Shown piece after piece: positions 1 through 64,000 of a stretch of 64,000 nt of DNA (position 1 is the stretch's first letter; every line of letters begins with the position of its first letter). Both the position numbers and the translations under genes were made by a program. Below the pieces are notes generated by a model. The model was not told the DNA's origin. It did no database searches and was given only the letters and a program-made list of their open reading frames with translations. The stretch is taken from the sequence record MN988522.1; one strand, written 5' to 3'.

Positions 1-37
1 TACCGTTAAGTTCACTCCATCAAAAGAGGGGAATCAA

Positions 38-330
38 GATGGTAATGTTCGGTGTATCGAAAGATCCCATCGTACGTAAAGGATTTGAGGTACTGGCTCA
101 TCAAGCTGGTACCTCAGCAGCAAGAGATAATGAGCAGAGGGTAGTACCTGATCCGTGGATAGGTTTTGAGGACCACTGGAAATCTGGATACGACTCCTTT
201 GTTAAAGGAGTTATGAGTTACGACTTCCTTCGACGTACGTAACTGGTGAATTGTCTGGGATACTTGCTTAGGTAGGTATCCCAGATTACTTGTTTCTAGA
301 CTAACTCTGAGGATCGTAAGATCCGATGAG
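38..330 (+). ncRNA. Candidate structured non-coding RNA (multi-hairpin; may extend 5' beyond the window)
   Basis: Hairpins at 86-98/104-116 (13 bp, 2 G-U), 192-200/204-212, 254-267/272-285 (14 bp) and 305-330 (GGATC-GTAA-GATCC with tandem GA). Long-range helix 71-83/226-239. No credible gene until ATG 374. Confidence 0.45.
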
Positions 331-373
331 GGATGCATTATTATTACACGGACCCCTCCCTTGGAGATTGTTA

Positions 374-655
374 ATGACTAAGACATATAAGACTCGAGAG
401 ATTAGTCCAGGTCAATCTGTATCTGTTGACAAGGCTAAGTTTACATTCTACAAGGAATCAGGAAAGTATTACACAGAGGGTGAGGGTATTGCTCCATTGT
501 ACTCTCATTATGACAACTCTCGTGAAGCTCTCATGAAGTTGAATGGAGGTAAGATGCCAGGACTCAGTGGTCCAGGAAATGATTTCTATCTTGTAATCTA
601 TCCTCTCAATGACGAGAGCGATATTGTCCCACGTTTACTGAAACCAGGAGAGTAG
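374..655 (+). CDS. Hypothetical phage protein (start moved to ATG 374)
   Basis: GGAGA RBS at 363-367; abuts the next ORF. Confidence 0.7.
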   Translation: MTKTYKTREISPGQSVSVDKAKFTFYKESGKYYTEGEGIAPLYSHYDNSREALMKLNGGKMPGLSGPGNDFYLVIYPLNDESDIVPRLLKPGE

Positions 656-656
656 T

Positions 657-953
657 ATGAGTGACGTGCGTCTTCAGGAATTGGATGAGATAGTTGAAGT
701 TTCTCGTCAATCGAACACTCTGGATATCACATATCCAGTTTCACATATTCTGAGATACTATCATGAAGACTCAGATAAATATGATGTGGATCAGATGCTC
801 GAGATCTTCAACAAATGGCTTGATAGTTATCTGCGCACTCATATAAATTCTGAAATGCACATACTCTCGATTGATGCTATTCTTGTGAAATTCTTTGAAG
901 ATCACAAGGTAGAATTTCCATCGTACCTCATTTCTAACAAGGACCTTGACTAG
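657..953 (+). CDS. Hypothetical protein
   Basis: Part of a tightly packed + strand ORF run. Confidence 0.7.
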   Translation: MSDVRLQELDEIVEVSRQSNTLDITYPVSHILRYYHEDSDKYDVDQMLEIFNKWLDSYLRTHINSEMHILSIDAILVKFFEDHKVEFPSYLISNKDLD

Positions 954-1407
954 CATGAGAGACTATAATCTTAGATATGATCAGGATGCACTGGTATCGG
1001 TAAAATTGAAGAAGGGTAACGATCGTAGAGATCGTAATTCTAGATCTCTTAAAGAACTGACTGGTAAGATTAAACTAGTCATTCCATCTGGTGCAGATGA
1101 GTACACTTATCTGAGATATAAAGGTTTAGTAAAGAGGCCTCGGAGGAATACTAAGTCATTAAAATCTGCACCTAAGACATCGATACGATACGCTATTGTT
1201 ACTAGAAATGGTAATACAATATGTAATCACACTCGACTGAGATCAACTAAAGAAGAAACTGAGCGACGAAAACGGATTCGTGAGTTAGCTAATCGAGCTC
1301 GTGAGATGTTTGATGACATGGACTGTGATGTGTTCGCAGATAATGTCTGGAAGCTACTCAATGGAGACGAATCAGGTAAGATGTACTTTGGAGTGAATGA
1401 ACAATGA
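946..1407 (+). CDS. Hypothetical basic protein
   Basis: Overlaps both neighbours; K/R-rich. Confidence 0.7.
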   Translation: MTSMRDYNLRYDQDALVSVKLKKGNDRRDRNSRSLKELTGKIKLVIPSGADEYTYLRYKGLVKRPRRNTKSLKSAPKTSIRYAIVTRNGNTICNHTRLRSTKEETERRKRIRELANRAREMFDDMDCDVFADNVWKLLNGDESGKMYFGVNEQ

Positions 1408-1841
1408 ACTGGTCAGATCTTACAATTGCATTTCAGTACATCGTTAGTAATGTACCAGAACCTATGGGCAAGTCTAGTGATGGGATTCTGAAAGTCGAGT
1501 TTGGTAATGAGAGTCTGTGGGATAAAGAATTCCACATCAAACCTCTAGTCTCAGTTGAACTCGGAGGTTATCAAATAGGTACCTGGAATAGACATACAGT
1601 TATCGGACCATTCGATACTGAAGAAGATGCTATGGAAGGTACACGTAAGAAGATTCTTGAAGCATTCGATATTGTTAATCAAGAAATTTTCGAACATCTT
1701 CGACCTGAGTACTATCATCTTGAGGATGATCAGATCCCTCGATGGAACAATGAAGTTAGTAGATTCTCGGACTCAGAGAAGTCTAAGATGATGAGTCTTG
1801 AGAACGAATTTCTCTCTGTATTAAGCGATCGGAAGGCTTGA
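1404..1841 (+). CDS. Hypothetical protein
   Basis: ATGA overlap with the previous ORF. Confidence 0.7.
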   Translation: MNWSDLTIAFQYIVSNVPEPMGKSSDGILKVEFGNESLWDKEFHIKPLVSVELGGYQIGTWNRHTVIGPFDTEEDAMEGTRKKILEAFDIVNQEIFEHLRPEYYHLEDDQIPRWNNEVSRFSDSEKSKMMSLENEFLSVLSDRKA

Positions 1842-1851
1842 TAGCCTTCCT
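1825..1851 (+). promoter_or_regulatory. Phage promoter-like motif copy 1
   Basis: GCGAT at 1825 and GCCTTCCT at 1844 (19-nt offset); also forms GGAAGGCT-TGAT-AGCCTTCC hairpin. Confidence 0.7.
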
Positions 1852-1880
1852 TTCTTGATAAGAATAATATAGAGATTATT

Positions 1881-2153
1881 ATGAATAATACTATATCTAC
1901 CCAATTGATTTGGGAAGAAGTAGATGAGGACCAGTGGTTTCTTTACTATAATCCTACTGATAATTCTTCTAAGATTTTCATCGGAGAAGTGTACTGGTCT
2001 ATTTCAGGATCTATCAGATGGATTAATAAATTGACAGACTGGAGAGATTCATCATCTTCAATCGAACAAGCACGAGATGACTTGTTCACTAGTTGTCTGG
2101 AAGAACTTAGTAGACTCGATAAGTCATATCAAAGGATAGAGTATGCCAACTGA
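1881..2153 (+). CDS. Hypothetical protein
   Basis: First ORF after the promoter motif. Confidence 0.65.
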   Translation: MNNTISTQLIWEEVDEDQWFLYYNPTDNSSKIFIGEVYWSISGSIRWINKLTDWRDSSSSIEQARDDLFTSCLEELSRLDKSYQRIEYAN

Positions 2154-2571
2154 AATCGTAGATGGTAAAATTGATGGGATCGATATAAACGATCCTCATT
2201 TTACTCTAAAACATATGTATCGAATCATTCCAGAGAGTGAAGCTGGACAAGGACATGTTGATCGTATGCTTGACTTCTTCGTTGAGCATCCATATATTCC
2301 GGAGCAAGATACATATACCAAATATGAATTTGCTAATATTCTAACGAAACATGATCATCGACTAGAGATGACAGGATTTTACTTCAATCCTGATGAAGAA
2401 TTTAGTAACCTGGAAGTCGAGGATGACGAAAAGGCTATTCTACAACCTTATGCACTGATGCTTGCATGCCTACAAGGTAATGCATTCCCTGACCTTATCG
2501 AACAATACATGAAGGAAGCTAAATGGTTTCTCATGTCTAACGGTTGGTGGGATAAAGTACGTCAGGCATAA
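2143..2571 (+). CDS. Hypothetical protein
   Basis: GGA RBS; overlaps the previous ORF. Confidence 0.7.
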   Translation: MPTEIVDGKIDGIDINDPHFTLKHMYRIIPESEAGQGHVDRMLDFFVEHPYIPEQDTYTKYEFANILTKHDHRLEMTGFYFNPDEEFSNLEVEDDEKAILQPYALMLACLQGNAFPDLIEQYMKEAKWFLMSNGWWDKVRQA

Positions 2572-2586
2572 TCTGAAAGGATATGC

Positions 2587-2832
2587 ATGAGTATAGAATA
2601 CTTTATCAAACTAGGGATCAATCTTACATTATCATTATCCTGTATAGGTATGCTGATAATTATGAGGCAGATTCTCCATAAGGAGAGTTTTACTCAGAAA
2701 AGATTGATCATGTTGTTCACGAGTATACTGATTGTAGTCATTCTGGCCATGATCTGGACTGACTACTCATTTGTCGTCTATCGTTACTTGCATCCAGCTG
2801 AGAAATCAGACTTGATCCTTAACGGTAATTAA
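2587..2832 (+). CDS. Small membrane protein (2 predicted TM helices)
   Basis: Two hydrophobic stretches; AAAGGA RBS. Confidence 0.65.
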   Translation: MSIEYFIKLGINLTLSLSCIGMLIIMRQILHKESFTQKRLIMLFTSILIVVILAMIWTDYSFVVYRYLHPAEKSDLILNGN

Positions 2833-2846
2833 TCACTCTAGAATCG

Positions 2847-2873
2847 GCGAACCTAACGTCGGATAGCCTTCCT
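2847..2873 (+). promoter_or_regulatory. Phage promoter-like motif copy 2
   Basis: GCGAA at 2847, GCCTTCCT at 2866. Confidence 0.7.
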
Positions 2874-2909
2874 TAATGTCAGACGTTCGATCGTCTTTCA
2901 GGTTGCCTT

Positions 2910-2952
2910 AGCCAGTATCTTAGTCTTCGGATTAGGATACTGGCTCTTTTTC
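2910..2952 (+). terminator. Strong intrinsic terminator with cUUCGg loop
   Basis: 16-bp stem 2910-2925/2930-2945, loop TTCG, followed by CTTTTTC. Confidence 0.85.
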
Positions 2953-2979
2953 TGTTTCTACTGAAATTAGTGGTGTGAC

Positions 2980-3165
2980 ATGAGTATTAAAGATCGTGAG
3001 ATGAAGTCTCTATGCAATCAACTCAAAACTCTGTTTTGTGGAGGTAAGATAGATGATCTCACTAGATTAATAATTTCGAATGAGCTAGCAATTTTCAATC
3101 GGAAGTACAAGAGTAATCTCACAATGGACATTTCCAATAATGGAATATTGTTCGAGGAACGTTAA
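2980..3165 (+). CDS. Hypothetical protein
   Basis: TAATG overlap with the helicase start. Confidence 0.55.
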   Translation: MSIKDREMKSLCNQLKTLFCGGKIDDLTRLIISNELAIFNRKYKSNLTMDISNNGILFEER

Positions 3166-5414
3166 TGTCAATTGTAGTCGTCAATGGTCAGAACTTTGAT
3201 ATCGATACTCTGGATTTCTCAGAGAAGTCGAAGAGAGATGACTGGCATTCTAATGAAGGTAAGTTCATTAGGCTGCTGAAGCAAGACGTATACCTTACCT
3301 CCAAGATCTTGGAGTATGTCGTAGATAATGTGGACGATCTCATTGTAGGATATAAATCCTCTGACGGTCTTAGTCCATCGTACTTTCGTAAGTCTCTCCT
3401 CGTAGAGATTAATGAGATTCAAAGAAATGGTAAGATCCTAACAGACAATTTTATGAATAGTCTGTTCATCCGTTATAACTCTATCTTTGTTAAGGTTATC
3501 AAAGATCTTTCATCTGCAGTCAGCATTGACGAGAAGGATGAAGACTGGGTATGGACGTATGATAGCGATGGAAAGATCGTCTTTGATTATTCCCACGAAG
3601 CCCTCTCCCGTAGACGTACTCATCTGCAGAATTTCGACCGATCCATCCTTCCATTGGACTATACCAAGCTGGAAGATGTGTTTACCAAGCCTGAATTCAC
3701 TGCTTTATCCAATAAACGTGTGGTATGTTGGTCTTGTGGGTCGTATAAGACCACTTTGATCCGTCAATTCATTGTCAAACACTGGCTTGATGGCATCCTT
3801 TATGCGTGTTCTACGATCGAAGAAGTAAACCTTCTGACATATGATATTGCCTGCTTCATTGGAGAAGAGAATGTCTTCAAGTTGCATCACCAGATTGATA
3901 CTGATATCTACGCAGAGTACCATAAGAATCCTGAGTTTCTGAAAGAGAAGAGTGTTGTAGTCACTACGCACTCTCGTCTCATGAAGGATCCACCTTCGAT
4001 TCTTATTACTCAGATCGATGATCCACTAGGTGGAGATTCTCGACGTCAGTATGTTCTCATCGATGAGAAACCTCAGTTCTATGATCACATCAGCTTGAAC
4101 AATGATCAGGTACAGAATGTGATGAATCTGAGTACAGATCTATCTCCTCGTGAAGCTCAGAAGAAATTTCGAGAAGGTGTGAAGAATGCTTCAGGTATCT
4201 TCAAGTCTCTGAAGCATAACTCTGTTGAGTTGTTGAGTAAATCATCCGTCGATCGATCTGTCAACTTTCTTGACACGAGAGTGAATCCAACTACAGGTGC
4301 TGAGTATTTCGTACCCAACATCAACATGTTGAGAGCTGAGTTCGCAGTTAGTATGATTGTGAAACAGATCAACAAGAAGATCAAGATCGATCCGAACTAC
4401 GAGATCAAGAAAGATAAGAATCGTTACTTCTACAATCTAGGTGATCTGGAATTTAAGAACCTAATCATCTTTGATGGTACAGGTGATCTGATTCTCAATG
4501 AAAGTCCTGACTGGAAGATCATCAAAACTCCTGAGACTAGTTTTAATTTCAAAGGTAGTTTTAATGAGATTGAAAGTGATATTCGTAGAAGACTCGTAGG
4601 TAATGATCTCGAGCACTCCTCACAAGAATTCGATAAGATTATTCAATATCTTATTGGATTGACTGAGAAGCATGAGAAGATCTTCGTAGTCTCTTGGAAG
4701 GACATGAAAGGTAATGAAGATGATATGCCTAAGACAGGTGCTATCATTGACAATAATGTTCTTGCTAAGTTGACTGATCAGAGGATTGTCCAAGCGACTG
4801 ACGATCTGAATGCATACATTAAATTCAGGATTCCTCTAGAGCTTAGACATAAATTCGAGTTTACATACTACTTGTCAGGTAAAACTCGAGGTACGAATCG
4901 TTATGTTGATTGTGATGCAGTTGTATTGTTAGGTAGTTTCTATATTCCTAATCATGCTATTGCTATGATGAATGAACAGAATAATGCGAAGATGACTAAC
5001 GATATGCATTCAATGGCTGAAATCGTTCAAGCTATCTATCGTACGAGAGCTCGTAAGCTCAAACCTGTTGATGTTTATTATACATCTGATTGGAGTAAGC
5101 AACTCATTGTTGATACAATGAAGTATATTAATGCTCCGATCAGTGATGAATTCACATCAGACATACAGACTAAGATGAGATTGTTCTCAATGCAGTATGG
5201 AGTTAATATAACTCCGACTACGACTAAGCTAATTAAACTATTAGCATCTAAGTATTCTGATCTAATAGCAGGTGATACATCTGAATATCAAGTTCCACCT
5301 GATGAAGATAGTCGAGAATTTAAGAGAGGTATTCAAAATCTCTTGAATAAAGTTGATGAATTGAGATACGAGGATAAAAAGTATTCGAGATTCTTCAAGG
5401 TAATACCCGTTTAG
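3165..5414 (+). CDS. Divergent SF2 helicase-like protein (possible origin-binding type)
   Basis: Walker A variant CGSYKTT, Walker B LIDEKP, motif III-like IFDGTG, GKTRGTNRY, motif VI QAIYRTRAR. Confidence 0.65.
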   Translation: MSIVVVNGQNFDIDTLDFSEKSKRDDWHSNEGKFIRLLKQDVYLTSKILEYVVDNVDDLIVGYKSSDGLSPSYFRKSLLVEINEIQRNGKILTDNFMNSLFIRYNSIFVKVIKDLSSAVSIDEKDEDWVWTYDSDGKIVFDYSHEALSRRRTHLQNFDRSILPLDYTKLEDVFTKPEFTALSNKRVVCWSCGSYKTTLIRQFIVKHWLDGILYACSTIEEVNLLTYDIACFIGEENVFKLHHQIDTDIYAEYHKNPEFLKEKSVVVTTHSRLMKDPPSILITQIDDPLGGDSRRQYVLIDEKPQFYDHISLNNDQVQNVMNLSTDLSPREAQKKFREGVKNASGIFKSLKHNSVELLSKSSVDRSVNFLDTRVNPTTGAEYFVPNINMLRAEFAVSMIVKQINKKIKIDPNYEIKKDKNRYFYNLGDLEFKNLIIFDGTGDLILNESPDWKIIKTPETSFNFKGSFNEIESDIRRRLVGNDLEHSSQEFDKIIQYLIGLTEKHEKIFVVSWKDMKGNEDDMPKTGAIIDNNVLAKLTDQRIVQATDDLNAYIKFRIPLELRHKFEFTYYLSGKTRGTNRYVDCDAVVLLGSFYIPNHAIAMMNEQNNAKMTNDMHSMAEIVQAIYRTRARKLKPVDVYYTSDWSKQLIVDTMKYINAPISDEFTSDIQTKMRLFSMQYGVNITPTTTKLIKLLASKYSDLIAGDTSEYQVPPDEDSREFKRGIQNLLNKVDELRYEDKKYSRFFKVIPV

Positions 5415-5480
5415 AGTCGAGGCGGCCTAAGGAAGCTCTAATTCCCGTTCTAATCAACCGGGAATTTAGCGTTTCTTAAG

Positions 5481-5530
5481 TAATAATAAGAAGAGCAATA
5501 TAACCTTCTTATTATAATTATAATTATCAT
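5481..5530. repeat. AT-rich inverted-repeat element A (candidate origin)
   Basis: ATAATAAGAAG (5483-5493) / CTTCTTATTAT (5505-5515); its reverse complement resembles 45753-45799. Confidence 0.55.
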
Positions 5531-5543
5531 AGAAAGAAAGTCA

Positions 5544-5831
5544 ATGAAACTCACGAGGACTGAAGTTTATCAAATCAACGGTAAAGAGACAGCTCATATA
5601 GTAGCTAGCAAGTTTGCTATAGATGGATCACTCTTCAACAAGTTCTATCTTGAAGTTAATGACAAGGTGAGTGCTCCTAGATTGATTAGAGATTATATTG
5701 ATACTCTACAATTGACAATCCCTGATAAGGTTGTCTATATTCTTAGCTTAGAGAAAACTGAAATTAGGACTACAGATTTTCGAAAGAAGAATAATGAGCA
5801 AGGTAGGAGACCTACTCCAAAATCTGAGTGA
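5544..5831 (+). CDS. Hypothetical protein
   Basis: ORF track; GAAAGAAAG upstream. Confidence 0.6.
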   Translation: MKLTRTEVYQINGKETAHIVASKFAIDGSLFNKFYLEVNDKVSAPRLIRDYIDTLQLTIPDKVVYILSLEKTEIRTTDFRKKNNEQGRRPTPKSE

Positions 5832-6006
5832 TAAGTATGTAGCAAGTGATGAGCTTAGACAATCTCGTCTAGACATTTGTAATACTTGTCCATTCAGTGT
5901 GATGAAGAAATTCACTATTGAATTGAATATATGTAACAAGTGTGGATGTGTTATTAGTCAGAAGACTAAGATCAAGTCCTCAGAGTGTCCAATTGGTAAT
6001 TGGTGA
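5794..6006 (+). CDS. Small Cys-rich zinc-binding protein (DUF6171-like)
   Basis: RLDICNTC...CNKCGC..K....ECPIGNW pattern. Confidence 0.6.
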   Translation: MSKVGDLLQNLSDKYVASDELRQSRLDICNTCPFSVMKKFTIELNICNKCGCVISQKTKIKSSECPIGNW

Positions 6007-6120
6007 TCATGTTAATGGAACGTTCCATGGATGGAGGATCCACGATATACTATGGGAGACCAGAGATCGGACAACTGAGAGATCCTCAGAGTCCATTCAT
6101 TTTAGATAAAAGTGTGAGTT

Positions 6121-6531
6121 ATGACAAAAGTAGCAATAGCAGGAGTCATCGTAAAAGATGGCAGAGAAATCCTTCTAGGTAAGAGAATTGGTGGTATCAT
6201 CGATGGATTCTACGTATTACCTGGAGGTAAGCTTGAAGATGATGAAAGCTTACAAGAATGTCTGAAACGAGAAATTCTTGAAGAGACAAATCTCGAACTT
6301 AAGAATATCTCGACACACATTGCTTATCGTGAACCAGACATTAAGGGATTCAGATTCCTTATGATCTACTTTAGAGCTGACGTAGTCGATGAATCACTAC
6401 TTCAGAATACTGAGCCTGACAAGTGCGAAGGATGGGGATGGTATGATATCCATGACCTTCCGACTCCATGTTGGGATCTCGATCCGATCAAACAATTCTA
6501 TCCTTCAGCCATCATCAAGAGAGCTATCTAA
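6121..6531 (+). CDS. NUDIX hydrolase (MutT/NUDT15-like)
   Basis: Nudix box PGGKLEDDESLQECLKREILEETNL; EPDKCEGWGW. Confidence 0.92.
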   Translation: MTKVAIAGVIVKDGREILLGKRIGGIIDGFYVLPGGKLEDDESLQECLKREILEETNLELKNISTHIAYREPDIKGFRFLMIYFRADVVDESLLQNTEPDKCEGWGWYDIHDLPTPCWDLDPIKQFYPSAIIKRAI

Positions 6532-6743
6532 TGTCTGACAATTTCTTTGAGTATGCTAAGTCCCATAACAATAAAACTGTAATGACGATTAAGGATTTCA
6601 AAGGAAAGAAGTACTTAGATATCCGTGAGAAATTCTTTGATGGTACCAATTGGCACTATACCAAGAAAGGTGTCAGTATTCCAATCGAGGAGATGGAACA
6701 ACTGTCGAAGGATCTAGAGGAACTTAAGAGAAACACAGCATGA
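6531..6743 (+). CDS. PC4/Sub1-like ssDNA-binding protein (start at ATG 6531)
   Basis: TIKDFKGKKYLDIREKF...YTKKGVSIP signature. Confidence 0.85.
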   Translation: MSDNFFEYAKSHNNKTVMTIKDFKGKKYLDIREKFFDGTNWHYTKKGVSIPIEEMEQLSKDLEELKRNTA

Positions 6744-6982
6744 ATTACTTTACAGATATAAGCAGTGTCAGAGAAATGCTAGGTAAGCTAGCTGAAGCTC
6801 CTGATTCTCAGATTGATGATAAGTTTCGTAAGGAGCTATCTCATCTCGTTACAATTGAGACTCTAGGTTCACAAGATGTTAAGCGAGCATTAGACATGTG
6901 TGTACATTCGTCTCTCGCATCTGACTTTGTAGTCAATGTTCTAGATATTATCTACAAACAATTGAAGACGTGGAATGAGTGA
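6740..6982 (+). CDS. Hypothetical protein
   Basis: ATGA-coupled ORF. Confidence 0.65.
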   Translation: MNYFTDISSVREMLGKLAEAPDSQIDDKFRKELSHLVTIETLGSQDVKRALDMCVHSSLASDFVVNVLDIIYKQLKTWNE

Positions 6983-7199
6983 AATCACTTTAGGTCAAGC
7001 TGATAAAATCCAACAGATCTGCAAGGATGTTCAAGTCGAAGGAGCTCACTTTATCTTTAGACTCGCTACTGCCCTTGCAGCAGATGTAGGTTATAGTTTA
7101 TACCCTGAGTCAGATTATAACTACGGTGCAGAATCTGATACGATTCGAAATCTTAGAAGTCTTGCTCAGTCTATGGGTTACAAATTGGAACCTCTTTAA
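6975..7199 (+). CDS. Hypothetical protein
   Basis: Coupled ORF. Confidence 0.6.
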   Translation: MSEITLGQADKIQQICKDVQVEGAHFIFRLATALAADVGYSLYPESDYNYGAESDTIRNLRSLAQSMGYKLEPL

Positions 7200-7579
7200 T
7201 GGGTAAGATTAATAAATTAGATCGATTCAAAATTGTTGAGTCGATCGCAGGCAAGAAGCCTGAGAGACAATACAAGAACTTCGGTCACTACATTTTGACT
7301 ACCAGAGGAGAGTGCCAGAACTGTCATGGCGCAGGTAGAGTAGTGGCTCCAGGGGAGAGACCTGACGTTTATGAGGGACATAAAATGTCAAGGAGAATTA
7401 ACTGTCCTAAGTGTGAAGGTACAGGTCGTGCTACTAGTAAAATGCTGACCTCGTACTATGCTAAGACTGTTAGTAATTTTAATACGAGAATGCATAAGTG
7501 GAGGGAAGACAGAGCGAAGATCGAGAAAGCGATTCTATCTCTATCTCGAGAAGATGCGAAAGTCTTAAAGCTGCTATGA
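7199..7579 (+). CDS. DnaJ-type zinc-finger protein
   Basis: CQNCHGAG and CPKCEGTG (CxxCxGxG) repeats. Confidence 0.7.
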   Translation: MGKINKLDRFKIVESIAGKKPERQYKNFGHYILTTRGECQNCHGAGRVVAPGERPDVYEGHKMSRRINCPKCEGTGRATSKMLTSYYAKTVSNFNTRMHKWREDRAKIEKAILSLSREDAKVLKLL

Positions 7580-7596
7580 TTTAGCGGAATGTTTCA

Positions 7597-7839
7597 ATGA
7601 GTTTTATCAAGAAAATTGTTAGTTTTCTATTAAAGCTATTCTATCGAGACTACATTTTCCTTAGATATAAGCCTCTGAAGAATATCACTAGTTCAGAAGT
7701 ATCGAGATGCATAGATCTGGTACCTATGACAACAATCGACAATCCTCTTGATGAGGATGTCCGTATCAAGATTAGTCGAGCTCAGTACGATGAGCTTCCC
7801 TATGAGATTTCTAGACACTTTGAGGATTACTATGGTTAA
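7597..7839 (+). CDS. Hypothetical protein
   Basis: ORF track. Confidence 0.55.
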   Translation: MSFIKKIVSFLLKLFYRDYIFLRYKPLKNITSSEVSRCIDLVPMTTIDNPLDEDVRIKISRAQYDELPYEISRHFEDYYG

Positions 7840-8194
7840 ATTCGGATCAGAACCATTTCTTGAATGTTCATCGAAAGGAGATAAGAGATTCAGTGCATTC
7901 TACGCTCGAATCAAGTCTCGTGACAACAAGTCGATTGAAGATATTTATCAGTCTTCTAAGATCTTCGAAGATGGTTCTACTGGATTGTCATGGAAAGAGG
8001 CTAAAGGTCGTAAGTGTGTTAATCAGACTGAGGTCAGGAACCTTTACCGTAGACTCTGGATTGAATATCTAGATGAAAATCCTGACCTCGTCGAATTCCT
8101 TAAGAGATTTAACGGTTATTCAGATATCTTCGGTCAAGACGGTCATGCATGTCAAGCTGAAGAGATCTATGATTATATGGCTATGAGATCATGA
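7832..8194 (+). CDS. NADAR-superfamily-like protein (start at ATG 7832)
   Basis: ECSSKGDKRFSAFYA...SIEDIYQSSKIF resembles the S.K...SAF...E..yQ..K pattern of NADAR-like families. Confidence 0.5.
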   Translation: MVKFGSEPFLECSSKGDKRFSAFYARIKSRDNKSIEDIYQSSKIFEDGSTGLSWKEAKGRKCVNQTEVRNLYRRLWIEYLDENPDLVEFLKRFNGYSDIFGQDGHACQAEEIYDYMAMRS

Positions 8195-8436
8195 CAATAA
8201 ATAGTAATGTATTGCATGCAATTAATGATTTCAAGAACTATATCATTGAACTTGATAATGGTGTACCGTATCGTCGAGCAGTTCAGATAAGAGATCAAGC
8301 TAGTATCTGCAATGATCTGATGAACTATACGAGTGCCAGTATGTGGGATTCTAATCCTCCTGAGTGGCAGGAATTAGATTCACTAGTGACAATGGTATTT
8401 CAAAAGACAAATAAATTGATCTACAAGAGCGAATGA
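8191..8436 (+). CDS. Hypothetical protein
   Basis: ATGA overlap. Confidence 0.6.
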   Translation: MTINSNVLHAINDFKNYIIELDNGVPYRRAVQIRDQASICNDLMNYTSASMWDSNPPEWQELDSLVTMVFQKTNKLIYKSE

Positions 8437-8455
8437 GAGGTCGATTAACCTTCCT
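8429..8455 (+). promoter_or_regulatory. Phage promoter-like motif copy 3
   Basis: GCGAA at 8429, ACCTTCCT at 8448. Confidence 0.7.
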
Positions 8456-8488
8456 CTTTACAACAACGAATCCAGGTATTTTTAGATA

Positions 8489-9448
8489 ATGATTATTTTA
8501 GGAGCAGGTCTGGCTGGTACATTAGCTGGACTAATTAATCCTCAGGCTTTGATCCTAGAAGGATCAAAGTCCGTTGACGATATGAGAATGCATAAAGCTG
8601 TTCTCAGATTCAGAGACGATAAGATCGGTAAATTGACTGGCGTACCTTTTACTAAGATCAAGGTCCGTAAGTCAATTCATATCGACAATAAAGACTATTT
8701 GGAATGCACTCCTCGACTAGCGAATATGTATTCGAAGAAGGTCACTGAAGGATATTCAGATCGTTCGATCTGGAATCTAGAGACTAGCGATCGATTCATT
8801 GCTCCTACGAATTTCCATGAGATTCTTATGAGCTATTGTGGTGATCGTATCAAGTTCAATCATAGTGTCACTGCAATCAAATCAGATAAGATTTATGCAA
8901 AAGATGATGTAACGATTGAACGAGATGATACTCCTATCGTTAGTACACTACCAATGCCTCTTCTAGGTCGTGTCATTGGTAAGCCATTCGACATCAAGTT
9001 CGAATCTAAGCAGATCAAGGTCTCTCGCTACAAAGTGAAAGGTGCCAAGATCAATCAAACGATCTATTTCCCAGGAACTGAGACACTTGCATATCGTGCA
9101 TCGATGGTTCAAGATATCTTGATTATCGAGAAGATTGAAGACGATAGTGGAGCGATTAACGATCGAGTTGATGATGCGTATATTATCAATGCGTTCGGTC
9201 TAGATACTCTTGATGTTGAATTCATTGAAGATGCATCCCAGCTTGGTAAGATCACAGCAATTGATGAGAAGGTTCGTAAGAATTTCATCTTCAATGTGAC
9301 ACGTGATCTGAATGTATACTCATTAGGTAAATTTGCATTGTGGAAAAATCACACGTTATTGGATGACGTTTATGATGACATATTCAAGATTAAAACTTAT
9401 ATGTCAGGTACTGATTACGATAGAATGAAATCAAGTTTTGGTAATTGA
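8489..9448 (+). CDS. FAD-dependent oxidoreductase (UDP-galactopyranose mutase/amine-oxidase superfamily-like)
   Basis: N-terminal IILGAGLAG dinucleotide-binding motif; C-terminal SLGKFALWK...LDDV resembles the GR..EY.Y.MD.V end of UGM-like flavoproteins. Confidence 0.7.
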   Translation: MIILGAGLAGTLAGLINPQALILEGSKSVDDMRMHKAVLRFRDDKIGKLTGVPFTKIKVRKSIHIDNKDYLECTPRLANMYSKKVTEGYSDRSIWNLETSDRFIAPTNFHEILMSYCGDRIKFNHSVTAIKSDKIYAKDDVTIERDDTPIVSTLPMPLLGRVIGKPFDIKFESKQIKVSRYKVKGAKINQTIYFPGTETLAYRASMVQDILIIEKIEDDSGAINDRVDDAYIINAFGLDTLDVEFIEDASQLGKITAIDEKVRKNFIFNVTRDLNVYSLGKFALWKNHTLLDDVYDDIFKIKTYMSGTDYDRMKSSFGN

Positions 9449-10098
9449 TGTTTTATGTTATCTATAAAATAACTAATAATATTAATGGTAAAATTTATAT
9501 CGGAGCTCATAGAACTCATAGTTTAACTGATACGTATATGGGATCCGGAAAATATATAAAAAGAGCTATTGATAAGTATGGTCGGAAAAACTTCTCGAAA
9601 GAAGTACTATTCAGTTTTGATAATTCAGAAGATATGTATAATAAGGAACGAGAAATCGTTAATGAAGAGTATCTTCAATCACATGGTCACTATAATTTAA
9701 GAGTAGGTGGTCTAGGTGGATTTGATCATATCAATGACAAAATTAGTAAAGATCCTGAATTTAAACAGTCTATTATAAAGAAGATTGCGAATTCTAATCG
9801 AGGGAAGCCTCGTACTGAAGAATTTAAATTAAAAGTATCTCTTCAGCATAAAGGTAAAACTGTTTCAGAAGAGTCTCGTAAGAAAATGAGTGATGCTCAT
9901 AAAGCGAGAAGATCTAATCCTAATTATGTCGACAAAAGAGTATGGTCTGAAGAGTCTAAACGTAGTTCAGGTAAACATCGTCGAGGATCTTTATGGATTA
10001 CTAATCCAGATCTTAAGATAAATAAATTCATTAAGACAGATCTTGAAACTTATCTATCAAATGGATGGGTCAAAGGTCGAGGTAGTTACAATGCATAG
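9445..10098 (+). mobile_element. Free-standing GIY-YIG homing endonuclease (Seg-like, NUMOD3-type repeats)
   Basis: YVIYKITNNINGKIYIG; YMGSG; SEESRKKMS repeats; more AT-rich than its flanks. Confidence 0.88.
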
Positions 10099-10372
10099 AA
10101 ACGTTGAAGAGATCGTTAGATCATCCTTCGACGGATCGAAATGTCCAGCATTTCTGGAGAGACATATGAGAGTCTCTCCAGATGGTCAAAGACTTGCTCG
10201 AATTATTATGAACAAGTTTGATATTTTCGATACGAACGAAGTCTCTTATAATCTCGTAGAATATTACAATCCAGAAGGTGGTGAGGAATCATTTCTCATT
10301 CACATTAAAGATGACAAGGATGTCTATTTTGATATCCAGGTACCTTCTAAGGCTATTTCTAGTTATATCTGA
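10091..10372 (+). CDS. Hypothetical protein (start at ATG 10091)
   Basis: GGTAG upstream; the longer start lies inside the endonuclease gene. Confidence 0.6.
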   Translation: MHRNVEEIVRSSFDGSKCPAFLERHMRVSPDGQRLARIIMNKFDIFDTNEVSYNLVEYYNPEGGEESFLIHIKDDKDVYFDIQVPSKAISSYI

Positions 10373-10380
10373 AAGTCATT

Positions 10381-10953
10381 ATGAACCATATTATGTTAGA
10401 CTTTGAGACACTCGACACTAAACCTAGTGCAGTCGTGATGTCCGTAGGTATCGTTGCATTTGATCCCCTAGCTAACGATACCATTGAAACCCTCCGTAAT
10501 GATCCTCACAGAAAATTGTATCTAAATCTGCAATTCGATGATCAGATCAAAAATGGTCGTACTATATCAGAAGATACGATCAGATGGTGGTTCGAGGATA
10601 AACTTGCAGAATCTCGATCCAAACTCAAAAGTACTGATCTTGTAAGTACTCCATTAGCTCTGACTCTAATCGATAACTTTATTCTGAAACATGATATCAG
10701 ATACAGTTGGGGTAATGGATCTGACTTTGATAATGCGATCTATGACGATCTTCATCGTACGTTTAATCGTCTTAATCGCATTAAGTATAAGAACAAGAGA
10801 TGTGCTCGTACGATTTTCGGTATGACTAAGAAAAAGTATAATCCTAAGGATTATAATATTCTCGAACATGATGCAATTGAAGACTGTTACTTTCAAATCC
10901 TTCGTCTTCAAGACATGTTCAGAAATCATCTCACAGGAATCGATTTCTCATGA
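10381..10953 (+). CDS. DEDD 3'-5' exonuclease (T4 DexA-like)
   Basis: IMLDFETL...WGNGSDFD...HDAIEDC. Confidence 0.88.
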   Translation: MNHIMLDFETLDTKPSAVVMSVGIVAFDPLANDTIETLRNDPHRKLYLNLQFDDQIKNGRTISEDTIRWWFEDKLAESRSKLKSTDLVSTPLALTLIDNFILKHDIRYSWGNGSDFDNAIYDDLHRTFNRLNRIKYKNKRCARTIFGMTKKKYNPKDYNILEHDAIEDCYFQILRLQDMFRNHLTGIDFS

Positions 10954-11324
10954 TACTATTCATGCATGAAGATGGATCCTACTACAGTAGTGAAGAGATC
11001 TTCCAAGACATTCATACTAATATTGATACTTCAGATGAGGGATCTTTTCTGCTCAAGTATCTTGAGAGAGGATTTGAACCTCCTGCAGATGCTACCTCTG
11101 AGACAAAGTATGAGTATCATCTTGCCAAAATTGGATTTGGTCGATGGATCCGTAACTCATACGGTCTATGGCAAGAAGATAATCCTCATGTCATACTGAA
11201 TCCTTCTCCAAATGACGAAGGTATCATTGATCATCCACTATTTCCAGACAATCTTAGTGGCACCATAATTGATAGATTGATCCAGCACTATCAATCTAAA
11301 CTTCCACAGGTGGAAAATGTATGA
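10950..11324 (+). CDS. Conserved hypothetical protein (DUF6794-like)
   Basis: H..IGFGRWIRNSYGLW...HPLFPDNLSGTII pattern. Confidence 0.5.
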   Translation: MILFMHEDGSYYSSEEIFQDIHTNIDTSDEGSFLLKYLERGFEPPADATSETKYEYHLAKIGFGRWIRNSYGLWQEDNPHVILNPSPNDEGIIDHPLFPDNLSGTIIDRLIQHYQSKLPQVENV

Positions 11325-11619
11325 CCAAGTTTACTCTCGAGTAAGATGTACAAAGTACATTATTCGATATGTTACAGAAGGATATCCTTCGAGTATTCAT
11401 CTTGACTATACTGTAGTTCCAGTCGAAGGTGATCTCGTTCATGCTGAGGTTCATACGTCTCACTCTTTCGATATTAAAGAATTCGTAGTAGGTGCGAGTA
11501 CATATAATATGTCTCAAATTTTCGATACTCATGGAGAAGCTGAGATTGCAGCTAAGAAGAGAATTCGTAACGACTATGAAAAGACGAAATCTCTATTAGA
11601 ACGCTTCAATCTGGCATAA
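11317..11619 (+). CDS. Hypothetical protein
   Basis: Coupled ORF ending at the promoter motif. Confidence 0.6.
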   Translation: MYDQVYSRVRCTKYIIRYVTEGYPSSIHLDYTVVPVEGDLVHAEVHTSHSFDIKEFVVGASTYNMSQIFDTHGEAEIAAKKRIRNDYEKTKSLLERFNLA

Positions 11620-11627
11620 GCCTTCCT
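11601..11627 (+). promoter_or_regulatory. Phage promoter-like motif copy 4
   Basis: ACGCT at 11601 (partial), GCCTTCCT at 11620. Confidence 0.6.
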
Positions 11628-11657
11628 AATTGTCCAGCACCAAATAGGTAATTTATA

Positions 11658-12458
11658 ATGGTAAAGAGAGCCGTAGCTAAGGTACGACTTATTAACAATA
11701 CTAAGTTCGCAGACTCACTTCTCGTATTTAGTAAGAATACTCGATTGACGATGACTCCTGATATGTATGATCAGATTGTTAATCGAGAAGGTCAGTGGAC
11801 TGATGAAAAGATCAGTGAAGAACTTGACTACATGGCTAACACTATTCCTAGTAGCTGGGAATTTTGCGATTACTACTTCTTGATTTCAGGTGTGTCAAGA
11901 GCATTCACGCATCAGTTTGTTAGAAATCGTACTAACTCTTATGCACAACAGACAATGAGAGTTCTGGATATGTGCGAGTTTGATTATGTCTTTACTCGAC
12001 CATATACTGATCTTCCGACGGATCGAGATCCGACTAAGGAAGAACTCATTAATATGTCTTATGACTTCCATACTAATAAAGCATTGGAAGAAGTCCAGAA
12101 GAGATATAATGCTATGATTGAGGATGGCGTACCTGCAGAAGATGCACGAGGCATTCTCCCTACGAACATCGCTACCAACATTCTTGCGAAGATCAATCTT
12201 CGTACGTTTGCTGATATGGCTAAGTCTCGTACAGGTGGACGTACTCAAGGTGAGTACCAGATGATCATGAATCAGATGGTTGATGAAGTTCTGAAGGTAC
12301 ATCCATGGGCTGAGAAATTCTTCTTTAAGCAGGGTCGAGATTACTTCAAGGATCTTGAAGATCTATGTGCTGAAATCTTTGGGTCTGGTACAACCAAAGA
12401 GAATCTGCATACTAAGGGTCGATTCTTGAAAATTATCGACAAGATGCGTAAAGGTTAA
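11658..12458 (+). CDS. thyX: Divergent flavin-dependent thymidylate synthase (ThyX family)
   Basis: GVSRAFTHQFVRNRTNSYAQQTMR (variant of RHRx7S); EDARGILP; INLRT. Confidence 0.8.
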   Translation: MVKRAVAKVRLINNTKFADSLLVFSKNTRLTMTPDMYDQIVNREGQWTDEKISEELDYMANTIPSSWEFCDYYFLISGVSRAFTHQFVRNRTNSYAQQTMRVLDMCEFDYVFTRPYTDLPTDRDPTKEELINMSYDFHTNKALEEVQKRYNAMIEDGVPAEDARGILPTNIATNILAKINLRTFADMAKSRTGGRTQGEYQMIMNQMVDEVLKVHPWAEKFFFKQGRDYFKDLEDLCAEIFGSGTTKENLHTKGRFLKIIDKMRKG

Positions 12459-12460
12459 TA

Positions 12461-12646
12461 ATGACAGAGAGATTTTATCGTACTAAACCTTCATCTGCTT
12501 TGACACGTCATGGTCGTGTAGTCTACAAACTTGTGAAAGTTTCTGTGACTGATGACTTTGATTATGCTAAATTTGAAGCAGATACTCCTGATTTTGCATC
12601 ATGGGTCGATGAGTCTAAGTCGACTCCTATATTTGGAACTAACTGA
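12461..12646 (+). CDS. Hypothetical protein
   Basis: Coupled ORF. Confidence 0.5.
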   Translation: MTERFYRTKPSSALTRHGRVVYKLVKVSVTDDFDYAKFEADTPDFASWVDESKSTPIFGTN

Positions 12647-12879
12647 TGAAAGCGACTGAATTCTGTTATTGGCTTCAAGGTTACTTTGAGATTAATGATC
12701 AGTCATCTACTTCAACTCCTCCAACTCTAAATTCATCTCAAGTCGAGGTGATTAAACGTCATCTTCAACTCGTATTCGTTCATGATATTGATCCTAGTTA
12801 TCCTGCAGAACAGCAGAGTAAGTTAAATTCAATTCATAATGATACGCATAAGACGACAGGTCCTCTTATGAGGTGCTAA
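12646..12879 (+). CDS. Conserved phage hypothetical protein
   Basis: FCYWLQGYFE N-terminal motif, which I recall from other phage proteins. Confidence 0.65.
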   Translation: MKATEFCYWLQGYFEINDQSSTSTPPTLNSSQVEVIKRHLQLVFVHDIDPSYPAEQQSKLNSIHNDTHKTTGPLMRC

Positions 12880-13191
12880 ATGCATTATAGTTATAATCTC
12901 GGTGAGAGATTTGATCGTGCTCGTAAGATACGTAAATTTGAAGACGAGGTTAATGCTATTGCAGGACCTCGACAGTATCAAACGAAGAAGCTGACTCCTT
13001 GTGAGCAGTATATCTGTAGAGTATGTAATGGTACCAATCAAGTCGAAGAGACAGGTGACTTACATCGATCTGCAGGAATTATTCCTTGTCCTCATATGCA
13101 TTGTGTAGGAGGCATTGTCGTAGCTGAAACTATTGAAATCAAACGTAGAGTTAGAGTAAAAGCTATCTCTCGGAGATCTGAAGATGAATAA
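12880..13191 (+). CDS. Hypothetical zinc-ribbon protein
   Basis: CRVCNGT and CPHMHCVGG. Confidence 0.55.
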   Translation: MHYSYNLGERFDRARKIRKFEDEVNAIAGPRQYQTKKLTPCEQYICRVCNGTNQVEETGDLHRSAGIIPCPHMHCVGGIVVAETIEIKRRVRVKAISRRSEDE

Positions 13192-13408
13192 AGCTAATCA
13201 AGTCCTCAAAAGATTGAGTGAAGACTATGATGTTCTGGAACCTTGTACTAAGGACCAGTTCTATACTGCAGTTAATACTGCTCACGGAGAAGGGTCATAT
13301 ACGCCTGTCGAAGATGAGTACGGTAACATTGACTGTAAAAGAGATGACCTTGTGATTGCATCTTATACAAAAGGTCAAGAGAAGTACCTAGGGTACATCT
13401 ATAAGTGA
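13184..13408 (+). CDS. Small acidic protein with MNKANQVLKRLSE leader
   Basis: GGAGA RBS; leader resembles that of 13640..13909. Confidence 0.65.
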   Translation: MNKANQVLKRLSEDYDVLEPCTKDQFYTAVNTAHGEGSYTPVEDEYGNIDCKRDDLVIASYTKGQEKYLGYIYK

Positions 13409-13412
13409 CATC

Positions 13413-13640
13413 ATGACAAATGTTGATCAGAGTAAAATCGTAGTCATTGACTATACTAATTGGGAAGGTAAGAGATCAGTTCGAGAGATTATCCCGACTG
13501 GTGAACTCAAGTTCAAGAGTACTCTTTATCATCCAGAAATGCAATGGATTCTAGAAGCAATCGATGTGCGTAAAGGTGAAATTCGCCACTTTGCACTGAC
13601 AGACATCCATTCTATTAACGCTTATAAGGAATCGAAATAA
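13413..13640 (+). CDS. Stand-alone WYL-domain protein
   Basis: IDYTNWEGKRSVREIIP...QWILEAIDVRKGEIRHFALTDI. Confidence 0.8.
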   Translation: MTNVDQSKIVVIDYTNWEGKRSVREIIPTGELKFKSTLYHPEMQWILEAIDVRKGEIRHFALTDIHSINAYKESK

Positions 13641-13909
13641 TGAGCAGAGCTCAACAAGTCATTAAGACTCTTACTGAGAATGAAAATCCACTGTACAAGA
13701 ATATCGTTATGCATGTTCGTGACGGTGACTTCGACAAGTTCCAGTCAGCACTAGGTCTTCCTCTTGACCCTTCAAGTGAAGGCTATGCTAAGGGTAAGGA
13801 ACTTTATGACCTACTCTCTAATGGCGCAGCTGATGATACGACTTATTCCACGACAGCAGAAGTCGTTGATAAGTTCATGACTGACAATACTGGACTGTTC
13901 AATAAGTGA
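13640..13909 (+). CDS. Small acidic protein with MSRAQQVIKTLTE leader
   Basis: TAATG overlap; shared leader. Confidence 0.65.
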   Translation: MSRAQQVIKTLTENENPLYKNIVMHVRDGDFDKFQSALGLPLDPSSEGYAKGKELYDLLSNGAADDTTYSTTAEVVDKFMTDNTGLFNK

Positions 13910-14184
13910 TCTACGTCTTTGTCAAGACTCCAATGCATGCATGGCTTCAGGTACCTACTGAGTCTGTCGTAGGTGCAGTAGGTTCACTCTCTAAGATTGG
14001 ACCTACATGGAGCTATCTTGAGAAGGAGAATGATGCTGATATGTTTATTAAAGCATATCAGCTCACCCTCGATAATCTTCATTACTATATTTTTGATCAT
14101 GAACTTATGTTCTGGAATGAAGATGACTTTGAACTATTCCAACAGATGCATACTACATTAAATACTAAAGAGAACATTGCGTGA
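13906..14184 (+). CDS. Hypothetical protein
   Basis: GTGA overlap. Confidence 0.55.
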   Translation: MIYVFVKTPMHAWLQVPTESVVGAVGSLSKIGPTWSYLEKENDADMFIKAYQLTLDNLHYYIFDHELMFWNEDDFELFQQMHTTLNTKENIA

Positions 14185-14363
14185 AGTTATCAGATAATGA
14201 GATCGCAGAGTTGAACGCTCTGATTCGTAAATTTGTCCTCCCTATTAATAAGAAGGAGGTCACTAGGCATAACTCAAATTACGAGTGGCTTAGAAAGAAT
14301 ATCAGGACTAAGAATTCTGATAGATTGACTCCACGTATTATCGAACTATTGAAATTGAATTAA
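14181..14363 (+). CDS. Hypothetical protein
   Basis: GTGA overlap. Confidence 0.55.
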   Translation: MKLSDNEIAELNALIRKFVLPINKKEVTRHNSNYEWLRKNIRTKNSDRLTPRIIELLKLN

Positions 14364-14372
14364 TTTGATTAA

Positions 14373-14412
14373 GCCGTACAGGAGTAAGGATAGCCTTCTC
14401 TCTTGTACGGCA
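14373..14412 (+). promoter_or_regulatory. Promoter-like motif copy 5, embedded in a 12-bp hairpin
   Basis: GCCTTCTC at 14393; stem GCCGTACAGGAG/CTCTTGTACGGC. Confidence 0.6.
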
Positions 14413-14428
14413 ATTCTTAGGCATGTAA

Positions 14429-15151
14429 ATGACAACGAATACTAGTGAGAAATCTCTGAAGAATGACATTGCTGTCAGTTCTCCAAATAAGAAGAGACTG
14501 ACATTCGCTATCGACTTTGATGGCGTTATTTATCCATACAAGAATGGATATAACAATGGGCTCATGTCTGAAGATCCCATTCCAGGTGCACGAGATGCAC
14601 TGGTTCACCTTCGCAATGAAGGTCATAAGATCGTAATCAACACCTGTCGAGGTGCTGTAGAAGATCTTAAATCTTATTTCAATCTCCATGACATTCCATT
14701 CGATGAAATCAATGAGAACTCAGATAACTATGAGGACTCAAATAAGGGTAAACCTTTTGCTGATTATTACATCGATGATCGAGCTATTCGATTCGAAGGC
14801 GATTGGTCCCTCACATTAGATGAGGTACGTCGCAAGAGATTCCCATGGTTCATTAAGTCTGAGAATAAGATTGCAGCAGATCTTATGAATGACTCAGCAG
14901 AATTATATCGACAGCGTAATCTTGTTTATGGCGATTCATATCGACGTCACGGTGAGATTATGGCTAAACTATTTCCTAATGGTGTAACCTTGAAGACAGC
15001 TGAAGATTTTAATCGATTCGGCATTCTTAACATGAAGATATCTAAGGTTACTAGATATTGTCAGAATTTTGAGAAGGGTGGTCATCTTGACTCAGTGATC
15101 GATGATGGTGTTTATACCTTCATGCTCGCTGAGCTTGATATGTCCAAGTAG
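14429..15151 (+). CDS. Fusion of a HAD-family phosphatase and a DUF6378/MazG-like nucleotide pyrophosphatase-like domain
   Basis: N-terminal FAIDFDGVI...KPFADYYIDDRA (HAD motifs I and IV); C-terminal RNLVYGDS...KISKVTRY...HLDSVIDDGVY. Confidence 0.75.
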   Translation: MTTNTSEKSLKNDIAVSSPNKKRLTFAIDFDGVIYPYKNGYNNGLMSEDPIPGARDALVHLRNEGHKIVINTCRGAVEDLKSYFNLHDIPFDEINENSDNYEDSNKGKPFADYYIDDRAIRFEGDWSLTLDEVRRKRFPWFIKSENKIAADLMNDSAELYRQRNLVYGDSYRRHGEIMAKLFPNGVTLKTAEDFNRFGILNMKISKVTRYCQNFEKGGHLDSVIDDGVYTFMLAELDMSK

Positions 15152-15161
15152 TGGAAGTTAT

Positions 15162-15524
15162 ATGCATACTGAAACTGAATTCACTCCTGAGGTACCTGAA
15201 GGATCTATTCAAGCTCTCACGATCTACATTCACGATAATGGTGTCTACGTCAAGCTTTCTGATGAGATGAAAGAGAAGTCGAAGGACGATCTAAGGAATG
15301 CAATTCATACATCTACGGATGTACTCATGCAATTATGTGGAGATAATCCTTTAATCTCAATCTTCTCTATCGACAATAATGTCGCAGTGAGCCCTCTCCA
15401 TAACTTTCGTCAATTGAACTCTAAGAGTAAGCTCTCTTATATTCAAGATCTTATTAATATCCTGCAAAGGATGAGATTTAACATTGAGAATCAGGTTTCA
15501 GCATTACCTGAGACAGTCAACTAG
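15162..15524 (+). CDS. Hypothetical protein (probable start MHTETEF)
   Basis: GGAAG upstream of ATG near 15162. Confidence 0.55.
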   Translation: MHTETEFTPEVPEGSIQALTIYIHDNGVYVKLSDEMKEKSKDDLRNAIHTSTDVLMQLCGDNPLISIFSIDNNVAVSPLHNFRQLNSKSKLSYIQDLINILQRMRFNIENQVSALPETVN

Positions 15525-15532
15525 GCACAATA

Positions 15533-16030
15533 ATGACTAAATCAATTAAAGTTAAAGTAATTAATGAATCTACTACCAATGCTCTTCCAGCTTATGAGAC
15601 TGAAGGTTCCGCAGGTATGGACCTCAGAGCTCATATCAATGGCGACAGTCCATTCTCGAAGATTGTTAAGATCGAGAACAAAGAAGAGCATGTAATTGAT
15701 ATCGCTCCAGGTGAGCTACGTCTCATCTCTACAGGACTTAAAGTTGAAATTCCTGCAGGTTATGAACTTCAAGTTCGTCCACGTAGTGGATTAGCTTATA
15801 AGAATATGGTAACAGTACTAAATAGTCCTGGCACCATTGACTCTGATTATCGAGGAGTAGTCGGAGTACTTTTATTCAATCATCATCCTAGTACAGTTTT
15901 CAGAGTCAGGAATGGTGAACGTATTGCTCAGGCAGTTTTTGCTGAGTATGTACGTGCTGAATATGATAATGTAACTGATCTGAGTGCCACTGATCGAGGA
16001 GAAGGTGGATTCGGAAGTACTGGTAAATAA
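15533..16030 (+). CDS. dut: Trimeric dUTPase
   Basis: AGMDL, RSGLA, GTIDSDYRG, RIAQ, RGEGGFGSTG (motifs I-V). Confidence 0.97.
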   Translation: MTKSIKVKVINESTTNALPAYETEGSAGMDLRAHINGDSPFSKIVKIENKEEHVIDIAPGELRLISTGLKVEIPAGYELQVRPRSGLAYKNMVTVLNSPGTIDSDYRGVVGVLLFNHHPSTVFRVRNGERIAQAVFAEYVRAEYDNVTDLSATDRGEGGFGSTGK

Positions 16031-16043
16031 TTTAGGAAATATT

Positions 16044-17027
16044 ATGCGTAATATCTTTGAACCAAGAACTGCTCCTAAGCCATACGAATATCCTGACGTT
16101 ATGGGCTTCAAGGATGCAATCCGTCATAGTTACTGGTTGCATACTGAGTGGAACTTTGAAGCTGATAAACAAGACTTCCATGTCAAGTTAAATGACGTAG
16201 AACGTTCACTCGCTAAGAATGGTCTACTCACTATCTCTCAGATCGAAATAGCTGTTAAGAAGTTCTGGGGACGGCTTGGTGATAGATTTCCTAAGCCTGA
16301 GATTGAAGCAGTAGGTGCTACATTCGCTGAGTCTGAAGTCAGACACTTTGACGCCTATTCGCATCTTCTAGAAATTCTAGGTCTGAATAGTGATTTCGAT
16401 CAACTACTTCAGAATCCTGTAATCCAAGGTCGAGTTGATTATCTCGAGAAATACATCAAGGGTGGATCCAAGAATTCGGATCAGAACTTTACGATGACCT
16501 TGGCACTATTCTCGATCTTTATCGAGAATGTAAGTCTCTTCTCGCAGTTCCTGATTATCAAGTCGATTCATAAGCACCGTCAGGTACTTAAGGATATTGA
16601 CAATGTTATCCAGGCTACTCAGCAAGAGGAAGTGATCCATGCTCTGTTTGGCATGCAGATCATCCAGTATGTTAAAGACGAGAATCCTGATTGGTTTAAT
16701 GAGGATTTCTATGTCAAACTTTATGAAGCATCCAGAAAAGCTTATGACTCTGAGTGCAAGATTATTGATTGGATCTTCGAGAACGGTGAGACTACCTATC
16801 TGAAGAAGGATACTGTCAAGGAATTCATCAAGGATAGATTCAATGAGAGTCTGACCATGATTGGAGGAAAGGAAATATTCCCAGTCGATAAGTCTGTACT
16901 ATCGAGTATCCAGTGGTTCAAGGATGAGATCGTAGCTGAAATTCAGGTTGACCAATTTAATAAGAAGTCAATTAATTACGCTAAGAAAATGCAATCTATT
17001 ACAGCAGAAGATCTTTTCAATGACTAA
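16044..17027 (+). CDS. nrdB: Ribonucleotide reductase beta subunit, class Id-like (start at ATG 16044)
   Basis: SQIEIAVKKFW, ESEVRHFDAY (ExxHxxxY), IENVSLFSQF, EEVIH, SITAEDLF end. Confidence 0.95.
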   Translation: MRNIFEPRTAPKPYEYPDVMGFKDAIRHSYWLHTEWNFEADKQDFHVKLNDVERSLAKNGLLTISQIEIAVKKFWGRLGDRFPKPEIEAVGATFAESEVRHFDAYSHLLEILGLNSDFDQLLQNPVIQGRVDYLEKYIKGGSKNSDQNFTMTLALFSIFIENVSLFSQFLIIKSIHKHRQVLKDIDNVIQATQQEEVIHALFGMQIIQYVKDENPDWFNEDFYVKLYEASRKAYDSECKIIDWIFENGETTYLKKDTVKEFIKDRFNESLTMIGGKEIFPVDKSVLSSIQWFKDEIVAEIQVDQFNKKSINYAKKMQSITAEDLFND

Positions 17028-18684
17028 TGAGTACGCTGAATACAGATGGCTCAACGAGATAGGATACGAATTCCTATCTCGTGACTATCTGCTTGAGAAT
17101 GAAACATGGGACGACAAGGTAAATGTTATCGTAGGTCGTGCTGCTGAAATCCTAGGTGATAAGGTACCCGACTTCTTCGAGAAGTTTAAGGGATATTATC
17201 AGAAGGGATACTATTCTTGGTCCAGTCCGATTATCTCGAACTTTGGGACCTCCAGAGGTCTTCCGATTAGCTGCTTCGGTAGTTATATTGAAGACTCAAT
17301 GGAATCGATTCTGTACACGTTTGCAGAAGTAGGAATGATGTCTAAGATTGGTGGAGGTACGTCTGGTACCTTTGACCAACTTAGACATAAGGGTGCTGAG
17401 ATCCGTGGAAACGGTAAGAGCTCAGGTCCAGTTCACTTTATGAGACTGTTTGATACGAATATCAATGTTGTCAGTCAAGGTAAGACTCGTAGAGGTAGCT
17501 TTGCTGCTTATATGAGTGTTGCTCATCCAGACATTATGGAACATCTCACTCTACGTAGTGAAGGCAGTCCAATTCAAGATCTTTCATTCGGTGTCACTAT
17601 TCCTGAAGGATGGATGCAGTCCATGCTTGATGGTGACAAGGATAAGAGAAAGATCTGGGCTCGTATCCTAGAGGTACGTGCAAATACTGGTTATCCTTAC
17701 ATCATGTTCTTGGATAACGTTCAGAACGGTAGACCAGACGTTTACAAAGATTACGATATGAGAATCACTCATTCGAATCTATGTTCTGAGATCATGCTTC
17801 CAGATAGTCCAGATGAGTCATTCGTCTGTGATCTATCTTCGATGAATATTCTTTACTACGATGAGTGGAAAGATACTGATGCAGTTGAGTATCTGACTTA
17901 CTTCCTCGATGCAGTTATGACTGACTTCATCGAGAAAGCCAGAAATATTAAGTTCATGGAACGTGCAGTAAGATTTGCTGAACGTCATCGTGCTCTAGGT
18001 ATTGGTCAGTTCGGATGGCATAGCTATCTTCAGAGCAAGATGATTCCATATGAATCTATTGAAGCTAAGATGCATGTCATTCAGATCGCTCGTAGAATCA
18101 AGGAGAAGGCTTATGCAGGATCAGCTAATCTAGCCACATGGTTCGGTGAGCCTGAACTCCTTAAGGGATATGGTCGACGTAACACTACGCTGATCGCTAT
18201 TGCTCCTACGAAGTCCTCAGCATTCATCCATGGTCAAGCATCAGAAGGTATTGAACCTTATCAATCCAATGCTTATATTAAGGATCTTCAGAAGGGTAAG
18301 TATACCTTTAAGAATCCTTATCTGAAGAAGTTACTAGCTGAGAAGGGATACGATAACGATCAGGTTTGGTCAGGTATCCTCAAGAATCGTGGATCTGTCC
18401 AGAATCTAGAGTTCTTGACTCCAGAAGAGAAGAGTGTCTTCAAGACATTCTCTGAAATCTCTGCTCGTGATGTTATCATCATGGTAGCTCAACGTCAGAA
18501 GTATGTTGATCAAGGTCAGTCTACGAACATCATGATCCATCCTAAGACTCCAATCAAGGATGTTCATGAACTGTATGTTGAAGGATGGAAGCTTGGTATC
18601 AAGTCATTCTATTATCAGTACAGTATCAATGCTGCTCAGGAATTCTCGAGAGATCTGGTTATCTGCTCGAGTTGTGAGGGTTAA
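17020..18684 (+). CDS. nrdA: Ribonucleotide reductase alpha subunit, short form without ATP cone (start at ATG 17020)
   Basis: SSPIISNFG, PISCF, QGKTRRGS, SNLCSEI, IAPTKSS, C-terminal CSSCEG. Confidence 0.96.
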   Translation: MTNEYAEYRWLNEIGYEFLSRDYLLENETWDDKVNVIVGRAAEILGDKVPDFFEKFKGYYQKGYYSWSSPIISNFGTSRGLPISCFGSYIEDSMESILYTFAEVGMMSKIGGGTSGTFDQLRHKGAEIRGNGKSSGPVHFMRLFDTNINVVSQGKTRRGSFAAYMSVAHPDIMEHLTLRSEGSPIQDLSFGVTIPEGWMQSMLDGDKDKRKIWARILEVRANTGYPYIMFLDNVQNGRPDVYKDYDMRITHSNLCSEIMLPDSPDESFVCDLSSMNILYYDEWKDTDAVEYLTYFLDAVMTDFIEKARNIKFMERAVRFAERHRALGIGQFGWHSYLQSKMIPYESIEAKMHVIQIARRIKEKAYAGSANLATWFGEPELLKGYGRRNTTLIAIAPTKSSAFIHGQASEGIEPYQSNAYIKDLQKGKYTFKNPYLKKLLAEKGYDNDQVWSGILKNRGSVQNLEFLTPEEKSVFKTFSEISARDVIIMVAQRQKYVDQGQSTNIMIHPKTPIKDVHELYVEGWKLGIKSFYYQYSINAAQEFSRDLVICSSCEG

Positions 18685-18947
18685 TGAATAAGCTCGACTA
18701 TTGTCACGATTGTGCGAGAGCTCATCTACAATCAGTAGTCGAGCGTATTGCTATTAAGAAGAATCTGAAATTAGAAGTAATAAATGCAGGCATACCTTGG
18801 CAGACTTTCATTGTTATGAATCGAGATAGTCAGTACTGGGTTCAGATTGACATGAAAATCGATCAGATCTCTTATCATGACATCAAAGAAGACTTAATGT
18901 TTTCGTATGTGGACCTAGATGCAACCTTAAGTGAGATTCTTAAATGA
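18684..18947 (+). CDS. Small CxxC protein following nrdA
   Basis: YCHDC near the N-terminus; TAATG overlap. Confidence 0.55.
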   Translation: MNKLDYCHDCARAHLQSVVERIAIKKNLKLEVINAGIPWQTFIVMNRDSQYWVQIDMKIDQISYHDIKEDLMFSYVDLDATLSEILK

Positions 18948-19402
18948 AAATCCGGACATCTCTTTCAATCCTGTTACTATCTTCATCCGTTGCATATGCT
19001 GATCCTAAGGTCAGTGAAGTTGATAAGATGACTCATGTCCCTTCATGGAAGATTCTGAGAGTTGTAGATGGAGATACTGTCAAGGTTATTCTTCCAGAGT
19101 CTCCAGATATTCCTGCACAGCTTCGAGAGATGAGCATTCGTATCTACGGTGTAGATACTCCTGAGAAGGGTGGTCGTGCTAAATGTGCTCAAGAAGCTGC
19201 ACTAGGTCGTAAGTCTACACAATTCGCTAAAGATATCGTCGACCCTAGTTCTGCACAGATCTATGTTCTTCAACATGATAAATTCGGTGGAAGAGTAGAT
19301 GGAGATATCGTAGTTAATGGAGTACCATTGTCCAAGATTCTTATTGACAATGGATTAGCTCATGAATACTACGGTGATACCAAGAAGTCCTGGTGTGATT
19401 GA
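18944..19402 (+). CDS. Thermonuclease (SNase-like) with signal peptide
   Basis: RVVDGDT, IRIYGVDTPE, DKFGGR; hydrophobic leader ending AYA. Confidence 0.9.
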   Translation: MKIRTSLSILLLSSSVAYADPKVSEVDKMTHVPSWKILRVVDGDTVKVILPESPDIPAQLREMSIRIYGVDTPEKGGRAKCAQEAALGRKSTQFAKDIVDPSSAQIYVLQHDKFGGRVDGDIVVNGVPLSKILIDNGLAHEYYGDTKKSWCD

Positions 19403-19459
19403 ACGAATTTGAGGTCCTAAAGCCTTCCTTGTCAGGTCGGTTTTAGGACCTTTTATTTT
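19403..19459 (+). terminator. Intrinsic terminator whose loop contains promoter-like motif copy 6
   Basis: AGGTCCTAAA/TTTAGGACCT stem followed by TTTTATTTT; ACGAA at 19403, GCCTTCCT at 19422. Confidence 0.7.
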
Positions 19460-19470
19460 AGAGGTTAGCT

Positions 19471-19833
19471 ATGGAATTCGGATTACTTCTATTTAAGCTA
19501 CTCGTAGGTCATGCTATATGGGACTATCCTGGACAAGGATTTCTAGCCGATCTCAAGAATTGTAATAAAGACTGTAAGTCTCTTTTGAAGAGCAACTTCG
19601 CAGTTGATAAGCATGCATGGATGTTCGGACTATTCTTCCATGTCCTACTTCATTGTGGAGCAGTTGCTTTTATTACTCAATCTGTCACTGCTACTATACT
19701 AGAATTCGTAGTGCATATTATTACGGATCACGTTAAATGTAAGGATAAGATCTCGTTTGTAACGGATCAGATTATTCATATCCTCACTAAAGTAGTTATC
19801 TGCATTATTGTACTCCACGGAGGATTTCCATGA
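19471..19833 (+). CDS. DUF3307-like membrane protein
   Basis: GHAIWDYPGQ...HVLLH...HIITDHVK. Confidence 0.75.
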   Translation: MEFGLLLFKLLVGHAIWDYPGQGFLADLKNCNKDCKSLLKSNFAVDKHAWMFGLFFHVLLHCGAVAFITQSVTATILEFVVHIITDHVKCKDKISFVTDQIIHILTKVVICIIVLHGGFP

Positions 19834-20000
19834 GTAGAGCAGACGATATTATTAACATTGTAAATTATATTACTCATGAAGATTCGATCCACAAGAAGGC
19901 TGCTCAGGCAGCTGACAAGATTAAATCTGATCGTAAATCTGCATGGGATAAAGATCTTGAACGTCTGAAAGACTCAGGATCTACAGGTACCAAATATTAA
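19830..20000 (+). CDS. Small protein MSRADDIL... (about 56 aa, below the ORF-track cutoff)
   Basis: ATGA overlap with the previous stop; GGAGG upstream. Confidence 0.55.
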   Translation: MSRADDIINIVNYITHEDSIHKKAAQAADKIKSDRKSAWDKDLERLKDSGSTGTKY

Positions 20001-20009
20001 GAGAAATCA

Positions 20010-20192
20010 ATGACCACAGCTTCAAGTCTAGAAGATATTGTCTATAGTATCAACAAAGTCTTGAGTTCTCCTATCGAATCGAGTGTTGCTCCTAGAATAA
20101 CGAGCACTCTGTCTTCTTTACTGAAGCTACAAGAGTCTCATATGAAAACTCTCAAGGATATTAAATCCAAGATGGAAAGCTCAGAGAGTTAA
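20010..20192 (+). CDS. Hypothetical protein
   Basis: ORF track. Confidence 0.55.
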   Translation: MTTASSLEDIVYSINKVLSSPIESSVAPRITSTLSSLLKLQESHMKTLKDIKSKMESSES

Positions 20193-20194
20193 CC

Positions 20195-20437
20195 ATGAGA
20201 AAAACATTGACTGATATTCCTATTCCTGCAGAGCGTAGATGTGCGACTCTGAAGGTAGTTACTAAAGTCCCTACTAAATACATCTTGATCGACTCTGAGA
20301 CAGGTCATGTTTACAGAGGAAATTCTTCTCACGATCAAGAGATTCATGGATATGATTGGAGATCACATAAAGTTGATCGAGATTTAGTACAGAAGGTGAT
20401 CTCAGAAGTCATCAAAGAAGAAGAGAATGTACTGTAA
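20195..20437 (+). CDS. Hypothetical protein
   Basis: ORF track. Confidence 0.6.
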   Translation: MRKTLTDIPIPAERRCATLKVVTKVPTKYILIDSETGHVYRGNSSHDQEIHGYDWRSHKVDRDLVQKVISEVIKEEENVL

Positions 20438-20864
20438 TCATTTCAAGAATCCTATCACCTGCTTGCAATGTACTCCTGAAGAACGTGATCAAGCAGTGGA
20501 AGTTGCTAAACAATTAATTAGATCAAGACCTGTAGTCTCTGAAATTCAAGAGTCTGAGGTACTTGATAAAATCGAACCTGTAGTTATTGTTGAAGAACCT
20601 GAGTCTCTGACTCCGCAGAATGAAACGATACCATTAAATATCGTAATTTCACCTGCACCACTTCCCGTAGATAAGAATCCTGTCATGTCTGAGAATACAA
20701 TTACTGTTAATCTTGAGACTGTAACTGGAGAATCCATCAGATTCGAGTGTTCTGTATGTGAAGATACTCAAGATCTGTTGTCAGCAATATCTCGTAACAT
20801 TAGTGCTAAGAATCCATCTCTCAAGAAGATGGTTATTCATAATCCTCGGAAAAATTCTGTATGA
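20427..20864 (+). CDS. Hypothetical protein with N-terminal C/H zinc motif
   Basis: CNHFKNPITCLQC. Confidence 0.6.
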   Translation: MYCNHFKNPITCLQCTPEERDQAVEVAKQLIRSRPVVSEIQESEVLDKIEPVVIVEEPESLTPQNETIPLNIVISPAPLPVDKNPVMSENTITVNLETVTGESIRFECSVCEDTQDLLSAISRNISAKNPSLKKMVIHNPRKNSV

Positions 20865-21196
20865 ACATTTCTAATCTAGAAGGTACTCTCTTAGTAAATG
20901 CTAAAGAGATAACTATGATTAAAGGATCTAAAGGATCTGGAAAATCTCACTGTGCCCATCTCCTCTTCAAAGATGCTACGGATAAGTGGGAATCTGTGCT
21001 ACTTATCGATGGTCCTAATAGTAAGCAACACATTCAAGTCAATCAGACTACTCGTGTTATTGACGTGGCTGCAGCTACTGTTGGTAGATCTTATGACAAA
21101 GTCATCTATGTCGATAATGATGAGAAGGACTTTAAAGTCGTCTCACTTAATAGTGATCTCAGAATCCGTCAAATCAGTGTCGGAGACGTCGACTAA
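20861..21196 (+). CDS. Very small P-loop-like protein
   Basis: GSKGSGKS followed by VLLIDG. Confidence 0.5.
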   Translation: MNISNLEGTLLVNAKEITMIKGSKGSGKSHCAHLLFKDATDKWESVLLIDGPNSKQHIQVNQTTRVIDVAAATVGRSYDKVIYVDNDEKDFKVVSLNSDLRIRQISVGDVD

Positions 21197-21197
21197 C

Positions 21198-21593
21198 ATG
21201 ATTAATTTGAATAAAGTAAGTACTCCGATTTGCAAGAGTGGATTTGAGATTATAATTCACTCGGATTCTCTGAGTAAACGAGAACGTGAAGCAGTAGCAC
21301 TGAGTCTACTCAAACAGGTCAAAAGACTTGATAAACGTACTCGTGTTGAGACGATCGAGCTTCAATTCGCTGAGATGCTTCATCCGAACATCTACGAGTG
21401 TTTGAAGACTCTAGTCCTAGATTCTACAGGTAGTATTGAATATTTTGATTCTGACCGTGTAGGAGATATCGATCGTTTGACTTGTGACTTGTACAAGTTT
21501 AATGATTTCGATGATGTCACTATGATTTCTCGTCGTGATGTTGAATGTGATGATGTAGCAACTATTGTTTTAACTATGAAAGTGAATGTATAA
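21198..21593 (+). CDS. Hypothetical protein (start at ATG 21198)
   Basis: GGAGA upstream. Confidence 0.55.
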   Translation: MINLNKVSTPICKSGFEIIIHSDSLSKREREAVALSLLKQVKRLDKRTRVETIELQFAEMLHPNIYECLKTLVLDSTGSIEYFDSDRVGDIDRLTCDLYKFNDFDDVTMISRRDVECDDVATIVLTMKVNV

Positions 21594-21692
21594 TGGGTAG
21601 TCCCGCACGTATTCTTAATGAAGTAGTCGCTGATTCTTCCAAGGATCGTAAGCTTAATGAGTCTCCTGAGAAGAAGGCTGAGAAGAAATCAC

Positions 21693-22022
21693 ATGAAGTT
21701 GGTATTTGATCGAGATAATCCAAACAATATGAGTGTTGGAGGTACGATTACTGTCGAGCCTTCATTCTCTTCTATGTATCCTCCATACAACATTCCATCT
21801 ACTAGTCCATATATTAAACCATATGATCTGACTCCTATGAGTCCGAATGTAGCTCCAATTCCATCATTCACACCTGCTACTACCATTCCAGGTATTGGAG
21901 TGTATTATACCAAGCGTGAAGATATCTTCTTTAAGATTCTGAACTTGCCTCGATTTGATGATAAGTCAATCGAAGAAGTATGGGAAGCATCTGGGAAAAT
22001 GGAGCAGATGTTTAAATCTTAA
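21693..22022 (+). CDS. Pro-rich hypothetical protein
   Basis: Probable start MKLVFDRD. Confidence 0.55.
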   Translation: MKLVFDRDNPNNMSVGGTITVEPSFSSMYPPYNIPSTSPYIKPYDLTPMSPNVAPIPSFTPATTIPGIGVYYTKREDIFFKILNLPRFDDKSIEEVWEASGKMEQMFKS

Positions 22023-22032
22023 GGAGAATTCC

Positions 22033-23526
22033 ATGAGTCAGGTGAGCACCATCAAGTTGGAGTTTGCTGATTTCTACAAGATCGCTCTATCATCTGACAG
22101 TCAATTTATTCTTGATTATTTCAGGAAATCTCTTTCAACTGAGTATGAAACATCTTATACTATTAACCTTAGAGGTGGTGGTAAAAAGAAGATAACTCAG
22201 AAGAAGGATATGAAAATCTATCAAGATCTGAAGTCATGCTTGCTAATCGATGCTGGTCTTGTGGACTACATCATAGCAAGCATTTCTACTCTATTGCGAG
22301 AGAACGGACCTGAGAATTTCAAGATTGAATCCTTGTTACCTAAGATCCAACCTCTCGTACTGAGTGAGAAGTGGTTTAAGATTTTTAATAGTCATCCTCG
22401 TGGTGAAGAATTTGCTAAGAATCAGTTAACTGATTTTCCTAAGATCACTTCTTCATTCGGCGGTACTGCAGAACTATTTACAGGATACGGTAAGACAGAA
22501 TTGCAATTATCTATTGCTGAATGTTTTACTGAACAATATCCAGGTAATGTCCTTATTCTTGCTCCAGATAATGCGATTAAAGATGAAATCTATCTTCGAT
22601 CTAAAAGATGGGAAGTTGATGTCGGAGATCGTGATTGGAGTAAAAGGATCAATGTAATCAATCCTGTAGGATTCATGAGATCCAAGGCATTGAGTAGTGA
22701 ATCGAGAGAGTGGCACTCTGACGTCAAGATGGTTTTAACTGATGAGTCTCATCACTTAACTGCAGAATCTTGGCATAAGATCTTTGGATTAATTTGTCAT
22801 CTTGATAGATCATACGGCTTCTCCGCATCTGTTGACGTTGGTGAAGGTCAGATTATGCTACCAGGTAGTACTACTCTGAAGAGTCTAGGACCTCGAAATA
22901 TGAAGATCGTAGGTTTGTCAGGTAGTCTTAAGGTACGTCGTAGACTTCCAGTTCCGGTATCTGTTCTTAGAGTTTATCATCGTGTAGCTGATCCTACAAA
23001 ATGTAGAGATCAAGACGGTTGGATGATCGCTTATGATCAAACAATTACGCAGATGAAATTTGCTGCAGATATGTTGAATACAATGGTAGAAACGGATCGA
23101 ATATTCTTCGTTCCGATTTATAAGAAGGAATCAGGATTCCAATTGTACAAGAATTTGATCTCGTTAGGGTCAAGTTCGATCTTTTGGACTTCAGATGAAC
23201 TTCATGTTAATGGTGAGAAAGTCACCACGGACAACCCTCTTGCATACGTTAAAGAATTTATGCGTAAAACTCCTGCAAGAACTCTAATATCGACACGATT
23301 TGAAGGTATCGATATTCCTAATCTTGACGGGATTGTACCACTTACAGGTACGAGTCATCGAATGACGATTCAGCCTGTAGGACGATCAGCACGTAATCAA
23401 GACGTGTTGGTTATTTTAATGTATGACAAGAATAATCCTATTGTTATGTATCAATCTAAAATACGCAGAAATAGAATCGAGAATGAATATAACATCGTGA
23501 GTTCGCGATCTAGAACAATTGATTAA
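22033..23526 (+). CDS. SF2 DNA helicase (UvsW-like; start at ATG 22033)
   Basis: AAGGAG RBS; TGYGKT, DESHH, GFSAS, EGIDIPNL, QPVGRSAR. Confidence 0.88.
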   Translation: MSQVSTIKLEFADFYKIALSSDSQFILDYFRKSLSTEYETSYTINLRGGGKKKITQKKDMKIYQDLKSCLLIDAGLVDYIIASISTLLRENGPENFKIESLLPKIQPLVLSEKWFKIFNSHPRGEEFAKNQLTDFPKITSSFGGTAELFTGYGKTELQLSIAECFTEQYPGNVLILAPDNAIKDEIYLRSKRWEVDVGDRDWSKRINVINPVGFMRSKALSSESREWHSDVKMVLTDESHHLTAESWHKIFGLICHLDRSYGFSASVDVGEGQIMLPGSTTLKSLGPRNMKIVGLSGSLKVRRRLPVPVSVLRVYHRVADPTKCRDQDGWMIAYDQTITQMKFAADMLNTMVETDRIFFVPIYKKESGFQLYKNLISLGSSSIFWTSDELHVNGEKVTTDNPLAYVKEFMRKTPARTLISTRFEGIDIPNLDGIVPLTGTSHRMTIQPVGRSARNQDVLVILMYDKNNPIVMYQSKIRRNRIENEYNIVSSRSRTID

Positions 23527-23553
23527 CCTCTAGAGAGGTTAATAAGCCTTCCT
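23527..23553 (+). promoter_or_regulatory. Promoter-like motif copy 7 (downstream box only)
   Basis: AATAAGCCTTCCT with GCC at 23546; upstream box absent, with palindrome AACCTCT-AG-AGAGGTT in its place. Confidence 0.55.
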
Positions 23554-23614
23554 TATTGAGGAGGATTTCTTAGATATCCCTATCAATTAGAAATTTTAAG
23601 TTGACGAGAATTAA

Positions 23615-24859
23615 ATGTCTGAAATAACTTTTGCATGCGCACTATCCAATCCTACCGTACGTTCAGCAATTAGAGGTCACGTATCGGAACTGAATTGGAA
23701 ATCTAAGCTTGCACAACAGATTGTAAATTTCTTTCTGAGTAAGACTGAAGCTAATGTTAATCCAGGATCTTTGAGAGCATTTCTAGGAAATGTATGTTTG
23801 GAGAATGAGATTGATAATCTTCTTGTCAAGATGAAGGATTATATGGATGCAGGAGAGAATGTCAATGACATCTTGCAATCCTTCGGAGACTTCTATGCTA
23901 ATAAGAGACTCACAGAGATTCTTGAAAGTAACAGAGGTACTGGTGCATCTGAAATCATTAAACGTGTTAATGAGATTAAGAAGATCGAATCATTCTCGAC
24001 TCCAATTGATTGTCTAGGTGAACTAGATATCGATAAAGTTATGGAGGCAGAACTAGGTGGAACAGCAATCCTACCTAGTAAGTTCGATCTGATTAAAAGA
24101 GCTACGCCATGGGCTGGATATCTTCGTGGTCAGGTAGTTCAGGTAGTTGCACCTCCAGGCGTTGGTAAGTCACTATTCCTAGCAAATGAGTCAGTCGAAA
24201 TGGCTCGAGCTGGTGCAGAAGGTTACTTCGTAGCACTAGGTGATATGATGAAAATCGACTTCATTGTCCGATTTACTTCAATCGTTACAGGAGTAGATTA
24301 TTATGACGTATCACTTGCTCCAAAGAAATATTATAGTGATGAAGTTAAGAATCTTCTGAAGAAGCTTCGAATCACAGTTCTACCTTCAGGTCAAATTGAT
24401 CCTGTAGCACTAGGTGAATTTATTGAGAATAAAGTCCAGCCAGCTAAATCACTGGACTATGTATGTGTTGACTACGATTCTAACTTTGCGAAGACAAGCG
24501 ATAGTATGTATGAAGAAGGTGGTATTGTTTACGATTCACTTTCTCGTATCTCTCGTCCTATGCATGCTCCGTATCGTCTAGTATTCGTAGCATCTCAGCC
24601 TAAGACTGCATTCTGGAATAATGAAGAACTTCCAATGGAGTGTGCAGCTGAATCATCTCGTAAGCAAGCCATTATCGACTTGCAAATCACGATTGGTAGA
24701 TCTCCTCAGATTAAGCAGTGTAAAGCTGGTGTTATGAAGGTAGGTAAGGCTCGTCGTGGTAAGGTGAATGAGAAGTCCTGGTATAAAGTTGAAGACTGTG
24801 GACGTCTCAAAGAAATTGAACAATCAGATTACGCTCTCTTGAAGTCTCATGAGGGTTGA
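23615..24859 (+). CDS. DnaB/gp41-like replicative helicase
   Basis: VVAPPGVGKS, CVDYD, FVASQ, ESSRKQAIID, KARRG. Confidence 0.88.
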   Translation: MSEITFACALSNPTVRSAIRGHVSELNWKSKLAQQIVNFFLSKTEANVNPGSLRAFLGNVCLENEIDNLLVKMKDYMDAGENVNDILQSFGDFYANKRLTEILESNRGTGASEIIKRVNEIKKIESFSTPIDCLGELDIDKVMEAELGGTAILPSKFDLIKRATPWAGYLRGQVVQVVAPPGVGKSLFLANESVEMARAGAEGYFVALGDMMKIDFIVRFTSIVTGVDYYDVSLAPKKYYSDEVKNLLKKLRITVLPSGQIDPVALGEFIENKVQPAKSLDYVCVDYDSNFAKTSDSMYEEGGIVYDSLSRISRPMHAPYRLVFVASQPKTAFWNNEELPMECAAESSRKQAIIDLQITIGRSPQIKQCKAGVMKVGKARRGKVNEKSWYKVEDCGRLKEIEQSDYALLKSHEG

Positions 24860-24892
24860 TATTAATAACCGCCATAATTTATTCCATCTTAG

Positions 24893-25342
24893 ATGAATGT
24901 GGAAATTTTATGGAATAAGCATTTGAGTGAATGGATTGAATTTGAAGGGATGATCCGATTTAAAACTAGGAGCATCCCCTCTGAAAATGATTTGTATAAA
25001 CCTAATTATCGTAGCAAGCATATGTACAAGAATCCTGAGATCGGTGGATATCAGGATGACTTTATCGAGCTTGGTAAGAAGACAGATTTAATTAAAGTAA
25101 GAGATTACGTTGACAAGTGGAGTGAGATTCGAGTTGAATTTCACTTCTACTTGCGATCTAATAGAAAGATTTGGGGTCTCGATGTAACTAATATGGTTAA
25201 GGCAACGGAAGATGCTCTTAAAGATATTACTAAAATTGATGACTCGAAGCATAAATCTGTAACATCTGAAAAGTATGAATCTGAAGACGAATACGAGTCT
25301 GTGAAAGTCGTATATCGAATGAAGTTAAAAGATGAAGCATAA
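24893..25342 (+). CDS. rusA: RusA-like Holliday junction resolvase
   Basis: DVTNMVKATEDAL...IDDSK. Confidence 0.75.
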   Translation: MNVEILWNKHLSEWIEFEGMIRFKTRSIPSENDLYKPNYRSKHMYKNPEIGGYQDDFIELGKKTDLIKVRDYVDKWSEIRVEFHFYLRSNRKIWGLDVTNMVKATEDALKDITKIDDSKHKSVTSEKYESEDEYESVKVVYRMKLKDEA

Positions 25343-25565
25343 TCTTTCTACATTAAAAACACTTTATAGTATCGACAAGAAGTCAGCAGCATCATTAATG
25401 GCGATGTTGTGCAGTTTAAATGAAGGTGAGGAGTTCCACTCTAATCTTGGTCGTATCAAGAAAGATGGAGAGAATTCCTTCAAGATTATATTTAACAACA
25501 ATACGATTAACAATATCGTAGATGAGTTAACAGATGACGGAAACATCAGTAAAATCTTTGATTGA
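25332..25565 (+). CDS. Hypothetical protein
   Basis: Coupled ORF. Confidence 0.55.
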   Translation: MKHNLSTLKTLYSIDKKSAASLMAMLCSLNEGEEFHSNLGRIKKDGENSFKIIFNNNTINNIVDELTDDGNISKIFD

Positions 25566-26682
25566 CGTTATGTCAGATAAGGTTTTAGAGCTCGTAGTAA
25601 TTTATCGTCAGACGAAGAGTTCTACTGATCTAAAGAATTTGTTAGATACAACAATTCTACTAGTGAAGTCTGTAAGAATTATCATATTGAATCTTCGTAA
25701 TGTGAGCAATGAAGATTTTGATCAGGATGTATGTCTTGATTTTATCTCCATGATTCTTACAGGACGAGACATTCAAAATCCTACCTATAAAATCAAGTCG
25801 ATCATCGAGTTCAGGATTAGAAATAATTCTCGGACGTATCGACTTGATGACGGTGACATGGACGTACTTGAAGATATGGAATCTTCAGACTATGTCGACA
25901 ATCGTCTATTAATCGATGAGATTATTAGACGAGAGACTGAAGGACTACCAGACCGTGTTGTAGTGCAGATTCTTTATTATGTATCGAATCCTGCCTACAT
26001 TAAGAACTATATAAAAATGGCTCCTGAGTGTCCTGAGAAATATGTTATTGTTCTCAAGACGTATTACATTCGAAGAAAGATCATGGACGATAAGTCTAAA
26101 GAACTAAACATTACAGTATCAAAGGATAGAGTTGCTAATCTACTTTTGATGTCAGGCTTGTACAATACTAGCCCACCAGCCTTCGTGCTACTTTCACTGA
26201 TGAAAGATTTTAAGAATCTTCTTCAATTCCTAGTCTTGTTCGAAGGTCAATCTATCAAAATACCTACTATTGAGCAGATTAATCATATCTTCTCAGATAG
26301 TAGTCATGTCTCGACAGCATTCGAGAATGATACATTGACGATCAATAACAAAGAGATGCTCGCATCACTTGTTACAGATACAGATCTTTCTCAGATCGAC
26401 GCGGATACTAAATTGAATAGGTTCATTGATGAATATCTATCTGAGCTTATCAACGTAGCTACTAAGAACTACGATGTGATTCAGACTAGACTTCTCAAGA
26501 ATATCGACTACACTGATACCAAGCGTGTCAGTGAAGCTTACAAGATTATCAATCAAGAGATGACTGCTCAAATTAAGTTGATGGGAGAAATCGTATCAAC
26601 TCTTAGTACGATCAAAGATATCAGATCTGCGATTGAGATGATCAAATCAAACAAAGAAGATAATTCTTCTAATAGTGTTTAG
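25534..26682 (+). CDS. Hypothetical helical protein with sigma-region-2-like N-terminus and Mor-like segment
   Basis: LLVKSV...EDFDQD...TYKIKSII; NLLQFLVLFEGQSIKIPT. Confidence 0.4.
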   Translation: MTETSVKSLIDVMSDKVLELVVIYRQTKSSTDLKNLLDTTILLVKSVRIIILNLRNVSNEDFDQDVCLDFISMILTGRDIQNPTYKIKSIIEFRIRNNSRTYRLDDGDMDVLEDMESSDYVDNRLLIDEIIRRETEGLPDRVVVQILYYVSNPAYIKNYIKMAPECPEKYVIVLKTYYIRRKIMDDKSKELNITVSKDRVANLLLMSGLYNTSPPAFVLLSLMKDFKNLLQFLVLFEGQSIKIPTIEQINHIFSDSSHVSTAFENDTLTINNKEMLASLVTDTDLSQIDADTKLNRFIDEYLSELINVATKNYDVIQTRLLKNIDYTDTKRVSEAYKIINQEMTAQIKLMGEIVSTLSTIKDIRSAIEMIKSNKEDNSSNSV

Positions 26683-26687
26683 TTCGA

Positions 26688-26714
26688 GCGAAGTTAGGTG
26701 CGATAAACCTTCCT
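26688..26714 (+). promoter_or_regulatory. Promoter-like motif copy 8
   Basis: GCGAA at 26688, ACCTTCCT at 26707. Confidence 0.7.
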
Positions 26715-26768
26715 TCTTCGTTGAGCGGATTCGAGTTATTGAATTCGTTCATTTAATGTGAGAGAAAT

Positions 26769-27902
26769 ATGCAGAAGATTAGTTTTAATATTGATAAACT
26801 CCAGAGTATCATTGGTGCTGCGAAAGCTTCGGCAAACAGTGGTCAAAGACGTGAGTTCACAAATACTGCGTTCCTTCCAGATGGTACGCATAAAATGCGA
26901 TTCTTCCTAGGTCCAGATAATGAACTGTTCCGTGATGTGAAGATGTATCAATTCAAGGGTAAGAAGACTCTGTCTCCTCAAGTCTTGAATCGCGAGAATG
27001 AGAAGAATCCTGAATGGCCTAAGATTGTACAGGCTATGAAGCCTGAATGGAAAGAACAAGAAGTTACGAAGATTCCTCTTGAAGATACCATTGACAAGGC
27101 TGCTAAGGAAATTAATAACTGGAAGTCTGGTCTATCTCTGAAGGGTCGTACCATGGTTTATGCCAAGGTATACGCGACTAACAAGGAAGATCAATACTGG
27201 AAGCCAGATAATGTGTATGCCGTCATTGGTAAGAAGAAGCTGAAGGACGCTATTCTTGCTATGCTTGAATCTCTTGCAGCAGATTCGCCTGACTACATTA
27301 TCTCGATGCTTAATCCTTCACTTTCTGGTGGTATGGTAACGGTTAACGTTACTGGTGGTACTCAGGGTGCAGTTACGATTACTCCGATCCCTGGATCAAC
27401 CAAGGATCCGATCCTTACTCTCGACGAGGCTGGTAAGGGTCCAGAATGGTGGAGACCTCTTGATGAAGTCTTCATTGGTAAAGATTTTAATCTCAAGGCA
27501 TGGGAAGAAGCTGAAGCAGAAGCTCAGAAGATTCTTGCTGAATGGCGTGAGAAGAAGGCTAATGGCACTGCTCCATCAGGTGATGGAGACGGTGACGGAG
27601 AAGGCAGCTCTGATGATAAGGAGGGCGAGAGGTCTAGTACCTCTCAGTCCTCTCAATCTGAATCTCAGCAGTCATCTGAAGTAAAGGATTCTCCTAAAGA
27701 GGATCCTAAGCCTGAAGTGAAGACAGAGGTCAAGTCTGAACCTGACCTAGCTTCTAATCAGCGCAAGTGTCATACAGGTAGAGTAGTGACTCTACCTGAT
27801 ATCGCTATCCAGGATAATTGCTGGAAGGGATATGACGCTGGTAATATCAAGTGCATCTCATGTCCTGTTAACATTGAGTGCATGTCTGAGCAGGCTTTTT
27901 AA
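26769..27902 (+). CDS. gp32-like single-stranded DNA-binding protein with acidic linker and C-terminal Cys cluster
   Basis: FLPDGTHKMRFF; position in the replication module; D/E/S-rich linker; CWKGYD...KCISCPVNIEC. Confidence 0.6.
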   Translation: MQKISFNIDKLQSIIGAAKASANSGQRREFTNTAFLPDGTHKMRFFLGPDNELFRDVKMYQFKGKKTLSPQVLNRENEKNPEWPKIVQAMKPEWKEQEVTKIPLEDTIDKAAKEINNWKSGLSLKGRTMVYAKVYATNKEDQYWKPDNVYAVIGKKKLKDAILAMLESLAADSPDYIISMLNPSLSGGMVTVNVTGGTQGAVTITPIPGSTKDPILTLDEAGKGPEWWRPLDEVFIGKDFNLKAWEEAEAEAQKILAEWREKKANGTAPSGDGDGDGEGSSDDKEGERSSTSQSSQSESQQSSEVKDSPKEDPKPEVKTEVKSEPDLASNQRKCHTGRVVTLPDIAIQDNCWKGYDAGNIKCISCPVNIECMSEQAF

Positions 27903-27908
27903 GTCATA

Positions 27909-27947
27909 TGGGTGGGATTCAGAAATGGATTCCACCCAATTCTTTTG
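27909..27947 (+). terminator. Intrinsic terminator
   Basis: 12-bp stem TGGGTGGGATTC/GGATTCCACCCA followed by TTCTTTT. Confidence 0.75.
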
Positions 27948-27962
27948 TCTTCAGGATTATAA

Positions 27963-28253
27963 ATGTACGAACATTATACTACCAGATTTAAACTGTTCGA
28001 TGAGGTAGAAATCTCTGATAATTATCAATATGCAGGTGATTATAAAGGAGAGAAATTCCTCGTTACAGGTATCAAATATGATCGTCCTCTTGGTATGACA
28101 TTTAATTCTCATAGAAATGGTTATAGGATTAGTGACTTGAATCTTAACATTCAACTTACTCAGATAAGTAGAGATACAGGTCGAATGTACGATGCTCCGA
28201 CTGATGAGTGGAAAGAGGAAGATTTGACTCTAATTAAGAGGAACGTACCGTGA
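27963..28253 (+). CDS. Hypothetical protein
   Basis: AGGA RBS. Confidence 0.6.
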   Translation: MYEHYTTRFKLFDEVEISDNYQYAGDYKGEKFLVTGIKYDRPLGMTFNSHRNGYRISDLNLNIQLTQISRDTGRMYDAPTDEWKEEDLTLIKRNVP

Positions 28254-28576
28254 AGTCTAGTAATCTATCTGCTGTCATAGAGCTCATGGATCTGAAAGAG
28301 AAGCTTAGACATCTAAGTGACTCAGAACATGGATTCATTAGAGTCGAGGTAGGTCAAGATAGTAGATGTAACTTCTTCAAAGATGGAAGTGCAAGTGTAG
28401 AAAGTGATTACGATGACGACGATGATGATCGTGTGATCCTGTCTAAGTCTAAGTCTAATTCTAAGCACAAGAAGATATCTTTCGACATCTACACTCGCAT
28501 TATACAGGTATTGCAGGACTCTATCTCGGACTGCAACGTGGCTCTCAAACAACTAGGAGTTGAGATTGATGACTAA
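28250..28576 (+). CDS. Hypothetical protein
   Basis: GTGA overlap. Confidence 0.55.
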   Translation: MKSSNLSAVIELMDLKEKLRHLSDSEHGFIRVEVGQDSRCNFFKDGSASVESDYDDDDDDRVILSKSKSNSKHKKISFDIYTRIIQVLQDSISDCNVALKQLGVEIDD

Positions 28577-29684
28577 TAATTCATTTGCAGATCGTCTTTC
28601 TAAGGTAACTACAGTACCTCCTCCAGCACCTGTAGGTAATCTACCTGTAGCTAAGCCAGCAGGGTTCTCAGGGATCAAGTCTAATACCAATTCTGATCTC
28701 GTTTACAAGAGTGTTGTTACCAAGGATGACATCGAGAATCTTGGTAAGGATATTGGTCGATCTGTAGGTGAAACTACTGAGAAGATCGTTCAGAAGGTTG
28801 CTCTCAGTAACTTCGGTGATCTAGGAGCTATCCTCGCTCAAGTTCAAGCTGAAGCTGATAAGCTGGATCCTAATGCACAATTCTCAGGTGTAGGTGGATG
28901 GATTAAGTCCAAATTCAAGGACATTAAATCCGTACTCATTCAACAGTTGAATAGCGCTAGTAAAGTATTTGATGATCTTGAAGTGAAGATCGCTGACAAT
29001 ATCGCTGTTCATCAAGAGTGGGTAAAGGATTTGGATCTCCTATACAAGGAGAATTACAATCACTTTAAAGCTATTAATGCACTCATCGTCAAGGCTACTG
29101 AGTGGAAGGCTATGATCGAAACTCAGATCAAGAATCTGCCTCCGATCGATCCTAATGATCCTGAAGCTATGATGAAGGGTGAGCTCATTCGAGAACTCGA
29201 ATCTCTGAAGAACCGTGCGGCTATCAAGCTCGACAACTTCACGAGACTTCGTATTATCTCGGAGAGTAATGCTCCTAAGATCAAGAGTCAGTCTGAGACA
29301 TCTGAAACGACTATCATGACTCTTCGTGATCTCATGGAACAAGCCATTCCGATGATCAAGATGGAATTTGCACTCTATCTCCAATCAATGGCATCTAAGT
29401 CTTCGCAAGATCTGATCAAGAATGGTCGTAATCTTGCTAATCAGACGCTGAAGAGATCTGCTGATGCAGCACATGATGCAGCTATCACTTCAGCTACTTC
29501 TCTGAACGACTCTATCGTTCAGACAGATACTCTGGATCACATCCGTAAGAAGATGCTTGATACTGTGCAGAATGTTCGTAAGATCCAGAGTGATGCACAG
29601 GCTAAACGAGATGCAGATGCTAAGACTCTCAAGGAGAGTTCTGCAGCTTATCTCACTGAATTGCAGAAGAACAACGCTATCTAA
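28560..29684 (+). CDS. telA: TelA-family toxic anion resistance protein (start probably MTNNS)
   Basis: Coiled-coil protein; LGDLG...LDP...GWIKSKF...IDDLE-like pattern; first gene of the Ter cluster. Confidence 0.75.
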   Translation: MRLMTNNSFADRLSKVTTVPPPAPVGNLPVAKPAGFSGIKSNTNSDLVYKSVVTKDDIENLGKDIGRSVGETTEKIVQKVALSNFGDLGAILAQVQAEADKLDPNAQFSGVGGWIKSKFKDIKSVLIQQLNSASKVFDDLEVKIADNIAVHQEWVKDLDLLYKENYNHFKAINALIVKATEWKAMIETQIKNLPPIDPNDPEAMMKGELIRELESLKNRAAIKLDNFTRLRIISESNAPKIKSQSETSETTIMTLRDLMEQAIPMIKMEFALYLQSMASKSSQDLIKNGRNLANQTLKRSADAAHDAAITSATSLNDSIVQTDTLDHIRKKMLDTVQNVRKIQSDAQAKRDADAKTLKESSAAYLTELQKNNAI

Positions 29685-29702
29685 CGAGGATAAATCATAG
29701 AT

Positions 29703-30416
29703 ATGACTAACGCTATCACACTCGACCTCACCAAGAAGTTTGAACTCAATCTCGAGAAGGCTGGTATCACTCAGATTCCAGTTCTGGAGACTCGTCTCGC
29801 AGTAGATCGTTCGGGTTCTATGCAGGAAGAATTCGATGCAGGATGGGTTGATAAGACGATCAATCTCTTCATCGTAGCAGCTATGAAGTTCGATGACAAT
29901 CAGTCTCTGGAAGTCGGATTCTTCAATACTGAATTCACTCAGACTCCTGAAGCTCAGGCTAGTGATGTAGGTACGTATCTTAAGAGCAAGGCTCGTAATA
30001 TTCGTCCGACATCTGGTACGTATTATGCTCCGATCATCGAGAATCTCGAGTCTAAGATGTCAGCCTCTGCTCCGATTCAGGAGAAGAAGTCTGGATTCTT
30101 CGGATTCTTCAAAGGAGACTCTTCTGCTCCAGCATCTAAGGAACGAGTAGCTAAGAACAAGGCATACGTTGGTGTTATCACTGACGGTGATCCAGGTGAC
30201 AAGCGCAGCTTCGAGTCTGCACTTGCTAATACTTCTGGCGATACATTCTACCAGTTCATCGCTATCGGTAATCAGATCGATGCCAACTATCTGAAGGGAC
30301 TGTCGAATCAGTACAAGCATGTCTCCTTCATTCATCTGAAGGATCCTTACAAGGTGACTGACGACTCCTTCTACGAGAACCTCTGCAATGAGAAATTTGT
30401 AGCCTGGACGAAGTAA
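29703..30416 (+). CDS. vWA domain protein (TerF/TerY-associated type)
   Basis: LAVDRSGSM, GTYYAP, VITDGDP, YQFIAIG. Confidence 0.88.
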   Translation: MTNAITLDLTKKFELNLEKAGITQIPVLETRLAVDRSGSMQEEFDAGWVDKTINLFIVAAMKFDDNQSLEVGFFNTEFTQTPEAQASDVGTYLKSKARNIRPTSGTYYAPIIENLESKMSASAPIQEKKSGFFGFFKGDSSAPASKERVAKNKAYVGVITDGDPGDKRSFESALANTSGDTFYQFIAIGNQIDANYLKGLSNQYKHVSFIHLKDPYKVTDDSFYENLCNEKFVAWTK

Positions 30417-30422
30417 TACTCT

Positions 30423-30460
30423 AAGTAGTAGCTTCGTACCAGCGGAGCTACTACTTTTCA
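30423..30460 (+). terminator. Intrinsic terminator
   Basis: AAGTAGTAGCT/AGCTACTACTT stem followed by TTCA. Confidence 0.7.
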
Positions 30461-30486
30461 TTAATCTGGTAATCCTAGAGGGTTAA

Positions 30487-31524
30487 ATGTTTAAATATTT
30501 CGGTGGATCGTTCATTTTCGCAGCTGCAGCATTGATTGGACTGTATCTCTTTACAGGCAATCCTGCTGCTCTAGTGACAGCAGTTGTCCTCTCGATCGTA
30601 GAGGTAGCTGTTAGCTTCGATAATGCTATCGTAAATGCATCAATCATGAAGACGATGTCTCCTTTCTGGAAGAAGATGTTCGTTACAGTCGGTATGTTGT
30701 TTGCAGTAGGATTCATGAGACTATACTTCCCGATTCAGATCGTATCAGCAATTGGAGGTATCTCACTTCATGAAGCTGGTCATCTAGCTCTTGCTGAGCC
30801 TGATCGATTCTCTCACATTCTTATCGAGTCTCATCACATCGTAGCTGGGTTTGGTGGTGCATTCCTTATGCTCGTAGCTTTGAAGTACTTTATCAATGCT
30901 GAGAAGGATGTCCACTGGGTACACGCTATTGAAGCACCTCTAGCATCTCTCGGTAAGCTTGATGAAGTCCAAGTTCTGATCGTAGCAGTTGTATCGTATA
31001 TCCTTTCTCGCTATCTCGGAGATCATGGTACAGAGTTCTTCTATGCTGCTTTGATCGGTATCGGTACACATATTGTAGTTGATCTGATCAAAGAAACTCT
31101 GAGTCATATCGATACGTTTCTTGCTAAGGGAGCAGATGTAGCAGTCAAGGGTGGTCTTGGTGCATTCATCTATCTTGAAGTACTTGATGCATCCTTCTCG
31201 TTCGATGGAGTCATCGCTGCATTCGCTATCACCAATCAGATTGCAGTTGTAGCTGCCGGTCTTGGTATCGGTGCTATGTTCGTACGTAGTCTGACTCTCA
31301 TGCTTGATGACAAGGATACTCTCACAACTTTCCGATATCTTGAGAGTGGTGCATTCTGGGCTATCGGTGGACTTGCTGCATTCATGTACATCAGCACACT
31401 TGTACATGTCTCAGAGTGGATTATCGCAGGATTCTCTGCTGTAGTCATTCTCGTATCGTTCCTACATTCGATTAAGGCTAACAAGGATGAAGAACTCCTA
31501 CAGCCTGTCCTCGAAATTCATTAA
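30487..31524 (+). CDS. DUF475 / TerC-like integral membrane protein
   Basis: EVAVSFDNAIVNA, GMLFAVGFMRLYFP, YLEVLDASFSFDGVIAAFA, GAMFVRSLT, YLESGAFWAIG. Confidence 0.92.
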   Translation: MFKYFGGSFIFAAAALIGLYLFTGNPAALVTAVVLSIVEVAVSFDNAIVNASIMKTMSPFWKKMFVTVGMLFAVGFMRLYFPIQIVSAIGGISLHEAGHLALAEPDRFSHILIESHHIVAGFGGAFLMLVALKYFINAEKDVHWVHAIEAPLASLGKLDEVQVLIVAVVSYILSRYLGDHGTEFFYAALIGIGTHIVVDLIKETLSHIDTFLAKGADVAVKGGLGAFIYLEVLDASFSFDGVIAAFAITNQIAVVAAGLGIGAMFVRSLTLMLDDKDTLTTFRYLESGAFWAIGGLAAFMYISTLVHVSEWIIAGFSAVVILVSFLHSIKANKDEELLQPVLEIH

Positions 31525-31553
31525 CATTAACTCCTAGATAAGGATTTGGAGAA

Positions 31554-32138
31554 ATGATCGTGCTCGACCTCAATAAAGACGCAGGTATCGTACTGGATCT
31601 CAGCAAGGAAGATCCGTCTCTTGAAACTCTCAAGATCAAGCTGGACTGGAATCCTCATCCAGTTCATGGTGCTAGCCTGACGGATGGCTTCGATCTGGAT
31701 ATCTTCGCATATGTTCTCAATGAACAAGGTAAGATCACTAGCGGTTCTGATGTTGTATTCTTCAACAACAAGAATTTCGCTAATGGTGCTATTGTTCTTC
31801 CTAAGGACAACCGTACTGGTGAAGGTGATGACGATGAAGAATTGCTCATCACCACGTCTAAGATTCCTGCAGACAAGAAGTCTGTAGCTATCTATGTGAC
31901 CATTCACAAGGCTACAGAACGTGGTCATCACTTCGGTATGGTATCTGGAGCATCTCTTCAGTTCATCAATGCTGACTCTGGTAAGATTATTGCCAAGTAT
32001 GACCTGACTGCCAACTACTCTGGTAATACTGCATTCTTTGGTGGTATCCTTTCTGTTGAGAATGGTAAGGGTAAGTTCCAATCGAATGGTGAGGCAGCAG
32101 ACGCTGATCCTAATCAGATCGCTCAGTTGTACGTCTAA
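31554..32138 (+). CDS. terD: TerD-family stress protein
   Basis: LDW...FDLD...VVFFNN...DNRTGEGDDDEE...HHFGMV. Confidence 0.92.
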   Translation: MIVLDLNKDAGIVLDLSKEDPSLETLKIKLDWNPHPVHGASLTDGFDLDIFAYVLNEQGKITSGSDVVFFNNKNFANGAIVLPKDNRTGEGDDDEELLITTSKIPADKKSVAIYVTIHKATERGHHFGMVSGASLQFINADSGKIIAKYDLTANYSGNTAFFGGILSVENGKGKFQSNGEAADADPNQIAQLYV

Positions 32139-32145
32139 CATTATC

Positions 32146-32183
32146 GGGCTGGTATCTCAGTAGAGGTACTGGCCCTTCTTTTT
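32146..32183 (+). terminator. Intrinsic terminator
   Basis: 13-bp stem GGGCTGGTATCTC/GAGGTACTGGCCC followed by TTCTTTTT. Confidence 0.8.
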
Positions 32184-32194
32184 GGAGAAATTTC

Positions 32195-32827
32195 ATGGAT
32201 ATTGCATTATTTGGTCTACTTGACTATACTCTCTTAAGTTGGGTACTCTTTGTAGCACTCATCGGAATTGTAGGTCTCATCGAAGAGAATGAACTACCTG
32301 TTCCGGCATTCATTACCTTTATTGTTGGTCTCACAGGACTTCAATACTTTACGGATCTGAAACCTTGGACATACGTCTACGAGAATCCATGGTACTTCCT
32401 ACTGTATGTAGTTATCTACATTGTAGCAGGTATCATATGGTCTCATGTTAAGTGGGTACTTTATCTTCGAGAGATTAAGAATTATCATCCTACGAGCATC
32501 AAAGAAGCAGAGGCTCATGCACTCGTAGTCGAGAAACGTAATGAAGATTATCGTAAGACTCATCCTAACTACGTAGAATCAACTGTTGATGTTAACGAGA
32601 AAGCGATCGAGTATACTACGAAGAAATTTCGATTGAGATCTCTTCCTCCGAAGGCTTCTGAGAAGAAGACTAGAATCACATCTTGGTTGATGTACTGGCC
32701 GATCTCGATGTTCTGGACAGTTGTTGACAAGTTTGTAGTCAATCTGTTTAACAATCTGTTCGAACTGATTCGTGCTAGCTATCAGCGTGTATCTGATAAG
32801 ATGTTCGCTGACTTCACGACCAAGTGA
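32195..32827 (+). CDS. Membrane protein
   Basis: Several hydrophobic segments; GGAGA RBS. Confidence 0.7.
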   Translation: MDIALFGLLDYTLLSWVLFVALIGIVGLIEENELPVPAFITFIVGLTGLQYFTDLKPWTYVYENPWYFLLYVVIYIVAGIIWSHVKWVLYLREIKNYHPTSIKEAEAHALVVEKRNEDYRKTHPNYVESTVDVNEKAIEYTTKKFRLRSLPPKASEKKTRITSWLMYWPISMFWTVVDKFVVNLFNNLFELIRASYQRVSDKMFADFTTK

Positions 32828-32845
32828 GGCTCGATTAGCCTTCCT
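32819..32845 (+). promoter_or_regulatory. Promoter-like motif copy 9
   Basis: ACCAA at 32819 (one mismatch), GCCTTCCT at 32838. Confidence 0.65.
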
Positions 32846-32874
32846 CTTTATCGAGAGAACGAAGTGAGATATTT

Positions 32875-33780
32875 ATGACTGTTCTAATATTTGATGGATC
32901 ACATCTGCTACAACGGATGAAGTTCGTAGCTGTTAAAGAGAATCGTATATCCTCAAAATATATGTCATGGCTCTTATTCCGTTCTCTCATTAAGAAGTGT
33001 GTTGAGAATCAACCTTCTCGTATTTATGTACTATGGGATGAAGGAGCTTGTACATATAGGCATAAGATTGTTGAAGGCTACAAAGAAAGTCGAATCAACA
33101 ATAATCCTTCAGAGAAGGACGTTCTCGCATTTAGAGAATTTCTAGATTCACGTAGATATCTCCATGAGATCCTACCTACAATTGGTGTAGTATCTATCAA
33201 AGTACCTGGAGTAGAAGCAGACGATTGGGGACATTATCTCTCCAATAAGTTTGATACTGGTGTTCTCGTAAGTGAGGATAAGGACTGGCTTCTTAATCTC
33301 CGTCCAGGATGGAAGTTGATTCGTCCCATTATCAAAGAAGAGTATACATGGGAATCGTTCGACAAGATGATGAACGAACGCTACTATAAGAATCCCACTG
33401 AGTACACTCACTATGATCCTCTCAAGAAGTATCTGATCATGAAGGCAGTTTATGGAGACAAGGACGAGGTTCCTCGTATCACAACTCCTGCTCCTGCTAA
33501 GAAGATTATTGATTACTTGACAGGTCAAATCAAGTCGTTGGATCCTAAGGAGAAGAGCACTCTAGACAATAGTCGTAAAGAGCTAGCTCGTAATCTTAGA
33601 CTAGCGGCTACTGACTGGCTGACAGTTCATCCTGAACTTATTGATAGTGAAGGAATCCATCAGTCAGAATTAAATAGGGTAACGTACAAGAGTAAAGAGA
33701 ATTTCTTAAAAGTCGCATCTGAGTTAAATCTCTTTCAATACATTAATAAATGGCATAAAATATCGGAGAGACTAAGTTGA
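32875..33780 (+). CDS. 5'-3' exonuclease / T4 RNase H-like flap endonuclease
   Basis: IFDGS, VLWD, GYKESR, EADD, SEDKDW, GDKDEVP. Confidence 0.88.
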   Translation: MTVLIFDGSHLLQRMKFVAVKENRISSKYMSWLLFRSLIKKCVENQPSRIYVLWDEGACTYRHKIVEGYKESRINNNPSEKDVLAFREFLDSRRYLHEILPTIGVVSIKVPGVEADDWGHYLSNKFDTGVLVSEDKDWLLNLRPGWKLIRPIIKEEYTWESFDKMMNERYYKNPTEYTHYDPLKKYLIMKAVYGDKDEVPRITTPAPAKKIIDYLTGQIKSLDPKEKSTLDNSRKELARNLRLAATDWLTVHPELIDSEGIHQSELNRVTYKSKENFLKVASELNLFQYINKWHKISERLS

Positions 33781-33965
33781 CAGTTAAGTCTATCAATGAA
33801 GTCATAAACAACCTGACGAATCTTGTAGAACAAGGTGGTATTCAGGCTATTAAGAATGCATCTGATGAAGATCTATACGCACTGTTCAGATCTTATATCA
33901 TGATGAATGATCTTCTCAAAATTAGACAGTCACGCATTGCTAACTTAGAGCGTGGCATCAAATAA
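33777..33965 (+). CDS. Hypothetical protein
   Basis: Coupled ORF. Confidence 0.5.
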   Translation: MTVKSINEVINNLTNLVEQGGIQAIKNASDEDLYALFRSYIMMNDLLKIRQSRIANLERGIK

Positions 33966-33979
33966 TCTTAGGGTATATT

Positions 33980-34849
33980 ATGAACTTAGAATCTATGAAG
34001 GCTGCTCTCGAAGAATCAGGTAAATACATGATTCTCGATGTCTATAAGTATCAAGACAAATATAATGAGAATATAGATAATAGACCCTTGCGACTGGTCT
34101 CTGTTATCGATACTGAAACGACTGGTCTAGATTCTAAGAAAGACTCTATTATAAATCTCGGAATAGTGAACATCGAAGTTGATGACGATGGTAATATCTA
34201 TCGAGTAGTGGAAGGCTATAATGGATTTGAGCAACCTCGCTATCCTATCCCTCCACACATTACAGATATCACAGGAATCACCGATGATCTAGTCAAAGGT
34301 CATAAATTTGATTATGACAAAGTGAATAAAATGTTGGACGCATCGGATCTTGTCATTGCTCACAATGCTGGATTCGATCGTCCATTCGTAGACGATAAGT
34401 TTACATCATCTACAGAGAAGATATGGGCATGTTCCTTAGAAGATGTTCCATGGAAAGCTTATAATTTTGGTAGTAAGCGATTAATTGATATTGCAATCCA
34501 CTTTGGATTCTACTATAATGCCCATCGTGCAATCAGTGACGTAATGGCTCTTGTTCATATCTTGAGTAAGAAGCTGGACGGTACCACGATGATGAGCCAT
34601 ATGCTCGATTCTATAAGTAAATCGTACGTGATGATCTATGCACTAGAAGCTCCGTTCGAAACAAAGGATCTGTTGAAGGCTAAGAGATATAAATGGGATT
34701 TTGTCAGAAAGTCCTGGTACAAGATTGTACCTACATCGGTATCTATGTTTGAGAAAGAATTTCTTGAAAGAGAGATCTACGATGGATCTCCGAGATATCA
34801 AATCACACCATTACCTCGAAATACGGTATATAGTACTCTGGTCAAATAA
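33980..34849 (+). CDS. DNA polymerase III epsilon-like DEDDh exonuclease
   Basis: VIDTETTGL, IAHNAGFDRPF, AHRAISDV. Confidence 0.92.
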   Translation: MNLESMKAALEESGKYMILDVYKYQDKYNENIDNRPLRLVSVIDTETTGLDSKKDSIINLGIVNIEVDDDGNIYRVVEGYNGFEQPRYPIPPHITDITGITDDLVKGHKFDYDKVNKMLDASDLVIAHNAGFDRPFVDDKFTSSTEKIWACSLEDVPWKAYNFGSKRLIDIAIHFGFYYNAHRAISDVMALVHILSKKLDGTTMMSHMLDSISKSYVMIYALEAPFETKDLLKAKRYKWDFVRKSWYKIVPTSVSMFEKEFLEREIYDGSPRYQITPLPRNTVYSTLVK

Positions 34850-35304
34850 TGAAGAAGAATGTATTAGTAGGATTAGATCATAGGATCCTTACAGGTCTAG
34901 ATAATCTTGTCCTACTCTTATGCACCAGACTACAAATCAAGAAAATCCATCTTCAGAGACTTCTGGTTTGTATTTATTGTGTCTTATTGCATAAAATTGG
35001 ATTTTCTGTCATAGGCATCCTTGTTCTACAAGGTCTACAAGAATTGTCCCTGTTAAATATGGGGACGAAATCATACAACAATTACATCGAAGGAACTCGA
35101 TTTGAGCCATTCAATATTTATGTCAGGCTCATCTCCTTCCTATTCTGTATATATTATACTGCATATTCATTCGCTCTTCATGAGATCACTACAATTAATG
35201 TACTTCAGAAGATTATTCTGGAAGTGTACGTGTATAGTGTATTCTGTCGAGACTACAACGGTACGACGCAAGTAGAGTACTGGGACGAGACGAAGTTCGC
35301 CTGA
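34849..35304 (+). CDS. Hypothetical membrane protein
   Basis: Hydrophobic; TAATG overlap. Confidence 0.55.
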   Translation: MKKNVLVGLDHRILTGLDNLVLLLCTRLQIKKIHLQRLLVCIYCVLLHKIGFSVIGILVLQGLQELSLLNMGTKSYNNYIEGTRFEPFNIYVRLISFLFCIYYTAYSFALHEITTINVLQKIILEVYVYSVFCRDYNGTTQVEYWDETKFA

Positions 35305-35316
35305 ATAAGCCTTCTC
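35290..35316 (+). promoter_or_regulatory. Promoter-like motif copy 10
   Basis: ACGAA at 35290, GCCTTCTC at 35309. Confidence 0.65.
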
Positions 35317-35381
35317 TTCTTAGAGAATCAAGAATTTTCTACTTAGATATAAATTTAATTTAACATAACATTAGGTATAAA

Positions 35382-35837
35382 ATGCCTCTACTATTCAGAG
35401 AAAATATCTGGAGAGTCGATCTTCAACTTAATCGCAATATTCTATTCCTTTTTGGTGACAATGAGGCTAGATATGGCTTAGGTGGTCAAGCTAGAGAGTG
35501 CAGAGGAGAGCCTAACGCTGTAGGCGTCAGAACTAAGAAGAAACCTTCTCGAGATAATGACGCTTACTGGTCTGATAATAAGTACGATAAATATGTTGAA
35601 ATGATCGATGAAGATTTTAAACGTGCATTCGATCATATCTTAGCAGGAGGTACAGTAGTCTGTCCTATGGCTAAGCTAGGATCTGGTATGTCTGAGCTCC
35701 CTACAAGAGCACCTAAACTTTATCGATATATTGAATATAAAATTAGCGAACTCGGTCGTCTGGGCAACATGATCCGAGAAGTCGATACTGAGATTAGTGA
35801 TAGATACCTTGCTCAGAAGGGTATCTTGAAAACATAA
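35382..35837 (+). CDS. DUF7831-like / macrodomain-like protein
   Basis: FLFGDN..R.G.GGQARECRGEPNAVGVRTKK.P; KLGSG. Confidence 0.55.
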   Translation: MPLLFRENIWRVDLQLNRNILFLFGDNEARYGLGGQARECRGEPNAVGVRTKKKPSRDNDAYWSDNKYDKYVEMIDEDFKRAFDHILAGGTVVCPMAKLGSGMSELPTRAPKLYRYIEYKISELGRLGNMIREVDTEISDRYLAQKGILKT

Positions 35838-35846
35838 GAGTTCAAA

Positions 35847-36110
35847 ATGAACAAACTAGGTATTTCATGTTACGAAGTGCTATGGATTGTTATCCAACTA
35901 TCTCTCATTACCATTAGTATACTTGGTAATGTAAATTGGGATTGGTTTACAGTTCTAACTCCAGTTTGGACACATCTGTTCTTAACAATGATGACATTCC
36001 TATACGTTAGTCGTTATCGTAATTCGTCATTCAGTTACAGAAAAGATAGATCCTACTTGATGAACAAGTTCTTCAGCATATCTATCAAACTGTTATCCAC
36101 AGAGAGATAA
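35847..36110 (+). CDS. Small membrane protein
   Basis: Two hydrophobic segments. Confidence 0.55.
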   Translation: MNKLGISCYEVLWIVIQLSLITISILGNVNWDWFTVLTPVWTHLFLTMMTFLYVSRYRNSSFSYRKDRSYLMNKFFSISIKLLSTER

Positions 36111-36270
36111 ATGAATCTGCAAGTTAAAGAGTGCCAGTCTTCTTTGACGATTCGGAGAGCTATACAGACGTTAGTCCGGAGATATGAAAATGCTCAGACT
36201 TACGTAATGAAGAAATCTGACGACAAAGTAGGCAAAGAATTAGTAGTCCAATAACGGGGTATCGTATAAG

Positions 36271-36516
36271 ATGGCGCATGGGGATGCAGTTGTTCAACTC
36301 AAGCCTTTGTCTACTACAGAATCTTTGTCTAGTATCTTGAATCTTTTGGACGCATCTAGTCGTGTAGAAGATATCAGTAATATGACCGTAGAAGTTTTAG
36401 ATAAGTGGGCTAATAATTTAGCTGGCTTCGTAGGTCTGAAAGTGACAAGTGTCACTGAAGACGCAATTGAATTTATTCCAAGTCCTGGACATAGAATTAT
36501 TTTAGACGTCGCATAA
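36271..36516 (+). CDS. Hypothetical protein
   Basis: ORF track. Confidence 0.5.
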   Translation: MAHGDAVVQLKPLSTTESLSSILNLLDASSRVEDISNMTVEVLDKWANNLAGFVGLKVTSVTEDAIEFIPSPGHRIILDVA

Positions 36517-36528
36517 TCAGGAAATATT

Positions 36529-39408
36529 ATGAAAGTACTTATTACTGGAGACATCCATCTCCATGATTTTAGAGTACACAATCTATTTGGAAATCCCTAT
36601 TTTAGACTAGGTCAATACAGTAAATTAGCTGATCGACTGGTCCAAATTATTAAAGAGCATAACGTCGGAGCGATGGCTATTGCTGGAGATTTTCTCCACG
36701 TAGCCTCGCCACGTCCATACATTACGAATGCTGCTGGTAAGTTCCTAGATAAGATTGCTGCTCATGTACCTCTATACGTCACTCATGGTCAACATGACTA
36801 TGACTCTCGTACGGAGATGAGTTCTGATAATACTCTGTTGAGTATGTACAATGGTCGTCCTAATATTAGGTATCTCCATAAAGAGTCTGTCACACTAGAC
36901 GGTAGAAAGTTCTACTTCCAAGGATGGACTAGTCAACAGGATTTCTCTCATATCAAGCATGATGAATATGATGTCTTGATTGGTCATGCTACCATTCAAG
37001 ACTCTATCATTAATCAATATGGGACAACGATGGAACATGGACAGTCGATCGAGAACGATAAGTTCAAGATCTGCTTCTTTGGTGATATTCATCGACATCA
37101 AGTTAAAGGTAATCAAGTTATTCCTGGAGTACCGATTCAGGCTAACTTCGGTGACCATCCTGATGTAGGAGTGATTATTCTTGATACAGAGACTCTTGAA
37201 TGGACTCGTGTCAAGACTATTACAGAAGAATTCCCATTCCTACGATTCCTTGTTACAGATAAAGTTTTTGACGATCCATATATCGTCACTAAACTACCTG
37301 CCAGTAACTCTAATGCTACTAAGCGTGAGAAGTTACATAAATCGATTGACATCATGGAAGTCATCGACAAGTCCGTACTAGGTGCGGATGTACTTGACAT
37401 TCATGATTTAGCACTAGCTGCAATCTCTAAGCTTGAATCTGATGAAGTTAATCTGAACTTCTCGATCACTTCTCTGAAGATTAGAAATTTCAGATCCATT
37501 GATAAGGTCGAGTGGATTCCTAAAGATGGAGTCATGCTGATCAATGGTATCAATGGTGCAGGTAAGTCTACACTTATTCGAGCTATTTCGTTTGCTCTCC
37601 ATGGATCACGTAGTGGCAAGTCACTCGTCCGTAAAGAACAGACTGAGATGAGTGTTGATCTTGAATTAACGTACAATGGTATTAACTATCGTATCTACAG
37701 AGGTCTCTCTGATGGTAAGGGATGGTTAAACTATTTCATTGACTCCAAACAGATCGAGACTGAGAATCAAACTGCGACTAATGATAGAATCTCCAAAGAT
37801 TTGAAGTTTCTATCGATGTGGCAATTACTGTACCATGTTCAAGGTAAGCCTAGATTCCTATCAGCATTCAATTATGGATCTCGAGTTGAACTCGTATCCA
37901 ATGTTGTTGGACTATCAATTGTTGAACGATTGAAGCAAGCTGCTGAGTCCATTAAGTCTAAGTCAGATAAAGAGTATTCATCTTTGTCAACAGAGACTGA
38001 TGGTATAAATATGTATCTCGAAACTATGAAGTCTGTCGACTTCTCGGAGATGCAAAATGACTATAGTGACTTGATAGGATGGGCTGACAGGATCATCAAG
38101 GATTTGAATGATCTTATCAATCTTGAAAGAGATCTCGCTAGCGCTCAAAGTGAAATGAGATCTTCAGAAAATGCTTTATCTCAGTACAAAGATATCGACT
38201 TCAGTCGAGCATCTATGGATACTGAACAGATGACTGCTCGTATTACTAGTTTGAGTGATACGATCAATTCTAAGAATAAGAGCATCTCTGAGTACGAACG
38301 TGAGATCTCTGAAATCCGTAATAAAATGGGTCTCAAACAACAAGAGATTCAGTCTAAGAAAGTTGACATCTCTTCGATCGAGACTAAAATGCACTCTCTG
38401 CAAGCTAGCACATGTTATGCTTGTGATCAGATTGTTGGAGAAGACAAAGTCTTTCAAATGAAAGGTCAGTTTGAATCTAGCAAGATGAATATCGAGGAGG
38501 TCATCAAGTCTCTTCAGACAGAGATACCGGACCTCCTACAAGCTGCTACTAAGTACATGGCAGACATCGAGACAGTACGTAAAGATGTCAATGTCTATGT
38601 TGAAGAGAAGTCCAGCTTGAGTACAGATCTGTCGAACATTACAAATCTTCGTAATCAATATGCAAGATTTAATAATGTGAAGGCAGTGCTAAATAAGAAT
38701 ATCGACGATGTAGCTGCACTTAATTCTAAAGTCGATCTTCAGAAAATTCGAATCAAAGAACGATTCGGCACCATAATCAGTCACGAGAATACATCGAACG
38801 ATGTCCTAATGAAGACGAGAGAACAACTCGCCATTCTGAAGGAGAAGCAGTCGAATGTTCAGAGACTGACTGATTTGCATAAAGACATGACTGCTAAGAT
38901 CGAGAGACTCTCAGCTGTTAAGGTCTTGATGGAAGAAATTGTAGCTTCCAGATCTAAGTATGACAAGTACATCAGTTTGATGGATCCAAAGGGTATTGTA
39001 ACGAGATCAGTTCTTACTGCTATCTCTGAACAATTGTCAAATGACAAGATTAAGGTCGTTGCTCATAAGACTCTAGCAAATGGTGAGACAAGACCTGACT
39101 TTAATCTACTGCTCAATGTCCACGGTAAGTGGATTGAGTACGATGAATTGTCAGGTGGTCAGATGATTGTCTGTGATTTATATATTCTTTCTCACTTAAT
39201 TTCTATCTGTGGAGGAGCAGGATTACTTATCTTCGACGAGACATTCGGAGAGCTAGATCCTACAAATCTTGAGTATACTGTTGATATGATCAAGTCGATC
39301 AACGTTCAGAACATTCTTATCGTGAGCCATCACGAGGCGTTCCCGTACTACGATCATCATACAGTAGCGAGACTCCAGGATGGGGTGACCAACTATACAT
39401 TCTCTTAG
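36529..39408 (+). CDS. Fused Mre11/SbcD phosphoesterase and Rad50/SbcC ATPase (gp47-gp46-like) in one ORF
   Basis: TGDIH, AGDF, GQHD, GH, GDIHRHQ; then LKIRNFRSI, GINGAGKST, coiled coil with CYAC hook, LSGGQ, LIFDETFGELD, VSHH; no internal stop. Confidence 0.92.
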   Translation: MKVLITGDIHLHDFRVHNLFGNPYFRLGQYSKLADRLVQIIKEHNVGAMAIAGDFLHVASPRPYITNAAGKFLDKIAAHVPLYVTHGQHDYDSRTEMSSDNTLLSMYNGRPNIRYLHKESVTLDGRKFYFQGWTSQQDFSHIKHDEYDVLIGHATIQDSIINQYGTTMEHGQSIENDKFKICFFGDIHRHQVKGNQVIPGVPIQANFGDHPDVGVIILDTETLEWTRVKTITEEFPFLRFLVTDKVFDDPYIVTKLPASNSNATKREKLHKSIDIMEVIDKSVLGADVLDIHDLALAAISKLESDEVNLNFSITSLKIRNFRSIDKVEWIPKDGVMLINGINGAGKSTLIRAISFALHGSRSGKSLVRKEQTEMSVDLELTYNGINYRIYRGLSDGKGWLNYFIDSKQIETENQTATNDRISKDLKFLSMWQLLYHVQGKPRFLSAFNYGSRVELVSNVVGLSIVERLKQAAESIKSKSDKEYSSLSTETDGINMYLETMKSVDFSEMQNDYSDLIGWADRIIKDLNDLINLERDLASAQSEMRSSENALSQYKDIDFSRASMDTEQMTARITSLSDTINSKNKSISEYEREISEIRNKMGLKQQEIQSKKVDISSIETKMHSLQASTCYACDQIVGEDKVFQMKGQFESSKMNIEEVIKSLQTEIPDLLQAATKYMADIETVRKDVNVYVEEKSSLSTDLSNITNLRNQYARFNNVKAVLNKNIDDVAALNSKVDLQKIRIKERFGTIISHENTSNDVLMKTREQLAILKEKQSNVQRLTDLHKDMTAKIERLSAVKVLMEEIVASRSKYDKYISLMDPKGIVTRSVLTAISEQLSNDKIKVVAHKTLANGETRPDFNLLLNVHGKWIEYDELSGGQMIVCDLYILSHLISICGGAGLLIFDETFGELDPTNLEYTVDMIKSINVQNILIVSHHEAFPYYDHHTVARLQDGVTNYTFS

Positions 39409-39440
39409 ATGTAGAAAAACAAGAGAATGAACAAAGAGTA

Positions 39441-39662
39441 ATGTCTGATATGTTCAACGAACTAAACATTGAAGTAGCTCAACGAGTTACGGATAACCAT
39501 ATTAATACTGCTATTAAACGTGCATCTGCAGCATGTGCTCCTCAGTCGAGTTCGAGATTCGATGGTATTCATTGCATCACATGTAATGAAGCTATCCCTG
39601 CGAGAAGACTGGAACTTGGACGTATCAGATGTATTGATTGTCAATACGATCTGGAAAACTAA
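39441..39662 (+). CDS. DksA/TraR C4 zinc-finger protein
   Basis: CITCNEAIPARRL...RCIDCQ. Confidence 0.9.
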   Translation: MSDMFNELNIEVAQRVTDNHINTAIKRASAACAPQSSSRFDGIHCITCNEAIPARRLELGRIRCIDCQYDLEN

Positions 39663-39671
39663 GAGAAGTAA

Positions 39672-40121
39672 ATGTCACTTGTAGCATATAAGAGTAAGCT
39701 AAACATTTTCGAGAGATTTCTTAGATATGTAGATAATATCTTCTATGCTGACGAATACGGAGACAAGAGACCTTCTTCACAGGAGGTCCTTGATCTGAGT
39801 AATACGTCTTTAAAAGAGATCATTCTACCTGCCAACATTGTTATTAAGTCTCCTGGGAATATCTTTATCAAATCAGAACGACATATTGTTCTTGACTCAG
39901 GACATAGAAATGACAACGATGGGAAGGTATGGCTTAATAGCGATCAGCTTGTATTTGATATTGATACATTCGATAGCTACGCTTATAGAAAGATTCATGG
40001 AGTCATCGATTCTATGGATCATTCGGATTATCATAACGTGAAGCAAGATGATCATCTTCAGCTTGAGTTTGATTTCTGCAATCATAAGGAGACTTGTGGA
40101 TGCCAGGAGCAGCACGCTTAG
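39672..40121 (+). CDS. Hypothetical protein
   Basis: ORF track. Confidence 0.6.
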   Translation: MSLVAYKSKLNIFERFLRYVDNIFYADEYGDKRPSSQEVLDLSNTSLKEIILPANIVIKSPGNIFIKSERHIVLDSGHRNDNDGKVWLNSDQLVFDIDTFDSYAYRKIHGVIDSMDHSDYHNVKQDDHLQLEFDFCNHKETCGCQEQHA

Positions 40122-40393
40122 CTGATATATGTACAGGACATGGATGTTGGCCACCTAGAGCTAATTCGAGTGCATCTTCAGATGTATTCATAAATGGTCG
40201 AGGAGCTCATCGTCAAGGTGATACATGGTTACCTCATACATGTCCTGATATACCTGAGACTCATGCATCTGTATTAGCATCAGGGTCAAGTACCGTTTAT
40301 ACTAACGGTAAACAACAAGGTCGAATAGGAGATCCAGTAGCTTGTGGAAGTACTGTAGCTACTGGATCTGGCAATGTCATAGTTGGTGGATAA
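40100..40393 (+). CDS. PAAR-domain spike tip protein (T4 gp5.4-like; start at ATG 40100)
   Basis: MPGAARLADICTGH...VFING...GSSTVYTNG...RIGDPVACGS..ATGSGNV. Confidence 0.92.
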   Translation: MPGAARLADICTGHGCWPPRANSSASSDVFINGRGAHRQGDTWLPHTCPDIPETHASVLASGSSTVYTNGKQQGRIGDPVACGSTVATGSGNVIVGG

Positions 40394-40399
40394 TTTATA

Positions 40400-40768
40400 A
40401 TGTTAGATGAAGATACGATTTCGATGGCAGGTCTTCAGTCTTCTACGACGATGGAAATCGTCAAGAAGGTACTGAGAGCTGAAGATGTCGAAACTCGAGA
40501 TTTGAGAGCAGCTATCATCTCAGTTTATGGTGCTGTTAACCAGTTGTACGATATGGGTAAGAAGATTACCAATAGTAAGATGACAACTGCTAAGATCCGT
40601 AAGGATTTTGAGAGAGCACTGAAAGGCGTCGAGGTAGGATTTAATATTCCTATCGAAGTACGTCTACCTAATCACCTTCGAGGTGATACTGACGTCACTG
40701 AAGCAGTTAAGTCTGTAGGTGGTGTAATTGATCTGGGACCTGTAGTAAGTGAGACTAATCTACAGTGA
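40400..40768 (+). CDS. Hypothetical protein
   Basis: ORF track. Confidence 0.6.
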   Translation: MLDEDTISMAGLQSSTTMEIVKKVLRAEDVETRDLRAAIISVYGAVNQLYDMGKKITNSKMTTAKIRKDFERALKGVEVGFNIPIEVRLPNHLRGDTDVTEAVKSVGGVIDLGPVVSETNLQ

Positions 40769-40777
40769 TCTAATATC

Positions 40778-40820
40778 GCGTAATTCTTCTAAATAAACGG
40801 AAGAATTACGCTTTATTTTT
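40778..40820 (+). terminator. Intrinsic terminator
   Basis: GCGTAATTCTTC/GAAGAATTACGC stem followed by TTTATTTTT. Confidence 0.8.
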
Positions 40821-40831
40821 GTCCATATGAA

Positions 40832-40858
40832 GCGAAGGAGCGTCCCTTAAGCCTTCCT
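40832..40858 (+). promoter_or_regulatory. Promoter-like motif copy 11
   Basis: GCGAA at 40832, GCCTTCCT at 40851. Confidence 0.7.
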
Positions 40859-40958
40859 CTCTCGTAAGACGTTAATTCTAGAAATTCCAATACGGAGTAT
40901 GTAATGTCTTCTATTAAAAACTCCGATCCTAAAACCATCTCCTGAAAGGAAAATTCTC

Positions 40959-43214
40959 ATGGATCTCAATAAGTTCAAAGTAACTATCGGTGGTAAGTCT
41001 GTCAATGTGACCGCATTCACTCCTGACACTACAGCTACCAAGGCTGCAGGTAAGACTCACCATGTCCTTCTCATCGACCGTTCCGGTTCGATGTACTCCT
41101 CGATCAGTTATCTGATTGATCAGGTTCAGAATACAGTTAAGCTCATCGGTCAAGACGATCTGATTAGCATTCTCTGGTTCTCTGGTCAGGGTAGTAAGGG
41201 AGTTATCTGCCAAGGTGTTAAGGGATCTGAGGACATTACTACTGTTCTCAATAAGTTCCGTAGCGTTCTTGGTACGACATGCTTCTCTGAACCTCTCGCA
41301 GAGTCGACTAATGTTGTTGCTATGTACAAGGACGTTGTTGATCAGTCCGTTATCACTCTCTTCACGGACGGTTGCCCAGTAGTCAGCTGGTCTACTAAGG
41401 AAGAGACTGAACGTTGCCACGAGATCATTAAAGATCTCGTTGATGATCTCAATGTCTCGGCAGTCAATACCGTAGGTTATGGTAACTACTACAATCGTGA
41501 TTTCTTGCAGACTCTTTCCGAGGCATCGGATCAGGGGATGTTCGTTCACAGTAGTAAGATTGAACAATTTACTGACGTCTTCACCTCAGCAGTGGAGGTC
41601 GCCAGTGGTCTGGTACTTCAGTCTCTGGACATCGAAGTATCGGATGACGACGCTGATATTCTTTACGTAGGTAATGGTACCAGTGGTCTTCACAAGTCTG
41701 ACCTCAGCATGCGTCGTCTTGACAAGTCTCGTAACCTTGTCTTCATCGTATCTGAGAATTCCAAGTACGATCTGACGATCAACGGTGTTACGGATCACAA
41801 GATTGAGTCCATGACTCAGTCCTCGAATCCTGAATTCGTTGAGAACTTCCTCTACTCGTATGCAGATTCTCTCTACTATCGTGGAGAACGTCAGAAGGCT
41901 CTTGACATTATTGTCAACAATCTTCGCGACAAGCATCTCGCAGATCTGATGATGAATGCATTCACCATCGACGAAGTAGCTGATGTTCAGAAAGCTCTGA
42001 ACATTGCATGTGAGTTCAAGTCTGAACGTTACATCAGTGGTAAGTGCGGAGTAGGATACCTTCCCAAGAAGGATGCATTCTGCTTGATGGATCTCTTTAA
42101 TCTGTTCTTCAAGAAGGATGTAACCGCATATTATGTCCCATTCTCGAAGAATGTTGAGGAGTACCAGCGTATCGGTCGTAAGGTAACCGATGAATTCAAT
42201 CTGTTCACCAAGTCTCCTGAAGAAGTTATCGTACCACTGAACGACTTCGTCTGGAACAAGGACAAGCTGAATCTCTCGATCCGTATTCTGATCCCTGGTA
42301 CAGTAACTCTCAATCCGAAGGCTGCTAAGACAGTAGGACTTGCTTCTACCTATCCGTCCAAGATCTATCGTAACCATACGTTTATCAAAGACGGTCAGCT
42401 GAATATTAAGACTGCAGAATTCCTTCTGTCGTCTGATGTACTTGAAGTACTTAATGCGAATAAGATCGGTAACCGTATCCTGTCTACGGATGAGGATGTT
42501 GGTGGGATCCTTCTGAATCGAGTAGTAGTCGATCTCACGAAGCTTCCTGTTATCAATCGTCTTTACATTGATAACTCCGACTCTCTGGATGATCTGAAGG
42601 ATATTGTCGTCAATATCTCTAAGGCTGAGGCTTCCATCAAGGTAGCTAAGGATGCACTGGCAACCGTTCTGGCATCGAATGTGAATCTGACGAAGGTCGG
42701 AGCATATAAGGGTCTTACGGCTGATCAGATCACCGTACTCGAAAATCACGGTATCTCCAAGGATGGAGTCTACGGAGGTATCGATAATGTCAAGCCTAAG
42801 GCTGCGGATTCAGATAGCTACGAAGTACGTACTCTCGAATTCTATCTGAAGGGATTCTCGTCGCTTCCTTCCATCGCTGACTTCAACAAGATGCTCAATG
42901 GTGAGAAGAGAGTGAATGCTCCTGGACAAATGATGATCGACTATCTGAAGGATCTTGAATTCCGACTGAAGGCCGAGAATCTTAGTCTGAATCAGCCGAA
43001 TGCAGCTGTTAGAGACTTCCTTAATGAGGAACTCGAAGAGCTTAAGGCTGGCCTAGCTACTGCTCGTAATCATCTCAATGCTGTCAAGATGGCTAAGGTG
43101 CTTACACATGACTTCTTCCATGGTCTAGTTGCTGACGACAAGGGTAACTACTCTTATGGAGATGAGAATCATACTATGATTCTTCGTAATGACCGTACTG
43201 TAGAGTACGTTTAA
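40959..43214 (+). CDS. Large vWA (MIDAS) domain protein
   Basis: LLIDRSGSM, GTTCF, LFTDG, VGYG; long C-terminal region of unknown fold. Confidence 0.85.
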   Translation: MDLNKFKVTIGGKSVNVTAFTPDTTATKAAGKTHHVLLIDRSGSMYSSISYLIDQVQNTVKLIGQDDLISILWFSGQGSKGVICQGVKGSEDITTVLNKFRSVLGTTCFSEPLAESTNVVAMYKDVVDQSVITLFTDGCPVVSWSTKEETERCHEIIKDLVDDLNVSAVNTVGYGNYYNRDFLQTLSEASDQGMFVHSSKIEQFTDVFTSAVEVASGLVLQSLDIEVSDDDADILYVGNGTSGLHKSDLSMRRLDKSRNLVFIVSENSKYDLTINGVTDHKIESMTQSSNPEFVENFLYSYADSLYYRGERQKALDIIVNNLRDKHLADLMMNAFTIDEVADVQKALNIACEFKSERYISGKCGVGYLPKKDAFCLMDLFNLFFKKDVTAYYVPFSKNVEEYQRIGRKVTDEFNLFTKSPEEVIVPLNDFVWNKDKLNLSIRILIPGTVTLNPKAAKTVGLASTYPSKIYRNHTFIKDGQLNIKTAEFLLSSDVLEVLNANKIGNRILSTDEDVGGILLNRVVVDLTKLPVINRLYIDNSDSLDDLKDIVVNISKAEASIKVAKDALATVLASNVNLTKVGAYKGLTADQITVLENHGISKDGVYGGIDNVKPKAADSDSYEVRTLEFYLKGFSSLPSIADFNKMLNGEKRVNAPGQMMIDYLKDLEFRLKAENLSLNQPNAAVRDFLNEELEELKAGLATARNHLNAVKMAKVLTHDFFHGLVADDKGNYSYGDENHTMILRNDRTVEYV

Positions 43215-43219
43215 AATCT

Positions 43220-43270
43220 AGGCTCCATTATTCTTCTCGCAAGGGATGAGTAATGGAGCCTTTTCTTTTG
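43220..43270 (+). terminator. Intrinsic terminator (GCAA loop)
   Basis: AGGCTCCATTA/TAATGGAGCCT stem followed by TTTCTTTT. Confidence 0.8.
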
Positions 43271-43287
43271 TCTTATTGAGAGGTAAT

Positions 43288-43866
43288 ATGCATACCGCTG
43301 ATCTAGAGAATATGCCATCTCTGGTTCTCAATGCTGATATGTTACCCTTATCTTCTTCACCATTAAGCTTGTATCATTGGCACGATACGATCAAGGCAGT
43401 GACTGAAAATAAGGCTAGTGTAATAGCTGAGTACGACAGAGTTATTCGATCTCCTACATTTGAGATGAAGCTACCATCCGTGATAGCCTTGAACAACTAT
43501 GTCGGAATCTATACCGAGATTAAATTCACACGTTACAATCTATTTCTAAGAGATAAATTCACTTGTCAGTATTGTATGGAGAAGTTTGCTTACAAGAATC
43601 TTACGTTTGATCATGTCGTACCTGCATCTAGAGGTGGTAAGACAGTTTGGACTAATATTGTAGCAGCATGTCATCCTTGCAATATTAAGAAACGTGATAG
43701 AACTCCTGAAGAAGCAGGTTTGCATCTCCATTACAAGCCATATGCTCCTAACTATGAGCAGTTTAAACGTTTAGGTCGTCAAGATCCTGGTAAGAATCAT
43801 TACGGTAATCTCCATAAGACCATTATAGACTGGTTGTACTGGGACACAGAATTGGAATCAAAATAA
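43288..43866 (+). CDS. HNH endonuclease (McrA-like; start at ATG 43288)
   Basis: RDKFTCQYC, TFDHVVPASRGG, NIVAACHPCNIKK; GAGAGG RBS. Confidence 0.92.
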   Translation: MHTADLENMPSLVLNADMLPLSSSPLSLYHWHDTIKAVTENKASVIAEYDRVIRSPTFEMKLPSVIALNNYVGIYTEIKFTRYNLFLRDKFTCQYCMEKFAYKNLTFDHVVPASRGGKTVWTNIVAACHPCNIKKRDRTPEEAGLHLHYKPYAPNYEQFKRLGRQDPGKNHYGNLHKTIIDWLYWDTELESK

Positions 43867-43868
43867 CA

Positions 43869-44192
43869 ATGGCACACGCCTGTATTCTACTGATCGGCAA
43901 GTACAAGAAGTCACTTGTCAATTATCTTGACCAAGATCCTATTTATTACAGTCAAGTCGAAGAAGGTACTGAGGTCATAGCTCATTACTTCAACGTACAT
44001 AATGTCATTGATGTTCAGAGACTAGGTGAACTAGTCGGCATCGATGATTACAAAGACATGAGTCAGTCCGTAATCAATAAGGCACGGATTGACCATGAGG
44101 AGCTCGAAGAATTTGGTAGTCCTGCAAAGGTAAATGGATTTATCAAACTCCTTGATAATGGATTTAAACCATATTTTGAGGTGAGCTTCTGA
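43869..44192 (+). CDS. Hypothetical protein
   Basis: ORF track. Confidence 0.6.
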   Translation: MAHACILLIGKYKKSLVNYLDQDPIYYSQVEEGTEVIAHYFNVHNVIDVQRLGELVGIDDYKDMSQSVINKARIDHEELEEFGSPAKVNGFIKLLDNGFKPYFEVSF

Positions 44193-44419
44193 TGACAAAT
44201 CCTGACACTCCTGTAACATTTTCCTTTTCTGGTCGACGTCTATATGATATAACGGACGATCAGTTGAAGATTGTCAAAGCATTCAGACAAGTTTTATCTA
44301 AAGAACTAAAATTTTGTTCAATGATAGACTGTGCATATGCTTTGAAAGAATCTAACTGGGATGTTGACAAGGCTAGGGTACTTATGATTGAATTGAGTAG
44401 ATACAGAGTTGTTCTTTAG
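44192..44419 (+). CDS. Hypothetical protein (UBA/EF-Ts-like tail)
   Basis: MIDCAYALKESNWDVDKA resembles the EF-Ts N-terminal UBA-like motif. Confidence 0.45.
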   Translation: MTNPDTPVTFSFSGRRLYDITDDQLKIVKAFRQVLSKELKFCSMIDCAYALKESNWDVDKARVLMIELSRYRVVL

Positions 44420-44454
44420 TGTGAGTACAACGGTTCTACTTAAAGGATGAAAAA

Positions 44455-44865
44455 TTGAAGATCTACACTGTAATTGTCAGCATTATGTTGGCTCTCATCT
44501 CTACTTCAGTTTACGGAGGAGAAGTGATAACACGTAAAGTTGGTTATTCCAGCAGATCGCTCATTGTGAGTGAGGCAGCTAAATACGGAATAAGCAAAGC
44601 AGTCATCGAACATGTCGCACGTAAGGAGAGTACATTTAGATGTACGACTGGAGGTCGATATAAAGGTCCACTTCAAATCAGCCCAAGGAGCGCTCGTGCT
44701 CTAGGGTATCAAGGTAAAGGTGGTCTAGATAATTGCGGAGACGGTCTGAAATACGGACTGAGACACTTAGCAATCTGTGTTAAGAAAGTAGGTCAGAATC
44801 CAAAGAAGGCAGCTTCATGTCATGCGTCCCCAGGTGCGTATGGTGTGAGAGTAGTATGGAGATAG
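44455..44865 (+). CDS. Lytic transglycosylase (SLT) domain protein with signal peptide
   Basis: AAKYGI...VARKESTF...GPLQI...ARALGY...GLKYGLRHLA; hydrophobic N-terminus. Confidence 0.8.
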   Translation: MKIYTVIVSIMLALISTSVYGGEVITRKVGYSSRSLIVSEAAKYGISKAVIEHVARKESTFRCTTGGRYKGPLQISPRSARALGYQGKGGLDNCGDGLKYGLRHLAICVKKVGQNPKKAASCHASPGAYGVRVVWR

Positions 44866-45116
44866 TTCCATCAAAATGGACGGTTTATATCGTAGAGTGT
44901 AGAGATAAATCCTTGTATACAGGAATCACTACTGATATAAACCGTCGTCTACTCCAGCACAATAATGGTACTGGAGCCAAGTATACAAGAAGCAGAAGAC
45001 CTGTTAGTATCGTTTATACCGAGAAATTACCAGATAGGTCTTCTGCTCTCAAACGTGAATACGCTATTAAGCAACTATCTCGTAAGGAGAAGTTGCAATT
45101 AGTAAATTTTAGATAG
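44856..45116 (+). CDS. Small GIY-YIG nuclease (UPF0213/YhbQ-like; start at ATG 44856)
   Basis: VYIVECRDKSLYTGITTDINRRLLQHN.G.GAKYTR.RRP...ALKREYAIK. Confidence 0.92.
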   Translation: MEIVPSKWTVYIVECRDKSLYTGITTDINRRLLQHNNGTGAKYTRSRRPVSIVYTEKLPDRSSALKREYAIKQLSRKEKLQLVNFR

Positions 45117-45184
45117 GTTCACTTAACGTCTCCAAGGGATTCTTCTTTAGGAAGGGACCTTGGAGATTCTTAGAGGTAATTTAA

Positions 45185-45421
45185 ATGGGCACTAGTGCTC
45201 CTGATATTACAATTAGTAATCCCAATATTGATCATACTTACGATACGAGTAATCTTCCATTTCTCAGGAAGACTCCTCCTCACGTCCTTGGAGAATCTAA
45301 GGACGATTTTCTAAGTAGAATGTCCCTTGCTACTCATGACCGAGTGAACAACTTAGAGTTCACGATTGTGAGTCGTAGAGATTGGGACCATCTGCTCTAC
45401 TTAGCAAGTAGATCCATCTAA
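45185..45421 (+). CDS. Hypothetical protein
   Basis: AGAGG RBS. Confidence 0.5.
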   Translation: MGTSAPDITISNPNIDHTYDTSNLPFLRKTPPHVLGESKDDFLSRMSLATHDRVNNLEFTIVSRRDWDHLLYLASRSI

Positions 45422-45477
45422 TCCCTTAACAATTTGTCTTAAGAATCGTCTGCTTTAATGGCAGGTAGGAGAAAGTA

Positions 45478-45723
45478 GTGGCCGAGTATAGTAGCACTGT
45501 AACTGCATATGATAGTGCAGGTAGTGAGAAATTATTTAATATCTTTAAAGATCTTAAAATGGATTTGGATATGCTTAGTGCAATTGTTCAGAATCCTATG
45601 AAGATCAAACATACTGAACTTCTTAGATTTAAGAAAGATATGGATATCTTTTGTCTAAAGTTTGTAATCCTAAAGGATGAAACTATGGATTTCGTTATGA
45701 GTCAACCACCTAGTGATCCTTGA
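45478..45723 (+). CDS. Hypothetical protein
   Basis: AGGAG RBS, GTG start. Confidence 0.5.
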   Translation: MAEYSSTVTAYDSAGSEKLFNIFKDLKMDLDMLSAIVQNPMKIKHTELLRFKKDMDIFCLKFVILKDETMDFVMSQPPSDP

Positions 45724-45737
45724 TCTTATTGATCTTG

Positions 45738-45800
45738 ATTATCATTATAATAATGATAATTATAATAAGAATAGTATAGATAATATTATTCTTATTATTC
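45738..45800. repeat. AT-rich double inverted-repeat element B (candidate origin)
   Basis: ATTATCATTA/TAATGATAAT (45738-45760) and ATAATAAGAATA/TATTCTTATTAT (45762-45798). Confidence 0.6.
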
Positions 45801-45860
45801 TTGTGATCTAGGACTGATTTTACAGATATTCGACTCCTGATTAAGGACTTATTCCAGTCA

Positions 45861-45887
45861 GCGAAGTAGAGGCCGGAGAGCCTTCCT
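45861..45887 (+). promoter_or_regulatory. Promoter-like motif copy 12
   Basis: GCGAA at 45861, GCCTTCCT at 45880. Confidence 0.7.
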
Positions 45888-45900
45888 TGTTAGACGTCAA

Positions 45901-46224
45901 TTGGTGATGAATATGAAAATAAAACGTATATTTAAATCATTATTCTTTAGACGTAAGCATGTGATTGATAAATTAGTTCTCATAGGTAGAGCGTCTGATT
46001 ATGTAAGTGATCCTTTTATGGTTGGATCATATGCATGGAAGTCACTCTATGGTACTTACAAGTTACAAGTTGATTCTGTTGATGTAGCACAAGATAAAGT
46101 TGTCTTTTATTCGTACTACATTGATCCTCACGGTAGCGAGTTCATTCAAGGTAACTATCGAGTAACAACAATCACTGAAATCGTTCGAAGAGTTAGAAGT
46201 TTAAGATTGTTGGTAGATATCTAA
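45901..46224 (+). CDS. Hypothetical protein
   Basis: ORF track; exact start uncertain. Confidence 0.5.
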   Translation: MVMNMKIKRIFKSLFFRRKHVIDKLVLIGRASDYVSDPFMVGSYAWKSLYGTYKLQVDSVDVAQDKVVFYSYYIDPHGSEFIQGNYRVTTITEIVRRVRSLRLLVDI

Positions 46225-46412
46225 TGAATCCCTTTATAAAAGTAGAAACTGTCGATTGTAATTGTGACAAGATTATGTACCTTGTTCAGATATCAGACGG
46301 TCAAGAAGTGCATGAAGTACAGATTGAATCTCCTGATTTAATCCCTGTACTAGGTCGTGGTATTGAGTTATTGAATGCGGCTAGACGTGCAGAGAGTAAT
46401 GCTAAGACATGA
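46224..46412 (+). CDS. Hypothetical protein
   Basis: TAATG overlap. Confidence 0.5.
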   Translation: MNPFIKVETVDCNCDKIMYLVQISDGQEVHEVQIESPDLIPVLGRGIELLNAARRAESNAKT

Positions 46413-46427
46413 CAAAGGAGATACGAA

Positions 46428-46628
46428 ATGTCGAGCACCAGGGCTAAGAAAGAAGACTTGACTCCAGAGCAAATCATGGAGCTAAAGGAGACTCACGTTA
46501 TCCTTCACGAGGATGATGTTTATATCGAGTTCGTTCCCAATATTGTGGAAACGATTATGCTCGATAAGTTTTTCAGTGCAATCAACCCAGAAGAAGAGAA
46601 TAATGGCGACAACAACCTCACAACCTAG
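46428..46628 (+). CDS. Hypothetical acidic protein
   Basis: AAGGAG RBS. Confidence 0.55.
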   Translation: MSSTRAKKEDLTPEQIMELKETHVILHEDDVYIEFVPNIVETIMLDKFFSAINPEEENNGDNNLTT

Positions 46629-47928
46629 TGCAGCTCCGATCGCACAGATTGAAGCTCGTAATCTTATCGAGGCTGATTATCTCGAGTACGGTGCATATGT
46701 GAACACGACTCGATCTGTTCCAGGCTATGATGGTCTGAAGTCAGGTCAACGTCGTGTTCTCTTTGCATTAAGAGATGTAGATGATGGATCTGATGAAATT
46801 CCTTCTCTGGAAGTAGTTACTCAGACTCTGAAGAAGTACCATCCTCACGGTGATGCCTCTATCTACGATACGATGTGTCGACATATCCACAAGGGATTTA
46901 TCGAAGGTCGTAGTAACTTTGGTACCAATCACTTGATGGAAGAAATCGGTGCAGCCGCATACCGATATACCTATGTGAAGCCTCATAAGCAATTCACTGA
47001 TGGTGCGTTTCGATTCATCGATCAGGTACCGACTGTTGAGAATGAATATGGTCTCAATGAACCTACGTATCTACCAGTACCGATTCCTCTAGGACTAACA
47101 ACTGGTGCAAAAGGTATCGGTATTGGTCTTCTCTGCAACATTCCTGCATTTTCTCCTAAGTCTCTTTTTGATGCACTTATGGCAGATGATCCTTCTCGTC
47201 TGAAAGCACCTGCTGGTACTTTCATTGTAAGTGGCGATATGGATAAGCTCTGGAAGACAGGTGAAGGCTGGATCCAATATGGTCTCAAGTGCTATCAGAC
47301 TTGGCATGATCTGGACGGTAAGACCGTATCAGTTATTGAAGGATCTGGTCGTATCTTCAAGCCTCGTATTTGGGATACTTTCTCTACATTGATTGAAGAT
47401 GAGAGTGTTTATACTCGAGACGAATCTGGTGAAAAGATCAAGATGATCATCACTCGAGTCAAGGGTCTTAAGCGTATTACTGATGAACAAGTTCACCAGA
47501 TGGCTCAGCAAGCAGCTGTCGAGAAGATGTTCTTCCGTATCTACGTTACTGAGAACAAGGTCGTTTATCGTAAGTCGATGAAGGACTGGATGCAAGAATT
47601 GTGGGCTCGTTACGAGAAAGTAGTTGATACTTACAAGACCACTCAGGTTAACGATTTGAATCATCGAATCAGAATTCTGAATCTAATTCCTGTAGCAGCA
47701 CCTGGCATTCTTCAGGATCTTCCGATCTCTGAAATTGCTAAGACAACTGGAGCTAGTGAGGCTGATCTTCGAGAAGTCGAAGGTAAGTCGATCAAAATGC
47801 TCCGTAAGTCAGACTTTGGTGCTCAGATTACTGATCTCAATAAGAAGATTACCAATGTCCAGAAGATCAGTGCTAAGGCTCTAGCAGTTGACTTCGTTGA
47901 TATGCTTGAGAAGGCTCAGGCTATCTAA
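46603..47928 (+). CDS. Type IIA topoisomerase A subunit (GyrA/ParC/gp52-like; start at ATG 46603)
   Basis: RSVPGYDGLKSGQRRVL, YHPHGDASIY, AAAYRYT (catalytic Tyr), GIGIG. Confidence 0.93.
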   Translation: MATTTSQPSAAPIAQIEARNLIEADYLEYGAYVNTTRSVPGYDGLKSGQRRVLFALRDVDDGSDEIPSLEVVTQTLKKYHPHGDASIYDTMCRHIHKGFIEGRSNFGTNHLMEEIGAAAYRYTYVKPHKQFTDGAFRFIDQVPTVENEYGLNEPTYLPVPIPLGLTTGAKGIGIGLLCNIPAFSPKSLFDALMADDPSRLKAPAGTFIVSGDMDKLWKTGEGWIQYGLKCYQTWHDLDGKTVSVIEGSGRIFKPRIWDTFSTLIEDESVYTRDESGEKIKMIITRVKGLKRITDEQVHQMAQQAAVEKMFFRIYVTENKVVYRKSMKDWMQELWARYEKVVDTYKTTQVNDLNHRIRILNLIPVAAPGILQDLPISEIAKTTGASEADLREVEGKSIKMLRKSDFGAQITDLNKKITNVQKISAKALAVDFVDMLEKAQAI

Positions 47929-47954
47929 ACTCATTTATAAATCGAGGAGTCAAT

Positions 47955-49901
47955 ATGACTGAATCAATTTCGATTATGACGCCACTCCAGCAGATGTTCC
48001 ATCGTCGTGGTATGTACATCGGTGGCGCTGAGAATCCTGAAATCCTAGCTAAGGAACTTATCGATAACGCACTCGATGAACTCCTCTGCGGTTATGCCGA
48101 TCGAATTGAATTCGATTGGGATCTCAAAGAAGGATGGTTCAGGATTCGAGATAATGGTAGAGGCATGCCTCTATCTCAGTTCCATACTGAAGATCAGGAC
48201 ATGTCTGGATTGAATGGAGCTATTCAGGCTCGTCTTCTCTTCACTCGACCATTCTCGTCTGGTAAGTACGACAAGAATAACTACAAGTATTCGTCCGGTA
48301 CGAATGGTGTAGGTATCAAGGCAGTCAACGTTTTCAGTACGAAGACTGAAGTACGTGTCAAGGATAAGAAGCTCGTTCATAATGGCGATCTGTATCATCT
48401 CACTCTTGGATGGACTGAGCCAGAACGTGTCCAGACAATTGATGAGCAGTGGATTGATGCTAGCACGATTGAAGACTTCTGGTGGTCTACTGAAGTCAAA
48501 TGCTATCCGAATATGGAAGTCTTTAAGACGATCAAGTGCAAGATTCGTGAGACTCAGCTTCAGCTAGCTAAGACTTCGAAGCCTACCTGTAAGATCGTTG
48601 TCAATGGTGAAGAGATCAAGCCATTCTCATTCCGTGAGAGTGTTACTAATGATCTCCTTCTGAATAAGACTTTCAAAGTCAATGTCACGGTTGGATATAC
48701 CAACTTCGAGATTGAACTTGGATGGTCCTCTAAAGATTTCAATTCCTACTATCGTGGAGCAGTCAATCTTGGTTCATGTAATGAAGGTTGGCATATCAAG
48801 GAGACCAAGTATGCAGTAGGTCGAGTACTTGCTGGATATGATGATCTGTTGACTAACTCGGATGCCGAGTACGGTCTCCGTATGTTTATCAACTGCCTGA
48901 TCTCTGAACCGATCTACACTTCTCAGACCAAGGAGAAGTTAGCTGGTGTGACTGACTTCGATGTATTCAATGAAGCATTGATGCGTAAGAAGTATGCCGA
49001 TCTTATCGAGAAGGATGAGAACGGTAGAGAGAATGTCGTCAAGGCTAAGGAAGCAGTCAAGAATGATCCTGAATTCCTGAAACCTGAGTTGCTCTATGCT
49101 GCTATTCAGAAAGCTGTCAAGAAAGAACTTGACCAGGATGAATCGTTCAAGACAGTTCTTGTTAAGAGAATTGTTGAGTACAAGAAATCTGTCCAGAAAC
49201 TATCTGAGCAGAGCTTCATCAATTCTATCGTTAAGACTGGCAATCATAAGATCGCTAGAAATTCGGTAGTAGGTATCAAGGAAGCAGGGTCTGCTGATCG
49301 TGCTAAGTGCGAACTCTTCATCTGCGAAGGTAAGTCTGCAGAAGGTAATCTTCTTCAGAAGAGAGATCGTATGTTCCAGGCAGTCTTCCCTCTTCGTGGT
49401 AAGCCATTGAATGCTGCCAATGTGAGTGACATCAAACAGATTCTTGAGAATCGTGAGATGAAGACTCTGGTCAACGGTATCGGTGCAGGTATTCTTCCTC
49501 AGGTCGATCTTACTCATGCTCGTTATGGTAAGTTGATCATCCTTACAGACGCTGACCCAGACGGTAAGAATATTGAAGCTCTCATTATCGGAGCTCTCTT
49601 GTTCTTGAATCCTAAGGTCATTGAAGCAGGTATGCTATATACAGTAGCTGCTCCTCTGTACAAGCAGGATGGTAAGCTTCTATATTCAGAGAAGGATCTG
49701 AATATGAAGAAGAAATTCAAGAGATTCAAAGGTCTCGGATCGATGATGGCTGATGAACTTGAAGCTAGTGCTCTGAAGTCAACTACACGTAAGCTACGTC
49801 AAATCACATTAACTGAAGCTCGTGAGAAAGCTCTCGAAATCATTACTTCTTCTCACGAGAAGAAGCGTATTATGACAACCAATAAAATCCTAGTCGAGTA
49901 A
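47955..49901 (+). CDS. Type IIA topoisomerase B subunit (GyrB/ParE-like; ATPase and TOPRIM in one chain)
   Basis: ELIDNALDE, DNGRGMP, GTNGVG, EGKSA, PLRGK, TDADPDG, RFKGLG. Confidence 0.95.
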   Translation: MTESISIMTPLQQMFHRRGMYIGGAENPEILAKELIDNALDELLCGYADRIEFDWDLKEGWFRIRDNGRGMPLSQFHTEDQDMSGLNGAIQARLLFTRPFSSGKYDKNNYKYSSGTNGVGIKAVNVFSTKTEVRVKDKKLVHNGDLYHLTLGWTEPERVQTIDEQWIDASTIEDFWWSTEVKCYPNMEVFKTIKCKIRETQLQLAKTSKPTCKIVVNGEEIKPFSFRESVTNDLLLNKTFKVNVTVGYTNFEIELGWSSKDFNSYYRGAVNLGSCNEGWHIKETKYAVGRVLAGYDDLLTNSDAEYGLRMFINCLISEPIYTSQTKEKLAGVTDFDVFNEALMRKKYADLIEKDENGRENVVKAKEAVKNDPEFLKPELLYAAIQKAVKKELDQDESFKTVLVKRIVEYKKSVQKLSEQSFINSIVKTGNHKIARNSVVGIKEAGSADRAKCELFICEGKSAEGNLLQKRDRMFQAVFPLRGKPLNAANVSDIKQILENREMKTLVNGIGAGILPQVDLTHARYGKLIILTDADPDGKNIEALIIGALLFLNPKVIEAGMLYTVAAPLYKQDGKLLYSEKDLNMKKKFKRFKGLGSMMADELEASALKSTTRKLRQITLTEAREKALEIITSSHEKKRIMTTNKILVE

Positions 49902-49903
49902 CA

Positions 49904-50803
49904 ATGAACGATTTTAATGTAATCCTTACAGGTTCTGCTGGTTACATTGGAAGCATCGTTGGCGATCGTCTACTGAAATCCAATTCGATTGATTTGGAGA
50001 CAGTAGACGTCGTCTCTGACGTTCTTCCAGTAGATACTATCTTAACTGAAGTTGGTAATCTATCCAACAAGTCATCTGATGTCCTTGTTCATCTTGCTGC
50101 AAAGATCTCAGTAGTCGAATCTCATAAGCAAGCTCGTCAGTACTACGAGAACAATTGTAGTCAATTCCATGAGATGTTGAATGATCGTGGTAACTATTTC
50201 AAGCATGTTATCTATGCATCCTCTTTCTCGATTTATGATTCTGATTTGAGTATCTATCCTCAGTCTGTCTATGCATCCACCAAATACGAAGGTGAATGGA
50301 TTCTCAAGAGATGGGCTCAGATGACGAATCGAGATTATTCAATCCTACGATTTGCCAATCCAATTGGCGTTAGTCAATCACTTCACTCTCATATTGCAGA
50401 CCGTATTCAATCGAGCTATGCTAATGTTATGTGGAGACTTGCTCGATGCAAATTACTAGGTGAGATGTTCTACATTCATGATCTACCTGGTATGACACGT
50501 GATTTTTATCCCGTTGAATGGATTGGATACGCTATCGATTGGATCGCGAAGAATGGTCCCGTAGGTACTGTAAATCTAGGTAGTGGTAAGCCTGTATCGG
50601 TTATGGATCTTCTTCAGCATATCTGTGAGAAGTATAATATCAGTTACAAATATGTTCTACCACCTGAAGGTACTGCTCTAGGTATTACCAAGAAGGTTGA
50701 TGTATTCAAAGAAGGTATTCCTGATTTTGATACATACGATCCAGTTGTATATTGTGAGAAGTCGTTTTTAGATTATCTATCGTTGATTCAGAACGCGAAC
50801 TAA
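49904..50803 (+). CDS. NAD-dependent NDP-sugar epimerase/dehydratase (GalE-like)
   Basis: TGSAGYIGS, HLAA, YASS, YASTK (YxxxK), LRFANPIG, TRDF, NLGSG. Confidence 0.9.
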   Translation: MNDFNVILTGSAGYIGSIVGDRLLKSNSIDLETVDVVSDVLPVDTILTEVGNLSNKSSDVLVHLAAKISVVESHKQARQYYENNCSQFHEMLNDRGNYFKHVIYASSFSIYDSDLSIYPQSVYASTKYEGEWILKRWAQMTNRDYSILRFANPIGVSQSLHSHIADRIQSSYANVMWRLARCKLLGEMFYIHDLPGMTRDFYPVEWIGYAIDWIAKNGPVGTVNLGSGKPVSVMDLLQHICEKYNISYKYVLPPEGTALGITKKVDVFKEGIPDFDTYDPVVYCEKSFLDYLSLIQNAN

Positions 50804-50821
50804 CGCTAGATTAGCCTTCCT
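50795..50821 (+). promoter_or_regulatory. Promoter-like motif copy 13
   Basis: GCGAA at 50795, GCCTTCCT at 50814. Confidence 0.7.
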
Positions 50822-50830
50822 TCTCGTAGA

Positions 50831-51031
50831 ATGAATAAGAGGATCACCATGAAAGATCTACGTGAATTCAAATCTAAGCTTGATGCTAAGTTCGATACTC
50901 AGACATCTTGGGGTAAGAATCAGATCAAGCAAGTCATCAATGATACTTATATTGAAATCATTGAAAGTAAAGTAGAAGGTACTATCGAGCAGTCGACTCC
51001 TTCTAATCGTATCGACGAAGACTCTAAGTAA
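50831..51031 (+). CDS. Hypothetical protein
   Basis: ORF track; start possibly at the second Met after AGAGG. Confidence 0.55.
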   Translation: MNKRITMKDLREFKSKLDAKFDTQTSWGKNQIKQVINDTYIEIIESKVEGTIEQSTPSNRIDEDSK

Positions 51032-51053
51032 TTTTCTAGTCAAGGTTAACAAT

Positions 51054-52241
51054 ATGAATTTTCTTTATATCACAAGAAGCATTGATCCGCTAGCTGCTGA
51101 TCATCGTCCTGAAGCATATGATCGTTATCGATTCTATGCTCCGATGATGTCACGACTAGCTGAGATCGGTGGAGGTGACGTCTACCTTCAGACTCGTTAT
51201 AATCCTAAGGATTATCGTCCTGGTGGTACGATTGAAAGAATGGAAAGAAATTTCCGTCTTCCTAAGAAGTACAAGACTGGTGATAAGATTGATATGATCG
51301 TATGTGCCATCTTCTGCCCAGACGATGACATTACATTCAATGAGGATCTGAACAAGTTTCGTCAGACTCTTGAAGATACAGGTGCTCCGTATATCTATCA
51401 TGACTCTGACAAAGAATTCTCTACTCAGGACGATCAGCAAGATCTTTTCCATCCAGGAAATAAGAACTATTTCCTTCAGACAATATCTAAGCTTCCAGAG
51501 GATGATATTCTCCGATCCCGACTACGCTGCGTGGCTACGTCGGTTCCGGATGCAGATTATCATCAGATTCTGAAGGATAATCTCAAGGTCGATGTAACGT
51601 ATCTACCTGCTACGTTCTGGGGAGACTGGAAAGATAAGTTTGGATACACTCCTCTTTCAGATCGTAAGTACGATCTGACATTCCTTCGTGACTTCTATCT
51701 GAATCCGAAGCGTTCAGTCATTTTGAAGAATCTTGGTACTGGTGTATCGGATATCAGTGTTCTTCTTGGATCTCGTAGTGGCGACCCTTCTAGTCGTGGA
51801 GGATACATCAGCCATAAGGTTCCGACGATTGATTTTGATCAGATGCGTCAAGGAGCTACGTACAATGATCTATCGAAGTACATGTCTAAGTCTCGTCTGA
51901 CTCCGTCTACGAGTATTTATATGCGTGTCACTTCTAAGCTATTCGAAGCAGCTGAGAGTCGTACTCTAGCACTACTCTTCTCTCCGTGCTTCTATTCAGA
52001 CGTAGTTGATCATCCTTCTGAGGCAGATGCTTATCTGAGTCAACTTGCTCTTGTAATTCCAGGATCCACTACTGTAAGTCAGTTGATTACACGTATTCGT
52101 AGTCTGACTGATGAAGAATACTTGAAGCTTGTTGAGGTTCAGGATAAGCTCGTTGAGACTGTATTCAGTATCAAATCTGATTACATCACAGGCAAGCTGA
52201 CCAAGATCATCACGGATTATGTAGGTAATGTGAATGGCTAA
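51054..52241 (+). CDS. GT-B fold glycosyltransferase (T4 BGT/CgeB-like)
   Basis: RKYDLTF, YNDLSKYMSKS, VTSKLFEAAES, QLITRIRSL; matches the C-lobe layout of GT-B enzymes as I recall it. Confidence 0.55.
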   Translation: MNFLYITRSIDPLAADHRPEAYDRYRFYAPMMSRLAEIGGGDVYLQTRYNPKDYRPGGTIERMERNFRLPKKYKTGDKIDMIVCAIFCPDDDITFNEDLNKFRQTLEDTGAPYIYHDSDKEFSTQDDQQDLFHPGNKNYFLQTISKLPEDDILRSRLRCVATSVPDADYHQILKDNLKVDVTYLPATFWGDWKDKFGYTPLSDRKYDLTFLRDFYLNPKRSVILKNLGTGVSDISVLLGSRSGDPSSRGGYISHKVPTIDFDQMRQGATYNDLSKYMSKSRLTPSTSIYMRVTSKLFEAAESRTLALLFSPCFYSDVVDHPSEADAYLSQLALVIPGSTTVSQLITRIRSLTDEEYLKLVEVQDKLVETVFSIKSDYITGKLTKIITDYVGNVNG

Positions 52242-53112
52242 TGTTCTAGTTACTCTCATTACCAATCGACCAGATATTTCTTCGGAACGATGGATCGGTA
52301 CCATCGGAAAGCTATCTAAGCTTTCCGAGTACCATGATATGACCTACTCGATTCTTCTACAACCTCCTTTTACAGTAGAAGACTGTGATAAAGTTCGTTC
52401 TCGAGTAGTTGAAGCACTCGGTCCTAAGAATCAGGTAGTCGTAGAGCATTTTATTAATCCTCCAGGTCCATTCAATTTTAGAACTGCTCGAAATCAGGCT
52501 ATGTTGAATGTACCGTATCTGAATACTTTTGACTACGTTCTTATCACTGACGATGACTTCAAGTTCAGTGGTCCTACTCCTAAGGGATATGACTCATGGG
52601 AACGTTATCATCAGGCTATTAAGTATCTCGATGAAAACCGTCGATGCGGTGGTGTATTAATCAAAGGTATGTTTGGATCTCCTCCAGTCGATAAGGGTGG
52701 AAATGAGGTATCAAAGGTACATGACGAGTACTACTCGACCAATCGAGGCATTCTTCATCGTAATGTGATGAAGTACGATAACGTAGATTGGATCTACTCA
52801 AATGAATGCTTCGATTATCCTTCTGCTCTCGAGGATGCAGCAGCTTGTTTCTCTCGAATTGAGCTCGGCTACTATTATGCTCGTATCTGGAAGTCACCCA
52901 CCACACCTCTTCCTGTGAAGCAGACATGTGCTGATGACATCCCTGATGACAATATCTACTCGCGACATATGGTCAATGAAGTAGGTATTGGTAAAGCTAT
53001 CCGTGAACGTTACGACGATCCTACATGGGAAGTCGATCAGAAGCGTATGCCTAAGAAACTCAACAATCTTAAACTCGAAGCCATGAACAATCGTGGATGG
53101 GTTGTAACCTAA
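52234..53112 (+). CDS. GT-A fold glycosyltransferase
   Basis: RTARNQAM...YVLITDDD (DxD) and LEDAAACFSRIELGY. Confidence 0.7.
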   Translation: MANVLVTLITNRPDISSERWIGTIGKLSKLSEYHDMTYSILLQPPFTVEDCDKVRSRVVEALGPKNQVVVEHFINPPGPFNFRTARNQAMLNVPYLNTFDYVLITDDDFKFSGPTPKGYDSWERYHQAIKYLDENRRCGGVLIKGMFGSPPVDKGGNEVSKVHDEYYSTNRGILHRNVMKYDNVDWIYSNECFDYPSALEDAAACFSRIELGYYYARIWKSPTTPLPVKQTCADDIPDDNIYSRHMVNEVGIGKAIRERYDDPTWEVDQKRMPKKLNNLKLEAMNNRGWVVT

Positions 53113-53123
53113 GGAGTCTCGAC

Positions 53124-53363
53124 ATGAAACATCTTCTTGAGAAAGCAACGACTCTCGTCAAGCAGTCTAATAAACTGACTCTGGAATACCGTAAGTCTCC
53201 AGATGAATTGAAATCTAAGACTCAAGAGATCGTCAAGCACTTTCTCGAATTCAACGAGATCGAATCGAAAGAAGATTTCATAGATCAATTGTCGTCCAAA
53301 TCTGAGGAGACAGGTAATATGGATTACCTGTCTGCAGCTGAGATTATCCGAGAGTACTCTTAA
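53124..53363 (+). CDS. Hypothetical protein (probable start MKHLLE)
   Basis: AAGGAG RBS upstream. Confidence 0.55.
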   Translation: MKHLLEKATTLVKQSNKLTLEYRKSPDELKSKTQEIVKHFLEFNEIESKEDFIDQLSSKSEETGNMDYLSAAEIIREYS

Positions 53364-53668
53364 TGTTTAAAATTACTGTAGAGTCGTCTCAACCTGTTAA
53401 GAGTATCAACATTGAGTTCGGTGAAACTCAGGAGACGAAGGCTGAATTCTATCCTGTACCGACCTTTGAGACTAAAGGTGTAGAGAGTCTTAAATACGAG
53501 ACTCCTCCTTCATCTGAGTCATATGAAGACGTTCTAGCAAGACGAGCATCGACTGTATCGACTACTCCTGTAAAGCCTAAAGAGACTGAGACTGCTCCAG
53601 AAGTAGTCGAGGATCTCACTAATCGACCTGCACTTGTTGATCAATCCTTTGCAGGATCTACTTTCTAA
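53363..53668 (+). CDS. Hypothetical protein upstream of ParM (candidate adaptor)
   Basis: Short folded N-terminus, acidic/Pro/Thr linker, conserved-looking C-terminal tail. Confidence 0.55.
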   Translation: MFKITVESSQPVKSINIEFGETQETKAEFYPVPTFETKGVESLKYETPPSSESYEDVLARRASTVSTTPVKPKETETAPEVVEDLTNRPALVDQSFAGSTF

Positions 53669-53676
53669 GAGGTAAT

Positions 53677-54642
53677 ATGAAAACTGTATTAGGTCTTGAT
53701 CCTGGGTACGGAGACTTCAAGGTATGCTTCGGTAATTCTAAAGGGATTATCTCTAAGCTATACAAGTTCAACTCCGTACTAGGTCGTGTTGATGTCAGTC
53801 AACATATCAACGATACTCGAGTTTATGGATATAAAGGTACGACCTACTATGTAGGTGAGATGGCCTTGAAACTTGAGTCATCTCGAATCATCGACTTGAT
53901 GTCTTACAACAATCTGGAGACATTCTCTCCTCTCCTGATTGAACATGTCATCAATGAACTAGGAGAAGTTCCAGATATCGTCGTATGTGGTCTTTCGATC
54001 GCTCACGTTGACTATTCAGGATACTATCGAGATGCGATTCTTAACTATCTTGTTAAGGAGAAGAATCTTCCAATCAAGGATGTCCGCATCATCCCACAAG
54101 GTGTAGGTGGTAAGTTAACGTATGACAAGTATGGTCGTACATTCCCTGCCCTCACATCAGAATTCAGTGATGACAACAACTATGTAGGTTGTGATATTGG
54201 ATTCAATACACTCGATGTATTCCATGTCATTCAGAACAAGGTATCTCCTAACTTGATTAGAGGTATTGAGAGTCAAGGTGTAGTCAAGATCGTAACTCGA
54301 CTTCTTGAGTATATCAAGAATGACTACAGTCTGGAGTTCTCTGTTAAGGAAGGTAAGAACATCCTTGATAATGGTCAATTTAAGATCCGTGGACGTGAAT
54401 TTGATGTCACCAAACAGATTGAAGTGATCAAACGTTCTTATCTTGAAGAAGTCAAGGAACTCATCGAGAATGAATTCGGAGCAGTACTTGACAAGGTCGA
54501 GAAGATCAAGATGTTTGGAGGAGGTTCATATCTCTTCAATACGATGAATGACTCCTTCATCGAAACTCCAGAATCTCGTGCTGAATACTATAATTCCATC
54601 GGGAATTATCTACATGGCTTGACAATTGTCGAGAAAGATTAA
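53677..54642 (+). CDS. ParM/StbA-family actin-like ATPase
   Basis: GLDPGYGDFK (phosphate 1), IIPQGVG, GCDIGFNTLD (phosphate 2), FGGGS (adenosine). Confidence 0.9.
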   Translation: MKTVLGLDPGYGDFKVCFGNSKGIISKLYKFNSVLGRVDVSQHINDTRVYGYKGTTYYVGEMALKLESSRIIDLMSYNNLETFSPLLIEHVINELGEVPDIVVCGLSIAHVDYSGYYRDAILNYLVKEKNLPIKDVRIIPQGVGGKLTYDKYGRTFPALTSEFSDDNNYVGCDIGFNTLDVFHVIQNKVSPNLIRGIESQGVVKIVTRLLEYIKNDYSLEFSVKEGKNILDNGQFKIRGREFDVTKQIEVIKRSYLEEVKELIENEFGAVLDKVEKIKMFGGGSYLFNTMNDSFIETPESRAEYYNSIGNYLHGLTIVEKD

Positions 54643-54646
54643 TCTT

Positions 54647-54686
54647 AAGGTCTACTAGAAGAGATTCTAGTAGACCTTTTCTTTTT
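54647..54686 (+). terminator. Intrinsic terminator (GAGA loop)
   Basis: Perfect 14-bp stem AAGGTCTACTAGAA/TTCTAGTAGACCTT followed by TTCTTTTT. Confidence 0.85.
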
Positions 54687-54695
54687 GAGGATAAA

Positions 54696-55055
54696 ATGCT
54701 CAAATTAGATAGAAGTGTCAAAGAGTCTGAGTGTCTACACTACGAATTTGATATTAATGGTGGTTATAGCATTACACTAAAAATCGTCTTTGATGATACT
54801 GAAGAGAATGCGATTCACTTTGATTCTCATGATCACGATGTTCAGATTAATGGATTTAAATATTATATTTTAGACTCAGATACATACAGTAATGGGACAT
54901 CAATGAGGATTATGAAGATATCGTCTACAAATGATGATAGTGCTAAATACCTGATGTCTTATATTGAAGGTTTTATCATCAAAAATAAATTAGGAAACTC
55001 TAGCGGACTTCGATATAGATCTTATATACGATCAGATCAACATTCACTCAAGTGA
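54696..55055 (+). CDS. Hypothetical protein
   Basis: GAGG RBS. Confidence 0.55.
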   Translation: MLKLDRSVKESECLHYEFDINGGYSITLKIVFDDTEENAIHFDSHDHDVQINGFKYYILDSDTYSNGTSMRIMKISSTNDDSAKYLMSYIEGFIIKNKLGNSSGLRYRSYIRSDQHSLK

Positions 55056-55064
55056 GGACAGAAG

Positions 55065-55793
55065 ATGGCTCGTTGCTATGTAGGATGTAGTGGATTCTCG
55101 TATAATCATTGGAATGATAACTTCTACCCTGCAGGAGTAGAGCGGTTTTCATTTTATACGAGTCAATTTGATTCATTAGAGATCAATAGTTCATTCTACA
55201 GATTACCTAGTGCAAGCGTATTCTACTCATGGTATCGACGATCACCTGCTCATATGACATTCACTGTGAAAGCTCCTCAGACGATTACTCATCGTAAGAA
55301 GCTAAAGGATGCTGACGATATAGTTCAGAGATTCTATGAGAATACTCTTGAGCTAGGTGACAAGATGAAATGTGTCTTATGGCAGTTACCTCCTAATTTC
55401 TCCATAAGAATGTATGATCGTGTCAAGAAATTCTGTGACAGTATTCATAACAGATTTCCTAATTCAGCATTCGAGTTCAGACATCCTTCATGGATGCAGA
55501 CTCACGTACCTCAACTTCTATCTGCATACGACTTTGAGTTTGTACGTACAGATTTTCATAAATACGTAAATGTATCCATGGATGGATCCTCGTCTAAATT
55601 CCAGTACTATCGATTACATGGACCTACAGGTCAGTATCACGGTCGCTACACTGATGAGTTTCTTGAGAATATAGCTGATCGTCTAACGGATGGATCATTC
55701 GTATTCTTCGATAATGATAGTGGAGGTCAAGCTCCTAGGGATGCTAAAAGATTAATCAAAATTCTAGAGACAAGAAATGAAATTAAATTATAG
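55065..55793 (+). CDS. DUF72-family TIM-barrel protein
   Basis: YVGCSGFSY..W...FYP, EINSSFYRLP, KAPQTITH, LWQLPP, EFRHPSW, YYRLHG, FFDND. Confidence 0.93.
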   Translation: MARCYVGCSGFSYNHWNDNFYPAGVERFSFYTSQFDSLEINSSFYRLPSASVFYSWYRRSPAHMTFTVKAPQTITHRKKLKDADDIVQRFYENTLELGDKMKCVLWQLPPNFSIRMYDRVKKFCDSIHNRFPNSAFEFRHPSWMQTHVPQLLSAYDFEFVRTDFHKYVNVSMDGSSSKFQYYRLHGPTGQYHGRYTDEFLENIADRLTDGSFVFFDNDSGGQAPRDAKRLIKILETRNEIKL

Positions 55794-56322
55794 AGCATAT
55801 GCAGGAATTGGATCAAGAAGTACTCCTCCACATATTCTTGAATTTATGAGAATTCTAGCATTCAAGCTTGGATCTCAAGAAGATCCGTGGACTGGTCGAT
55901 CAGGTCACGCTGATGGTGCAGATGATGCATTCGAAGTAGGTATGGAACAAGCTAATGGACCTATGGAGATCTTTCTACCGTGGAGAGGTATGGCTAACAG
56001 TCGATGTAAGAGTGATTCTCCGTATTACGAAATCAAAACAATTGCTTACGATCTAGCTTCTAGGATTCACCCTAAATGGTACGGATTAACTCATGGAGCT
56101 AAGAAACTTCATGCTAGGAATACTTATCAAGTCTTAGGTTACGATCATCAGACTTGGAGTAAAGCTGTTGTATGCTATACTTCTGACGGTCTACCGATTG
56201 GAGGTACTCGTACAGCGATTAAGATAGCAGAGATGCACGGTATTCCGGTTATCAATCTAGGTGATCCTGAGTGTAAATACGAAACTCCTGATCAAGTTGT
56301 GGAATATTTAAACTCTCTATAG
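55777..56322 (+). CDS. SLOG-superfamily (DprA/Smf-like Rossmann) protein
   Basis: YAGIGSRSTP, RSGHADGADDAFE, IFLPW, HARNTYQVLG, GGTRTAI. Confidence 0.8.
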   Translation: MKLNYRAYAGIGSRSTPPHILEFMRILAFKLGSQEDPWTGRSGHADGADDAFEVGMEQANGPMEIFLPWRGMANSRCKSDSPYYEIKTIAYDLASRIHPKWYGLTHGAKKLHARNTYQVLGYDHQTWSKAVVCYTSDGLPIGGTRTAIKIAEMHGIPVINLGDPECKYETPDQVVEYLNSL

Positions 56323-56323
56323 A

Positions 56324-56350
56324 GCGAATCTAGCGTGGGAAAGCCTTCCT
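56324..56350 (+). promoter_or_regulatory. Promoter-like motif copy 14
   Basis: GCGAA at 56324, GCCTTCCT at 56343. Confidence 0.7.
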
Positions 56351-56378
56351 TCTTATTGTAGAATGGAGTGCAGATTCA

Positions 56379-57287
56379 TTGAGAGAATTCTATATTAAGG
56401 AATTCTTGAAGCTGAATGAGACTGTAGACTTGAGATATCTTAATAAGTATCTAGACGTTTGTTTAGGTACTTATGACAAAGACGTTAAATGTGAATATCA
56501 TCACGTGCTACCTCGATCAATCTTCGTCGAACACAAGGAGAATCCTAAGTTCGTAGTAAGGATATCGTTAAAAGCTCATTATCTAGCTCATAGAATTTTA
56601 ACTAAAGCCATACCTAATAATGTTCAGATGAAACATGCACATTATTTTATGTCTCATACTGAAAGATATAAAGGATTTGTGACTAGCAGAGTTTATGAGG
56701 TACTTAGAGAATTTCATTATCAGAAGAACTTAGGTAATAAGTATAATCTAGGTAAGAAGAACTCAGACGAGACTAAACGTAAACGTACTGTTAGCTGGAA
56801 GAAATCTGTAGAAGCTAATCCTGAAGGCATGAATAAATTCTTAGAAAGAAATTTCGGAAATAAACATGCTCAAGGATGTAAGTGGATGCATAATCCTACT
56901 ACAGATGAAACATCTTTAATACCATCTGATAAAATCCAGTCGAGACTATCTGAAGGATGGATATATGGTCGTAAATCCATAGTTGGACGTAGATGGAAAA
57001 TGTCAGATCAAGGTAGAAGAAATGTGTCGGAGTCCAAGAAAGGATCTACTCAGTCTGATTCTACTCGTCAAAAGAGATCTGAAGCTCTAAAAGGGAATAA
57101 AAATTCTCTTGGTTATAAACATTCGTCTGAAACTTCTAGAAAATTATCTGATAAATTAAAAGGTAATAGTCGTACAAAAGGTTACAGATGGATGAGTTGT
57201 AATAATGTAAATAAACTTGTAGCTCCTGATGAATTTAATCAATTGAGTTTATCAGGATGGAAATTCGGAAAATCTAAGGTATCATAG
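56379..57287 (+). mobile_element. Free-standing HNH homing endonuclease with NUMOD-type DNA-binding repeats
   Basis: EYHHVLPRS...LKAHYLAHRIL; repeated S.ETKRKR / WMHN / GW..G units; AT-rich; TTG start. Confidence 0.85.
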
Positions 57288-58190
57288 ATGTTTAACCTCA
57301 AAATTGATAATCCAAACTTGCACAGTATTCTTGAATCTCTGAGTGGGAAAAATATTGATTATTTTCACAATAATGGGAATTCAGGAGATTCAATAATATC
57401 GGTTGCAGCATATCAAACATTTGATAAGTTTGATATTAAAGTTTCGGCTTACAATAAACCTCGTGCTCATAAACAAACTAGTGACACACTCTTCATAGCC
57501 GGAGGGGGAAATCTTGTATCATATTACCCTGACTGTGAACGAGCTATCAAAGAGGGTATGAAGAAGTACGATAAAATTATTGTCCTTCCTCACTCTATCC
57601 GAGGTAAAGAAGAACTTCTCAAGAAGATGGATAAAAGGTTCACAGTCTTTACTCGTGAAGTTCCATCTCATGAATACGTTAAGTCGATGGTCAGATCGGA
57701 CGTAACTGTTCATCTTGAACATGATATGGCTTTCTTCATGGATGTAAAAGCTATCTTTGAAGATCCTACGATCAATGAGAAAGCTAATAAATTCTACATT
57801 AATAAACTTCGATCAATCGGTCGAGGTCCTGAAGATGTTATTGGCAAGGATAATTACTGTTTCCGTGAAGACGTCGAAGCAGTTGTAGAGGTTAAGTCTT
57901 CTCAGAATGTCGATATCTCTCATCTGTTCGAAAGAGGATTGGATCGTACGAACTCTTTCATCGCTGCTAATGCATTTCTAAAGTACATTGATGCTTCAAA
58001 GTCAATTACTACAAGTCGTCTTCATACAGGCATTGGTGCAGCTATGTGCGGTACTCCTGCTACGGTATTTGATAATTCATATGGCAAGATTTCTAGTATC
58101 TACGAATTCTCAATGAAGGATCGTGGATACAACTTCCGTGTAGGTCTCATTGATGAAATGAGATCAATTATCGAACGAATTGAGGACTGA
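57288..58190 (+). CDS. Polysaccharide pyruvyltransferase family protein
   Basis: GNSGDSII, AGGGNL, IVLPHSI, FTRE, HDMAF, TSRLHTGIGA, DNSYGK. Confidence 0.85.
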   Translation: MFNLKIDNPNLHSILESLSGKNIDYFHNNGNSGDSIISVAAYQTFDKFDIKVSAYNKPRAHKQTSDTLFIAGGGNLVSYYPDCERAIKEGMKKYDKIIVLPHSIRGKEELLKKMDKRFTVFTREVPSHEYVKSMVRSDVTVHLEHDMAFFMDVKAIFEDPTINEKANKFYINKLRSIGRGPEDVIGKDNYCFREDVEAVVEVKSSQNVDISHLFERGLDRTNSFIAANAFLKYIDASKSITTSRLHTGIGAAMCGTPATVFDNSYGKISSIYEFSMKDRGYNFRVGLIDEMRSIIERIED

Positions 58191-58781
58191 ATGAACATCT
58201 TCATCTTGGATCCAGATCCGATCAAGTCTGCTAGATCATACGTCGCGAGTCATCAGAAGATTATTCTGGAGGCTACTCAGATGTTATGCACTAACGTAAG
58301 ACTAACAAATGGTAAGCTTAGAGTCCCTATTCATCCATTTACAGGTCGTAAGAGAAAATTCTGGGTCCTCGATGGAGAGGAGTTAATGTACAAGGAGAAT
58401 CCTGAGAATCCTTCTAAGGGATTCTTCTGGATCAAGTCTTCTAACAAGATTTATGGTGCATGTCATGCTAATCATCCTTGGACTGTATGGGGTCGTAAGT
58501 CTAGGGAGAATTTCGTATGGATGCAAAACTTTGTTGAGATACTTAACAATGAATTTATGAGTCGAGGATATAGATCCCATGGATCAGCCTCTATAGCTAA
58601 GTCTCTAATCGTACCTGATTTACCTGAGACTGGACTGACTCCGATGCCTCACTGCGTTGATCCTGGATCTAAATCGGATGACGTAGTTGAAAGCTATAGA
58701 AATTATTATCGTAGAAGCAAGAAGCACTTACATGTATGGAAATCCGTTCCTATACCTGATTGGATAAATAATGAAGAATAG
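58191..58781 (+). CDS. Pyrimidine-dimer DNA glycosylase-like protein (DenV superfamily)
   Basis: MNIFILDPDP..SA...HQKIILEATQMLCT...HANHPWTVW...NFVW...AYR-type tail (SYRNYY). Confidence 0.8.
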   Translation: MNIFILDPDPIKSARSYVASHQKIILEATQMLCTNVRLTNGKLRVPIHPFTGRKRKFWVLDGEELMYKENPENPSKGFFWIKSSNKIYGACHANHPWTVWGRKSRENFVWMQNFVEILNNEFMSRGYRSHGSASIAKSLIVPDLPETGLTPMPHCVDPGSKSDDVVESYRNYYRRSKKHLHVWKSVPIPDWINNEE

Positions 58782-58930
58782 ATATCTAATGTTAGAATCT
58801 AGTAAGAAAAACAAGAATAAGGTTAAGTCTAAGCTTCTCGAATCTGTTACAGAGAAGACTGTGAAGAAGGAAGATAATCCTAATTCTAATCGTGCTCTGA
58901 AATTGCTGAGTTTAACTAACGGTAAATAAT

Positions 58931-59248
58931 ATGACCGAATCTGATATTTTCTCTAAGTTTAGACAAGGTCGTAACGATATTGATCGTGATGCCTGCTTGC
59001 ATATGTTGCTGGCTAATTGCTGGAATCGTAATTCTTTGGTTTCAGTAGAATTTCCTGTAAGACCTAATATTAATTTATGTGTTGATTTTGTGATTTCTCC
59101 GTCTCTACGATCGATTGATGTTAAGAGGAAAGAATACAAGTCATTCATAGGTGGTAATGAAACATTATCTACCAGTCTCGATCTAGCTAAAGATGCTCTC
59201 GAGAAATTGGAAGAAGTGTTCTACGCATCGATGTTTGGAGCCCACTAA
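58931..59248 (+). CDS. Hypothetical protein (possible PD-(D/E)xK-like motif)
   Basis: VDFVI......IDVK. Confidence 0.45.
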   Translation: MTESDIFSKFRQGRNDIDRDACLHMLLANCWNRNSLVSVEFPVRPNINLCVDFVISPSLRSIDVKRKEYKSFIGGNETLSTSLDLAKDALEKLEEVFYASMFGAH

Positions 59249-59250
59249 AT

Positions 59251-62200
59251 ATGTCAATTAATTCCAGAGACTACGCTCCGTTATTATCTTATGCTAAGAT
59301 GCTAACGTCAAGACTGTCTACTATTCCAGACGTCACGATGATTGGTAACTTTGCTAAGACTCCTCCTAATCTTAATGTCTTTCAAATTAAGCCTACTCTG
59401 ATCCGATTCGGTACTGATCTTCTCATTCAAGGTGACAAGTCAGATATCGTACTCGGATCTAATTATCTTGCTGCTCATCCTAAGGATGAATACGAAATCC
59501 TCGAATATGAGGATCCTAGCATCGCTGCACGTCGATTCGAGAGTACATGGGGTATGACTCTTGAAGAGTATGATGACCATGTTAAAGTTCTGAATACGCA
59601 AGTAGCTACTGTCAATAACGAAAGTTATGTCCTAGATGAGGAGACGAAAGCTAAGATGTCAGATGCATCAGACTTTCTCACACGATGGATTAGAATGTTC
59701 AGTTCTAAGACCAACAAAGCACCACTGCTAGTTGGTCATTCAGGTATCTCGAAATCTGCATTCGTTAAGGAAGTTATATCTCGTCTAGATGCTCAGTCGA
59801 CTGAATGGGGATATCGCCTCGTTGACATTCGTGCTGCTTATCTTGATAAGACTGACCTCATGGGTTACATCTCTGTCGAGAGTTTCAAGGGTAATGATGT
59901 ATGGACTGACTCTCCTAAGATTGAATTCTTGACATCTACATCTGAGTTCATCAAGGAGTGCCGTAAGTTCGTTACGACTACTCCTCGTGATGATGACAAC
60001 GGTGAGATGTGGGATATCGTCAAGGAATATTCCAAGACACCTGTCCTCTTCTTCGATGAAATCAATCGTGCACCTGCTTATATTCAAGCTCAGGTCATGA
60101 TCATCATCAACCAGCATCGTCTGAACGACTACTCGCTGGATCTCGCTCCTAAGATCGCTGCTGCTAACGTACCGATTGATATGGAAGATCTTGATGATAC
60201 GCAGAAAGAACTGATCAAGTACGTTCTGCAGGATGAGATCACCGATAAGGCAATCATTGACCGATTCATTCCTATAGAAATCAAAGGTAAGGATAAATCT
60301 GTTATTGATGCTACGTATTCATATCTCACCAGAAGATATGCTACGAGTGGTGCCAGTATGGACCTTCTTGAGTCTGTCTACAAGAAGGGTAAACCTCTTC
60401 ATGACATCACGACAATCGATAAGTATGGTAAGTTCAGATCACACCGTGGTCTAGAATTTGTATGTACGTACCTGTCAGGTTGTGAAGGCGCTAAAGAGAA
60501 ACCTATGCTATCAGTGATCAAGTCACTGATTGGTGAGAATGCTACGGATGATTATGTAAGTTATCTTGCTGAGAAATTCAAGACGACTAAAGAAAATCTC
60601 TCTAAGAAGATCTTTGATCTGAATGAGTCAACTTCCAAGTTTACAGCTCATTGCATCAAGTTCAATATTCCTACGATGCTACTAGGTCGTATGGGTATTG
60701 GTAAGACTGCTAAGATCAATGCTGCTACGAAAGAATTGGATGCTGATGTTATCAACATCGATCTTTCCTCGAGAGATCGTACTGATATCAGTGGATTCCC
60801 GAGTCAGTATTCCTTTGCTCAGTATATCTTCAGCAAGGGTGGTCAGAATGATGATCTAACAACATCCTCCGCATTCAGACAATTTGAAGCTCAACTAGTT
60901 AACAATCCTAATGTTCCTAAGAAGACAACTGGATTCGTAGGTAGTGGTACTCTTACTCGTCGTCTGGATGAAGCTAGAGCATCTGGTAAGAAACTAGTTA
61001 TTGTATTCGATGAGATCAATCGTGCATCTCCTATCGTCCAGTCAGCCGTCTTTGAAGCAATCTCTGATAAGCGATTCATGGGTGTATCTCTAGAAGGTAT
61101 CGACTACTCTGTCGTATCTGCTGGTAATTGGGAAGATCCTAACGAGTCTTCAGGTAACTATCAGGTTACACCTCTTGATACTGCTACTCTTCACCGATTT
61201 GCATCTCGAGTCATCGATAAGATGACAGAAGACGATATCGGAGAAATGAGAGACTTCATCAAGACAACGTATCCGAATACTTACTCTGCTCTCAATATGG
61301 GTCAGATGAGTAACAACGATATCGTTCAACTCCTGAATACTTCTTCAGATGAAGATGATAACGCTGAGCCAGGTACTGAATGGGCTAGACCCTCATTCTC
61401 GATGCGTACATTCCAGTCTCTGAACGAGATCCTGGATATGTATAAGTTCGTCTGGACTCAAGAGATGACGGTAGATGAATCGGACGATATCGTCAAGGTA
61501 CTCGAATCACCTAACTACATTCTCCGTGATCGTGCAGGTGAAGAAGTTACTCTGAGAACATCAGGTATAAAGAAGTACTTCCCGAGTCTAGTAGTTGAAG
61601 ACTTTATCGCTAAAGCTGCTCAGATGCTGGGTGACGATAATGTTTCAGTCCTCGATAAAAGTATGATTCTTGCAGAGCTTCAATACAATGAAGTCACTGC
61701 ATATCAGTCACTTGAGAAGGCTGTCCGAGGAGTCATTCCTGGATCAATGCTTAAGCATATGAGATCAGGTCTTCGTGTATACTATACGGATCTGAGTAAG
61801 GCTTCAGTAGGTGCTGTTGATCTTGATCAATTAGTTATGGAACTCTCGGATAATGAAATCCGTAAGGTTCTAAACAAGATGATCTCAAGATCTGAGGCTT
61901 CGAAGACTAATGACGTTATCAAGAGTGCTATCATTGCTCTTGGTCAGGCTAATGAGATCTCTGTCGATTATATTAACAAGATTCTCAGTCTGTACAAGTC
62001 AGTAGTTCCAACATCTACGATCAGTCTTGTTGATATCTTGAATCAGATTCCAGACGAGAATATCGTAAGTGGAGGGTCTGAGATTGTATTCAACTTCATA
62101 GATCTTGCTGCATTCCCTGAACGTGATGTCATCTTACAGTCAGGTTCTGTCTCAGTAGGTACACCAGTTTCGACTAATCCTACTGATTATAAGTTCCTAG

Positions 62201-62775
62201 GCTACTTGAAGGTTCCACTTGAATTTGGGTCTGTTAATCTTGGATCTAAATATGAAAAGGATCAGAGACTTTACATTCGAAATATCATTCCTAACTGCTT
62301 CAGAATCATCTGTAATGCTGATGCATTACAAGCGTACTATCGTTATGAGTTTACGATTTCTGATGCATTCTGGAAGATCGACACTATCAAACCTTCGACT
62401 AAACGATTTGAATACAATGTCGAATACGTAGCGAAGATTAAAGGTGTCAGCTTCAGAATGAAGATTGATAATATTCGTCATCCTGTAGCTCATAAGGATG
62501 GTGATCTGACTAAGCCTCTGACTAAGGATACAATTATCCAACGTGATACGACAGTCTTGTCAGGTATGCTGGCTACACAAGCAGTAGTATCTGACTCTTC
62601 TGTTAGTAACTTGACTAAGAATCTATCAGACGTTCTGACGGATGATGATATCACAATCATCAAAAGTACAGTGATGAAGAAGAAGGCAGATACTGCCAAG
62701 ATGTCACTCACTAATGACTATATGCAACTCATCCTTGTCGGATGGCGTAAAGTCGAGCCTAAGTTCTCATTCTAA
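59251..62775 (+). CDS. Tandem AAA+ ATPase (two MoxR/dynein-related modules) with long C-terminal region
   Basis: Module 1: GHSGISKS, DLMG, FFDEINRA, IIDRF. Module 2: GRMGIGKT, DISGFP, VFDEINRA, SAGN, TLHRF. Confidence 0.88.
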   Translation: MSINSRDYAPLLSYAKMLTSRLSTIPDVTMIGNFAKTPPNLNVFQIKPTLIRFGTDLLIQGDKSDIVLGSNYLAAHPKDEYEILEYEDPSIAARRFESTWGMTLEEYDDHVKVLNTQVATVNNESYVLDEETKAKMSDASDFLTRWIRMFSSKTNKAPLLVGHSGISKSAFVKEVISRLDAQSTEWGYRLVDIRAAYLDKTDLMGYISVESFKGNDVWTDSPKIEFLTSTSEFIKECRKFVTTTPRDDDNGEMWDIVKEYSKTPVLFFDEINRAPAYIQAQVMIIINQHRLNDYSLDLAPKIAAANVPIDMEDLDDTQKELIKYVLQDEITDKAIIDRFIPIEIKGKDKSVIDATYSYLTRRYATSGASMDLLESVYKKGKPLHDITTIDKYGKFRSHRGLEFVCTYLSGCEGAKEKPMLSVIKSLIGENATDDYVSYLAEKFKTTKENLSKKIFDLNESTSKFTAHCIKFNIPTMLLGRMGIGKTAKINAATKELDADVINIDLSSRDRTDISGFPSQYSFAQYIFSKGGQNDDLTTSSAFRQFEAQLVNNPNVPKKTTGFVGSGTLTRRLDEARASGKKLVIVFDEINRASPIVQSAVFEAISDKRFMGVSLEGIDYSVVSAGNWEDPNESSGNYQVTPLDTATLHRFASRVIDKMTEDDIGEMRDFIKTTYPNTYSALNMGQMSNNDIVQLLNTSSDEDDNAEPGTEWARPSFSMRTFQSLNEILDMYKFVWTQEMTVDESDDIVKVLESPNYILRDRAGEEVTLRTSGIKKYFPSLVVEDFIAKAAQMLGDDNVSVLDKSMILAELQYNEVTAYQSLEKAVRGVIPGSMLKHMRSGLRVYYTDLSKASVGAVDLDQLVMELSDNEIRKVLNKMISRSEASKTNDVIKSAIIALGQANEISVDYINKILSLYKSVVPTSTISLVDILNQIPDENIVSGGSEIVFNFIDLAAFPERDVILQSGSVSVGTPVSTNPTDYKFLGYLKVPLEFGSVNLGSKYEKDQRLYIRNIIPNCFRIICNADALQAYYRYEFTISDAFWKIDTIKPSTKRFEYNVEYVAKIKGVSFRMKIDNIRHPVAHKDGDLTKPLTKDTIIQRDTTVLSGMLATQAVVSDSSVSNLTKNLSDVLTDDDITIIKSTVMKKKADTAKMSLTNDYMQLILVGWRKVEPKFSF

Positions 62776-62784
62776 GGTGCAACC

Positions 62785-63486
62785 ATGCTTGTTTATTCTT
62801 ACATCTTATACGGATGGGCACAATCCACTATCACAGGTGGAGATGGCAGTAGTGCTAAGCGTCTGACTCTGATCAGAAAGCTTAATCAGGAGTTCAATCT
62901 GCTACCCGACTCTCTCAGAGGGAAGGGTGGCAAGAATGACTTTGATACAGCTAGAGCATTGACGACATATCTATGTCAAATGTTGAAGGTACCTCCTATC
63001 AAGTTTCCTGATCCTGCTAGTTCTATCAAGTCTATGGATCAGGCTGTACTTGTTTCTGATAAACTCAGTATCGATGTCATCAACAAAGGTAGTCCTGTCT
63101 ACTTTACGATGAGTAAAGTAATGCAGACGATTCAGAGTTCAGGTACAGATGCTCACAGAGCATATTTCTTGTCAGCTATCATCAATATGATGTTGGCAGG
63201 TAGTAGAATGTTCTTCACACTTGCAGCATCTCAAGGTAGTTATAACTACGATGAGTCGACTGCAATAACGTCGTATATCAATCGATTTACGAAGATGAAG
63301 ATCAGTACTTTTGGTAAGTCAATGACGTTCATGGAATTGAATTTCACTTCTATGACTGAACAGTTCAATAACTGCTACAGAGCTCTTGTCAGAGACTATC
63401 CGAATCTTCAAATAAGCGATCCTAATGCGTTGATTGCATCAATTCGTCAGAATATCATTCTGTACCGTATGCAGGAGATCAAATGA
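62785..63486 (+). CDS. Hypothetical helical protein
   Basis: Coupled to the AAA gene. Confidence 0.65.
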   Translation: MLVYSYILYGWAQSTITGGDGSSAKRLTLIRKLNQEFNLLPDSLRGKGGKNDFDTARALTTYLCQMLKVPPIKFPDPASSIKSMDQAVLVSDKLSIDVINKGSPVYFTMSKVMQTIQSSGTDAHRAYFLSAIINMMLAGSRMFFTLAASQGSYNYDESTAITSYINRFTKMKISTFGKSMTFMELNFTSMTEQFNNCYRALVRDYPNLQISDPNALIASIRQNIILYRMQEIK

Positions 63487-64000
63487 CTGAAACTATTTCA
63501 TTGAATGAAGTAGATCACTGGGTCGAGACTAATCTTGAGGTCGAGAGCATCGTTGATGCTCTCGGTCTTAGATACAAAGAGCCTGTTGAGAAGGACTATG
63601 GATACAGCTCAAAAGTTGAATTCACAGTAAATATCTCTCTGAACTCTGAAGGTCAAGATCTCATGATCATTGACGGTGGGTATTCATACAATAAACTCAA
63701 AATCCATGATCTACCTGACAATGCTCCTGTTCAACTACAAGGTGCTACGAGAGCAGTATCAACAGATACTGACTTCAGACTGAAGACTCAGATTCCTATC
63801 CAGAATTATATTGAAGGAATCCTTGATAAACTACCTAATTTGATCATCACTAAAGAAGACATTATCTTCTCGTCAATTTATGTATCCAATGTGACTGGAT
63901 TCAAGACATTTGCTAACGATATGAATCGATTCGAGACAATCGAAATCGACTCCAATCCTCAGGTGACATTATATGTTACTAAGGATCCTCTCGATCGTTA
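63483..64000 (+). CDS. Hypothetical protein, truncated by the window end
   Basis: ATG 63483 (MTETISLNE...) stays open to position 64000. Confidence 0.65.
   Translation, partial: MTETISLNEVDHWVETNLEVESIVDALGLRYKEPVEKDYGYSSKVEFTVNISLNSEGQDLMIIDGGYSYNKLKIHDLPDNAPVQLQGATRAVSTDTDFRLKTQIPIQNYIEGILDKLPNLIITKEDIIFSSIYVSNVTGFKTFANDMNRFETIEIDSNPQVTLYVTKDPLDR

Follow-up and report, generated by a model that had tools for sequence, protein, structure and literature searches.

Why does a large phage of Rhizobium carry a gene for a polysaccharide pyruvyltransferase, and which sugar would the enzyme modify? The gene, EVB93_269 (QIG71376.1), is an uninterrupted ATG-to-stop reading frame of 300 amino acids in a 64-kb stretch of DNA (the window) from Rhizobium phage RHph_TM30 (MN988521.1; here TM30), a member of the Kleczkowskaviridae with a genome of about 208 kb. 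The enzyme call itself is not new, as GenBank already names the product "polysaccharide pyruvyl transferase protein". No integrase or repressor was seen among the TM30 annotations, and the phage is therefore presumed to be lytic. The features discussed below are listed in Table 1.

Table 1. Positions, in the 64-kb window of phage TM30, of the pyruvyltransferase gene and of the features considered with it.
Feature	Position	Strand	Assignment or basis
SDR-family NAD-dependent sugar epimerase/dehydratase EVB93_258	49904..50803	+	PF01370, 57 bits
Unannotated EVB93_260, 395 aa, after the epimerase	51054..52241	+	weak GT-B-like fold hint
Promoter-like intergenic repeat copy, GCGAA-N14-RCCTTCCT	56322..56354	+	repeat families D1, D2, D7
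Homing endonuclease EVB93_268, 302 aa, HNH/NUMOD3 type	56379..57287	+	NUMOD3; PHROG 655, 12434 (homing/HNH endonuclease)
Pyruvyltransferase gene EVB93_269 (QIG71376.1)	57288..58190	+	WbbZ-like subfamily of PF04230
Divergent (mosaic) tract, 5' ~700-720 nt of EVB93_269	57288..58007	+	comparison of sister phages
Downstream neighbour EVB93_270, 196 aa	58191..58781	+	PHROG 624

EVB93_269 matches the Pfam family PF04230 (PS_pyruv_trans) with 60.6 bits, above the cutoff of 25.3, over positions 1 to 280 of the 280-position profile. The curated NCBIfam families of bacterial pyruvyltransferases include the CsaB and WcaK types, and no NCBIfam family was matched at an E-value of 0.01 or below. The motifs N31-x-G33-D34, R123-x3-S127 and H246 align with those of WbbZ; an NxGD motif, an R-x3-S/T motif and a histidine in the C-terminal domain are conserved in WbbZ and its orthologues (PMC10629545). 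In an alignment of 89 subfamily sequences, EVB93_269 retains all 8 invariant and all 24 nearly invariant columns. Its hydropathy is that of a soluble protein, with a highest 19-residue Kyte-Doolittle value of 0.8 and a GRAVY of -0.39. A first-pass annotation of the window, which had described a soluble polysaccharide pyruvyltransferase with the full motif set, is borne out by the full-length Pfam match, the WbbZ match, the motifs and the hydropathy values. Assignment by family to the PEP-dependent type of polysaccharide pyruvyltransferases is fully supported, with the PEP dependence of EVB93_269 predicted from homology, and the protein does not represent a new enzyme class.

The predicted structure of EVB93_269 (pLDDT 95.7, pTM 0.92) has, as modelled, two Rossmann-like α/β/α domains in a GT-B-like arrangement that can be superimposed on the solved pyruvyltransferases. 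In a Foldseek search its best match was 6X1L, Klebsiella WbbZ (TM 0.74/0.85), also the best sequence match among solved structures (E = 9.7e-27), followed by 5AX7, yeast Pvg1p (TM 0.66/0.60); structural matches beyond these two were generic.

WbbZ of Klebsiella pneumoniae O1 shares with EVB93_269 the Pfam family, the small soluble two-domain GT-B-like build and the motifs. It pyruvylates the terminal β-Galp of the O-antigen, and a WbbZ encoded by a virus, as EVB93_269 is, has demonstrated activity: that of the metagenomic Caudovirales BK049963.1 (PMC10629545). At 27 to 29% identity to WbbZ, plasmid-borne copies included, EVB93_269 belongs to the same subfamily but is not an orthologue. Moreover, WbbZ has a polymerase-type glycosyltransferase, WbbY, as its partner, whereas EVB93_269 has no adjacent glycosyltransferase, and the host of TM30 is an alphaproteobacterium whose surface glycans differ from those of Klebsiella; the 3,4-S linkage that WbbZ forms on β-Galp is not transferable to EVB93_269. 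Pvg1p of Schizosaccharomyces pombe (5AX7) uses PEP to form 4,6-pyruvate ketals on terminal β-Gal; it matches EVB93_269 weakly in sequence (E = 0.016; 18% identity) and differs from it as a larger eukaryotic Golgi enzyme (about 330 to 350 amino acids in the solved chains). The rhizobial EPS enzymes PssM and PssK of R. leguminosarum and ExoV of S. meliloti likewise pyruvylate polysaccharides of the phage's hosts, at the stage of lipid-linked repeat units (PMC7589315, PMC6801904). The pyruvyltransferases of giant viruses (Mimivirus, Pithovirus and Homavirus MAG proteins) align with EVB93_269 as the query at TM 0.72 to 0.77 and with 23 to 27% identity; they belong to viruses of eukaryotes and often occur in glycosyltransferase fusions or clusters.

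The surroundings of the relatives point to glycans throughout. The closest cellular relatives are 35 to 40% identical to EVB93_269, include a protein of Mesorhizobium sp. WSM3224, and have GT2, GT4 or GT8 genes alongside; 40% is the highest identity to any cellular protein found. Longer relatives are fusions with GT25, GT2, GT14-like or sugar-transporter domains, and relatives on large viral contigs are located in glycan islands; all informative relatives have glycosyltransferases as neighbours or fusion partners. The 80 best genome loci included no match to EVB93_269 from the genus Rhizobium, and the closest rhizobial relative was the Mesorhizobium gene, with 38% identity and in a cluster of another type. 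A search of Rhizobium and Sinorhizobium plasmids with EVB93_269 detected no plasmid-borne pyruvyltransferase at an E-value of 1e-3. Because its identity to WbbZ is so low and that to cellular proteins does not exceed 40%, EVB93_269 cannot be given the specificity of any of these enzymes.

In TM30, the genes around EVB93_269 encode a DprA-like protein, the homing endonuclease, an AAA ATPase and the PHROG 624 protein. A glycosyltransferase domain is absent from all four, so there is no WbbY-like pairing. The first-pass annotation had placed the gene next to a DNA-repair glycosylase, a description that the downstream neighbour EVB93_270 does not sustain: it has no Pfam match even at an E-value of 10, no NCBIfam match and no relative in the PDB, and the PHROG 624 label reads "DNA binding protein". 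Depositors have named its relatives variously "pyrimidine dimer DNA glycosylase/endonuclease V", "DNA binding protein" and "hypothetical". The family of EVB93_270 occurs in 153 phage records, only 9 of which, all from Rhizobium phages, also carry the pyruvyltransferase.

Two genes 5 to 7 kb upstream, EVB93_258 and EVB93_260, are conserved in the sister phages and are possible partners of the pyruvyltransferase. EVB93_258, 6.5 kb upstream, is annotated as a UDP-glucose 4-epimerase, yet it reaches 65 bits against TIGR01179 (galE), for which the cutoff is 262, and in the PDB it matches a generic epimerase/dehydratase best (6DNT, 4e-11), ahead of GalE entries at about 1e-7; its identity as GalE specifically is not secure on these scores. 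EVB93_260 has no Pfam or NCBIfam match and two homologues were found; our own model, from an alignment of three sequences, was poor (pLDDT 44) and unusable. The protein is identical to BFVD entry A0A7S5RAD4, however, and that public model compared with the pyruvyltransferase model appears GT-B-like (E = 7e-4; TM 0.43/0.34), a weak hint of a glycosyltransferase-type fold. An annotated fusion of the epimerase with EVB93_260 in phage TM39 was set aside, as the record is gappy, and the unannotated proteins of about 400 amino acids upstream of the nearest cellular relatives of EVB93_269 proved unrelated to EVB93_260 and to each other. A homologue search with EVB93_261 returned almost nothing, namely one distant relative located in a phage replication module and not in a glycan module.

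How is the gene expressed? The motif GCGAA-N14-RCCTTCCT is found 7 times without mismatch in the window, always on the + strand and against an expectation of 0.01, and 6 of the 7 copies lie 20 to 101 nt before an annotated start; it may well be a promoter. A scan with the sigma-70 consensus was uninformative (20 sites versus 22.9 expected, no enrichment). The copy at 56324-56350 in TM30 is 937 nt upstream of EVB93_269, and EVB93_268 sits in between, its stop codon abutting the ATG of the pyruvyltransferase gene. The homing endonuclease is absent from this slot in the sister phages Y65 and TM39, in which the motif immediately precedes the pyruvyltransferase ATG; in TM61 the slot holds a shorter related endonuclease (176 amino acids, 64% identity over 91 amino acids). 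Hence, of the proposal in the first-pass annotation that the gene lies under a phage promoter copy, the repeated upstream motif stands, and directly so in Y65 and TM39, but in TM30 it is at a distance, and its role as a promoter is presumptive.

The endonuclease slot also marks the start of an abrupt change in the gene itself. TM30 and Y65 show 19 to 31 differences per 100 nt over 700 nt of the pyruvyltransferase gene and then none, and TM30 and TM61 diverge over the first ~250 to 270 nt only, giving three allele types in this first part and two in the remainder. The divergent tract, at ~75% identity, lies within genomes that are otherwise ~100% identical: the 16 genes flanking the pyruvyltransferase gene share 97.8 to 100% DNA identity between sister phages, and the 3' ~180 nt of the gene and everything downstream are identical. 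This sharply bounded tract, starting at a homing-endonuclease slot, is a new observation. Judged from the allele comparison, phage lineages appear to swap the 5' two-thirds of the gene among themselves as a cassette, in a small hot spot of recombination beside a mobile endonuclease gene, and the starting point of the tract fits endonuclease-associated co-conversion. Y65-type alleles come from phages isolated on R. phaseoli, TM30-type alleles from phages of Rhizobium sp. N941 and R. leguminosarum CIAT894, and the TM61 type from R. etli, an association that comprises nine records and is confounded with phage species. The apparent absence of the gene from TM21B and its shorter product in TM39 do not reflect biology, and do not bear on whether the gene is dispensable: in each of these partial records the sequence here is interrupted by stretches of N.

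What, then, does the enzyme do for the phage? Most likely, although we hold this view with moderate confidence, EVB93_269 pyruvylates an intermediate of a host envelope polysaccharide during infection and thereby changes the surface glycan. We infer the acceptor, the benefit to the phage and the PEP dependence. The gene would be transcribed rightward with early/middle genes, probably from a start at the promoter-like motif and, in TM30, with read-through of EVB93_268. Its product, as the sequence predicts, would be an active enzyme of the WbbZ-like branch that works in the cytoplasm and forms pyruvate ketals from PEP. On the cytoplasmic side of the inner membrane, it would attach the enolpyruvate of PEP to a hexose in terminal or subterminal position on a lipid-bound precursor of a host polysaccharide, either an acidic EPS/CPS or an O-antigen. 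Such a reaction would have a precedent in the host, as the EPS repeat units of Rhizobium are natively pyruvylated and the pyruvate is added to lipid-bound intermediates (PMC7589315, PMC6801904). The added negative charge, the capping of the chain, or both, would alter the surface glycan of the infected cell, and a plausible benefit is that fewer further phages or progeny would adsorb to infected cells and debris. The tail module of TM30 encodes two SGNH/GDSL hydrolases and a pectin-lyase-fold protein, which suggests that a decorated surface polysaccharide is the receptor. Against this reading, no glycosyltransferase adjoins EVB93_269, unlike the situation of WbbZ and most relatives, and an altered glycan would take time to appear on the outer membrane in the course of a lytic infection. 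The first-pass annotation had offered host EPS or receptors, or else virion glycans, as its fallback, and this is better supported than its leading proposal of DNA, considering the glycan clusters of the relatives and a closest characterised enzyme that caps an O-antigen.

Other roles have to be weighed against pyruvylation of a host envelope polysaccharide. The enzyme could instead cap a glycan built by the phage itself: EVB93_258 would provide an activated sugar, which EVB93_260 would attach to a protein of the virion or to some other acceptor chosen by the phage. Virus-encoded glycan pyruvylation of the kind proposed for EVB93_269 exists in Mimivirus, whose fibrils carry 4,6-pyruvylated GlcNAc (PMC8456856), the giant-virus enzymes are the nearest viral structural neighbours of EVB93_269 (one of them is fused to GT8), and the Kleczkowskaviridae are, according to a preprint, unusually rich in carbohydrate-active genes. 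However, the conserved upstream pair contributes a GT-B hint that is weak, its two genes and EVB93_269 are not adjacent but separated by unrelated genes, EVB93_269 is among the rightward early/middle genes, a long way from the structural module, which runs leftward, and virion glycosylation is not known in this phage group; we consider this role unlikely. Somewhat less likely still is a role in metabolic takeover instead of a change of the surface, with pyruvate added to some other carbohydrate of the host, for example a nucleotide sugar, the precursor of a periplasmic glucan or a polymer linked to peptidoglycan. An orphan enzyme lacking a partner glycosyltransferase would suit such a role, identities of 27 to 40% do not reveal specificity, and simple Gal glycosides are substrates of Pvg1p in vitro (PMC6801904), but activity on host carbohydrates of this sort is not known from the family, and the genomic contexts of the relatives are all polysaccharide-assembly clusters. 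It is also quite improbable that EVB93_269 is a passenger devoid of a role of its own, copied along with the endonuclease whose target it flanks. The exact start of the divergent tract at the endonuclease slot and the two endonuclease variants that occupy this slot would agree with a passenger. Over the whole gene, however, the alleles differ with a dS of 1.155 and a dN/dS of 0.09, so that the gene is under purifying selection at a dS above 1; the compared alleles are free of stops, all 27 conserved residues checked are retained in the TM61 and Y65 alleles and hence in the three allele types, and the gene is present also in phages whose slot is free of an endonuclease.

The least probable role, to which we assign hardly any weight, is the one that the first-pass annotation favoured, the capping of a galactosylated base. 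Here a pyruvate ketal would be put on the hexose of a modified base in phage DNA to yield an anionic hypermodified nucleotide, a modification without precedent in that we know of no pyruvylated sugar on a nucleic acid. TM30 has a GC content of 39.7%, compared with about 60% for Rhizobium genomes. The phage encodes much nucleotide metabolism, and the GT-B fold, which EVB93_260 might have, is common to DNA glucosyltransferases, although the match of the EVB93_269 model to T4 α-glucosyltransferase (rank 40, TM 0.36) reflects generic GT-B likeness. On an unrelated viral contig of 173 kb (L017), a distance of 560 nt separates a relative of EVB93_269 from a protein that matches the ThyA family weakly (65 bits). 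In TM30, most of whose genome lacks annotation, however, none of the 384 annotated features is a ThyA-type pyrimidine hydroxymethylase, ThyX being the only thymidylate synthase-type entry, and a Pfam search of 30 larger unannotated proteins detected neither a ThyA nor a glycosyltransferase domain; likewise, no dCTPase-type exclusion system or DNA glycosyltransferase was annotated or found. The dTTP pathway looks canonical, with ThyX, dCMP deaminase, dUTPase and DHFR. Compared with solved structures, a PurA-like protein and an HD-domain protein encoded next to PolA, outside the window, gave only distant matches, to ordinary adenylosuccinate synthetases and to YfbR, which speak neither for nor against a base-substitution pathway. 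The characterised members of the family all act on glycans, and DNA is nowhere mentioned in a 2019 review of pyruvylated glycoconjugates (PMC6801904). Furthermore, a gene with a swapped 5' two-thirds behaves as a host-interaction accessory and not as a core DNA-chemistry gene, and the presumed glycosylase next door is unverified and has no specific linkage to the pyruvyltransferase. Nothing favours the wider version either, in which a pyruvylated anionic sugar would be placed on phage DNA by the pyruvyltransferase, with the epimerase and the GT-B-like EVB93_260 as possible helpers, and we regard it as just as improbable.

If EVB93_269 indeed pyruvylates a host envelope polysaccharide, a large rhizobiophage brings its own enzyme to recharge or cap the surface polysaccharide of its host, and phage lineages trade the acceptor-side part of this gene as a cassette, beside a homing endonuclease. 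The published case of a phage-borne wbbYZ comes from a gut phage that is not in culture; the present one would add soil phages that have been cultured and whose hosts are known. Pyruvylation of EPS in rhizobia matters for nodulation (PMC6801904), and the locus would provide a compact case of phage-driven receptor or EPS remodelling in a plant symbiont.

As far as sequence and structure go, EVB93_269 of Rhizobium phage RHph_TM30 is a pyruvyltransferase. It matches Pfam PF04230 over the full profile (1 to 280 of 280; score 60.6 bits, curated cutoff 25.3) and keeps 8 of 8 invariant and 24 of 24 nearly invariant columns of an 89-sequence subfamily alignment; PHROG families and curated NCBIfam models gave no match. 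The nearest solved structure by sequence is that of Klebsiella pneumoniae WbbZ (6X1L; E 9.7e-27), followed by a weak match to yeast Pvg1p (5AX7). An AlphaFold model built from the alignment (pLDDT 95.7, pTM 0.92) ranks the two in the same order (TM 0.74/0.85 for 6X1L and 0.66/0.60 for Pvg1p), beyond which its matches to solved structures amount to generic GT-B or Rossmann likeness. In vitro, WbbZ uses PEP to cap the terminal beta-Galp of the O1 antigen with pyruvate, and the motifs listed for it, NxGD, R-x3-(S/T) and a C-terminal His (PMC10629545), are present in EVB93_269 as N31-x-G33-D34, R123-x3-S127 and H246. The protein is without a hydrophobic segment (19-residue Kyte-Doolittle maximum, 0.8; GRAVY, -0.39), and the GC content of the gene (37.5%) is in line with that of the phage (39.7%). 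Hence, the first-pass annotation was right in describing a soluble polysaccharide pyruvyltransferase. The observation is real but the annotation is not new, because the depositors of the phage genome had already named the gene 'polysaccharide pyruvyl transferase protein' in GenBank (MN988521.1; 207,623 bp; Kleczkowskaviridae, genus Cuauhnahuacvirus). The window matches that record with 100% identity; record coordinates equal window coordinates + 62,182.

Features of the window around and beyond the pyruvyltransferase gene
Feature	Position	Strand	Description
Motif GCGAA-N14-RCCTTCCT	2847-2873, 8429-8455, 26688-26714, 40832-40858, 45861-45887, 50795-50821, 56324-56350	+	Promoter-like
Tellurite-resistance-like block	28569-32138		Phage replication region; toxic anion resistance protein, vWA, DUF475 membrane protein, TerD-like
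Second large vWA protein	40959-43214
SDR epimerase/dehydratase	49904-50803		Annotated UDP-glucose 4-epimerase; ~6.5 kb upstream of EVB93_269
EVB93_260	51054-52241		395 aa; follows epimerase
Actin-like protein	53677-54642		ALP_N, MreB-like_C and Alp7A_like_C domains; PHROG 691 'partition protein'
DUF72 (YecE-like) and DprA-like/SLOG-type (PHROG 768) proteins	55065-56322		Immediately upstream of endonuclease slot
Homing-endonuclease ORF	56379-57287	+	HNH/NUMOD3, 302 aa; stop codon abuts pyruvyltransferase ATG
EVB93_269 / QIG71376.1	57288-58190	+	Pyruvyltransferase ORF, 300 aa
Downstream neighbour	58191-58781	+	196 aa; PHROG 624 'DNA binding protein'
AAA+ protein	59251-62775		1,174 aa, two AAA_5 / MoxR-dynein-like modules; protein sequence 100% identical in TM30 and Y65; followed by three conserved unannotated proteins

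A full-library HMMER search yielded 1,540 relatives at E <= 1e-3, with at most 40% identity to any outside the sister phages. Among the best 80 genome loci, the named organisms are mostly soil Alphaproteobacteria; Mesorhizobium sp. WSM3224 is the closest (38% identity), followed by Sphingomonas, Variovorax, Methylobacterium, Hyphomicrobium and Acetobacteraceae. The three nearest cellular relatives adjoin GT2, GT4 or GT8 genes and methyltransferases, and in longer relatives the pyruvyltransferase part is joined to GT25, GT2, GT14-like or sugar-transporter domains. Plasmid matches come from WbbZ-carrying Klebsiella, Citrobacter and Pseudochrobactrum plasmids (~29% identity), and the rhizobial plasmids searched gave none. 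In the cultured-phage collection, matches are limited to Cuauhnahuacvirus records. At least 21 viral contigs in IMG/VR encode relatives (25 to 36% identity), and in three large ones the relative lies inside a glycan island with GT25, GT2, GT92 or NodZ-like transferases, sulfotransferases, LicD and an epimerase. By structure, the viral proteins closest to the model are annotated giant-virus pyruvyltransferases. On an unrelated 173-kb IMG/VR contig (L017:6567-10284), LicD, GT25, a relative of EVB93_269 and a 190-aa ORF are followed by a weak ThyA-family protein (65 bits), the sole place where we saw a relative close to a protein that may modify pyrimidines.

A phage-borne wbbY-wbbZ pair (BK049963.1) has been demonstrated to be functional (PMC10629545), and the polysaccharide of Mimivirus fibrils contains 4,6-pyruvylated GlcNAc (PMC8456856); therefore, virus-encoded sugar pyruvylation is an established kind of thing. 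Unlike phage-borne wbbZ with its partner wbbY, EVB93_269 has no glycosyltransferase next to it and is an orphan in TM30: none is annotated among the 384 genome features, and Pfam detected none in 30 larger unannotated ORFs. The UDP-glucose 4-epimerase label upstream is not secure, as the protein scores 65 bits against the galE model (cutoff 262) and has a generic epimerase as its best PDB match, which points to a generic SDR epimerase/dehydratase. EVB93_260 is a near-orphan, for which 5.8 billion proteins yielded 2 homologues. The same protein is in BFVD as A0A7S5RAD4, whose public model gives a weak GT-B-like match to that of EVB93_269 (E 7e-4; TM 0.43/0.34). An epimerase-EVB93_260 fusion annotated in the partial record of sister phage TM39 is probably an assembly artefact of that gappy record.

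The downstream neighbour, described in the first-pass annotation as a DNA-repair glycosylase, has no Pfam match even at E 10, no NCBIfam match and no PDB relative, and PHROG 624 labels it 'DNA binding protein'. Relatives of this protein are spread over 153 phage records and are variously named, one of the labels being 'pyrimidine dimer DNA glycosylase/endonuclease V'. Of these records, only the nine from Rhizobium phages have the pyruvyltransferase; the adjacency is therefore without functional weight. The promoter claim holds in part. The motif is a real repeat, with 7 exact copies in the window (0.01 expected), six of them 20 to 101 nt upstream of an annotated start, and its core RCCTTCCT has 12 + strand and one - strand occurrences. 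The motif is a putative promoter and may belong to a phage-specific transcription class, since it departs from the sigma-70 consensus. However, the homing-endonuclease ORF separates the last copy from EVB93_269. Y65 and TM39 lack the endonuclease, and there the motif lies just upstream of the pyruvyltransferase ATG.

This insertion slot, empty in Y65 and TM39, is filled in TM30 and TM40 by the 302-aa endonuclease and in TM61 (L119:2470-3000) by a shorter relative (176 aa; 64% identity over 91 aa). It borders a recombination hot spot. The pyruvyltransferase genes of TM30 and Y65 share 79.8% DNA and 84.7% protein identity (dS 1.155; dN/dS 0.09) amid sixteen flanking genes with 97.8 to 100% DNA identity. 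The divergence has sharp limits: upstream of the slot there are 9 differences in 400 nt and, beyond, essentially zero over 2.1 kb; from the ATG downstream there are 19 to 31 per 100 nt over ~700 nt, then zero. Differences between TM30 and TM61 are confined to the first ~250 to 270 nt of the gene, and the TM30, TM61 and Y65 alleles all retain the 27 conserved residues checked. We read this divergence as old, functional alleles that were probably exchanged in cassette fashion; the tract starts at the homing-endonuclease site, which fits endonuclease-associated co-conversion as a candidate mechanism. The flanking divergence around the two endonuclease variants resembles co-conversion tracts of unequal lengths. 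The Y65-type allele comes from four R. phaseoli isolates, the TM30 type from Rhizobium sp. N941 and R. leguminosarum CIAT894, and the TM61 type from R. etli; among these few genomes, allele type tracks isolation host but is confounded with phage species. The gene's absence from the partial record of TM21B (L007:6736-7211) and a shorter product in that of TM39 (L006:9001-9840) trace to assembly gaps (runs of 89 and 20 N, respectively), and both were left aside.

What does the enzyme act on? The saccharides on which characterised family members act are lipid-linked or terminal and lie at the cytoplasmic membrane face (PMC10629545, PMC6801904), and the acidic EPS of Rhizobium has a natively pyruvylated octasaccharide repeat (PMC7589315). 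The phage tail module includes two SGNH/GDSL hydrolases and a pectin-lyase-fold protein, which suggests a decorated surface polysaccharide as receptor. The TM30 annotation lists no integrase or repressor. The best-supported reading, which we favour with some reserve, is that EVB93_269, as a cytoplasmic enzyme with intact catalytic motifs, pyruvylates or caps an intermediate of a host envelope polysaccharide during infection and so alters the surface of the infected cell. The phage might benefit through less superinfection or less trapping of progeny. A route encoded by the phage itself, from the epimerase through a putative EVB93_260 transferase to EVB93_269, is only a lead, and we consider it unlikely that the enzyme completes a glycan made by the phage, such as one on the virion. 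There is a small chance that it acts on another host carbohydrate. That the gene is a passenger of the homing endonuclease is very improbable, being contradicted by the strong purifying selection on it.

The suggestion that EVB93_269 pyruvylates a sugar on phage DNA is barely credible. Neither a ThyA-type hydroxymethylase nor a recognisable DNA glycosyltransferase turned up among the 384 annotated features or in the 30 larger unannotated ORFs, the dTTP route of the phage looks canonical (ThyX, dCMP deaminase, dUTPase, DHFR), and all informative relatives are glycan-linked; DNA goes unmentioned in a 2019 review of pyruvylated glycoconjugates (PMC6801904). Moreover, the 5' two-thirds of the gene is swapped between otherwise identical genomes, the behaviour of a host-interaction gene. 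Outside the window, the phage encodes a diverged adenylosuccinate-synthetase-like protein (L003:10623-11873; best PDB match an ordinary PurA, E 1.6e-16) and an HD-domain YfbR-like protein directly upstream of a family A DNA polymerase (L002:37183-41183), a pairing reminiscent of phages that replace adenine with diaminopurine.

In summary, the enzyme annotation in GenBank and virus-encoded sugar pyruvylation are known already, and the interest of EVB93_269 comes mostly from its being an orphan gene in a cultured rhizobiophage, with an endonuclease-linked allele cassette.
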